Position numbers and translations under genes: made by a program. The notes beneath the pieces were generated by a model. It was given only the letters and a program-made list of their open reading frames with translations, was not told the DNA's origin and ran no database searches. From an uncultured Balneola sp. (GTDB taxonomy: Bacteria > Bacteroidota > Rhodothermia > Balneolales > Balneolaceae): DNA of 32,000 nucleotides. This document shows positions 1 to 32,000 of this stretch, piece by piece (position 1 is the first letter of the stretch; each line of letters opens with the position of its first letter). The stretch is from assembly GCA_902529115.1 (NCBI GenBank), contig CABZVB010000003.1:111680-143679 (forward strand). The letters run 5' to 3'.

Positions 1-299
1 ACACATCCATAGAAGAATATCTTCCGGTGAAAGCCATGCGTAATATCGCTCTACTACCAATGCATATTACTGAAACGAAAGGACAATTCGACATAAAAGT
101 TACCGTACGAGGTGGTGGAAAAGCAGGTCAAGCCGGTGCTATACAACATGCATTAGCCCGTGCTATCGATGGTGAACAAGAAGGAATGCACTCACGCCTA
201 AAAGAACATAGCCTTTTAACACGTGATAGTCGCATGGTTGAGCGTAAAAAATACGGACAACCTAAAGCACGTAAACGTTTCCAGTTTAGCAAACGATAA
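1..299 (+). CDS. rpsI: 30S ribosomal protein uS9, C-terminal part (5' end lies upstream of the window)
   Basis: The frame is open from the window start. It contains GGGKAGQAGAIQHALARA and the C-terminus ERKKYGQPKARKRFQFSKR, typical of uS9. The start at 27 in the ORF track is an internal GTG. Confidence 0.9.
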   Translation, partial: TSIEEYLPVKAMRNIALLPMHITETKGQFDIKVTVRGGGKAGQAGAIQHALARAIDGEQEGMHSRLKEHSLLTRDSRMVERKKYGQPKARKRFQFSKR

Positions 300-504
300 T
301 ACAAACGTTACAAGAATAAACTTGTATTAATTCTATGTTCTACAGGCTTTACTTAACAAAAAGAGCTTTACTCTATACATAAAACACATGTGTGGTGATC
401 TTTAACTAGGTGTTAACAGTGTATTCAGTTTTATAAAAGACAAGCATTGTTAATTGGTTCTAAGATATGATCCGCACAGAGGAACAACCTAATTCATTTA
501 TATC

Positions 505-1440
505 ATGCCTAAAGCAGCTTCTATTCAGGAACTACTCCAATCAGGTGCCCATTTTGGTCACCTAACCCGTCGATGGAATCCCAAGATGAAAGAGTTCATC
601 TTTATGCATCGCAACGGAATTCACATCATCGACTTGAAGAAAACACAAAATTATCTTCAAGAAGCTCTTGATGAAATTCAAAAATTATCTCGTACTGGAA
701 AAATCATTCTCTTTGTAGGCACAAAAAAACAGTCAACCGAAATTATACGTAGTGAAGCAGTTAGAGCTGGCATGCCTTATGTAACACACCGCTGGCTTGG
801 AGGTATGTTGACCAATTTTGCAACTGTAAGAAAGAGCATTTCTCGTATGGAAGAAATTGAACGTATGAAAACAGACGGTACCTTTGACGAACTCACCAAG
901 AAAGAGCGACTTATGCTATCTCGTGAGCAAGAAAAACTTGAAAATACTCTTGGTGGGATTTCTAACATGAATCGTCTACCTGGTGCCATCTTTGTTGTAG
1001 ATATTCAGAAAGAACATTTAGCGGTAAGTGAAGCCATCAAATTACATATCCCAATTATTGCTATGGTAGATACCAATAGCGACCCTGATGTTCCTGATTA
1101 TATTGTACCATGTAATGATGATTCTGCACGAACTATCCAATTAGTAACCTCACAAGTAGCTGACGCCATCATTGAAGGTGCAGCTGAACGTGAAACATAT
1201 GAAGAAGAGGCTTATTTAGAGGAATTAGCCATAGATGCGAAAGAAGATTTTGCTAAAGAAATAGAACCTACAACTAAGTTACGATCTCGCCGAAAGAAAA
1301 AAATACCCAGTATTGTTGAAACTTTAGAACCTCAAGATACACCAGATGGAAAGGTAGAAAGCAGTGACCCCTCCGTAAAGGTTGATACATCAAATGAGGT
1401 AAATACCAATGATAGCCTTTCAAAAGAAAATGATGAATAA
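505..1440 (+). CDS. rpsB: 30S ribosomal protein uS2 with a long acidic, low-complexity C-terminal tail
   Basis: N-terminus [19 protein letters not shown] and [11 protein letters not shown] are uS2 hallmarks. Synteny is rpsI-rpsB-tsf. Confidence 0.95.
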
Positions 1441-1481
1441 ACTTACTTAATCACCAAACTTTCAAACTTGGAGACATACAA

Positions 1482-2315
1482 ATGATCATTTCTGCCGCAG
1501 ATGTAAAAAAACTAAGAGATATGACCGGAGCGGGCATGATGGACTGTAAAAAAGCTTTAACGGAAGCCGAAGGCGATTTTGACAGTGCTGTTGAAGTTCT
1601 TAGAAAAAAAGGCCAAAAAGTAGCCGATAAGCGAGCCAATCGTGAAGCCAAAGAAGGATTAATACTCACCCGAATTAGTGATGATTCAAAAAAAGCAGTA
1701 GCCATTGAAATCAATTGTGAAACTGACTTTGTGGCCAGAAATGAAGATTTTTATTCCCAAGCTAATGCCTTCCTAAATGCCGCGTATGATAACAATACAG
1801 CGTCTGTTGAAACATTACTAGCTATTGAAATTGATGGCCGCAATATTACCGATCACCTACAGGATATGACTGGTAAAATTGGAGAAAAAATTAAAATCAG
1901 CACTATCATACTTGCTACTACCAAAGGCACTTTAGTGAGCTATATTCATCCAGGTAATCAGTTGGGTGTTCTAGTTGAATTTGACGGATCTTCTGTTGAT
2001 TCAAAAATTGGGAAGGATGTAGCGATGCAAGTAGCAGCAATGAAACCGATTGCCGTCACAGAAGCTGAAGTTGATTCCTATGTTGTAGAAAAAGAACTTG
2101 AAATAGCCAAAGTACAACTCATTAATGAGGGTAAACCAGAAGAAATTGCAGAAAAAGCTGCCAAAGGAAAATTACGACGTTTTTATGAAGAACGTGTTCT
2201 CCTGAACCAAAAATTTGTTAAGGATAACAGCTTGACAGTGAAAAAATACTTAGAAGAAAATAACGCTCCTTTGGTTGCTTCTTTCCATCGAATTCAATTA
2301 GGCGGAGACGCTTAA
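1482..2315 (+). CDS. tsf: Elongation factor Ts
   Basis: ISAADVKKLRDMTGAGMMDCKKAL matches the UBA-like N-terminus of EF-Ts, and INCETDFVARNEDF is also characteristic. The gene lies directly after rpsB. Confidence 0.95.
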   Translation: MIISAADVKKLRDMTGAGMMDCKKALTEAEGDFDSAVEVLRKKGQKVADKRANREAKEGLILTRISDDSKKAVAIEINCETDFVARNEDFYSQANAFLNAAYDNNTASVETLLAIEIDGRNITDHLQDMTGKIGEKIKISTIILATTKGTLVSYIHPGNQLGVLVEFDGSSVDSKIGKDVAMQVAAMKPIAVTEAEVDSYVVEKELEIAKVQLINEGKPEEIAEKAAKGKLRRFYEERVLLNQKFVKDNSLTVKKYLEENNAPLVASFHRIQLGGDA

Positions 2316-2340
2316 CTAAAATTTCATTAAATTAAATTGA

Positions 2341-2368
2341 CTTACAACAATGTAAGCTTCTTTTTTTT
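2341..2368 (+). terminator. Candidate intrinsic terminator after tsf
   Basis: CTTACA-acaa-TGTAAG hairpin followed by cttc and a T8 run. The stem is short and AT-rich. Confidence 0.4.
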
Positions 2369-2386
2369 CTTATAAATCCGAATACT

Positions 2387-3106
2387 GTGATAAATACATA
2401 CAAACGTATACTTTTAAAGCTAAGTGGAGAGGCTTTACTAGGAGAACAAGGACATGGTATCGACGGAAAAATACTTCATCAGTACGCCAAAGAAATTAAA
2501 TCTATTCATGACGAAGGCGTAGAAATATGTATTGTCATTGGCGGCGGTAACATATTTCGTGGAGTAAAAGGCGCTACTGAAGGTATGGACCGAGTGCAGG
2601 GCGACTATATGGGAATGTTAGCTACAATGATTAATGCCATGGCACTCCAAGACGCGCTAGAACGTACTGGAATAATGACTCGTTTAATGAGTGCTATTCG
2701 AATGGAAGCAATTGCTGAACCATTCATACGGCGAAGAGCCGTTCGACATCTAGAAAAAGGACGCATAATCATCTTCGGTGCTGGAACTGGAAATCCCTAT
2801 TTTACCACAGACACCGCCGGAGCTTTACGGGCTATTGAGATTGAGGCAGACGTAATTCTTAAGGGTACTCGGGTAGATGGTATTTACGATGCCGACCCTG
2901 AAGTTAATCCAGATGCCATCAAATTTGATACTATCACAGGCGATGAAGTCCTTAAAAAACGTCTTTCTGTAATGGATTTAACGGCTTTTACTTTGTGCCG
3001 TGAAAACGAGACCCCTATTATCGTTTTCAACATCAATAAAGAGGGAACTCTAAAAAAAATTGTCTGCGATGGAAGTAATGATGGCACGATAGTAATTTGG
3101 GATTAA
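2387..3106 (+). CDS. pyrH: UMP kinase (GTG start)
   Basis: [24 protein letters not shown] and [15 protein letters not shown] are UMP kinase motifs. Synteny is tsf-pyrH-frr. Confidence 0.95.
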
Positions 3107-3145
3107 CCATCCCATAAATTATTAAGATTTATACCACACTTTTAG

Positions 3146-3153
3146 TATTTTTG
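3146..3153 (+). promoter_or_regulatory. Candidate Bacteroidetes-type -7 promoter box (TAnnTTTG) upstream of frr
   Basis: TATTTTTG lies about 95 nt upstream of the frr ATG and matches TAnnTTTG. This is motif evidence only. Confidence 0.3.
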
Positions 3154-3247
3154 AAAATGGTAGATAACATACATTAAACCGTCAAATATCTTTCAAGGGG
3201 ATATACCATTGTAGCTCAGTTGAACAAAAATTTGGTAGGAGAACATT

Positions 3248-3817
3248 ATGATTGCAGATGAACTGCAAGAAATAGTAGATGAAGCAGAAATGAAAATGGA
3301 CGATGCGGTTCAATATTTAAAAAAGGAATTTTCGCATATTCGAGCTGGCAAAGCAAACCCCGCACTAATTCAAGGTATTCAAATAGAGTACTATGGGGCC
3401 CAAACACCCCTTCAACAATTAGCAAACATTTCAGCCCCTGAACCACGACTATTGTTAGTACAACCTTATGATAAAAGTATCATAATAGATATCGAAAAAG
3501 GAATTATGTCCTCTGGTTTGGGGCTTAACCCAATGAATGATGGTGATTTAGTTCGTATTCCTCTACCCATTTTAACCGAAGAACGCCGCAAAGAATTAGT
3601 AAAAATAGCTAAAGATAAATCTGAACAAGCCCGAATTAGCATACGTAATGCGCGCCGAGATGCCAATGATTCAGTGAAAAAAGCTGTCGAGACACACTCG
3701 TTCCCCGAAGATTCTAAATTTGAAGCGGAATCAGAAGTTCAAAAGGTAACCAATGGGCATACTAACAATGTAGACCAACTATTAAAGCAAAAAGAGTCAG
3801 AAATAATGACTGTCTAA
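3248..3817 (+). CDS. frr: Ribosome recycling factor
   Basis: 189 aa. The motifs IRAGKANPALI, PLPILTEERRKELVK and ISIRNARRDAN are RRF-typical. An AGGAG sits upstream of the start. Confidence 0.95.
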   Translation: MIADELQEIVDEAEMKMDDAVQYLKKEFSHIRAGKANPALIQGIQIEYYGAQTPLQQLANISAPEPRLLLVQPYDKSIIIDIEKGIMSSGLGLNPMNDGDLVRIPLPILTEERRKELVKIAKDKSEQARISIRNARRDANDSVKKAVETHSFPEDSKFEAESEVQKVTNGHTNNVDQLLKQKESEIMTV

Positions 3818-3862
3818 ATTTCTTGGCTTCTATGCAAACCAAGAGTCTAAGCCCCACTAACG

Positions 3863-6800
3863 TTGTACATATCTGAACTCGAATTACAAGGATTTAAAAG
3901 TTTTGCTCATGCAACAAAAGTGAGCTTTGATGGTGGAATTACCTCAATCGTTGGACCGAATGGGTGTGGAAAATCTAATATTGTGGATGCTTTGAGGTGG
4001 GTACTTGGAGAACAACGACCTTCTTTACTTCGTTCTTCGGCTATGAGTAATGTGATTTTTAATGGGACATCCAAAAAAAAAGCTCTTGGGATGGCAGAGG
4101 TATCACTTACTTTTGTCAATAATAAAGGTATGCTGCCCATTGAATACTCAGAACTCACCATAACTCGCCGCTTATACCGATCGGGAGATTCAGAATACCT
4201 TATTAATGGAACGTCATGCCGGTTAAAAGATATCATGGAATTATTCATGGATACAGGAATGGGTTCTGATGCTTATTCGGTAATTGAGCTTAAAATGGTA
4301 GAGGAAATATTAAATGACAAAATTAACGATCGTCGTAAACTTTTTGAAGAGGCTGCAGGTATCACACGTTACAAAGATCAACGAAAAAGAAGTCTCAGAA
4401 AGCTTGAGGAAACACGGAAAGATCTTCAACGAATAGATGATTTATTAATCGAATTACGCAAAAAAACTCGGAACTTAGAAATCCAAGCAGAAAAAGCGGT
4501 TAAGGCAAAAGGATATAAAGAAGAACTAGAAAAGCTTGATAAAGCTCTAACTGTATATGATTATGAGCGAATTCAGCAAGAGCTTAATCCTTTAATCGAA
4601 CGGATAAATTCTGCACAATCTGAAAAAAATGAGCTCCAGCAGAAACTAAGTTCACTTGAAACAGAAGATGAGAAGGCTAGGAACGCCCTCGTCGGCAAAG
4701 AACGAGCACAAGCCGAAGCTCAACGTAGAGTACAATCAATAGCAGAAGCCATTCAAGAGGCTACCACCCATATCCGTATTGCAAATCAAAAAATTGAAAG
4801 CGAAGAAAAAGTTCTGAGTGAATACAAAAGAGACATCAAACAGGGCAATAAAGATTTATCAGATTTGCAGCAGGTTCGAACATACAGTCAGGAAAAACTA
4901 GAGGGATTTATAACTGAACAAGCACATTCTGAGAAAAGTTTAGAAGATTCGAGAGTTATTTACACACAAACTCAACAACAATACAGTAAAGTTCGTCACG
5001 ATATTTATGAGCTGGAAGTACAAATTAGTGCTGCAAAAAATGAATTAATACAGCTTCAGGCAAAACGAATTAAAATTGAATCCAAACTCGAAAATACAGA
5101 AGGTAATCTGGAGCGAATTGAGGCTGAAATTTATAACCTGAATAATGAAATAGCTACTATTACAAAGCATCAAAGCCAAGTAGATGAACAGCTAGAAACA
5201 AAGTTAAGTCAACGAAACCAACAAGAAAAGTTATTAGAGGAGGCTCGAGTAAAAAAGGAACAATTCGCTCATACCCAGAACGAGACGAAGGATCAGATTC
5301 GCAGCCTAAACAGTGATTTGGCATCAGCAGAGTCTGAATGTCATCTCCTTCAAGATCTAGTTGCCTCCAATGAAGCTTATCCACTGAGTGTACAATATTT
5401 ATTAGAAGAGCAGCGATTCAATTTTAAAAATATGACTACTGTCAGTGATATTTTTTCAACCGATGAAACCTATGCTATTGCTTTAGAATCGGCATTAGGT
5501 CCTATACTAAATTATTTGGTCGTAGATACGATGGATGAAGTACTTGCTGCTACCAAATTATTAAAGGACCACGAAAAAGGCTTGGCTACCTTTATTCCTC
5601 TTCAACTGCTTGCTGCTACGTATGATGTTGCTGATGGTAGCTTATTTCACCATGTGAACAGTAAAACAAAGTACTCCGCCTTAAAGCAACTCTTATTGGG
5701 CAATATTCTTGTGTTTGAAGATGCAGAACTCATGAATAAGTCAAAATTAAAGAAAGAATGGAGTTCTGTTAGTTTACAAGGGGATGTTCGTAACCAATAC
5801 TCCTTCTATACATCTGGTAGCAAGAGTACCCATGCGGGCATACGTGTCAGCTTAAATACAAAAATTGAACGATTAGAGAAAAAACAAGTTAAAATTCAGA
5901 AAGAGCTGCACAAAGTCACAGAATATTTAGAACAGATTCAAAGTAAAAGCTCACAAATTGACTTACCATTACTCGATAAAGTGCTAAAAGATCTCGAGCA
6001 ACAAATTCGAACGTTAGAGCAGCAAAAACACTCTATGAGTTCTAAGGTACAGGTCTACCAAAAAAATATCACCAATCAGGTTAAAGGAAAAAATTCGCTT
6101 CAATCCAATGAGGGAAACGCACAACAAGAACTTGCAAACATAGCACCCTCACAAAAAGAAATCGAACAAAAGCTTGATCGTTTTAATCATAAACTAGAGC
6201 AGCAAAAAAGCTTATTAGAATCATTAGAAGAACAGCGTTCTGGAGCTCAAAGCCGATATAACGACGCTCAACTTAAACATCAGGATATTACTAATAAGAT
6301 TGAAAATCATGAACGTGAAATCCAACGAGCTCAAATCAGTATAAATGAGGTTGAACAAAGAATTAAGCGTCGTGAAGAGCGTATCAATAAAGCAAACGAA
6401 CACATAAACTTTAACACAGAACAAGTAGCTAGCAGTAAGGATAAATTAGCTCAGTCTAATACCAAAAAAGAAAAGGCTGATCAGGTTCTATCCGAAACAC
6501 AGGAAGCTGCAGCAATAGAACGTGGTAGTATTAACGAAATAGAGAAGGAGCTAAAAGAAATTCGTCGCCAAAAAGAAGTGAACATAGAACTTGTTCATCA
6601 TTTACATATGGCTAAAGAAAAAATGGATTTGCAAAGCGAAAGACTTCGCGATCATGTATGGGAAAGTTATGGGCTGCTCATCAAACAACTCCAAACTGAA
6701 CCCTTATCCGAAAAAGAAAGTCCAGAACAAGTAAAAGAACGAATCTCTTGGCTCAAACATAAAGTGACTAGTTTAGGTGAAGTTAATCCACTTGCAATCG

Positions 6801-7381
6801 AAGAATACGAGGAAGAAAACAAGAGATTAAATTTTTATAAGGAACAAATTGAAGATTTAACTAAAGCCGAAATTCAACTTCTTGAGACCATAGATGAAAT
6901 CAATACAACTGCTACAGAACGCTTTAACCAAACCTTTGAAAAGGTTCGAAAGAATTTCCAGCTTGTGTTCAAAACATTGTTCTCTGCAGACGATCTTTGT
7001 GATTTGATTATTGAGCAAAATGCTGAAGACCCACTAGAAGCTCGTATTGAAATTAAAGCACAGCCAAGAGGTAAGCGACCCTCGGGTATTTCCCAGCTTT
7101 CAGGAGGGGAAAAAACACTCACCGCCATCGCTTTACTATTTGCTATCTATCTGGTAAAACCCTCTCCCTTTTGTGTATTGGATGAAGTTGACGCTCCGTT
7201 AGATGATGCAAATATCGAACGATTTGCTAAAATGATTAAAGAGTTTTCAAATGACACTCAATTCATCATTATAACTCACAATAAAAAAACCATGAGTAAG
7301 GCAGGGATGATGTATGGTGTCACGATGCCTGAAACCGGTGTTAGTCGATTGGTTGGAGTTCGAATGGAAGATGTAGCATAA
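3863..7381 (+). CDS. smc: Chromosome segregation ATPase SMC (TTG start)
   Basis: 1172 aa. It has the N-terminal LELQGFKSF...[13 protein letters not shown] Walker A, a long coiled coil, the hinge, the [16 protein letters not shown] signature and a Walker B ([11 protein letters not shown]). Confidence 0.95.
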
Positions 7382-7431
7382 ATGTATACTTCTTAATTTA
7401 TTGCGTATTCTACTTATCAAAACTTATTAAT

Positions 7432-9522
7432 TTGTATTCAATGAGTCAATTTTTGTCCCAAGACGCCGAACATCTCCAAAAAAAGGCTATCTATACGGCT
7501 GATGACCTCAATAAAAGAGGATTTAAACCTCAACGACCAGGCGAATTTCCTTATCGTATGGGTCCATATGATACTATGTACACAGGCCGGCCATGGACTA
7601 TTCGACAATATGCAGGCTTTTCAACGGCTGAGGAGTCCAATGCTTTTTACCATAAAGCACTTGAGAACGGGCAAAAAGGCCTTAGCGTAGCCTTTGATTT
7701 AGCCACCCATAGAGGCTATGATTCTGATCATCCAAGGGTGGTGGGTGATGTAGGAAAAGCTGGTGTTGCTATTGATTCAGTGGAAGACATGAAGGTACTC
7801 TTCAAGGGCATCCCCTTGGATAAAATGTCCGTATCAATGACTATGAATGGTGCTGTTATTCCAATTATGGCGGCATATATCGTAACAGCTGAAGAGCAAG
7901 GAATTTCCCAAGACCAACTCAGTGGAACCATTCAAAATGATATTTTAAAAGAATTCATGGTTCGCAATACATATATATATCCCCCAAGCCCCTCCATGCG
8001 GTTAGTCTCCGACATTATTGACTATACGTGCCAGCATATGCCTAAATTTAATTCAATTTCAATTTCTGGATACCATTTGCAAGAAGCAGGTGCTAATGAA
8101 GTACTGGAATTAGCTTTTACTATTGCAGATGGACTAGAATATGTAGGAGCTGCTCTCGATCGGGGTCTTGATGTAGACGAATTTGCGCCTCGGCTTTCCT
8201 TCTTTTTTGGTATTGGAATGAACATGCTCACAGAGATTGCAAAACTACGGGCCGCACGAGAGTTATGGGCGGAATTAATGCAAGATTTATTTGAGCCACA
8301 GAATCCCAAATCTACTATGTTACGTACCCATTGCCAAACCTCAGGGTGGTCTTTGACGGCACAAGATCCCTTAAATAATATCGTAAGAACTACTATCGAG
8401 GCTATCGCCGCTATTTTTGGCGGGACCCAATCCCTTCATACCAATAGTTACGATGAAGCGTTGTCTCTACCCACAGAAACAGCTGCTCGAATTGCACGTA
8501 ATACTCAGCTTATCTTGCAAGAAGAAACAGATATGACACACATCATTGATCCTTTTGCTGGTTCCTATGCTATAGAATCACTTACTCATGATTTATATAC
8601 CAAAGCAAAAAAAATTATAAAAGAAATCATAGCAATGGGAGGAATGACACGAGCGATTGAACTCGGCTTTCCACAAAAACAAATAGAGGCTTCTGCTGCC
8701 ATTCGTCAAGCTCGTATTGACAAGGGAATTGAAACGATTGTAGGGGTTAACAAATACAAAAGCCCTGATCAAGAACTCATGGATGTTCGAACCATTGATA
8801 ATTCAAAAGTTCGCCAATCTCAAAAAAGGAAACTTTCCCTTCTTAAAAAGAATAGGGATAATGAACTAGTGAAAACCCATTTGAGTGCTATAGAAGAAGC
8901 GGCTAAATCATCTGAGCTAAATATTTTATCCGTCGCTATTGAAGCCGCTAGAGCTAGAGCTACCATTGGTGAAATTTCAGAGGCTCTAGAGCGCGTATGG
9001 GGACGACATAGCACACATCATTCCACCATAAAAGGAGTATACAGCAAAGTGTATGAACAAGACCCAGATTTTAAGCAATTAAAGGAAAAAGTATTAAAAT
9101 TAGCACAAGCATTAGGTCGTCAACCTCGAATGCTCATTGTAAAAATGGGACAAGACGGCCATGATCGAGGAGCCAAAGTCATTGCCACTGCTTTTGCAGA
9201 TTTAGGATTTGACGTGGATATGGGAAGTCTTTTCTCCACACCAGACGAAGTAGTAAAACAAGCCATCGAAAATGATGTGCATATTGTGGGAATATCAAGT
9301 CTAGCCGGTGGTCATAAAACCTTAATTCCGACATTAATCGAAGGGCTTAAAAAGCAAGATATCGATGACATAATCATTGTGGCTGGGGGTGTGATACCTG
9401 AACAAGATTATGCTCAATTGAAAGCAGATGGGGTAACTGCAATATTTGGTCCGGGAACGCCAATAATCCAGGCGGCACAATCTATACTTGAAGCTTTGAA
9501 AGATCGATATATTTCGAGCTAA
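7432..9522 (+). CDS. scpA: Methylmalonyl-CoA mutase, single-chain with C-terminal B12-binding domain (start TTG 7432 or ATG 7441)
   Basis: [20 protein letters not shown] (Tyr in RQYAGF) and [11 protein letters not shown] (Arg) are the residues that separate MCM from isobutyryl-CoA mutase. The DxHxxG cobalamin motif is present ([11 protein letters not shown]). meaB lies immediately downstream. Confidence 0.88.
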
Positions 9523-9525
9523 TAA

Positions 9526-10536
9526 ATGAAAAAAAACAATGATCATACCGCTATTTCAAAATGGATAAATTCCATTGAAAAAGGGCAAATACGAAGCCTT
9601 TCTCAGGCTATTACACTCTTAGAGAGCACCCGTGTGGAAGACCAAAACCGGGCTCGAAATCTACTTGAAGGAGCTTTAGAACGACTTAATAAAACCGGTC
9701 CTACCCCAACAATTAGAATAGGGATATCCGGACCTCCTGGGGTAGGAAAAAGCAGCTATATAGAATCTTTAGGAATGCATCTACTCTCCATAGGATTTCG
9801 AGTATGCGTGTTAGCCGTAGATCCTAGCAGCCGAGTATCTGGTGGTTCTATTCTGGGTGATAAAATTAGAATGGAGCGATTAAGTACCCAAGTTAATGCC
9901 TTTATACGCCCTTCACCTTCCCAACAAGTACTTGGTGGAGTCACTCATGCAACTCAATCAATCATGAGCTTATGTGAGCTAGCTGGTTATACCGTAATTC
10001 TTATAGAAACCGTCGGAATTGGTCAGAGTGAGGGTGCAGTAGCGGATATGGTTGACTGCTTTGTATTGCTCAATCAACCCGGTAGTGGTGATGAATTACA
10101 AGGTATTAAACGGGGAATATTAGAATTTGCGGATATTTTACTAGTGAATAAAATGGACGGAGCCACTAAATATTTAGCTCAACAAACCCTTCAATCATTG
10201 CGATCTACATCTCAACTGATCAATCATTCGCTTAAGAATTACCAAGTTCCCATCATTGGGGTTAGTTCCATCGAAGAGACTGGGATCTCTGAAAGTTGGC
10301 AAGCTGTAGCTAAATTCTTAGAACAAGCTACATCAATTGGATACTTTGAGCACAAAAGACAACTGCAACAAGAACAATGGTTCAAAAAATTAAGTGAATT
10401 CTATTGGCTTCAATATTTACATTCAGCTAAACACTCTACTCCTCTCAAAAACATGCTCTTAAAAGAGATGCAATCTGGCAAAATAAGTATCCTTGAAGCA
10501 GCTCAAAAATTCACACGCTCACTACTTAATAATTGA
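9526..10536 (+). CDS. meaB: Methylmalonyl-CoA mutase-associated G-protein chaperone (MeaB/ArgK family)
   Basis: P-loop GISGPPGVGKSS, ETVGIGQSE and LVNKMD G-motifs. There is a 3-nt gap after the mutase gene. Confidence 0.9.
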   Translation: MKKNNDHTAISKWINSIEKGQIRSLSQAITLLESTRVEDQNRARNLLEGALERLNKTGPTPTIRIGISGPPGVGKSSYIESLGMHLLSIGFRVCVLAVDPSSRVSGGSILGDKIRMERLSTQVNAFIRPSPSQQVLGGVTHATQSIMSLCELAGYTVILIETVGIGQSEGAVADMVDCFVLLNQPGSGDELQGIKRGILEFADILLVNKMDGATKYLAQQTLQSLRSTSQLINHSLKNYQVPIIGVSSIEETGISESWQAVAKFLEQATSIGYFEHKRQLQQEQWFKKLSEFYWLQYLHSAKHSTPLKNMLLKEMQSGKISILEAAQKFTRSLLNN

Positions 10537-10537
10537 T

Positions 10538-10559
10538 AAACCTTTCATTTTAAGGTTTT
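10538..10559 (+). terminator. Weak candidate terminator hairpin directly after meaB
   Basis: AAACCTT-tcatttt-AAGGTTT 7-bp stem starting 2 nt after the stop codon, with only a short T tail. Confidence 0.3.
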
Positions 10560-10735
10560 AACCTATTTAGAATAGCTTTTGATAAAAAAAATGTGTGAAA
10601 ACGCACTTTATATTAGCAAAAAAGCGCTTACAATATTATATTTATGCTAAGGACTTATAACATTTAAGCTAAAAATATTTTGCTGCAATTATAACAAAGC
10701 TTTTTGAGTAATCAACAAAATTCAATTTGTACATA

Positions 10736-10843
10736 TGAAAAAGTTGATTAGAATTGAATACTAAAGAATGTGCAACTTAGCTTAAGCTAAGCTGCTACTT
10801 CGATGAGTGAGTGAGGAAAGGGGGGCAATAGTCCCCCTTTTTT
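10736..10843 (+). ncRNA. Candidate small RNA: near-consensus -7 box, palindromic hairpin and strong intrinsic terminator in a 440-nt ORF-free gap
   Basis: TCAATTTG (10722-10729, one mismatch to TAnnTTTG) with a TTTG at 10703. A perfect 16-bp palindrome CTTAGCTTAAGCTAAG lies at 10776-10791. A terminator lies at 10817-10843. There is no ORF of significant length. The 5' end is a guess. Confidence 0.3.
10817..10843 (+). terminator. Strong rho-independent terminator not attached to any annotated ORF
   Basis: AAAGGGGGG-caatagt-CCCCCTTT hairpin followed by a T run (GGAAAGGGGGGCAATAGTCCCCCTTTTTTATT). It lies about 280 nt after the meaB stop. Confidence 0.65.
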
Positions 10844-10976
10844 ATTCTGCAATTATACTCATAAAACCTCATATAGATCATTAATTATTTGTTTGGAGTT
10901 GTGGAATGATTGATCATTATTAGTCGTTTATGTGCTGACTGGTATTATGAAAACTATTCGAGATTAAAGTGGTCCC

Positions 10977-11855
10977 ATGAAGTACAATAAATCATTTGAA
11001 TTAGACGACATCAAAAAAATTATAAAAGACGCTGATGCACAAATAAGGTTAGAAGATGCTTTCAAGTCACAAGCAAATGAAATTGCTTCACTAAAACATC
11101 AATTGGATCTGTTAGAAAGCGCGATTCGAAACGATTATGATTCCATCATTATCACTGAGCTCAGTTTAGAGAAACCAGGACCTAAAATTGTTTACGTAAA
11201 TGACGGCTTCACCCGTATGACTGGGTACACAAAACAAGAAGTACTAGGAAAAACACCTCGTATACTCCAAGGAGAAAAAACAGACCGATCCATATTAGAA
11301 AGATTAAAAAGACGATTAATTGAAGGTCAAGCTTTTTTTGGTCATACCATTAATTATCGTAAAGACGGTTCAGAGTTTATTAACCAGTGGGATATTCATC
11401 CCTTGATGAATGCTCAAGGAGAGGTTACTCATTGGGTATCGTATCAGCGAGATGTTACAGAGAAAAAAGAAACAGCAAAGGCTATTTTTAATACTGATTT
11501 TGGTACACTACTTAAGCAACGAGAAGAGTTTATTCTTAAATTTTCTAAAGATGAATTAGGCTTTAATTGCAAATATATAAATGAAGCCTTCGAAGAAGTC
11601 ACAGGATGTAGCTCTGATGATATTTTTGAAAAAGGATTAGCTAGTGTTATACATCCAGACGATGTAGCCATGATACAGAATGCTCTAGGTAATGCGTTTG
11701 AAGGGAAAACAGTTTCTGAATTACTTCGATACAAAATTCCCAATTCTACTGAGTATCAAACGATATATCAGTCATTCAGTCCTGTAAAAGACGATACCAA
11801 TAACAAGATTTCAACAGTAAAATCCGTCGGTAAGCTAGAGTTGAAAGAGATTTAA
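10977..11855 (+). CDS. Coiled-coil plus tandem PAS protein with no recognisable output domain; the first PAS is LOV-like but lacks the adduct-forming Cys
   Basis: IVYVNDGFTRMTGYTKQEVLGKTPRILQGEKTD...INYRKDGSEFIN...SYQRDVTEKK aligns colinearly with the LOV consensus (GxNCRFLQG), with NC replaced by TP. The second PAS is around aa 185-290. Confidence 0.8.
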   Translation: MKYNKSFELDDIKKIIKDADAQIRLEDAFKSQANEIASLKHQLDLLESAIRNDYDSIIITELSLEKPGPKIVYVNDGFTRMTGYTKQEVLGKTPRILQGEKTDRSILERLKRRLIEGQAFFGHTINYRKDGSEFINQWDIHPLMNAQGEVTHWVSYQRDVTEKKETAKAIFNTDFGTLLKQREEFILKFSKDELGFNCKYINEAFEEVTGCSSDDIFEKGLASVIHPDDVAMIQNALGNAFEGKTVSELLRYKIPNSTEYQTIYQSFSPVKDDTNNKISTVKSVGKLELKEI

Positions 11856-11863
11856 GCGTACAT

Positions 11864-12292
11864 ATGTCGCAACCAAAGGCAAGTATTGAAGACGTCCAAA
11901 ATAGAATTGTCAGAGAATTCAATTTGCTTGAAGATTGGACTGAGCGCTATAAGTATATAATTAAACTTGGTACTAAGCTACCCCAACTCGATAGCTCCAA
12001 AAAGATAGAACACAACATAGTCAAGGGTTGCCAAAGTCAAGTATGGCTACACGCTGAATTCAGTGAAGGTAAAATCATTTTTGAGGCTGATAGTGATGCC
12101 GCTATCACAAAGGGACTGGTAGCATTGATGGTTCACCTATATAGCCATCAGTCTCCAAATGCCATTCTTGCAACAGAGCCCACCTTCATAACTGAGATTG
12201 GGATGAATGAACATCTTTCTCCTACAAGAGCTAATGGTTTGGCTTCTATGGTTAAGCAGATGAAAATTTACGCTCTAGCTTTTTCTTCTTAA
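11864..12292 (+). CDS. sufE: Cysteine desulfuration protein SufE/CsdE family
   Basis: 142 aa with the VKGCQSQVWL active-site motif typical of SufE. Confidence 0.85.
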   Translation: MSQPKASIEDVQNRIVREFNLLEDWTERYKYIIKLGTKLPQLDSSKKIEHNIVKGCQSQVWLHAEFSEGKIIFEADSDAAITKGLVALMVHLYSHQSPNAILATEPTFITEIGMNEHLSPTRANGLASMVKQMKIYALAFSS

Positions 12293-12418
12293 TGAAATCA
12301 TGAAATCCCATTGGGTGCATACATAACCTGAGTGCCTTTACATAGTCTATAGTGTGGATAAGTAGATAAAAAATGACACTTTGTGAGATTTATTCTCGTC
12401 TAAGTATCTAAACATCAA

Positions 12419-12426
12419 TAATTTTG
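12419..12426 (+). promoter_or_regulatory. Candidate -7 promoter box (TAATTTTG) for the 12568-17845 cluster
   Basis: Exact TAnnTTTG match in the 275-nt intergenic region upstream of 12568. There is no convincing -33 element, so this is motif evidence only. Confidence 0.25.
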
Positions 12427-12567
12427 AAGATTATTGTCATTAAATCAATATTCTACTTATTTTAGTCTAATATGTGGAAAACTCGAAAAATTTTCGCATA
12501 CTTAGCAATGCAGATATCATCATCTATACTTAGGCTTAAATAAATTACCTTCTGCGGGGGTTAAATC

Positions 12568-14502
12568 ATGGCAGGATACTTTAAATTTCTTGCTCTTACG
12601 GGCATTATTGCGCTTCAGAGTATTATTGTAACAGGGCAAATTGTGCCTGCACAGACTTTGTCTGCAGATGCCCAAGAAGAAACTGCTAAATATGAACGTT
12701 ATTATGAAATAATTTTAGATAATGCACTCTCAGATTATTATCGAGAAGGTACATTCATTGTAGATGTTAAGGCAACACTGGAGCGAATTTTAATCCCTAA
12801 AGGATATGAAGTTATACAGCCACAAGAAGACATTAAAATTGAAAATTTACCAGGATTACCTTTCATCCCACCAAATATACAAAAGAATAGGTCATCTAGT
12901 CAGGATAGTTTAAAAGCTTCAGGGTTTGATGCTCGCTTCCAGCTAACTAGACTCAATATAAAAGTACTCGTCGATACTTCTTACAGTGATGAGGATGTAG
13001 ATTTTGTGGAAGAAGCCGTTATATTGATTGCAAATGCCGATGAATTTCGTGGAGACATCATATCAGTTAGCAAAAAGGTATTTCCGCGCAACAACCGAGC
13101 CATTGCACAAGATATTAAAAAACCTACTGCACCAAATCCCGCGGCGTTGCTAGATAGAAACAATGAAATTAGTGATATTGAAGAAGAGCAAGAAGAGGAT
13201 AATGAAAGAGAAGAGGTTATCGAGAATAGTATGTTCCCACTTTCGCCAGACACAATAATACAAACAGTAGTTGCAGAAAGAGAAAAAAAGATGTTTTTAG
13301 GAATTGATTGGAATAATCCTGAGCAACTAATATTTATAATTATTGCATTAGGAATCTTATTCTTATTGGCATTATTTATGGCAATTTCCAGAAAAACCAA
13401 AGCCAAAGATGAAGAACAAATTATGCAGGATATGGGACAAACTACACCTGTATTACAAAATCCTCAAACTATCAACACAGAAGTAAAAACACCAGAACCT
13501 CAAACGGGGCCTACCGTAAGAGAAATGGCAAAATTCGAAGGAGACAAAACCTTCATTGCAAATATGTGTATTAGTAAACCAAAAATCGTTGCAGATATAA
13601 TAAGCGAATGGATTGAAAATGATGAAGAACAGGGTGTATCGAAGGCGGTAAAAAGCCTTATAAGTGTAGATGACAAGCTGTTGACTATTTTAAAGCCTCA
13701 TATAAGTTCCAATACTTTTGAGATGATTAATTTTGGTATTAATAATTTTGACGCCCTCACATTGGAAGAAAGGATAAGTGAAACAGAAAATTTCCGAAGC
13801 AGTATTACGACTTATAAAGCGTCTACAGATGCTGAAGGATCGCAAAACAGCCTATTCGACTTTGTAGATCAGTTGACGGATCAACAAATTCTGCACTTAA
13901 TGAAAGATGAGTCTGAGGAAATGATTTCAATCTTATTAGCACAGGTTGCGGGTGAAAGAGCTGGAGTTGTTTTACAAAAAATGGATGATGATAAGCGTAT
14001 ATCAGTCCTTCTCAAGATGGGCAAAATTAACAATATACCCATCTCAGTTTATAAAAAAGTTGCTTCTCATTTTTCTAACAAAGCATTAGAAATCTCTGAC
14101 ATGAAATATGTTGCAGCAGATGGTGTAGAAACTATATTAAATACAATTGAAACTATGCCACTATCTGAACAAGATGCATATGTTGCTTCAATTGCAGAAC
14201 AAGATTTAGAATTAGCTAAAAAAATTAAAAAGTTTTTTATCGGATTTGATGATTTACCTAAAGTAAAAATTGAATTAATAAAATCAGCACTTGACGAAAT
14301 ACCCTCTGAAACACTTATTTTAGCCCTACGTACTGCTCCTGCAGCAGTTCGAGAGAAAGTTTTAAAATCTCGAACCAAACGAGATCAACAACTCATACTC
14401 AGTGAAATAGAAATGCCTTCTGAAGCAACTAATTCAGAAGTTGAAGATGCCCAAAAAACTATTCTTTACGCAGTACGTCGAAAAATGAAAACAGAAGCAT
14501 AG
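12568..14502 (+). CDS. Bitopic/biTM membrane protein: N-terminal hydrophobic segment, ~225-aa periplasmic domain, TM helix, then a ~320-aa FliG-like cytoplasmic module (FliF-FliG-fusion-like architecture)
   Basis: aa 5-25 is hydrophobic and aa 254-273 (LIFIIIALGILFLLALFMAI) is a TM helix followed by SRKTKAK. aa 428-644 is colinear with the FliG middle and C domains: FDFV..L.DQQIL, ISILLAQVAGERAGVVLQKM, DGVETILNTI, EQDLELAKKIKKFFIGFDDL, LILALRTA, and SEVEDAQKTILYAVRRKM at the C-terminus. The periplasmic stretch LNIKVLVDTSY..VDFVEEAVILIAN..FRGDIISVSKKVF resembles the C-terminal ring-building motif of FliF/YscJ (RGDxxxV....F). Confidence 0.65.
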   Translation: MAGYFKFLALTGIIALQSIIVTGQIVPAQTLSADAQEETAKYERYYEIILDNALSDYYREGTFIVDVKATLERILIPKGYEVIQPQEDIKIENLPGLPFIPPNIQKNRSSSQDSLKASGFDARFQLTRLNIKVLVDTSYSDEDVDFVEEAVILIANADEFRGDIISVSKKVFPRNNRAIAQDIKKPTAPNPAALLDRNNEISDIEEEQEEDNEREEVIENSMFPLSPDTIIQTVVAEREKKMFLGIDWNNPEQLIFIIIALGILFLLALFMAISRKTKAKDEEQIMQDMGQTTPVLQNPQTINTEVKTPEPQTGPTVREMAKFEGDKTFIANMCISKPKIVADIISEWIENDEEQGVSKAVKSLISVDDKLLTILKPHISSNTFEMINFGINNFDALTLEERISETENFRSSITTYKASTDAEGSQNSLFDFVDQLTDQQILHLMKDESEEMISILLAQVAGERAGVVLQKMDDDKRISVLLKMGKINNIPISVYKKVASHFSNKALEISDMKYVAADGVETILNTIETMPLSEQDAYVASIAEQDLELAKKIKKFFIGFDDLPKVKIELIKSALDEIPSETLILALRTAPAAVREKVLKSRTKRDQQLILSEIEMPSEATNSEVEDAQKTILYAVRRKMKTEA

Positions 14503-14505
14503 ATA

Positions 14506-15702
14506 ATGAAAAAATTATTCATTCTACTTATCGTTTTCATTCTTGTAGTTCTGACTAATTCTTACTATGTCTCTGCTCAAATTTTTAATCATGAACAAGG
14601 TGATCCATACATGATTGAAAAAATCCAAGAACAGTTAAATCCAAATTTAGCTGATTTCCCTGCTACAGTGCGTCGTATAGCTATTTATAAAATAAATTAT
14701 TCAGCACTTAGATTCACAAATGAAGAAGTAGAATACATACGTGCAGAGATCGAATATTCTATGCGCAATTATGCTGGGCTTACTGTATTATCACCTCCAG
14801 AATTAGAACCAAACGATAAACTTAAGATTGTAGGGAACGATTCTACTCTACAAATTCTAAATATGCAAGGACGTTCCCTAGCAGATGTATCCCCAGAGAT
14901 GCTAGAAGAAATTGCCTATAAATACGGTGTCCAAGGTCTTGTTGAGTTAAGTTTACAACGAAGGGAACCTGAAGGACTAGTTATTAGTATCCGTGTAATG
15001 AATCCTCAATCACGCGAAGTAGTTTGGAGTAATTCGTTTATTTCAAACCCTCCAATAGTTTTACCTACTTTAAATCAAGGAACACAAAAACTAGTTACTT
15101 TTGGCATTAGTACTAAATCCTCTGATAGTTGGTACCGGAATAAATACGCAACATCCACAACAAGTAACGACACTACTGGTGCTGGTGCTGGTGCTGGTGC
15201 TGGTGCTGGTGCTGGTGCTGGCACTGATTCCACAGCGAACTCATTCTCACATCAAGCTGATACTCTGTTAAGACAACCTCTTACTGATTTCAGTGTAACA
15301 TTTACCTACAGACAGCCTTTAGATTTAGAAAATAGTTCTTATATTGGTTTTAGTGCTGGTTATCACATAGTTAGATCTCGAGATAGAGAACAAACATTAT
15401 TCGATATTTCACTATTCGAATTGGGATTAATCTATTATCAAGCTATATCAGAAAAAGTCCCAGATATAGACGAATATCGTGTAGTATTCTATTCCAAATT
15501 AAATACGCAATTCCCTCTTGGAAACAAAGAAGGTGAAATGTTTGTGTTAGAACCTGGACTGCAATTTAATTTAAGTAAAAATATTGGATTGTCTGTTTTT
15601 GGTAATCTCATGCTTGCTGGCGAAACTATAAAATTAGCAAACAAAGACCGTTTAACTTATAAACAAACTGGATTTGGATTTCATGCAGTTATTCGATTCT
15701 AA
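14506..15702 (+). CDS. Outer-membrane protein: signal peptide, periplasmic alpha/beta domain, low-complexity Thr/Ser/(Gly-Ala)7 linker, C-terminal beta-barrel
   Basis: Signal peptide MKKLFILLIVFILVVLTNSYYVSA|Q. The C-terminal third has alternating hydrophobic strands and ends in ...GFGFHAVIRF, an OMP beta-signal with terminal Phe. There is a 3-nt gap from the upstream gene. Confidence 0.6.
   Translation: MKKLFILLIVFILVVLTNSYYVSAQIFNHEQGDPYMIEKIQEQLNPNLADFPATVRRIAIYKINYSALRFTNEEVEYIRAEIEYSMRNYAGLTVLSPPELEPNDKLKIVGNDSTLQILNMQGRSLADVSPEMLEEIAYKYGVQGLVELSLQRREPEGLVISIRVMNPQSREVVWSNSFISNPPIVLPTLNQGTQKLVTFGISTKSSDSWYRNKYATSTTSNDTTGAGAGAGAGAGAGAGTDSTANSFSHQADTLLRQPLTDFSVTFTYRQPLDLENSSYIGFSAGYHIVRSRDREQTLFDISLFELGLIYYQAISEKVPDIDEYRVVFYSKLNTQFPLGNKEGEMFVLEPGLQFNLSKNIGLSVFGNLMLAGETIKLANKDRLTYKQTGFGFHAVIRF
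15178..15222 (+). repeat. In-frame hexanucleotide microsatellite (GGTGCT)x7 + GGC encoding (Gly-Ala)7-Gly
   Basis: Read directly from the sequence. Seven perfect GGTGCT units lie in frame with the 14506 ORF. Confidence 0.95.
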
Positions 15703-15715
15703 TAGCCTATTTTTC

Positions 15716-16324
15716 ATGAGAAAAGAATTCACAATAATAATTGTGCTTTTTATCGTTATGCATATTGGATGTGCAACACCGCAGTCTATATCAAATAGTT
15801 CAAATAGTCAGCCTACAAATCCGAATTCAAGAGCACTATCAAATTCACCTCGTATAACCAATTCTACTGATTCAGATAATTCACCTTCCAAAGAGGTTAT
15901 TACTGTTAATTATTTAAATGAAAGTTCAAATATTCAGATTAAACTAGACCCGTCCAAAGAGCAGTTTTATTTAGATTTAAGAGGCATGCGACCAGTCGAT
16001 AAAGATTCCATCATAGTAATCGATTCTAGTCTTGTACAAAATAGAGCTAGGGATATACAGTCTCTACTTACTAACTTTCGAAAAGCTCAAGATTTATTCT
16101 ATTTGGGAGAATATCGGCAGTCATTAGAATTTGTTGACAAAACCCTTGAGATACAAGAGACCGCAGACGCCTACGCCCTAAAAGGAACTGTTTTTTTTAT
16201 GCTAGAAAATATTACGGCAGCCCGCGCTAATTGGAATCGAGCAGTCCAAATGGATCCAAATATTCCAATTCCTAGTATCCCTGAATTAGAAACTTTAATA
16301 CAAGAGATCCGTGGAGGACAGTAA
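15716..16324 (+). CDS. TPR-repeat lipoprotein (ATG at 15716 preferred; the ORF-track start at 15674 is a TTG overlapping the upstream gene)
   Basis: MRKEFTIIIVLFIVMHIGC is a lipoprotein signal with lipobox Cys, followed by a Ser/Asn/Pro-rich linker. The C-terminal part is TPR-like (AQDLFYLGEYRQSLEFVDKTLEI...AYALKGTVFFMLENITAARANWNRAVQMDPN). Confidence 0.65.
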   Translation: MRKEFTIIIVLFIVMHIGCATPQSISNSSNSQPTNPNSRALSNSPRITNSTDSDNSPSKEVITVNYLNESSNIQIKLDPSKEQFYLDLRGMRPVDKDSIIVIDSSLVQNRARDIQSLLTNFRKAQDLFYLGEYRQSLEFVDKTLEIQETADAYALKGTVFFMLENITAARANWNRAVQMDPNIPIPSIPELETLIQEIRGGQ

Positions 16325-16327
16325 CAG

Positions 16328-17146
16328 ATGAAATTTTCAATTGGTTCAATGATCGGTACAGTCATTAGTTTAGCAATGATAATTTTTGGTGTATTGGAGA
16401 CAATCAAAAGAACGACATTTACTGATGGCATTAACACCCAATTTATGAATATACCTAGTATGGTCATTGTTGTAGGTGGGGTTCTTATGGCCTCTTATAT
16501 AACGTTTCAATCAAGGTACGTAAACAAAGCTTTAGCTGGGGTGAGATATTTTTTTAGTCAAGCAGGTGCAAACAAAAAATCTCTCCAAAAAGACTTTGAA
16601 TCAATTGTTGAATGGAATGACGAAATCAGAAAAGATAGAGTTAATGCATTAGATAGATTAGAAGAAGAACGAGGTGGGTACTTAGAAGGATATCTTTTTT
16701 CTCTTTTAAGTACCAATTATTCAAGTGACGACATTCGTCAATTCGGGACTAATCATATCCAAGAAAACTTTTTTAGGCAAATGGTTGTTGTTGATGTTCT
16801 TCGTGCGATGGGTGGAGCAGCTCCTGCCTTTGGTATGTTTGGTACATTATTTGGGCTAATTGATATGCTAAGTAATTTGGACGACCCTTCTGCCATGGGG
16901 CCTGGACTCGCAGCTGCTTTAATGACTACATTATATGGAATTATACTCTCGCGTTTCATTTTTTATCCTGTTGCTGAAAAAATTAAAAATTCAGCCTCTA
17001 TAAATCGTTTCCGAGAGACTTTCATGCTCGAAGGAATCATCTTAATTAATGAGAAGAAAACAGCATTTTATGTTCAGGATAAACTTAGCACTTTTTTACA
17101 GCGTGACTTCAAGAAGAAAGATGGTAAAGGTAAAGATAAAGACTAA
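16328..17146 (+). CDS. MotA/PomA-family ion-channel stator subunit (4 TM)
   Basis: TM1 is at aa 7-23 and TM2 at 42-60, followed by a ~100-aa cytoplasmic loop. TM3/TM4 contain GGAAPAFGMFGTLFGLIDML and GPGLAAALMTTLYGIILSRFIFYPVAEKI, the MotA_ExbB core with both conserved prolines. There is a 3-nt gap from the upstream gene. Confidence 0.85.
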   Translation: MKFSIGSMIGTVISLAMIIFGVLETIKRTTFTDGINTQFMNIPSMVIVVGGVLMASYITFQSRYVNKALAGVRYFFSQAGANKKSLQKDFESIVEWNDEIRKDRVNALDRLEEERGGYLEGYLFSLLSTNYSSDDIRQFGTNHIQENFFRQMVVVDVLRAMGGAAPAFGMFGTLFGLIDMLSNLDDPSAMGPGLAAALMTTLYGIILSRFIFYPVAEKIKNSASINRFRETFMLEGIILINEKKTAFYVQDKLSTFLQRDFKKKDGKGKDKD

Positions 17147-17182
17147 ATATCCTTGTAGGATAACAATTTAAATAAGTTTGTT

Positions 17183-17845
17183 ATGAGTGCTAATGAAATT
17201 GAAGAAGCAGAAGAAGATCTTGAATATCTTCTTACATACAGTGATATGATCACTTTGCTGCTTGCATTTTTTGCCATTCTAATTGCTTCAAGTACCCCTG
17301 ATCAAGCTCTTTGGGACCAAATGAAAGAAGGTATGCGATCAGAAGTAACAGGTACTGAAATACAAAAAACACCATTAGCAGAAATTAAAGCTGATCTTGA
17401 TTCTGTCTTAACTCCTGAACGTAATCAAGGCTTAGTTAACATTGATTTGACTACCAAAGAAATTGTGATGACATTTAATAGTAGTTCACTTTATATCTCA
17501 GGTGGTGCTGAACTATTACCCTCAGGTGAGGGTATTATTCGTAAAGTATCTGACGCTCTAAATGGATTATCATTCTACAATTTTAAAGTAGATATCGAAG
17601 GGCATACAGATAATGTTCCCATAAATACTCTAAGATTCCCTTCTAACTGGGAACTTTCTGTTGCTAGAGCCTCTGAAGTAGTTAAATTTCTAGTTAACCA
17701 AGGATACAAAGCTTCCAATCTCAAAGCATCAGGATATGCAGATACACAACCCTTACCTACTGCACCCCATACTGACGAATTTGGACAAGATATCGTAGAA
17801 AATCGCGCAAAAAATAGACGAATCGTACTTCGAATTTTTTATTAA
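17183..17845 (+). CDS. MotB/PomB-family stator subunit with OmpA-like peptidoglycan-binding domain
   Basis: LLTYSDMITLLLAFFAILI is the MotB TM helix with the conserved protonatable Asp. The C-terminus GHTDNVPI...SNWELSVARASEVVKFL...NRAKNRRIVLRI is OmpA_C-like. Confidence 0.85.
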   Translation: MSANEIEEAEEDLEYLLTYSDMITLLLAFFAILIASSTPDQALWDQMKEGMRSEVTGTEIQKTPLAEIKADLDSVLTPERNQGLVNIDLTTKEIVMTFNSSSLYISGGAELLPSGEGIIRKVSDALNGLSFYNFKVDIEGHTDNVPINTLRFPSNWELSVARASEVVKFLVNQGYKASNLKASGYADTQPLPTAPHTDEFGQDIVENRAKNRRIVLRIFY

Positions 17846-17861
17846 ACTGCTTTTTTATTTA

Positions 17862-18578
17862 ATGTGTGGACGATACACTCTTTTTAGTGATTTTAATACC
17901 ATAGACGCACTAATTGGATCTTCACAACCAAACGAAACAGAAGGGATTTTTAAAAAAGAGTGTCTACAAGAAACCGGCCACACATTACCTTCTTATAATA
18001 TAGCACCCAGCCATGTTGTTCCGGTTATTCTTACAATTAACACCAGTACCAACCAATTAATTCGGATTCTTATGCACTGGGGATTTATGGGTTGGAAACC
18101 GAAGGCAGGAAGTCGGCCCCTATTACCCATTAATACCCGATCCGAAGAGATACTAGAAAAATCTATGTGGCGATCAGTATCTATGCAGCGATGCCTTATT
18201 CCTATGAATGGATTTTATGAATGGTCAGGTGCAAAAGGAAATAAAACCCCCCACTATATACAAGCATCCAATAACTCTATTCTTTTTGCAGCTGGTTTTT
18301 ATTCTCCCTTAAGTCCCTTGGGTTCCTATTATTCGTTTTCCATTTTAACCACAAAATCCAATACAACCATGCAAGACATTCATGATCGGATGCCAGTTTT
18401 TTTAGATCCATCTGAATGGGGTACATGGTTGAATCCAAAACAAGATTTTAATAGTTTAAATTATCTATTGGATCCTTACCCCGACGATAGCCTTAAGAGT
18501 CACATCGTTTCTACTGCTGTTGGGAACGTACGTAACAACAGCCCCCATCTTATCCAACCCGAGTTACGTTTATTCTAA
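17862..18578 (+). CDS. SOS-response-associated peptidase (SRAP/YedK/HMCES family), abasic-site DNA-protein crosslinking enzyme
   Basis: N-terminal MCGRY (catalytic Cys2), PMNGFYEW and IHDRMPVFL motifs. 238 aa. Confidence 0.85.
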   Translation: MCGRYTLFSDFNTIDALIGSSQPNETEGIFKKECLQETGHTLPSYNIAPSHVVPVILTINTSTNQLIRILMHWGFMGWKPKAGSRPLLPINTRSEEILEKSMWRSVSMQRCLIPMNGFYEWSGAKGNKTPHYIQASNNSILFAAGFYSPLSPLGSYYSFSILTTKSNTTMQDIHDRMPVFLDPSEWGTWLNPKQDFNSLNYLLDPYPDDSLKSHIVSTAVGNVRNNSPHLIQPELRLF

Positions 18579-18598
18579 TAGTACTCTTTGGCTCGCTT

Positions 18599-19240
18599 TT
18601 AAGGTGCAGGCCGATGAAATAAGAACTGCTCATCTACTTCTTGTATAAAGCGCCAATCTCCTTGATCCAGTATATATACTACATGATAGAACCGGCGCTC
18701 GGTATCCTCAACAATATAATGTAAGTGCCGAGTAACCATAACATCTTCTAAATGACGCGTTTCTATGCTATGGATTTGATAAGAACTATTTTTCCCTTTT
18801 AAAAAACGATACGGATGCATACGGTCTATTTTGGCATGTTCAATAGAACTCTGCCGTGCACATTGAGCATAAGGAAGCCACTCAAAACGAATAGGGCGTA
18901 TACGGTGAGCCAGCGAAGGCTGGTGTTTGTGTCGCTGCTGATGTACCAATACCCGATCAATAACTAGACGCGATTCATCCTCGCTATGTATAGATGAATC
19001 GAATCCAGGAAGTGCTACTATGTCCCAGAGTAATTCATCGTGATTAAATCGTACATCCATAGTTTCTCCATGTTGAGTTGTAATACTAAAAAATGAATAC
19101 GGTACTCCTCCCAGCATCTTAGTATGACAGGACTTGATCTGACGCACCTTCCGCACATAACGATGCCTCCAATCAAAGGTATGCGCCTCTGAATAGCGGG
19201 GGAAAAAAGTGAGCATTTCTATAAGTGGAAAGTTATTCAT
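18599..19240 (-). CDS. Hypothetical His/Arg-rich protein (ATG at 19240 preferred over TTG at 19246), divergent from the Y-family polymerase gene
   Basis: Long ORF with no family I recognise. About 18 His in ~213 aa by my count. No TM segment, P-loop, HTH or S24 peptidase motif was seen. Confidence 0.6.
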   Translation of the reverse strand: MNNFPLIEMLTFFPRYSEAHTFDWRHRYVRKVRQIKSCHTKMLGGVPYSFFSITTQHGETMDVRFNHDELLWDIVALPGFDSSIHSEDESRLVIDRVLVHQQRHKHQPSLAHRIRPIRFEWLPYAQCARQSSIEHAKIDRMHPYRFLKGKNSSYQIHSIETRHLEDVMVTRHLHYIVEDTERRFYHVVYILDQGDWRFIQEVDEQFLFHRPAP

Positions 19241-19261
19241 GACCAATTTTTATTTGGTCAT
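19239..19261. promoter_or_regulatory. Inverted repeat ATGACCAA-N7-TTGGTCAT in the divergent promoter region (candidate operator)
   Basis: Perfect 8-bp arms read from the sequence. The left arm overlaps the ATG of the - strand gene. The repeat lies ~47 nt upstream of the polymerase ATG. Confidence 0.4.
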
Positions 19262-19307
19262 TTTAAATTACGCACATATATTGTACATATCAATAGCAAT
19301 ATAGTTT

Positions 19308-20651
19308 ATGCCTAAAAAAAATGACTTTTCTTATCAAGCCGAGCAAGATGTGCATCGTATTACCCTCTACAATACGGTGTATCCAGAACACCAATATCGC
19401 CATCGTAAAGACCGCTTATACCTGCATTTTGACTTTGCCTGCTTTTACGCACAAGTAGAGCAACTCCGAAAGAACATGTATGGAGTTCCTCTGATTGTAG
19501 GTGGATGGAGAAAAGAAAATGGAACTGTTAAAGGTATTGTAGCCACCTCTTCTTATGAAGCACGTTCTATGGGTATTAAGACAGGAATGAGTGCCTATGA
19601 GGCCTATAAGCGCTGCCCTTATGTTTGCATGCTTCAAGTAGACTATGCTAGTTATACCGCTATATCAACGCAGGTACATCATATCATGAATCGATATTCA
19701 CATCAAATAGAGCGCTACTCAATGGATGAGTATTTCATGGACGCAAGTTTCCTTTTAGCTAAAGAAGAGCTTCAAATCCGGACATTTGCTCAACAACTGC
19801 AGCGCGATATCGTGGAAACCACAGGACTATATGGATCTGTTGGAATAGCTCGATCCAAAACCTATGCTAAGCTAGCCAGCGGCTTAAATAAACCTCAAGG
19901 TATTTCTCTTGTTCTGAGCAATGAAGATGAACGAATGTATATACACCCATTACCGCTTAACGAAGTTTGGGGTGTAGGCCGCAGGCGTTATGAGCATCTC
20001 CTGGCCGAAGGGTATCAGCGCATACGAGATGTGGTCAAACACAATGACGCCAACACCTTTATACGTTTATTTGGGCCACATTTTGGGCGTATGCTTTTTG
20101 AAACGATTACTGGGCAGGACCAAGGCCGAATACTCGAAGAAAATCATGAATATTCACCTAAGTGGGGTGTTAGTTATGGCCATACCTTTTCCGAAGGAAG
20201 CACCGACCCAGAAGCCATCAAAGGTGAACTAGCTATTGGAATCGAAATGATCTGCTACCGAATGCGGGCCTATGGTATTCGTTCGAGTAGCTTTGGAGGG
20301 CATATCGGATTTGATAAAAATAACTATCCTAACATAGGATTTCGCTTTGTCACTCCTAGTTTTACGCATATTACCAAATATGTGTATGACGAATGTATGA
20401 AAGAATTAGCTGAACTCATTGAATCCTTCTGCCACCGAAAAATAGCTATTCGTAGTCTAACTATAAGCACTCAAAACATGGACAAAACTAGCCAAATGAA
20501 TCTTTTTTTCCGGGATGAAGCCGAACATGTCCAGCGCTATCAGGCCATTGATCGAATTAATAATCGGTACGGAAAAGGTACCGTTCAGACCGCTAGAAGT
20601 CTTTACAGAGTACAGGGAAATACTCACTTCTTAGAACGTAACTCTGGGTAA
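19308..20651 (+). CDS. Y-family DNA polymerase (DinB/UmuC-like), catalytic residues intact
   Basis: LHFDFACFYAQVE aligns with Dpo4 VDFDYFYAQVE, with the catalytic Asp kept. YSMDEYFMD keeps the catalytic Asp-Glu pair. SSYEARSMGIKTGMSAYEAYKRCP and SVGIARSKTYAKLAS are present. The C-terminus IDRINNRYGKGTV is UmuC-like. Confidence 0.85.
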   Translation: MPKKNDFSYQAEQDVHRITLYNTVYPEHQYRHRKDRLYLHFDFACFYAQVEQLRKNMYGVPLIVGGWRKENGTVKGIVATSSYEARSMGIKTGMSAYEAYKRCPYVCMLQVDYASYTAISTQVHHIMNRYSHQIERYSMDEYFMDASFLLAKEELQIRTFAQQLQRDIVETTGLYGSVGIARSKTYAKLASGLNKPQGISLVLSNEDERMYIHPLPLNEVWGVGRRRYEHLLAEGYQRIRDVVKHNDANTFIRLFGPHFGRMLFETITGQDQGRILEENHEYSPKWGVSYGHTFSEGSTDPEAIKGELAIGIEMICYRMRAYGIRSSSFGGHIGFDKNNYPNIGFRFVTPSFTHITKYVYDECMKELAELIESFCHRKIAIRSLTISTQNMDKTSQMNLFFRDEAEHVQRYQAIDRINNRYGKGTVQTARSLYRVQGNTHFLERNSG

Positions 20652-20682
20652 TGGAGAGCAGGTGTTAATTATCAAGCCTAAT

Positions 20683-21498
20683 TTATTTTAGATTTATTTC
20701 GTTCTGTGGCGCTGAAAAAGCCACTTCTTCTTTAAACTTTGTCAAAGAAAAACTACTCTCCATCTCTTTACGGAGGCGTTGGATACTAAGTCCACTATTT
20801 AAATTACCGTTTTGAGCTACTGATATACGTCCAGTTTCTTCTGAGACTACAATAACAAACATATTGTTATTTTCGGACATGCCAATTGCTGCTCGGTGAC
20901 GAGTGCCTAAAGATTTACTTAGGTTAGGATTTTCAGATAAAGATAGAAAGCAACCTGCCGCAGTAATGCGATTATTACGAATAATAACAGCACCATCGTG
21001 TAAAGGGGATTCTTTTCTAAAAATACTCACCAATAATTTCTGCTTTACCACCGAATCGAGTTGTGTCCCAGTATTGTCAAAATTCAAGGCACCAGATGGA
21101 GGGGCAAATACAATAAGGGCCCCAATATACTCTTTCGACATATGCTTAACCGCATTCATAACCTCATCAATAACCTGCTCCGTGCTAGATTTACCACCAA
21201 ATAATCGAATAGATGGATTCTGACCTATTCGGTATAAAAGCCCTCTTATTTCTGGTTGAAATATGATAAATACAGCTAAAATACCTACATCAAGAATGGC
21301 GCTTAGAATAAAATCAATAGTAGTGAATCCAAATAATCGAATAATAAAATTGATTAGCAGAAGAAATAAAATACCCACACCCGCACGAATGGCGTAAGTT
21401 CCACGGATCCAACGGTAGACACCAACTAAAGCTCCTGCAATAATTAGTGTCTCTAAAAAATCTAATAATCCAAAATCGAGAAAACCTAGAGGATTCAA
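20683..21498 (-). CDS. cdaA: Membrane-bound diadenylate cyclase CdaA (c-di-AMP synthase), TTG start
   Basis: Three N-terminal TM helices, then IIFQPEIRG. The DAC domain carries HDGAVII, GTRHRAAIGMSE and VIVVSEETGRISVA. Confidence 0.9.
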   Translation of the reverse strand: MNPLGFLDFGLLDFLETLIIAGALVGVYRWIRGTYAIRAGVGILFLLLINFIIRLFGFTTIDFILSAILDVGILAVFIIFQPEIRGLLYRIGQNPSIRLFGGKSSTEQVIDEVMNAVKHMSKEYIGALIVFAPPSGALNFDNTGTQLDSVVKQKLLVSIFRKESPLHDGAVIIRNNRITAAGCFLSLSENPNLSKSLGTRHRAAIGMSENNNMFVIVVSEETGRISVAQNGNLNSGLSIQRLRKEMESSFSLTKFKEEVAFSAPQNEINLK

Positions 21499-21595
21499 TT
21501 CAAAAGGGTAATTTTCGTTTTATAATAACGTGTGCCATAGGTTCATCTAACCAACTAATATGTGGCCTAAAAGTATCTAAACATAAGCTGAAATT

Positions 21596-22435
21596 CTATT
21601 CTGGTTGTTTAGCCGCTTGTAAAGCTTCAAACACCCGTACACTATCACTAGCTTCTTGCACATCATGCACACGCAATATACGCACTCCCTGCATTAATCC
21701 GTGATAATGTGCCGCTAGTGTTCCTGCCAATCGTCCTTCCACTCCACGATCGTCTAACAGCTGACCAAACATAGATTTCCGAGAGGCACCTAACAATACA
21801 GGAAAGCCAATTTCTACCACTTTGTCAAGCCCTGCAATAATCTGCAGATTGTGATCCAGACTTTTTCCAAAGCCTATGCCTGGATCCACAATAATGTGTT
21901 CTACTTCTTCCTGCTGTAAAAGCATGCTTTGCTGTACCAAAAAATCTATGATATCTGTGACGGCATGCGTATAACTAGGATTGTCTTGCATATCCTGGGG
22001 GCTTCCTTGGGCGTGCATTAAAATATATGCCGCATTAAACGATGCTGCTAAACCTGCCATTGCTGGGGACTTTTGAAGCCCGCTGACATCATTTATGATG
22101 AGCGCCCCCGCATCTAAGGCCTGCTCTGCTACCCCGTATTTAGTGGTATCAATGGAAAAAATTACCTGATCGGAAAAGCGGGGTACTGCGTTTTGTAAAA
22201 TAGGAATAACTCTGCGAATTTCCTCTGATTCTGCAACAGCAGGGGCGTATGGTCGGGTGGATTCTCCACCTATGTCAATGATCGAAGCGCCTTGCTCAAT
22301 CATTTCGTCAATACGATGAAGAGCTGCACTAACCCGATTGAACTGTCCTCCGTCACTAAAGGAATCGGGAGTCGCGTTAAGTACTCCCATAATGGATGGA
22401 CGGTCTTTTGCAAAAAACGGATCAAGTGCTAACAT
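21596..22435 (-). CDS. folP: Dihydropteroate synthase
   Basis: IMGVLNATPDSFSDGG, IIDIGGESTRP, INDVSG, DPGIGFGK and LLGASRKS are pterin-binding DHPS motifs. Confidence 0.92.
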   Translation of the reverse strand: MLALDPFFAKDRPSIMGVLNATPDSFSDGGQFNRVSAALHRIDEMIEQGASIIDIGGESTRPYAPAVAESEEIRRVIPILQNAVPRFSDQVIFSIDTTKYGVAEQALDAGALIINDVSGLQKSPAMAGLAASFNAAYILMHAQGSPQDMQDNPSYTHAVTDIIDFLVQQSMLLQQEEVEHIIVDPGIGFGKSLDHNLQIIAGLDKVVEIGFPVLLGASRKSMFGQLLDDRGVEGRLAGTLAAHYHGLMQGVRILRVHDVQEASDSVRVFEALQAAKQPE

Positions 22436-22480
22436 GGATTTAGAAGGGTGACAGGTATAAAATTACCCTACCCAGTAGCT

Positions 22481-22816
22481 TTACCACTCCTCTTGAAGTT
22501 GATCTTCTTTACCCTCTCTACTTGCCCATTCATCTGCTTCAGGTAATGCATCCTTGGTTTCGTTGATGACATTGTCTTCCCATACTTCGGCAAGGCGTTC
22601 GTTCAAGTCAATAAAATGTTCCCATTTTTCAGGCACCTCATCATCGGGATAAATAGCCTCAACAGGGCATTCGGATACACATGCATCACAGTCAATGCAC
22701 TCATTCGGATCTATGACCAAAAAATTAGGCCCTTCTCGAAAAGCATCAACTGGGCAAACTGCCGCGCAGTTGGTGTATTTACATTTAATACATGGTTCTG
22801 TAACAACGTAAGGCAT
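22481..22816 (-). CDS. 7Fe ([3Fe-4S][4Fe-4S]) ferredoxin, Azotobacter FdxA type
   Basis: [25 protein letters not shown]....[16 protein letters not shown] cysteine pattern. 111 aa with an acidic tail. Confidence 0.85.
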
Positions 22817-23134
22817 AGCGTGAAAGTAGAGTGAGTTATTCTTGAATTAAAATAAAATATGCGCCCGAATTTGATTAGATGCAATCCAAATTATAGCGAG
22901 AACGTAGTGTCAAAGCATACAATAGTTTATTTTATAATTAGATAACTTTTCTTAATCGTAAAGAATTCCCTCAAACGTTTCGAAACTGGCGTCGTTGGGA
23001 GCGGGCGCCACACATAGTAAATGGATCAATAATTCGTACGCATGTACAACTTCAAAAGGAGTAAAATCAAGAGATACATTTCAGCCGAAAATATACACTT
23101 CTTGAATTCATATATACGCATATCTCGCGTAGTT

Positions 23135-24445
23135 TTATTCAAAATCAGAGGTTAATTTATACCGAGCAATACGATTATTTCCTTTGTCGGCTACATAAAC
23201 TACTCGGCGAAAATATGCCACACCACTAGGCATATTAAACTGTTTAGGACCTGCCCCTAGCTCACCAAAAGACACCATAATCTGACGTGTTTGATCTTCC
23301 GCTCCTGCTGGTGGGGGGACACCTTCTTGACCATTAGACTGAAACTGGTATAATCGGTGCGTCTCACTATCTACTACAAAAATAAATGCGTCATCATCCC
23401 CACCAAATGCTACATCTTGAGGATTTAGAAATTTATTGGTTTCGTATAAAAACCCACTTGCTTGTGAAGTATCCTGGGCTAGTAGTTGTGAATTTTGTTG
23501 ATAAACCAACCCATCAACCGTCTCTACTACGTCAATCCATAAAACTCGAAACGGTATATCTATGTTGGCTTGTGATTGTGTAATCAAAAAGCTTCGATTA
23601 TCAGTATAGGTATCTCTCTGTGGTGGGGCTACAAAGGTAGCTATTCCGCTCAGGCCTATAGCACTTCTTAAAGAAGGCACGTTTGGGCTAAGGCTCCTGA
23701 TTTGACGCACGTTACGCATCTTATCTGTTTTAATGCCGTTTTCTACTATTCGGTGAAATTCTAACACCGTATTATCTGGCGCCGCAACTTGAGTGGTCTC
23801 ATTGAATGGACCAGTTCTTGTGACATACAAGGTATTATCAGCCAGTATGCTGAGACCAGTGATTTTCACTTTTTCGTAATTGGTCCCACTGCTACGATTT
23901 AAGCGTGAATTTTGAGCCGCAGAAGTACTTAAACTCGCATCATCAAATGGAAAAATAAGAGTATCTACAAATTTTATAGGGCCCGCTCCGTTCATATTCT
24001 TTATTTTTAACACAGCGGGAAGATTCCATGTAATGGAAGGATCAATACTCTCAATAATCGTATCAATCCTAGCTGCTACATACACGTTCAAGAGTCTATC
24101 CTGAGTAACTGCTTCTGCTCCTTCTAATTCTATGGTCACTCGTGGAGATAGATCAGCTCTATCTAGTAAATGAACCCCATTAGCATCAGTTACGTAAACA
24201 AATTCATCAAATCCTACATGTATATCATTAGGAGCGTCGAACCCACCCCAAAATGGTAATACTGGGGCATAACCATCTACATTTTCTAATCGGGGATCAA
24301 TTTTACCTTCGTTAAATATTTCGTCGGTATCTGCATTGTCTTTGGTGTTAAATAGTTCACTACATCCACCTTGAACCATCATCAAAAAGAACAGTAGCAA
24401 AGGTGCTAAAACTCTCATAAAAGGTTGAATTAGTGCTAATTTCAT
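23135..24445 (-). CDS. Lipoprotein with beta-propeller/NHL-like repeats
   Basis: Signal plus lipobox LLFFLMMVQGGC. The C-terminal repeat GVAYFRRVVYVADKGNNRIARYKL is NHL-like. The start overlaps the upstream stop (ATGA). Confidence 0.6.
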   Translation of the reverse strand: MKLALIQPFMRVLAPLLLFFLMMVQGGCSELFNTKDNADTDEIFNEGKIDPRLENVDGYAPVLPFWGGFDAPNDIHVGFDEFVYVTDANGVHLLDRADLSPRVTIELEGAEAVTQDRLLNVYVAARIDTIIESIDPSITWNLPAVLKIKNMNGAGPIKFVDTLIFPFDDASLSTSAAQNSRLNRSSGTNYEKVKITGLSILADNTLYVTRTGPFNETTQVAAPDNTVLEFHRIVENGIKTDKMRNVRQIRSLSPNVPSLRSAIGLSGIATFVAPPQRDTYTDNRSFLITQSQANIDIPFRVLWIDVVETVDGLVYQQNSQLLAQDTSQASGFLYETNKFLNPQDVAFGGDDDAFIFVVDSETHRLYQFQSNGQEGVPPPAGAEDQTRQIMVSFGELGAGPKQFNMPSGVAYFRRVVYVADKGNNRIARYKLTSDFE

Positions 24446-25497
24446 AAACTTACTCTCACTCCTATCCGATGAATTTGCCCCAAACGCTCAAAACGAGTGT
24501 AGGCATAATCAGCTTTCAATATTCTACCGACAAAAGGTACAGACACGCCACCACCAAGACTAGGTATTCTGCGTTCTAATTGTCCAAATTCATAGCCAGT
24601 TCTGAGATGAAATTGATCCATAAAACTGTACTCAGCACCTATGTTTAATTGCTCAGCATTATCAGATGGATTAGTGACTTGAGCCGTAATTGTTACTTTA
24701 TTTTGCTGATTATCAACCAAATCATATGCAGCACCAATATGGAAACGGGTCGGTAACGATGTATTAGTTTCTGGTTCTAATTCTAAAACTCCCTCTAAGG
24801 ACTCTCTTTGAGTAGTACCATCTGGTGCCGCATCCAGACCAAAGTTATTAATCCCTACTCCAAAACGTAGTCCTGTATCTCCTACCCGATAAGCAAAACC
24901 AAAATCTATGGCACCACTTTGGTATTGTATCTCTTCAACTTTTTCTAATAGATACTTAAAGCTAAGACCATAGCTGAATAAATCCGTTACCTTCTGAGCA
25001 ACTGAAAGTCCAGCAGCCATATGGTGGGTTGAAAATATTCTGCCCGTACCAAAGGGTTGAAACTCCGTAGTTTCCACTATGTCACCAGACCCTAAGTACT
25101 GAACAGAAACACCGATTGCATAGCTATTGATACGCTGGATATAACTAAAATAATCTTGCTGAATACCAGCTACATACTCCGTATGACTGACCATAAATTC
25201 TGATCCATTCGTTTCTGCAGATAAAGCAGGATTCCAATATAAACTAGAGCCATCCATTGCATCGGCCATATTGGAATTCCCCATAGCCGCCGAACGGGGA
25301 TCGACTGGAATTTTAGTAAACTGGAAACCTTCCGTGCCTGCTCGGTCTTGCCCAAAGCTTTTTTGAGCTTTTAGCGTAGTGGTAGAGCCAGCTAGGAATA
25401 AAAATAACAATACTATAAACCCAACATATACTAAAATACTGTTTGGTAATATTCGGTTATAGAAAGTACGTTTGATATGCTTTTCTATTGAATTCAT
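24442..25497 (-). CDS. PorV/FadL-like outer-membrane beta-barrel (possible T9SS shuttle paralogue)
   Basis: After the signal peptide, IPVDPRSAAMGNSNMADAMDGSSLYWNPALSA resembles the conserved N-terminal motif of the PorV/LptO family. Alternating beta-strand patterning runs to the C-terminus. At 351 aa it is shorter than canonical PorV. Confidence 0.5.
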   Translation of the reverse strand: MNSIEKHIKRTFYNRILPNSILVYVGFIVLLFLFLAGSTTTLKAQKSFGQDRAGTEGFQFTKIPVDPRSAAMGNSNMADAMDGSSLYWNPALSAETNGSEFMVSHTEYVAGIQQDYFSYIQRINSYAIGVSVQYLGSGDIVETTEFQPFGTGRIFSTHHMAAGLSVAQKVTDLFSYGLSFKYLLEKVEEIQYQSGAIDFGFAYRVGDTGLRFGVGINNFGLDAAPDGTTQRESLEGVLELEPETNTSLPTRFHIGAAYDLVDNQQNKVTITAQVTNPSDNAEQLNIGAEYSFMDQFHLRTGYEFGQLERRIPSLGGGVSVPFVGRILKADYAYTRFERLGQIHRIGVRVSL

Positions 25498-25498
25498 G

Positions 25499-28480
25499 TT
25501 AGAATCGAATCGATACCCCTACCATTAAATGTCGTTGTTCTATATAATTGGCTGGGTTATCGTAGGCGGGTAAGTTATTATCGGTTGGATCTAAATACCT
25601 TGGATCTCGAACGTTACCTGGGACATCATAACTTCTATCGCTTCGAAGTACCATCAACGCTGCAGGATCTCGTGGATATTTCTTATAACCTTCACCCGTA
25701 ACCGGATTAACAATGACTGAACTTCTGTTGTCCAAAACATTAGTAATTTCAGCAAAGGTAGAAATACGAACACCTTGTACTTCAAACCACTTTTGAATGT
25801 TCAAATCCATGTAGAACCAAGCAGGGCCTAATTCACTGTAACGTTTGGTAGGATCGACTACACGCTCATAATTGGGGCGCCAATCTTCTCTACCTGTAAC
25901 TGGGTTTCGCTGCAGTCCGATGAATTCCATAGGAGTATAACGGGTCCCGGATCGCCATACCCCTGATAAAAAGATCTGAAAGTCATTTAAAGCAGACCAC
26001 CCAAACAAACCTTGTGGCCTATCATGAGTAAAAGTGATATTACCTTTTATATCAAATGGGCGATCCCAAGCTAAAGGAGTTTCTACATTACTTCCAATAT
26101 TTTGGTTTGCATTGATTGCATTTAAATTATCATCATTAGTAGAACTAAGCCCCTCTGCTCGTGAATAGGTAAAAGAAAGTTGGCCTCTAATTAAATCCTT
26201 GTAGCGTTTAATATAGGATAACTCTATCCCTCTAGAACGGGCATAATCCCCATTAATTCGAAAAGCTTTACTTACGTTTCGACCATCTACATCCTGAACT
26301 CGAATAGATTGGGTGGTAACAAAATCATATTTATCTCTCCAAAAGGCAGAAGCATTAAATGCATCGTTCGAAGTAATTTGATTTCTAAACCCAATTTCAT
26401 AAGAAATATCAACTTCTGGATCTAAGTTGGGGTTTCCTAAATCAGGCAAATCAGACTGATCTTGATAAAATGGATCTAGGCCTGCATATATATAAGAGGG
26501 ATGAGGAATTCGAGTCGAGTGTCCGTAATTAAAGAATAACACTTGATTTTCCCGAACAGGAAATGACACATTAATCTTAGGTAAAAACCTAAACTTATAG
26601 CGAAGACCTAAAATTTCGGAACTACTGTCTAGATAATCTTGTGCTACAAAAGTAGGAATAGTGGAGAGGGTATTTGGATCAAGTGCATTATTTACCGCAT
26701 TGTCCACATACCTTCCTGGAGCCCAATACTCTAATCTAGCTCCAATATTAGCTATAAGTCCATTGTACCTTATTTTATCGGTTACAAAAATGGCCCCTCT
26801 CTTTGGCTTAACTCGCCATGCATCGAAAGTTTCTCCTACCCTAAACGTTTCCGAAGTCCTGTTCTCATCAATAAATATGGGTGCTCCAATCCAAGGACGT
26901 GTGATATCAATCCATTGATAGTCATTAAATTTAAATTCAAATCCCGCTACTATTTGATTCGTGCGATCACCAAAAAACTTAGTTAGGCTACTTTTTACAG
27001 TAAGTTCCTCCGCAAAATGATCGTGCCATAGAGTGGAAATACCCCCATTGTTTACATAGCCTGGACCTGCTAATACATAGGTGAAGTCCTCGCCTCCTTC
27101 AAACTCCTCTGCAGGGGAAATCACAATACTCTCTGGATCAAACTCACTATCCACATTGGTTGGGCGCCATTTACGCCCGTTTGCATCGGCACGGAGCCGG
27201 GTGAATAATCGACTCACCTGAACCTCATAAAAAGCTGACTGCGTGAGCGTCTGAGTATATTTTAGATAGGACAAATTACTATCATGAGTATACGTACTGG
27301 CATTATCTAAAAACCCATTTGAAAAGGCGAATTGAAATCCAGGTCGAATCTGCGTATCGGCCCCTGTAATCTGAAGCATTCGCGTATTCTGATTAATGGT
27401 TAAAGAGCGCTGATAAGCACCCTGTAATCGAACACCAGGTTTGATGTTATATGTCATCTTAAACATACCATTCCAGCGGTTCCCTTGTCGGGGGGACCAA
27501 AAATCACTATTCACGATGGATGAGCGAATTTGATTCGCCGATAATTTGGTATAGCCATCAGTAAGTGAAATTTGTCCTGTAACAAAAAAAGTAAGTGAAC
27601 CAGGCAAATCGATACCTAAAGCAGGTAATAATTGCTCGGTTAAAATAGACGGACCACCTATGCTTAATTCATAGATATCAGAGAAAAAGTTTGCCTGATT
27701 AGACAATATATTGCTGCCCAAATTATCTCGTTTATGAGAGAAGTTACCTTCGTAACGTTCTCCTCCATTTTGAGTTTGCACCGAAACCACACCCGAGGTT
27801 ACGTCACCATATTCTGCCCCAACACCACCTGTAATAACCTCTATATTACTGAACGAATTAGACCCTAAATCGAGCCCAAACCCCGTTCCTGCCAATGGAT
27901 CCTGTGCAGAAACACCATCAACCACATAGCCTGTTTCATAGGCACGTCCTCCTTTTATATAAAGTCCAGTAGGATCTTTAACCACTCCAGATTGCAAAGA
28001 AACAGCATCTTCTACCCTCTGAATAGGCGCTGCTTCAATATCTTTTTTCGATATAGTAGAAGAGGTTGTAGATTTTTCAACATCAAAAATTGGTGCCTCA
28101 CCGATGACGACTACTTCTTGGTCAGATTCAAAGATTTGTTCGGTCAAGCTTTGGTTTACTTCCGTAGTTTCGCCAGCCTCGACTACAATGCCAGTTAATT
28201 GGGTAACCTGAAACCCAATAAACGTAATTTCAAGAGTGTACTCACCTGGTCGGATACTCTTAATAACAAATCGACCATCCACATCCGTTGCCGCTCCAAA
28301 ATTTGTACCTACTATACGAACATTTACACCAGGCAATGTCTCTCCAGTTGCCCCCTCGGTTATAACACCAATTATATTACCTGTACTTTGTGCTTTAAGT
28401 TCAGCACTACTAAATACCATGAAAAAAAAGAAACAGGTAGCTAAAAATAAAAAAGAACGGGTATGTTTTTTTGTATACAT
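25499..28480 (-). CDS. TonB-dependent receptor-like outer-membrane protein with N-terminal CarboxypepD_reg domain
   Basis: Signal peptide, then GNIIGVITEGATGETLPGVNVRIVGTNFGAATDVDGRFVIKSIRPGEYTLEITFIGF (carboxypeptidase-regulatory-like). It has a plug region (IEVITGGVGAEYGD), a long barrel and a C-terminal MVGVSIRF. 993 aa. Confidence 0.8.
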   Translation of the reverse strand: MYTKKHTRSFLFLATCFFFFMVFSSAELKAQSTGNIIGVITEGATGETLPGVNVRIVGTNFGAATDVDGRFVIKSIRPGEYTLEITFIGFQVTQLTGIVVEAGETTEVNQSLTEQIFESDQEVVVIGEAPIFDVEKSTTSSTISKKDIEAAPIQRVEDAVSLQSGVVKDPTGLYIKGGRAYETGYVVDGVSAQDPLAGTGFGLDLGSNSFSNIEVITGGVGAEYGDVTSGVVSVQTQNGGERYEGNFSHKRDNLGSNILSNQANFFSDIYELSIGGPSILTEQLLPALGIDLPGSLTFFVTGQISLTDGYTKLSANQIRSSIVNSDFWSPRQGNRWNGMFKMTYNIKPGVRLQGAYQRSLTINQNTRMLQITGADTQIRPGFQFAFSNGFLDNASTYTHDSNLSYLKYTQTLTQSAFYEVQVSRLFTRLRADANGRKWRPTNVDSEFDPESIVISPAEEFEGGEDFTYVLAGPGYVNNGGISTLWHDHFAEELTVKSSLTKFFGDRTNQIVAGFEFKFNDYQWIDITRPWIGAPIFIDENRTSETFRVGETFDAWRVKPKRGAIFVTDKIRYNGLIANIGARLEYWAPGRYVDNAVNNALDPNTLSTIPTFVAQDYLDSSSEILGLRYKFRFLPKINVSFPVRENQVLFFNYGHSTRIPHPSYIYAGLDPFYQDQSDLPDLGNPNLDPEVDISYEIGFRNQITSNDAFNASAFWRDKYDFVTTQSIRVQDVDGRNVSKAFRINGDYARSRGIELSYIKRYKDLIRGQLSFTYSRAEGLSSTNDDNLNAINANQNIGSNVETPLAWDRPFDIKGNITFTHDRPQGLFGWSALNDFQIFLSGVWRSGTRYTPMEFIGLQRNPVTGREDWRPNYERVVDPTKRYSELGPAWFYMDLNIQKWFEVQGVRISTFAEITNVLDNRSSVIVNPVTGEGYKKYPRDPAALMVLRSDRSYDVPGNVRDPRYLDPTDNNLPAYDNPANYIEQRHLMVGVSIRF

Positions 28481-28490
28481 AAGCTAGCGT

Positions 28491-30039
28491 TTATTGTTGA
28501 AATCCTAACTGTTGCACGCACATATATTCAATAAATTCCTTCATATTGTTGTTCCCATTTAGCTTGTTTAAATCCATACCAAAGTAAATAAGATTGCCTT
28601 CCGTATTCTTTATGCTTACCCCTTCCATTATGGTGTAGTCTGTAATGAATCCAAGCAAAGTAGTAGTGCGATAATCCGACTCATATAATAAGGTGGAACC
28701 TGATACCGCTTTTAATGGATACCAACCTACCACCCGAGATTCAAATTTTAAGATGGGAGCTTCGGAATCATCTACTGGAATTATTTCAGTTCCAGCGTTA
28801 ATCACAAAACCAGTTTCAATTCCACCTGCCGGGAAATATCCAATAGAATCTACTGGTAAAAAATTGAATATCACATCTTCTTGGGACACTTCCTTCATAG
28901 GAATAGTAACAAACATACTGCCACCGCTTGCGAAAAAAATCGGAAGTGATGTCTAAGGCGTGCACGATATTTCTATCCACATCGTCTGAAACCCAATAAA
29001 TATGATCCCATTTAGCTAAGGTCTTTTTTAGTGTTGGATCTACTACTTTAGGAAATTGATCTGAGAGTTCAATGGTTCCAAGCGCGGGTTGACCGGTATT
29101 TATTAGCCAGATATCCGGGTCAATTTCCAATTCATTTAAATAGCTAATATGCCAATTCATCTCTTCAATAGATGAATTTTTACCTATATCATTTAGCAAT
29201 AATACCTTCGATTTCTGCTGTTTTACAAACCACTGTATCTGATCACGCTCACTGACTGCACCAGCAGCATCAATAGTCCTGACATAGGCTGTATTCAAGG
29301 CACCAACTTCAATTCCATCTACTAAAATTGGATTTCCTTGTCCATCATCAGCGCTACTATAAGAACGTCCAAGATACACTTGACCTGTTTTGATTCCCTC
29401 CGTCTTATTATCAACGGAAACCGAAATAAAAAGCTCTCCATTATTTATGGTATTAAAAGGAATCTCAACCCACCCATTAAGGGTATCATTAAATGCAATT
29501 TGGGTACTTCGGACATTTAGTAGCCCATCCGGATCGTCTATGGTCCATCCGAAACTGACAATCCCAAACATGGTATCAGCAGGGATTTCATTCGGCTTGA
29601 ACATTGCTGAGGGGCTAGAATTTATGATTGGATACTGTAAACTGGCGCCCACGGGATCTTTTGCTCCATCGTTATCTATTGCCCGTACTTTGAATAGCAC
29701 ATCATCTACCGCTTGGCCTTCGGTAATTGGTAAAATGAACGTACTATCAGTCCGCGTTGTGAATGACCAAGCTCCTTCAGACGTATCATTGATTGCATAT
29801 TCAAAGCCTACAATGTAGCCATCTGGATCATTACCCCACCATGATATTCTTATTTGACTTGACAATCTGAACGAATCTTCCCGGTCTATTCCGGCAACAG
29901 TCATGAAGGTACTCGGCGGCTGGTTTTCAATTATATCTCCAGTAATACCTGTCTCACAGGAAGACCCTATTATCCCAAATAGAAACAAAGCAATAAGCTT
30001 AAATGAATTCCGTAGATATGTAGACATAAAAAAATTCAT
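28491..30039 (-). pseudogene. Lipoprotein gene split into two overlapping ORFs (30039-28816 and 28916-28491) by a frameshift at an A7/T7 tract; the intact form would be about 513 aa
   Basis: N-terminal lipobox LFLFGIIGSSC. On the - strand, GAT TTT TTT CGC (..SDFFRKRW..) continues into the downstream frame if one T is removed (..DFFASGGSMFVTIPMKEV..). The downstream frame opens just after a TAG immediately 5' of the tract. Confidence 0.6.
28933..28939. other. A7 (T7 on the coding strand) homopolymer at the frameshift point
   Basis: Read directly: cgAAAAAAAtc at 28931-28941. Confidence 0.95.
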
Positions 30040-30172
30040 AATCGATTGAATCGATGACTTTTGATTGAGTAACCTTTAGAAACTCAAATCTCTATTGATT
30101 GAAAACAGCATTCAAAGAAAAAAGATGAGATGAGAGCTTCCACTCCCACCTCAAAATATGATTTATATAAAA

Positions 30173-32000
30173 TTATTTAATCAACATCATATTGCGAGTC
30201 ATACTGAAACTACCAGCTTCTAGTCGGTATATATATACTCCACTCGCTAGACGTTGCGCATCAAAACTAACTGTATGCGTTCCAGCTTTCATAGGCTGAT
30301 TAATAAGAGTTGCCACCTGGCGACCTAACACATCAAACACCGTGAGGCGAACATCCGCAGACTCAGGTAAATCGAAAGCAATTTGAGTACTTGGGTTAAA
30401 TGGGTTAGGATAGTTAGGCTTTAGGTCAAACTTCTCTGGAAGCCCTGCTAACTCTTCATTGCCTACAGAAGAGCTGTTTGTCAAAGTTATAGCGCGGTAT
30501 ATTGGAGTAAATGTATTTGAGTCTACATCATAGCTACTAGATACAGCCAAAGTATCTACACCATCATTGACCCGAACATTCCAAAGTAAATCTGCACTAG
30601 CTCCATCTACTACTCCTGCAGCAACTAATAAACCGTCTACTACTGAAGCAGGTAGAGTTACCGTAGTTGCAGCACCTTCCTCATTTGATGTTACAGCAAC
30701 AATTTCAGTAGAATCTGGGCCGTATAATACCCATTCATAACCTACAGTATTGCCATCTAAATCAGATGTAGCGGCCCAAGTTGGAATAACATCAGCGTCT
30801 GCCACAACTGTAGCTCCTTCATCTGGTGTCTTTAATACAAAGTTAGTCATTGGCACGGTCCAGTCAGATGCAGTAACATCCTCAATACTTCGCATGATCA
30901 TTTTTGGATTCCCATAACTGTAGTGTAAAATGCCCGTAAAGTTATCAATCTTAGCGCCAATTTTTACATGATCATTTAAATCAGAACCATAGGTAGTCGA
31001 TCCAAAATTTACATTATCGTCCACACGTAAACCCTGGCCTACCTCTAAACCACTTCCAATGGTCCCAATTTCCCATTCGCCAAAATCTCTGGGAAAATCT
31101 GCCTGATTAGATAATACCTCAACATTATCTAAAGTTAAAAGCAGACCTTCATGTGCTTCAAAATTATCAACAACATCTTTAGTATTAGTAGCTAATGCTA
31201 AGGTATCCATTTCTACGTTTGTCCCTGTCTTGGTAAATTCATTTAGGACAGTAGATGTTACACCATATGTTTCATTTGTGGATAGGTTTGTAATATTGAT
31301 AATATCACCACGTACAAGGGCCGAGGTTTCATTGTCTGCCTCAACAAAAATGCCTGACCAAGCGGAAGCCTTATCCTGAATTACAATAAATCCATCGGTG
31401 ACTGCACTAGCAACAACGGTGGCATCAATATCTACTGGTAAATCACCCAAACCATAAAGCGGACTATCACCAGCCTGGCCATCTCCTGTTTTCTGTAAAA
31501 ACTCAATGGTAGTGATAGGCTCATCTTGAACGAAGAAATTGAAACCACCAGAGAGTGGGGCACGACCAGTTAAACCGTTAGAATCTTTAGCTTCTAAATG
31601 AAAAGAAACAGCAGAGAAATTAGGAAAAGCAGGTAGAGTAAATCCATAAGTATCACCAGAAGTGTTAGTCATGGCTACAGTTGAATCTTTACCACTGGCA
31701 CTATAAGTAAGTGTTACTTCAGTGATAGTAGCCCCCTCTGTTCCTACAATATCGGCACTTACTGTCACTTCATCGGTAGATGTAATGGATGAATCTGACA
31801 GCATAATGTTAGAGAACACAGGAGGTAAACCGTTAACAACTAAGTCATTTGGCCAACTAAAAGTAGTTCCGCCAACATCTTGCCCATCCACAAAGCGGGT
31901 TTCATTTAACCATACAACACCATCTTCGAAAGGATTAATTGATAATGCGCCATTACCATCTGGGACTAAACCATCAGGATCATCACCCACGTAATTAACA
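30173..32000 (-). CDS. Large secreted multi-domain beta-sandwich protein with T9SS C-terminal sorting domain (5' end beyond the window)
   Basis: The frame stays open to the window edge, so the GTG at 31990 is probably internal. The C-terminus NYPNPFNPSTQIAFDLPESADVRLTVFDVLGRQVATLINQPMKAGTHTVSFDAQRLASGVYIYRLEAGSFSMTRNMMLIK is a classic Por/T9SS CTD. Confidence 0.85.
   Translation of the reverse strand, partial: VNYVGDDPDGLVPDGNGALSINPFEDGVVWLNETRFVDGQDVGGTTFSWPNDLVVNGLPPVFSNIMLSDSSITSTDEVTVSADIVGTEGATITEVTLTYSASGKDSTVAMTNTSGDTYGFTLPAFPNFSAVSFHLEAKDSNGLTGRAPLSGGFNFFVQDEPITTIEFLQKTGDGQAGDSPLYGLGDLPVDIDATVVASAVTDGFIVIQDKASAWSGIFVEADNETSALVRGDIINITNLSTNETYGVTSTVLNEFTKTGTNVEMDTLALATNTKDVVDNFEAHEGLLLTLDNVEVLSNQADFPRDFGEWEIGTIGSGLEVGQGLRVDDNVNFGSTTYGSDLNDHVKIGAKIDNFTGILHYSYGNPKMIMRSIEDVTASDWTVPMTNFVLKTPDEGATVVADADVIPTWAATSDLDGNTVGYEWVLYGPDSTEIVAVTSNEEGAATTVTLPASVVDGLLVAAGVVDGASADLLWNVRVNDGVDTLAVSSSYDVDSNTFTPIYRAITLTNSSSVGNEELAGLPEKFDLKPNYPNPFNPSTQIAFDLPESADVRLTVFDVLGRQVATLINQPMKAGTHTVSFDAQRLASGVYIYRLEAGSFSMTRNMMLIK
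30176..30415 (-). other. T9SS C-terminal sorting domain (CTD) of the cargo protein
   Basis: The last ~80 aa carry the NPF...L.v.D..G+.V......aG.h.v.....l.sGvY.y.l motif pattern. Confidence 0.85.

What the first reader, a model, noticed from the sequence alone, without database searches (positions are those of the whole stretch)
12568..17845. Five-gene cluster pairing a FliG-like membrane protein with a MotA/MotB stator, an OM barrel and a TPR lipoprotein: candidate non-flagellar rotor-stator machine
Seen in sequence: five co-directional genes have gaps of 3, about 13, 3 and 36 nt, so they probably form one operon.
- A protein with FliF-like topology and a FliG-like cytoplasmic module.
- A signal-peptide protein with a C-terminal beta-barrel ending in Phe.
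- A TPR lipoprotein.
- A 4-TM MotA/PomA homologue.
- A MotB homologue with the channel Asp and an OmpA-like domain.

Established knowledge: FliG is the only known partner on which MotA5B2 stators exert torque, and MotAB/FliG normally sit among dozens of fli/flg/flh genes. None of those (fliM/N, flgB-K, flhA/B, fliC, fliI) is visible within about 12 kb on either side.

Inference: this is a self-contained envelope-spanning module in which an ion-driven 5:2 motor acts on a membrane-anchored FliG-like ring. That ring would be coupled through its periplasmic domain to OM and periplasmic partners. Such an arrangement differs from the flagellum, GldLM/PorLM, Tol-Pal, ExbBD and Zorya. The TPR lipoprotein is reminiscent of the stator-scaffolding TPR proteins (PflA/PflB type) of some flagellar motors.
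Basis: partly seen in the sequence, partly recalled or inferred. Interest (0 to 1): 0.9.

Follow-up and report, generated by a model that had tools for sequence, protein, structure and literature searches.

The report
Flagellum-free FliF–FliG rotor with stator
A conserved five-gene operon encodes a flagellar-type ion-driven stator next to a single protein that fuses a cut-down flagellar MS-ring protein to the rotor protein FliG, plus two outer-envelope partners. No other flagellar genes lie nearby, so this is probably an undescribed rotary envelope machine built from flagellar motor parts.

Summary
Window 12568-17845 holds five tightly packed co-directional genes.
- A is a 644-aa fusion. It has a signal or transmembrane helix, a periplasmic domain with the FliF RBM3/S-ring fold, a second transmembrane helix, and a full FliG N-M-C module.
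- B has a TolB-N/LpoB-like domain followed by an 8-stranded outer-membrane barrel.
- C is a TPR lipoprotein.
- D and E are a PomA/PomB-type stator with the channel threonines and prolines, the aspartate, the plug and the peptidoglycan-binding core all invariant.

The five components travel together in more than 50 Balneolaceae and Fibrobacterota genomes and in a Gammaproteobacteria MAG. Flanks are unrelated and gene order is sometimes permuted. All five genes are under purifying selection (dN/dS 0.01-0.15). The arginine equivalent to FliG R281 is conserved in all but one lineage examined (Lys in one). The FliM-binding motif is lost.

No flagellar genes lie in the window or in the related loci whose flanking genes were annotated. 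One host, Gracilimonas tropica, is non-motile, and a comparative genomics paper places it among taxa lacking flagellar assembly genes. I found no paper or curated family describing this module.

The most likely reading is that a sodium- or proton-driven 5:2 stator turns a membrane ring of A. The output is unknown. Rotation, ring formation and absence of flagella in this genome are inferred, not shown.

The parts
12293..12567 (+). 275-nt AT-rich intergenic region upstream of gene A, the presumed promoter region of the operon
   Evidence: Sequence. The sigma-70 consensus scan found no more sites than shuffled sequence. Rfam found no riboswitch. Its role as a promoter is inferred only.
12568..14502 (+). 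Gene A, 644 aa: a natural fusion of a FliF-like (RBM3/collar) part, a transmembrane helix and a FliG-like part. Proposed rotor subunit.
   Evidence: At least 126 clusters at 50% identity share this long architecture.
12568..12633 (+). A residues 1-22: N-terminal hydrophobic helix. It is either a cleaved signal peptide (ending in a conserved 'AQ') or the equivalent of FliF TM1.
   Evidence: AlphaFold helix 2-21 and alignment A5. Whether it is cleaved was not tested.
12664..13092 (+). A residues 33-175: periplasmic alpha-beta-beta-alpha-beta domain with two 20-residue strands. It has the FliF RBM3/beta-collar-like fold. Invariant motifs are LPGLP (94-98, at the hairpin tip), RGD (161-163) and FP (172-173).
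   Evidence: AlphaFold pLDDT is mostly above 90. Foldseek matches FliF S-ring/RBM3 structures 8z5v, 8z4g, 6sd3, 7cg7 and 6sd1 at E 4e-5 to 1e-3. Pfam YscJ_FliF_C is hit by 16 of 22 family members, best 4.3e-5.
13117..13293 (+). A residues 184-242: disordered acidic low-complexity linker
   Evidence: pLDDT below 50. Length and sequence vary in the alignment.
13318..13431 (+). A residues 251-288: transmembrane helix (hydrophobic core 262-282)
   Evidence: AlphaFold helix 251-288. 118 of 126 long family members have a hydrophobic window at this position.
13543..14493 (+). A residues 326-642: full-length FliG-like module (N, M and C domains). R605 is equivalent to FliG R281 and E613 to D289. Of the EHPQR FliM-binding motif only E448 remains.
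14506..15702 (+). Gene B, 398 aa: signal peptide, a periplasmic alpha/beta domain (residues 33-180, 14602-15045) with a TolB-N/LpoB/PelC-like fold, and an 8-stranded outer-membrane beta-barrel (residues 195-398, 15088-15699) ending in Phe.
   Evidence: No Pfam or NCBIfam family. All homologues are named 'hypothetical'. AlphaFold pLDDT 72. Foldseek matches 4q6l, 4q6z, 9h80, 4hrv and TolB. Alignment A3.
15176..15221 (+). Perfect (CTGGTG)x7.7 repeat inside B encoding (Ala-Gly)n in a disordered loop of the barrel
   Evidence: The loop has pLDDT below 50. Homologues of 392, 394 and 398 aa exist.
15716..16324 (+). Gene C, 202 aa from the ATG at 15716: lipoprotein (Cys codon at 15770) with a linker, a small conserved domain and C-terminal TPR repeats
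   Evidence: TPR_1 and TPR_2 above cut-off. The signal peptide plus Cys is conserved across the family. The TPR region is homologous to the C-terminal part of the 966/1218-aa proteins of the distant loci L062 and L063.
16328..17146 (+). Gene D, 272 aa: flagellar-type MotA/PomA stator A-subunit. T173 and T201 are equivalent to PomA T158 and T186, and P166 and P214 to P151 and P199. R101 is equivalent to PomA R88, D109 to E96 and E112 to E99.
17183..17845 (+). Gene E, 220 aa: MotB/PomB-type stator B-subunit with invariant Asp21 (17243-17245), a plug region and an OmpA-like peptidoglycan-binding domain (residues 106-193)

Best explanation
The operon encodes a self-contained, flagellum-independent rotor-stator machine made from flagellar motor parts.

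D and E assemble into a PomA5PomB2-type ion channel. The channel residues suggest sodium coupling. It is anchored to peptidoglycan through E's OmpA-like domain.

Its cytoplasmic loops engage the FliG-like C-terminal domain of A. The contact is at least the charge pair between the FliG R281 equivalent and the acidic residues equivalent to MotA E98.

A oligomerises through its FliF RBM3-like periplasmic domain into an inner-membrane ring. Rotor (FliG) and ring (FliF) are one polypeptide, so the ratio is fixed at 1:1. The ring has no RBM1/RBM2, so it has no housing for a type III export gate, and it has no FliM-binding motif, so it has no switch complex.

Ion flow through D/E would turn this ring. 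The periplasmic collar, tipped by the invariant LPGLP loop, would pass the motion to the outer-envelope partners or run against them. Those partners are B (an outer-membrane barrel with an under-membrane alpha/beta domain) and C (a TPR lipoprotein).

Shown here: the homologies, the folds, the conserved functional residues, operon conservation and purifying selection.

Inferred: ring formation, rotation, the ion used, and the roles of B and C. The physiological output is unknown. It could be surface movement, an envelope process or fibre rotation.
For: Rotor:
- FliG_M and FliG_C score above Pfam cut-offs, and the alignment to Salmonella FliG is full length.
- Foldseek's top hits are full-length FliG (3e-11), followed by FliF S-ring/RBM3 structures for the periplasmic domain.
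- 16 of 22 family members hit YscJ_FliF_C.

Stator:
- D aligns end to end with PomA (1.3e-28), while TolQ and ExbB score only 6e-4 and 6e-3.
- The equivalents of PomA T158, T186, P151 and P199 and of PomB D24 are invariant in about 50-60 sequences. PMC6677748 shows that these threonines and the aspartate are needed for Na+ conduction.

Interface:
- The FliG R281 equivalent is Arg in every lineage (Lys once). An acidic residue sits at or next to the PomA E96/E97/E99 positions in most lineages.
- The second pair (FliG D289 with PomA R88) is present in Balneolaceae and lost on both sides in Fibrobacteria.

Linkage:
- The order A-B-C-D-E is kept in every locus not cut by a contig end, across Balneolaceae and Fibrobacterota.
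- The same components occur in other orders in L066 (a Gammaproteobacteria MAG) and L067.
- Flanks differ everywhere and contain no flagellar genes.

Selection: dN/dS is 0.01-0.15 for all five genes.

Hosts: Gracilimonas tropica carries the operon (L027) and is non-motile (PMC4642740). PMC9909488 reports that G. tropica, G. amylolytica and the genera Balneola, Fodinibius, Halalkalibaculum and Rhodohalobacter lack flagellar assembly genes.

Precedent: engineered FliF-FliG fusions still form MS-rings (PMC11481574).
Against: - No experiment or multimer model shows that A forms a ring or that D/E contact it.
- A profile HMM of A's N-terminal domain finds no FliF among PDB sequences. That homology rests on fold plus sub-threshold Pfam hits.
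- The classical stator-rotor charge set is only partly kept. D288 is Ser, R297 is Thr, and the PomA E96 position is variable in Balneolaceae.
- A ring with no axial rod has no obvious output.
- One locus (L048) has A-B-C without an adjacent MotAB.
- I could not check whether this genome has a canonical flagellar regulon elsewhere. Balneola vulgaris is reported to be flagellated (PMC5167729).
- Taxon labels come from MAG records.
Confidence: 0.6

Rival explanations
1. The genes are an accessory or second rotor-stator set of a canonical flagellum encoded elsewhere in the genome. In this reading A is an alternative FliG, D/E an alternative stator, and B/C periplasmic scaffolds like the Vibrio H/T-ring or the Campylobacter PflA/PflB and FlgP disks.
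For: D and E score best against the flagellar MotP/PomA/MotD/MotS families. B's N-domain has a weak fold match to FlgT (3w1e, E = 0.11). TPR scaffolds are known in some flagellar motors (my own knowledge). Balneola vulgaris is reported to be flagellated (PMC5167729), and Aliifodinibius genomes carry many flagellar genes (PMC9909488).
Against: The operon is never next to flagellar genes in any locus whose flanking genes were annotated. It is present in non-motile G. tropica, which is reported to lack flagellar assembly genes. A lacks RBM1/RBM2 and the FliM-binding motif, so it could neither house an export gate nor join a switch complex. All NCBIfam flagellar equivalog cut-offs are missed by a wide margin.
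Confidence: 0.12
2. It is a Tol-Pal-like or TonB-like energy transducer rather than a continuously rotating ring. The 5:2 motor would pull on or remodel A, which would relay force to the outer-membrane protein B (TolB-N-like domain) and the TPR lipoprotein C (CpoB-like) for outer-membrane tethering, division or transport.
For: The five parts parallel the tol-pal operon: a motor pair, an inner-membrane transducer, a TolB-N-like fold in B (TolB hits 1.6e-4 to 1e-3, LpoB 3e-4), a TPR protein and an OmpA-like peptidoglycan binder. PMC12204202 notes that tol-pal loci are not identifiable in Bacteroidetes. In L066 the module sits beside Wza/Wzc/Wzy polysaccharide export genes.
Against: The stator is of the flagellar (PomA) type, with the large cytoplasmic loop used to push FliG, not the TolQ/ExbB type. 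A has no TolA/TonB-like extended periplasmic domain, but it does have a ring-building fold and a complete FliG. The torque-helix Arg is conserved in all but one lineage, where it is Lys.
Confidence: 0.15
3. It is a decaying remnant of a lost flagellar locus with no present function.
For: The lineages concerned are mostly non-flagellated relatives of flagellated groups. PMC9909488 proposes gradual loss of flagellar genes in Balneolaceae.
Against: All five ORFs are intact in 50+ genomes from at least three phyla. dN/dS is 0.01-0.15. Catalytic and channel residues are invariant. B and C are not flagellar genes yet always accompany A.
Confidence: 0.03

Closest known systems
Bacterial flagellar motor core: FliF MS-ring, FliG, and the PomAB/MotAB (MotPS-type) stator
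   Same: The FliG N-M-C module, the FliF RBM3/collar-like fold, a PomA-like 4-TM subunit with a large cytoplasmic loop, a PomB-like plug, Asp and OmpA-like domain, the FliG R281-equivalent Arg, and A-then-B stator gene order.
   Different: FliF and FliG are one polypeptide. RBM1/RBM2 are absent, so there is no seat for the export gate, and the FliM-binding EHPQR motif is absent. No fliM/N, flhA/B, fliPQR, fliI, rod, hook or filament genes lie nearby. B and C are dedicated partners unknown in flagella. All NCBIfam flagellar equivalog cut-offs are missed.
Engineered or mutant FliF-FliG fusion proteins (Vibrio FliFG; PMC11481574, bioRxiv 10.1101/2023.02.06.527414)
   Same: A covalent FliF-FliG fusion that still builds an MS-ring/S-ring. 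This shows that the architecture is mechanically viable.
   Different: Those are laboratory constructs of full-length FliF inside a complete flagellum. Here the fusion is natural, truncated to the RBM3-like part, forms a family of at least 126 clusters at 50% identity, and has its own operon.
Tol-Pal system (TolQRA-TolB-Pal-CpoB)
   Same: An inner-membrane 5:2 motor plus an envelope-spanning set. That set includes a TolB-N-like fold (B), an OmpA-like peptidoglycan binder (E) and a TPR protein (C).
   Different: The motor is of the flagellar type, not the TolQ type (TIGR02796 E = 6e-4, 19.6 bits against a cut-off of 221). There is no TolA, no beta-propeller and no Pal lipoprotein. The transducer is a FliF/FliG fusion.
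Zorya (ZorAB), GldLM/PorLM, ExbBD-TonB and AglRQS, the other known 5:2 motor systems
   Same: They use a MotAB-family ion-driven motor for a non-flagellar task.
   Different: D hits no ZorA model, and only E hits the generic ZorB/MotB models. No GldL/GldM, TonB, ZorC/ZorD or Glt components are present. None of those systems uses FliG.

Membership tests
FliG (flagellar rotor/switch protein; Pfam FliG_N/M/C, TIGR00207) | FliG_M and FliG_C domains above the Pfam gathering scores | tested here: met
   FliG_C scores 67.3 bits (cut-off 23.3) and FliG_M 34.5 bits (cut-off 25).
FliG (flagellar rotor/switch protein; Pfam FliG_N/M/C, TIGR00207) | Scores as a FliG equivalog (TIGR00207 at 226.7 bits or more), with FliG_N above its cut-off | tested here: not met
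   TIGR00207 scores 90.2 bits and FliG_N 21.9 bits against a cut-off of 25. Even so, phmmer aligns A residues 326-642 to FliG residues 8-318.
FliG (flagellar rotor/switch protein; Pfam FliG_N/M/C, TIGR00207) | A soluble protein of about 330 aa that docks non-covalently on the FliF C-terminus | tested here: not met
   The FliG module is the C-terminal half of a 644-aa membrane protein.
FliG (flagellar rotor/switch protein; Pfam FliG_N/M/C, TIGR00207) | EHPQR motif (E125 to Q128, plus R160) that binds FliM | tested here: not met
   Only the Glu is kept. The motif reads E-S-E/D-E in Balneolaceae and E-S-x-G in Fibrobacteria. R160 becomes K or A.
FliG (flagellar rotor/switch protein; Pfam FliG_N/M/C, TIGR00207) | Charged torque-helix residues K264, R281, D288, D289 and R297 | tested here: inconclusive
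   The R281 equivalent is conserved in all but one lineage (Lys in L064). The D289 equivalent is Glu in Balneolaceae only. D288 is Ser and R297 is Thr. K264 is Arg in this window but variable elsewhere.
FliF (MS-ring protein; Pfam YscJ_FliF, YscJ_FliF_C) | Periplasmic region flanked by two hydrophobic helices | tested here: met
   Helices 2-21 and 251-288. The first may instead be a cleaved signal peptide, which was not tested.
FliF (MS-ring protein; Pfam YscJ_FliF, YscJ_FliF_C) | RBM3/beta-collar domain | tested here: inconclusive
   The fold matches: about 18 FliF S-ring/RBM3 chains at E 4e-5 to 1e-3. By sequence, YscJ_FliF_C is below its cut-off but is hit by 16 of 22 members, best 4.3e-5. 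A profile search against PDB sequences finds no FliF.
FliF (MS-ring protein; Pfam YscJ_FliF, YscJ_FliF_C) | RBM1 and RBM2 domains (Pfam YscJ_FliF) that surround the export gate | tested here: not met
   There is no YscJ_FliF hit. Only about 145 structured periplasmic residues are present, forming one alpha-beta-beta-alpha-beta unit.
Flagellar-type stator MotAB/PomAB/MotPS | A-subunit with 4 TM helices, a large cytoplasmic loop and the conserved TM3/TM4 Pro and Thr residues. B-subunit with the channel Asp, a plug and an OmpA-like domain. Genes adjacent, A before B. | tested here: met
   D aligns with PomA residues 23-243 at 1.3e-28. The equivalents of T158, T186, P151 and P199 are invariant. 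MotB_plug and OmpA score above cut-off and D21 is invariant.
Flagellar-type stator MotAB/PomAB/MotPS | Reaches an NCBIfam equivalog cut-off for a named flagellar stator protein | tested here: not met
   The best scores are MotP at 133.6 bits (cut-off 394) and MotD at 138.3 bits (cut-off 283).
Flagellar-type stator MotAB/PomAB/MotPS | Works on a flagellum (the genome encodes the export apparatus, rod, hook and filament) | not testable with these tools
   Only 32 kb of this genome is available, and it holds none of these genes. The literature reports none in G. tropica, which carries the operon (PMC9909488).
Zorya anti-phage system | ZorA-type A-subunit with a long tail, plus ZorC/ZorD or ZorE/F/G | tested here: not met
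   PADLOC gives no hit for A, B, C or D. Only E hits the generic ZorB (MotB) models.
Tol-Pal / ExbBD-TonB | TolQ/ExbB-type A-subunit and a TolA/TonB transducer | tested here: not met
   tolQ scores 19.6 bits (cut-off 221) and exbB 16.4 bits (cut-off 206). No TolA/TonB domain is present in the operon.
PflA/PflB-type TPR stator scaffolds | Specific homology to PflA/PflB beyond generic TPR repeats | not tested
   Only generic TPR_1/TPR_2 hits were seen, and PrsT and PilW are the best NCBIfam names. No PflA/PflB reference sequence was compared.

The most novel reading that the evidence does not exclude
This is a previously unrecognised, widespread class of rotary envelope machine. It would be a minimal FliF/FliG ring turned by a PomAB-type stator, with no type III secretion system, rod or filament. 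It is found in non-flagellated Balneolota, Fibrobacterota and some Proteobacteria. Its rotating periplasmic collar would drive an outer-membrane or surface process, such as a new form of surface motility or fibre and envelope movement. It would be either an exaptation of the flagellar motor after loss of the flagellum or a surviving relative of the pre-flagellar rotor.
Probability: 0.4. Interest if true: 0.95.

Novelty: new variant of a known kind. Interest (0 to 1): 0.85.

Why it matters
FliG is the only known substrate of MotAB-type torque, and the pair is known only inside flagella. A conserved rotor-stator pair that has shed the export apparatus, switch complex and axial structure, and has gained its own outer-membrane partners, would matter in three ways.
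1. It would add a new member to the short list of ion-driven rotary machines.
2. It would give a natural minimal system for studying torque generation: one rotor polypeptide at a fixed 1:1 FliF:FliG ratio, and apparently no switching.
3. It bears directly on how the flagellar motor arose or can be repurposed.

It also explains why KEGG-style annotation reports 'incomplete flagellar pathways' (fliG, motA, motB) in non-motile Balneolaceae. Cultured hosts exist (Gracilimonas tropica DSM 19535, Balneola sp. EhC07), so the question is directly testable.

Tried and rejected
- The genome-collection scan with the 40-sequence alignment failed because the alignment was too diverse. A closer 12-sequence alignment worked. 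Because that scan relies on two peptide patterns, the taxon list is a lower bound.
- A second word-indexed protein search with the profile added almost nothing new.
I redid it with database homologues.
- A profile HMM of A's N-terminal domain against PDB sequences gave only noise.
- PADLOC showed this is not Zorya or any listed defence system.
- Rfam on the upstream region returned only chance snoRNA-like matches, with no c-di-GMP or other riboswitch.
- Sigma-70 promoter and terminator scans were no better than shuffles.
- My reading of the extra genes in the distant loci L062 and L063 as a chaperone-usher-like fibre system rests only on sub-threshold DUF4402 hits. PDB and NCBIfam sequence searches did not confirm it, so it stays a lead.
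- Eight literature searches found no description of this module.
- The two '331-aa FliG-sized' hits in the representative search turned out to be fragments on 1.3-1.4 kb contigs, not canonical FliG.

Full report
**1. Observation**

Window 12568-17845 holds five + strand ORFs.

| Gene | Coordinates | Length |
|---|---|---|
| A | 12568-14502 | 644 aa |
| B | 14506-15702 | 398 aa |
| C | 15716-16324 | 202 aa |
| D | 16328-17146 | 272 aa |
| E | 17183-17845 | 220 aa |

For C, the mechanical ORF starts at a TTG at 15674. The ATG at 15716 gives a signal peptide plus a lipobox Cys.

The other 20 ORFs of at least 120 aa scanned against Pfam in the window are the following.
- Upstream: rpsB, tsf, pyrH, frr, smc, methylmalonyl-CoA mutase with MeaB, a PAS protein and sufE.
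- Downstream: an SRAP protein, a Y-family polymerase-like protein, cdaA, folP and a type IX secretion-related set.

No flagellar gene is present. There are no tRNA genes.

**2. What the five proteins are**

*Protein A*
- FliG_C (1.7e-18) and FliG_M (2.5e-8) score above the Pfam cut-offs. FliG_N (2.7e-4) is just below.
- TIGR00207 fliG scores 90 bits against a cut-off of 227.
- phmmer aligns A residues 326-642 with residues 8-318 of Salmonella FliG at 2e-18.
- AlphaFold2 on a 40-sequence family alignment gave mean pLDDT 82. The model has these parts in order:
  - an N-terminal hydrophobic helix (2-21);
  - a periplasmic alpha-beta-beta-alpha-beta unit (H33-55, E63-82, E115-135, H141-154, E164-169);
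  - a disordered acidic linker (184-242);
  - a transmembrane helix (251-288);
  - a short disordered stretch;
  - an all-helical FliG-like region (317-643).
- Foldseek against the PDB ranks full-length FliG first (3e-11). It then gives a block of about 18 FliF S-ring/RBM3-collar chains for the periplasmic unit, including 8z5v, 8z4g, 6sd3, 7cg7 and 6sd1 (E 4e-5 to 1e-3, target TM-score about 0.5).
- Sequence support for the FliF part is weaker but consistent. Pfam YscJ_FliF_C is hit by 16 of 22 family members scanned one by one (best 4.3e-5), and every other family is hit by a single member. A profile search against PDB sequences found nothing.
- A is therefore a natural fusion of a FliF reduced to its RBM3-like part with a complete FliG.
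- The periplasmic domain carries family-invariant motifs: LPGLP at the tip of the long hairpin, RGD, and FP.

*Protein D*
- It belongs to the flagellar stator type, not the TolQ/ExbB type.
- It aligns with PomA over residues 33-258 (1.3e-28). Its best NCBIfam names are MotP, PomA and MotA. TolQ and ExbB reach only 6e-4 and 6e-3.

*Protein E*
- It has MotB_plug and OmpA domains.
- It has an invariant Asp21 and an invariant peptidoglycan-binding core in 52 sequences.

*Protein C*
- It has TPR_1/TPR_2 repeats.
- It has a signal peptide plus Cys conserved throughout the family.

*Protein B*
- It has no Pfam or NCBIfam family, and all its homologues are 'hypothetical'.
- AlphaFold (pLDDT 72) shows a signal peptide, an alpha/beta domain (33-180) and eight strands ending in Phe398. 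A disordered Ala-Gly-rich loop lies between strands 1 and 2.
- Foldseek matches the N-domain to the LpoB C-domain (3e-4, TM-score 0.59), the TolB N-domain, PelC and GNA1162. It matches FlgT only weakly (0.11). The rest matches outer-membrane barrels.

**3. Is it a unit, and how widespread is it?**

- A search of 1.84 billion representative proteins gave 2606 hits, 107 of them below 1e-30.
- Of the best 150 clusters at 50% identity, 126 are at least 550 aa long, and 118 of those have an internal hydrophobic helix.
- The two FliG-sized hits among them are fragments on 1.3-1.4 kb contigs. Canonical FliG is therefore more distant than all of these.
- A scan of one genome per species returned 58 loci:
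  - about 40 from Balneolaceae, Balneola or Gracilimonas, including the cultured G. tropica DSM 19535 and Balneola sp. EhC07;
  - about 17 Fibrobacteria MAGs;
  - one MAG labelled Chitinophagales.
- tblastn and ORF calling show A-B-C-D-E in that order, with overlapping or near-abutting genes, in every locus not cut by a contig end. This includes Fibrobacteria, where A is only 28-33% identical.
- Flanking genes differ between lineages and are housekeeping genes.
- More distant members (20-26% identity) keep the components but not always the order (B and C homology was checked with profiles):
  - L061, L064 and L065 have A-B-C-MotA(-MotB).
  - L066, from a Gammaproteobacteria MAG, has MotA-MotB-B-C-A.
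  - L067 has a 409-aa gene, then C, A, MotA and MotB.
- L048 has A-B-C with no adjacent stator.
- L060 has A between TPR genes at a contig end.
- All five genes are under purifying selection. dN/dS is 0.01-0.15 against three relatives with unsaturated dS.

**4. Functional residues**

- *Stator channel.* The equivalents of PomA T158, T186, P151 and P199 are invariant in every D homologue examined, including the distant ones. PMC6677748 shows that T158, T186 and PomB D24 are essential for Na+ binding and conduction. Sodium coupling is a reasonable inference here, not a result.
- *Rotor.* On the FliG torque helix, the R281 equivalent (R605) is Arg in all lineages, and Lys in one.
- *Stator partner of that Arg.* Its known partner region on the stator (MotA E98, PomA E96/E97/E99) carries an acidic residue in most lineages.
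- *Second charge pair.* The pair FliG D289 with MotA R90/PomA R88 is present in Balneolaceae (Glu, with Lys or Arg). It is absent on both sides in Fibrobacteria (Gly, with Gln). This pattern fits a co-evolving interface. It represents only one or two evolutionary events and depends on loop alignments.
- *FliM-binding motif.* The EHPQR motif is not kept. This matches the absence of fliM/fliN nearby and argues against a switch complex.

**5. Hosts**

- G. tropica, which carries the operon (L027), is described as non-motile (PMC4642740).
- Gracilimonas species are mostly non-motile (PMC12162075).
- PMC9909488 reports that G. tropica, G. amylolytica and the genera Balneola, Fodinibius, Halalkalibaculum and Rhodohalobacter lack flagellar assembly genes. 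Only the Aliifodinibius group has an incomplete set, listed in its supplement.
- Balneola vulgaris was reported to be flagellated (PMC5167729).
- I could not test the rest of the present genome.

**6. Most likely mechanism**

- D5E2 forms a peptidoglycan-anchored ion channel.
- Its cytoplasmic loops push on the FliG_C domains of a ring of A, held together by the RBM3-like periplasmic domains.
- The ring has no export gate and no switch, so it would be a plain rotor, probably unidirectional.
- The invariant LPGLP tip of the collar is the best candidate contact for the outer partners.
- B, with its under-membrane TolB-N/LpoB/PelC-like domain and small barrel, and C, a TPR lipoprotein, could be either a bushing or stator scaffold, or the driven load.
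- I put 0.6 on 'a stator-driven ring of A'. The output is unknown.

Rivals:

| Rival | Confidence |
|---|---|
| Accessory set of a canonical flagellum | 0.12 |
| Tol-Pal-like force transducer | 0.15 |
| Decaying relic | 0.03 |

**7. Comparison with known systems**

- The closest system is the flagellar MS-ring, FliG and PomAB core.
- It fails membership as FliG, FliF or a named stator on curated cut-offs and on several defining features: the fusion, the missing RBM1/RBM2, and the missing FliM motif.
- Engineered FliF-FliG fusions form rings (PMC11481574), so the fused design is viable.
- It is not Zorya, Tol-Pal or ExbBD, or GldLM (no hits).
- The recent phylogeny of MotAB and its non-flagellar relatives (PMC12505986) does not mention Bacteroidota, Balneolaceae or any FliG-like partner outside flagella.
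- None of the eight literature searches found this module.

**8. Verdict**

The finding is real, conserved and undescribed in the sources I could search. It reuses known flagellar parts in a new architecture, so I rate it a new variant of a known kind. There is a substantial chance (about 0.4) that it is a new kind of rotary envelope machine. Interest is 0.85.

Noticed in passing
window 15176-15221 (inside gene B): A perfect hexanucleotide repeat, (CTGGTG)x7.7, encodes an (Ala-Gly)n run in the disordered loop between barrel strands 1 and 2. Near-identical relatives have B proteins of 392, 394 and 398 aa. This suggests in-frame length variation in a loop that is probably surface-exposed.
   Followed up: partly
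L062 3420-13781 and L063 576-12999: Distant A-family members (about 22% identity) sit with MotA/MotB in a larger gene set. The set has several secreted 180-230-aa proteins with sub-threshold DUF4402 hits, a conserved 281-aa protein, and a 966/1218-aa protein whose C-terminal TPR region is homologous to window protein C. The 1218-aa protein also has an OmpA domain. L062 starts with a Por_Secre_tail protein. A fibre or usher-like reading was not confirmed.
   Followed up: partly
L066 5191-18819 (Gammaproteobacteria MAG): The module appears in permuted order (Sel1/SPOR protein, MotA, MotB, B-like, TPR, A). It is followed by a BBP2_2 barrel and Wza, Wzc and Wzy polysaccharide export genes. This is a possible functional hint or a coincidence.
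   Followed up: no
L062 10001-12265: This A-like protein has a C-terminal extension (residues 676-743) similar to the TPR region of window protein C. The extension follows the cytoplasmic FliG_C domain, so its topology is unclear.
   Followed up: no
window 23135-31990, - strand: An NHL-repeat protein, a PorV-like barrel, a CarboxypepD_reg TonB-dependent receptor-like protein and a protein with a Por_Secre_tail sorting domain. The host therefore has a type IX secretion system, consistent with the Balneolaceae/FCB assignment.
   Followed up: no
window 17862-20651: An SRAP protein, a 215-aa ORF with no Pfam family (18599-19246, - strand) and a Y-family polymerase-like IMS protein lie directly downstream of gene E, starting only 16 nt after its stop. 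This neighbourhood is not conserved in relatives, so it is probably unrelated to the module.
   Followed up: no
window 13117-13293 (A residues 184-242): A long acidic low-complexity linker (runs of E, D and N) joins the periplasmic domain to the transmembrane helix. Its length varies across the family. At about 60 residues it is much longer than needed to reach the membrane.
   Followed up: no
L048 7854-11643 (MAG labelled Chitinophagales): A, B and C are present but are followed by a MarR regulator and a TonB-dependent receptor instead of MotA/MotB. The stator may be encoded elsewhere in that genome or be absent.
   Followed up: partly

What the first reader, a model, noticed from the sequence alone, without database searches (positions are those of the whole stretch)
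12568..14502. Single polypeptide with FliF-like topology fused to a roughly full-length FliG-like module that lacks the EHPQR FliM-binding motif
Seen in sequence: the protein has a hydrophobic N-terminus (aa 5-25), a ~225-aa extracytoplasmic region and a TM helix (aa 254-273, nt 13327-13386) followed by a positively charged stretch. About 320 aa then follow (nt ~13540-14499), close to the size of FliG, and the last ~215 aa align colinearly with FliG_M and FliG_C. The extracytoplasmic stretch at aa 122-172 (nt 12931-13083) has a beta-alpha-beta pattern ending in FRGDIISVSKKVF. From memory, this resembles the RGDxLxV..xF ending of the FliF/YscJ ring-building region just before TM2.

Established knowledge: FliF is TM-periplasmic ring-TM with a cytoplasmic tail that binds FliG, and engineered FliF-FliG fusions are functional. 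Where FliG has EHPQ(R), this protein has DESEEM (aa 447-452). The torque-helix charges look only partly kept (KRDQQLILSE).

Inference: this is a minimal MS-ring/C-ring hybrid that would not recruit FliM/FliN.
Basis: partly seen in the sequence, partly recalled or inferred. Interest (0 to 1): 0.8.

Follow-up and report, generated by a model that had tools for sequence, protein, structure and literature searches.

The report
Rotor–stator motor without a flagellum

Summary
ORF 12568-14502 (644 aa) is a natural FliF–FliG fusion.

- **Layout:** a Sec-type signal peptide, a periplasmic domain, one TM helix, a FliF C-tail-like helix, then a FliG-like N/M/C module.
- **Periplasmic domain:** its AlphaFold model (pLDDT 88.9) matches only FliF RBM3/β-collar structures at the top of a PDB Foldseek search (18 hits, E 7e-7 to 9e-5).
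- **Colinearity:** a family profile aligns to E. coli FliF 399-552 (its end) and then to FliG 5-319.
- **Differences from FliF/FliG:** RBM1, RBM2 and TM1 are absent. The EHPQR motif keeps only E and R.

The gene heads a conserved five-gene cluster: fusion, a secreted about 370-400 aa protein, a TPR (lipo)protein, and PomA/MotA-like and MotB-like stator proteins. The cluster is present in all uncut Balneolaceae loci and in six distant loci, two of them Elusimicrobiota and Fibrobacterota. It is never next to flagellar genes and is under purifying selection (dN/dS 0.05-0.15). It occurs in non-motile Gracilimonas tropica.

Best reading (inferred, not shown): a non-flagellar rotor–stator machine acting on the outer envelope. 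I found no published description.

The parts
12568..14502 (+). FliF(RBM3-TM-C-tail)–FliG fusion protein, 644 aa
   Evidence: ORF; Pfam FliG_M/FliG_C; family profile colinear with E. coli FliF 399-552 then FliG 5-319; dN/dS about 0.1
12568..12636 (+). Probable cleaved Sec signal peptide (aa 1-23, cleavage before invariant Q24)
   Evidence: Weak hydrophobicity (KD 1.9 vs 3.2 for the TM). Homologues show K/R n-region, short h-region, A/G-x-A/G|Q. Heuristic call; no SignalP was available.
12673..13101 (+). Periplasmic ring-building domain (aa 36-178), FliF RBM3 + β-collar-like: α-β(long)-[LPGLP loop]-β(long)-α-β
   Evidence: AlphaFold pLDDT 88.9, pTM 0.69. Foldseek PDB top 18 hits are all FliF S-ring/RBM3, E 7e-7 to 9e-5. 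Profile vs PDB hits only FliF, E=0.0067 and 0.11. Faint Pfam YscJ_FliF_C in 10 of 22 members.
13102..13326 (+). Variable acidic periplasmic linker and conserved juxtamembrane motif (FLGIDWNNP), aa 179-253
   Evidence: Length-variable, gap-rich columns in A1; composition
13327..13386 (+). Single transmembrane helix (aa 254-273), positive residues on the C-terminal side
   Evidence: KD 3.2. One strong TM at the same relative place in about 130 family representatives. Aligns to FliF TM2 in the profile alignment.
13555..13629 (+). FliF C-terminal tail-like helix (aa 330-354, IANMCISKPKIVADIISEWIENDEE)
   Evidence: 11/25 identical to E. coli FliF 528-552 IREMSDNDPRVVALVIRQWINNDHE, the last residues of FliF. 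The profile alignment ends exactly at the FliF C-terminus. P338 in 46/60 and W348 in 52/60.
13630..14499 (+). FliG-like module (aa 355-644): weak N, clear M (aa 439-509) and C (aa 541-641) domains
   Evidence: R605 (= FliG R281) is basic in 60/60; E613 (= D289) is acidic in 26/60.
14506..15702 (+). P2: secreted 398-aa protein with no family assignment; conserved partner; probably outer-membrane associated
   Evidence: Signal peptide ...VSA|Q; ends ...HAVIRF. Orthologues are alignable across phyla (A7). Always adjacent. Only faint LpoB/FlgO hits.
15716..16324 (+). P3: TPR (lipo)protein (mechanical ORF starts at TTG 15674; ATG 15716 gives MRKEF...HIGC lipoprotein-type signal)
   Evidence: Pfam TPR_1/TPR_2. 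Cys after the signal in 4 of 6 orthologues. Conserved position.
16328..17146 (+). MotA/PomA-like stator A subunit, 272 aa
   Evidence: Pfam MotA_ExbB. NCBIfam best hits MotP/PomA at E 1e-39 to 1e-36, vs TolQ/ExbB at about 1e-3. PDB PomA E=1.3e-28 over nearly the full length. R101/D109 lie opposite PomA R88/E96; T173/T200/T201 lie opposite PomA T158/T185/T186.
17183..17845 (+). MotB/PomB-like stator B subunit, 220 aa: TM Asp (D21), plug, OmpA-like peptidoglycan-binding domain
   Evidence: Pfam MotB_plug + OmpA; NCBIfam MotD/MotS/MotB; PDB MotB/PomB alignments including the ...YSDMITLLL TM motif

Best explanation
**Shown by homology.** ORF 12568-14502 encodes a natural fusion of the C-terminal third of the flagellar MS-ring protein FliF with a FliG-like rotor protein. 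The FliF-derived part is the RBM3/β-collar ring-building domain, the second TM helix and the FliG-binding tail. An N-terminal signal peptide replaces FliF's TM1, RBM1 and RBM2. The gene is the first of a conserved five-gene unit. The other four encode a secreted about 370-400 aa protein (P2), a TPR (lipo)protein (P3), and a PomA/MotA-like and a MotB-like stator pair.

**Inferred mechanism.**
1. The fusion oligomerises through its RBM3 domain into an inner-membrane ring. This ring has an S-ring-like periplasmic face and a FliG ring on the cytoplasmic face.
2. MotAB 5:2 units anchor to peptidoglycan through the MotB OmpA-like domain. They are driven by H+ or Na+ flow through the conserved Asp/Thr sites.
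3. They push on the FliG_C domains, where the R281-equivalent is universally kept.
4. There is no export gate, rod, hook, filament or FliM/FliN switch. The work would instead pass from the periplasmic ring to P2 and/or P3 at the outer envelope.

The output (load) is unknown. The system is non-flagellar in at least some hosts.
For: **Homology of the fusion**
- Foldseek top 18 PDB hits are all FliF RBM3/S-ring, from a confident model.
- The family profile hits only FliF in the PDB.
- The profile is colinear with E. coli FliF 399-552 (27.6 bits; best of 2000 shuffles 8.3) and then FliG 5-319 (110.6 bits).
- The FliF C-tail motif is present. FliG_M/FliG_C score above the Pfam cutoffs.

**Stator**
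- Nearest to PomA/MotP/MotA and MotB/PomB, with plug, Asp and OmpA-like domain.

**Functional linkage**
- All five genes are present in all 33 loci not cut by a contig end, all Balneolaceae or close relatives, although flanks differ.
- All five are also present in six distant loci: L037 Elusimicrobiota, L039, L041 Fibrobacterota, L042 and L043 (gene order permuted; the P3 ORF in L043 is short and has no Pfam hit), and L046.
- No flagellar gene appears in any flank.

**Selection and spread**
- dN/dS is 0.00-0.15 for all five genes.
- 126 representatives at E<=1e-30; among those listed, almost all long enough to be complete are about 580-730 aa with the same architecture.

**Ring competence**
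- Isolated FliF RBM3 forms rings (bioRxiv 10.1101/2021.09.23.461508).
- FliF–FliG fusions assemble rings (PDB 8z4d; PMC11481574).

**Non-flagellar host**
- The cluster is intact in Gracilimonas tropica DSM 19535 (L030).
- That species is listed as non-motile (PMC5167729) and as lacking flagellar assembly genes (PMC9909488).
Against: - No oligomer was modelled, and no experiment shows a ring, rotation or a MotA–FliG contact.
- Rotor-side and stator-side charges are only partly conserved across the family. The D289-equivalent is acidic in 26/60. D288, R297 and K264 equivalents are not kept. PomA R88/E96 equivalents vary among distant MotA orthologues.
- The FliG_N region is only weakly FliG-like (11.4 bits; Pfam FliG_N below cutoff).
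- Absence of flagellar genes was not checked in this MAG. Some Balneolaceae carry flagellar gene sets, and Balneola vulgaris was described as flagellated.
- P2 and P3 have no demonstrated contact with the ring. Their outer-membrane location is inferred from signal peptides, a lipobox-like Cys and a C-terminal aromatic residue only.
- The signal-peptide call is heuristic.
Confidence: 0.6

Rival explanations
1. Static scaffold or force transducer rather than a rotor. The fusion (ring or not) only docks and activates the MotAB units. Their ion-driven conformational work is handed to P2/P3 in the way ExbBD–TonB or TolQR–TolA energise outer-membrane processes, without continuous rotation of a ring.
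For: - All other non-flagellar 5:2 motors known (Ton, Tol, Gld, Agl, Zor) couple to non-ring partners (PMC9389320 and PMC12505986).
- The cluster includes outer-envelope-type proteins.
- The torque-helix charge set is incomplete.
Against: - The periplasmic domain is specifically the FliF ring-building RBM3/collar fold, and isolated RBM3 forms rings.
- The stator is of the flagellar PomA/MotA type with the large cytoplasmic domain, not ExbB/TolQ-like.
- The FliG R281-equivalent is invariantly basic.
Confidence: 0.2
2. Part of a true flagellum. The fusion is an alternative or auxiliary MS/C-ring protein, and the MotAB pair an extra stator set, for a flagellar apparatus encoded elsewhere in the genome.
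For: - Balneola vulgaris was described as flagellated, and some Balneolaceae (Aliifodinibius/Fodinibius) carry many flagellar genes (PMC5167729; PMC9909488).
- All parts are homologous to flagellar motor parts.
Against: - RBM1/RBM2, which form the inner ring around the export gate, are missing.
- HPQ of the FliM-binding EHPQR motif is lost.
- No flagellar gene flanks the cluster in more than 40 loci.
- The cluster is intact in non-motile G. tropica, which is reported to lack flagellar assembly genes.
- P2 and P3 are conserved partners unknown from flagella.
Confidence: 0.12
3. Decaying relic of a lost flagellum with no present function.
For: Loss of flagella is inferred within Balneolaceae (PMC9909488). 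About 11% of non-motile species retain some rotor protein (PMC12199754).
Against: - ORFs are intact in all loci.
- dN/dS is 0.00-0.15 for all five genes.
- The same five-gene set is kept at 17-30% identity across phyla, with unrelated flanks and even a permuted order.
- Many columns are invariant.
Confidence: 0.04
4. MgtE-type cytoplasmic sensing domain on a membrane anchor (FliG_C and MgtE_N are related folds), unrelated to torque generation.
For: Faint MgtE_N hits in 21 of 22 members (best E=0.012).
Against: - FliG_C scores E=1.7e-18 against 0.13 for MgtE_N.
- The protein is colinear with the whole of FliG.
- There is no MgtE channel domain.
- It is always linked to MotAB.
Confidence: 0.02

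Closest known systems
Flagellar MS-ring protein FliF plus rotor protein FliG (Salmonella/E. coli/Vibrio)
   Same: - RBM3/β-collar fold.
- The ...RGDxxxVxxxxF strand, TM2 and the C-terminal DPxxVAxxIxxWIxxD FliG-binding helix.
- FliG M and C domains, with the R281-equivalent kept.
- Encoded with a PomA/MotA-MotB type stator.
   Different: - One polypeptide.
- Signal peptide instead of TM1.
- No RBM1/RBM2, hence no housing for an export gate.
- HPQ of EHPQR is lost, and GG is replaced by DG.
- Not encoded with any other flagellar gene.
- Scores far below the FliG equivalog cutoff (90 vs 226.7 bits).
- Two unrelated conserved partners (P2, P3).
Engineered or spontaneous FliF–FliG fusions (Salmonella; Vibrio FliFG, PDB 8z4d/8z4g)
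   Same: Same order of parts (FliF then FliG in one chain). 8z4d is a direct sequence and fold hit.
   Different: Those are full-length FliF (two TMs, RBM1-3) joined to FliG inside a complete flagellum. This one is natural, truncated to RBM3, and outside any flagellar locus.
Chlamydiaceae natural FliF–FliG fusion (Bergeron 2016, PMC4768692)
   Same: A natural fusion of a shortened FliF with FliG-like sequence, in bacteria not thought to be flagellated.
   Different: - The Chlamydia protein is about 330 aa with two TMs.
- It keeps RBM2 plus one unassigned RBM and lacks the SpoIIIAG-like RBM3.
- It carries only a FliG_M-like region, and no MotAB linkage is mentioned for it there.
- Here RBM3 and the FliG N/M/C regions (N only weakly FliG-like) are kept, with a dedicated stator.
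Non-flagellar 5:2 ion-driven motors (ExbBD–TonB, TolQR–TolA, GldLM, AglRQS, ZorAB)
   Same: A MotAB-family motor coupled to an envelope function other than a flagellum (PMC9389320, PMC12505986).
   Different: None of those uses FliG or an MS-ring-type partner. Here the A subunit is of the flagellar PomA/MotA type. ZorA is not hit at all, and ZorB is hit only through generic MotB similarity.
Other RBM ring proteins (SpoIIIAG, PrgK/YscJ)
   Same: αββαβ ring-building motif. PrgK/YscJ proteins also combine an N-terminal export signal with a C-terminal TM (my knowledge).
   Different: Much weaker fold matches (SpoIIIAG 5wc3 E=0.032; PrgK 2y9j_Y E=0.0097) than to FliF RBM3 (E about 1e-6). No sequence-profile hit.

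Membership tests
FliF (flagellar MS-ring protein) | Two transmembrane helices flanking the periplasmic region (N-in, C-in) | tested here: not met
   The N-terminal segment has signal-peptide character, with a conserved small-x-small|Q site in homologues. There is only one strong TM. This is heuristic; SignalP/DeepTMHMM were not available.
FliF (flagellar MS-ring protein) | RBM1 and RBM2 (Pfam YscJ_FliF, PF01514) | tested here: not met
   No PF01514 hit in any of 22 members at E<=1. The periplasmic region is only about 190-230 aa, and RBM3 plus a linker account for all of it.
FliF (flagellar MS-ring protein) | RBM3 with β-collar insertion | tested here: met
   AlphaFold model pLDDT 88.9. Foldseek top 18 hits are all FliF RBM3/S-ring, E 7e-7 to 9e-5, TM about 0.5. 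The profile hits only FliF in the PDB.
FliF (flagellar MS-ring protein) | C-terminal cytoplasmic FliG-binding helix | tested here: met
   aa 330-354 vs E. coli FliF 528-552, 11/25 identical. The profile alignment runs to the last residue of FliF.
FliF (flagellar MS-ring protein) | Assembles a ring of about 33-34 subunits that houses the export gate and rod | not testable with these tools
   No multimer modelling was possible. No export-gate or rod genes lie in or near the cluster.
FliG (flagellar rotor/switch protein) | Colinear N, M and C domains | tested here: met
   aa 326-642 vs Salmonella FliG 8-318. Pfam M and C are above cutoff; N is below (21.9 vs 25). The N region is weak in the profile alignment (11.4 bits).
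FliG (flagellar rotor/switch protein) | Scores as FliG equivalog (TIGR00207 / NF004260) | tested here: not met
   90.2 bits vs cutoff 226.7; 27.7 vs 550
FliG (flagellar rotor/switch protein) | EHPQR FliM-binding motif | tested here: not met
   E448 in 53/60 and R477 in 43/60 are kept. The H, P and Q positions are S/P/E, D/E/P and G.
FliG (flagellar rotor/switch protein) | Charged torque-helix residues (K264, R281, D288, D289, R297) | tested here: inconclusive
   R281-equivalent is basic in 60/60. D289-equivalent is acidic in 26/60. D288 is mostly S, R297 is hydrophobic, and K264 is R only in Balneolaceae.
FliG (flagellar rotor/switch protein) | Encoded and working with FliM/FliN and the rest of the flagellar regulon | tested here: not met
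   No flagellar gene in the 32-kb window or in the flanks of more than 40 related loci. Whole genomes were not scanned.
Flagellar-type stator MotAB/PomAB | A subunit with four TMs and a large cytoplasmic torque-generating domain; B subunit with TM Asp, plug and OmpA-like domain | tested here: met
   PomA aligns over residues 23-243. MotB_plug + OmpA; D21 in ...YSDMITLLL. NCBIfam scores are below the equivalog cutoffs (133.6 vs 394), so this is a distinct subfamily.
Zorya anti-phage defence (ZorAB) | ZorA and ZorB with ZorC/D or ZorE partners | tested here: not met
   PADLOC gives only ZorB models matching the MotB-like protein. There is no ZorA and no other component.

The most novel reading that the evidence does not exclude
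A self-contained, ion-driven rotary machine made only of a FliF(RBM3)–FliG ring and MotAB stators. It has no export apparatus, rod, hook, filament or switch. It turns in the inner membrane and does work on two dedicated outer-envelope proteins. If so, the rotor–stator core of the flagellum can exist and be useful by itself. It would be either an exaptation or a surviving relative of a pre-flagellar motor.
Probability: 0.4. Interest if true: 0.92.

Novelty: new variant of a known kind. Interest (0 to 1): 0.82.

Why it matters
[quoted passage not shown] This cluster is a concrete, conserved, selectable candidate.
- **Minimal torque-generating unit.** It would have one rotor protein and two stator proteins, with no switch complex. 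That suits structural and single-molecule work on how MotA turns FliG.
- **Evolution of the flagellum.** It bears on whether the rotor–stator module and the type III export core are separable.
- **A possible new envelope machine.** It occurs in abundant marine Balneolaceae (hits from Tara and many marine assemblies) and in Elusimicrobiota and Fibrobacterota. It may act in surface movement, outer-membrane dynamics or transport.
- **A cultured host exists.** Gracilimonas tropica DSM 19535 carries the cluster.

Tried and rejected
- **First AlphaFold run.** aa 24-253 with a shallow alignment (22 sequences, all >=58% identical) gave pLDDT 47.6 and was discarded. A 49-sequence alignment of the core (aa 36-178), drawn from the representative search, gave pLDDT 88.9.
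- **Second word-indexed homology search.** Run with the diverse profile, it returned mostly the same close Balneolaceae proteins.
- **The search for related loci.** A narrower one worked but reached only Balneolaceae/Rhodothermia.
- **P2.** Profile vs PDB gave only insignificant TonB-receptor barrel strands (E=2.3). Pfam gave faint LpoB/FlgO hits in 1-2 of 7 members.
- **Defence system (Zorya).** Rejected.
- **MgtE_N reading.** Rejected.
- **Upstream regulatory RNA.** No Rfam family matches anywhere in the window. Promoter and terminator scans were at background level.
- **Fibrobacter succinogenes lead.** The MotA/TPR/OmpA cellulose-adhesion proteins there are ExbB/ExbD/TonB-type and unrelated.
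- **Literature.** Five searches for any description of a non-flagellar FliG/FliF–MotAB system found none. The library lacks most subscription journals.
- **Flagellar gene matrix.** The supplement of PMC9909488 holds only a KO list, not a per-genome table.
Full report
**The observation.** ORF 12568..14502 (+) encodes 644 aa.
- Its hydropathy profile shows a weak N-terminal hydrophobic segment (aa 5-27, Kyte-Doolittle maximum 1.9).
- It shows one strong TM helix (aa 254-273, maximum 3.2), followed by SRKTKAK.
- The C-terminal half is FliG-like well beyond chance. Pfam FliG_C scores E=1.7e-18 and FliG_M E=2.5e-8, both above their cutoffs.
- TIGR00207 aligns aa 345-638 to model positions 30-319 of 338, though at 90 bits against a cutoff of 226.7.
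- Salmonella FliG (8umd) aligns aa 326-642 to residues 8-318 at E=2e-18.

**The N-terminus is a signal peptide, not FliF's TM1.**
- In 22 close and about 130 distant full-length homologues the N-terminus has a short K/R-rich n-region and a 10-15 residue hydrophobic core.
- It also has a small-x-small site followed, in Balneolaceae, by an invariant Gln (…AYA|Q, …VTG|Q).
- Conservation begins only after that site.
- The mature protein is therefore most likely type I: periplasmic N-terminus, one TM, cytoplasmic C-terminus. This rests on sequence heuristics; no signal-peptide predictor was available.

**The periplasmic domain is FliF's RBM3 with a collar-like hairpin.**
- A first AlphaFold run with a shallow alignment failed (pLDDT 47.6).
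- A profile search of 1.84 billion cluster representatives showed the family is large and diverse. It gave 126 hits at E<=1e-30; among those listed, almost all long enough to be complete are about 580-730 aa with the same architecture.
- A 49-sequence alignment of the conserved core (aa 36-178) has these motifs: YE..L..YY, FxVD, LPGLP, VLVDTSY, F, RGD...V....FP.
- That alignment gave a confident model (pLDDT 88.9, pTM 0.69): α, long β, loop, long β, α, β.
- In a Foldseek search of the PDB, the top 18 matches (E 7e-7 to 9e-5, probability 1.0, TM about 0.5) are all FliF MS-ring RBM3/S-ring/collar structures from Salmonella and Vibrio. The next class (Ohr/OsmC) starts at E=2e-3. PrgK scores 1e-2 and SpoIIIAG 3e-2.
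- Independently, the sequence profile of this domain hits only two of the 177,635 distinct PDB sequences at E<=10, and both are FliF. One scores E=0.0067. The other scores 0.11, with three colinear segments on FliF 246-289, 365-390 and 420-453.
- Pfam's YscJ_FliF_C gives the same faint signal in 10 of 22 members. The RBM1/RBM2 family PF01514 is never hit.

**The protein is colinear with FliF's end joined to FliG.**
- aa 330-354 (IANMCISKPKIVADIISEWIENDEE) match the last 25 residues of E. coli FliF (IREMSDNDPRVVALVIRQWINNDHE; 11 identities). This is the FliG-binding tail.
- An HMM built from 60 diverse family members aligns in one piece to E. coli FliF 399-552. The stretch runs through RBM3 α2-β3, TM2 and the linker to the very last residue.
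- That alignment scores 27.6 bits, against a maximum of 8.3 bits in 2000 shuffles of FliF.
- From the next profile position onward, the HMM aligns to FliG residues 5-319 at 110.6 bits.
- This is therefore a natural FliF–FliG fusion. TM1, RBM1 and RBM2 have been replaced by a signal peptide.

**State of the FliG functional motifs across 60 diverse members.**

| FliG residue(s) | Equivalent here | Conservation |
|---|---|---|
| E125 | E448 | 53/60 |
| H126, P127, Q128 | aa 449-451 | replaced |
| R160 | R477 | 43/60 |
| Gly-Gly linker | D518-G519 | D 49/60, G 55/60 |
| R281 | R605 | basic in 60/60 |
| D289 | E613 | acidic in 26/60 |
| D288, R297, K264 | aa 612, 620, 588 | not conserved |

The FliM-binding site looks degraded. 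Part of the stator-facing surface is kept.

Four genes follow tightly on the same strand.
- **P2 (14506-15702):** 398 aa, signal peptide, no Pfam family, ends …VIRF.
- **P3 (about 15716-16324):** a TPR protein with a lipoprotein-type signal.
- **MotA-like protein (16328-17146):** nearest to MotP/PomA (E 1e-39 to 1e-36) against TolQ/ExbB at about 1e-3. PDB PomA scores E=1.3e-28 over nearly its full length.
- **MotB-like protein (17183-17845):** has the TM Asp (D21), the plug and an OmpA-like domain.
- In the MotA-like protein, the residues opposite PomA R88/E96 are R101/D109. The three Thr residues essential for Na+ conduction in PomA (T158, T185, T186; PMC6677748) are all present (T173, T200, T201). 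Na+ coupling is therefore possible but not shown.

**The five genes form a conserved unit.**
- A scan of one genome per species found 33 loci, all Balneolaceae/Rhodothermia. The window is about 96% identical to a Balneola sp. MAG.
- Of the 36 loci then held (these 33 plus three fetched earlier), the 33 not cut by a contig end carry all five genes in the same order. Their flanks differ.
- Six distant loci, whose fusion proteins are only about 18-30% identical to this one, also carry all five. They are L037 (Elusimicrobiota), L039, L041 (Fibrobacterota), L042 and L043, and L046.
- In L042 and L043 the order is permuted to P2–TPR–MotA–MotB–fusion, and the P3 ORF in L043 is short and has no Pfam hit.
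- One locus (L044) has a variant with small ORFs in place of P2/P3.
- P2 orthologues from different phyla align at 17-20% identity with shared motifs.
- No flagellar gene occurs in any of these flanks or in the 32-kb window.
- dN/dS between the window and close relatives is 0.00-0.15 for all five genes. These are working genes, not relics.

**Is the host flagellated?**
- The cluster is intact in Gracilimonas tropica DSM 19535 (L030).
- That species is tabulated as non-motile (PMC5167729). A KEGG-based comparison reports that it, like the genus Balneola, lacks flagellar assembly genes (PMC9909488).
- The same literature says Balneola vulgaris was described with flagella, and that Aliifodinibius/Fodinibius carry many flagellar genes.
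- I could not scan whole genomes. 'Non-flagellar' is therefore supported for at least one cultured host and by the anatomy (no RBM1/2, no neighbours). It is not proven for this MAG.

**Mechanism.**
- *Shown:* homology of each part, and the conserved linkage of the five genes.
- *Established elsewhere:* isolated FliF RBM3 forms rings (bioRxiv 10.1101/2021.09.23.461508). FliF–FliG fusions assemble rings (PDB 8z4d). MotA contacts FliG at R90/E98 with D288-D289/R281 (PMC12505986).
- *Inferred:* the fusion forms an inner-membrane ring with a FliG face. Peptidoglycan-anchored MotAB units apply torque or force to it. With no rod or export gate, the periplasmic ring passes this on to P2/P3 at the outer envelope.
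- The load is unknown.
- I hold the rotor–stator reading at about 0.6. A non-rotating Ton/Tol-like transducer is the main rival (0.2). A role in a true flagellum is next (0.12).

**Comparison with what is known.**
- The closest families are FliF and FliG themselves. The protein fails several of their defining features: two TMs, RBM1/2, EHPQR, equivalog scores and the flagellar gene context. It should not be filed as either.
- The only natural FliF–FliG fusion I found in the literature is the Chlamydiaceae protein (PMC4768692). It is the opposite kind of truncation: it keeps RBM2, lacks RBM3 and has only FliG_M, and no MotAB linkage is mentioned for it there.
- Public annotations call family members 'FliG C-terminal domain-containing protein', 'flagellar motor switch protein FliG' or 'hypothetical protein'.
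- Five full-text searches found no description of this five-gene system. A 2025 survey explicitly leaves open what rotor proteins do in non-motile species.

**Verdict.** The finding is real, and more interesting than first stated. It is a widespread, conserved, apparently non-flagellar module built from the flagellar rotor and stator plus two unknown envelope proteins. Function and rotation remain to be shown.

Noticed in passing
window 15176-15221 (inside P2, 14506-15702): A perfect in-frame hexanucleotide repeat (CTGGTG, 7.7 copies) encodes (Ala-Gly)n between the N- and C-terminal halves of P2. Copy number differs among near-identical relatives (7 here, 3 in L004, 8 in L005), and the repeat is absent from more distant orthologues. 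This suggests slippage-prone length variation of a linker.
   Followed up: partly
window 15674-15716: The mechanical ORF for the TPR protein starts at TTG 15674 and overlaps the end of P2 by 29 nt. ATG 15716 gives MRKEFTIIIVLFIVMHIGC..., a lipoprotein-type signal. A Cys at this place is found in 4 of 6 orthologues from different phyla.
   Followed up: partly
window 10977-12292: A double-PAS protein with no output domain (292 aa) and SufE lie directly upstream of the cluster. They stay within about 0.3-7 kb upstream in most Balneolaceae loci but are not seen in other phyla. A regulatory link of the PAS protein to the cluster is possible but untested.
   Followed up: partly
window 12293-12567: A 275-nt AT-rich intergenic region lies ahead of the fusion gene. 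It has no Rfam match, and promoter-like hits are only at background level. The organism probably uses Bacteroidota-type promoters, which the scan does not cover.
   Followed up: partly
window 18599-19246 (-): A 215-aa ORF with no Pfam family lies just past the SRAP gene. A 220-aa gene sits at the same place in L003, so it is probably real.
   Followed up: no
window 23135-31990 (-): A block of outer-membrane and type IX secretion-related genes: an NHL-repeat protein, a PorV-like protein (24442-25497), a CarboxypepD_reg + TonB-dependent receptor (25499-28480), two ORFs without family, and a protein with a Por_Secre_tail C-terminal sorting domain (30173-31990). The organism thus appears to have a T9SS, which is relevant when thinking about surface functions.
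   Followed up: no
L044:1-5910: A variant cluster. Its fusion protein is 733 aa with a longer periplasmic part (TM at about aa 320). It is followed by 188-aa and 47-aa ORFs in place of P2/P3, then MotA and MotB.
   Followed up: no
P0226, P0239, P0261: Some representatives of about 330-445 aa contain the FliF-tail-like motif plus the FliG-like module but no signal peptide, RBM3 or TM. They may be contig-end fragments, or genuinely soluble, unfused relatives.
   Followed up: no
literature: There is a conflict about Balneola. B. vulgaris is cited as motile with flagella, while a KEGG-based comparison reports the genus as lacking flagellar assembly genes. If both hold, the basis of that motility would be worth re-examining in the light of this cluster.
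   Followed up: no
L037:16090-21845: In the Elusimicrobiota locus the cluster is followed, on the other strand, by type IV pilus / T2SS-like genes (PilX_N, T2SSF, T2SSE). This is not seen in other loci, so it is probably coincidental.
   Followed up: no
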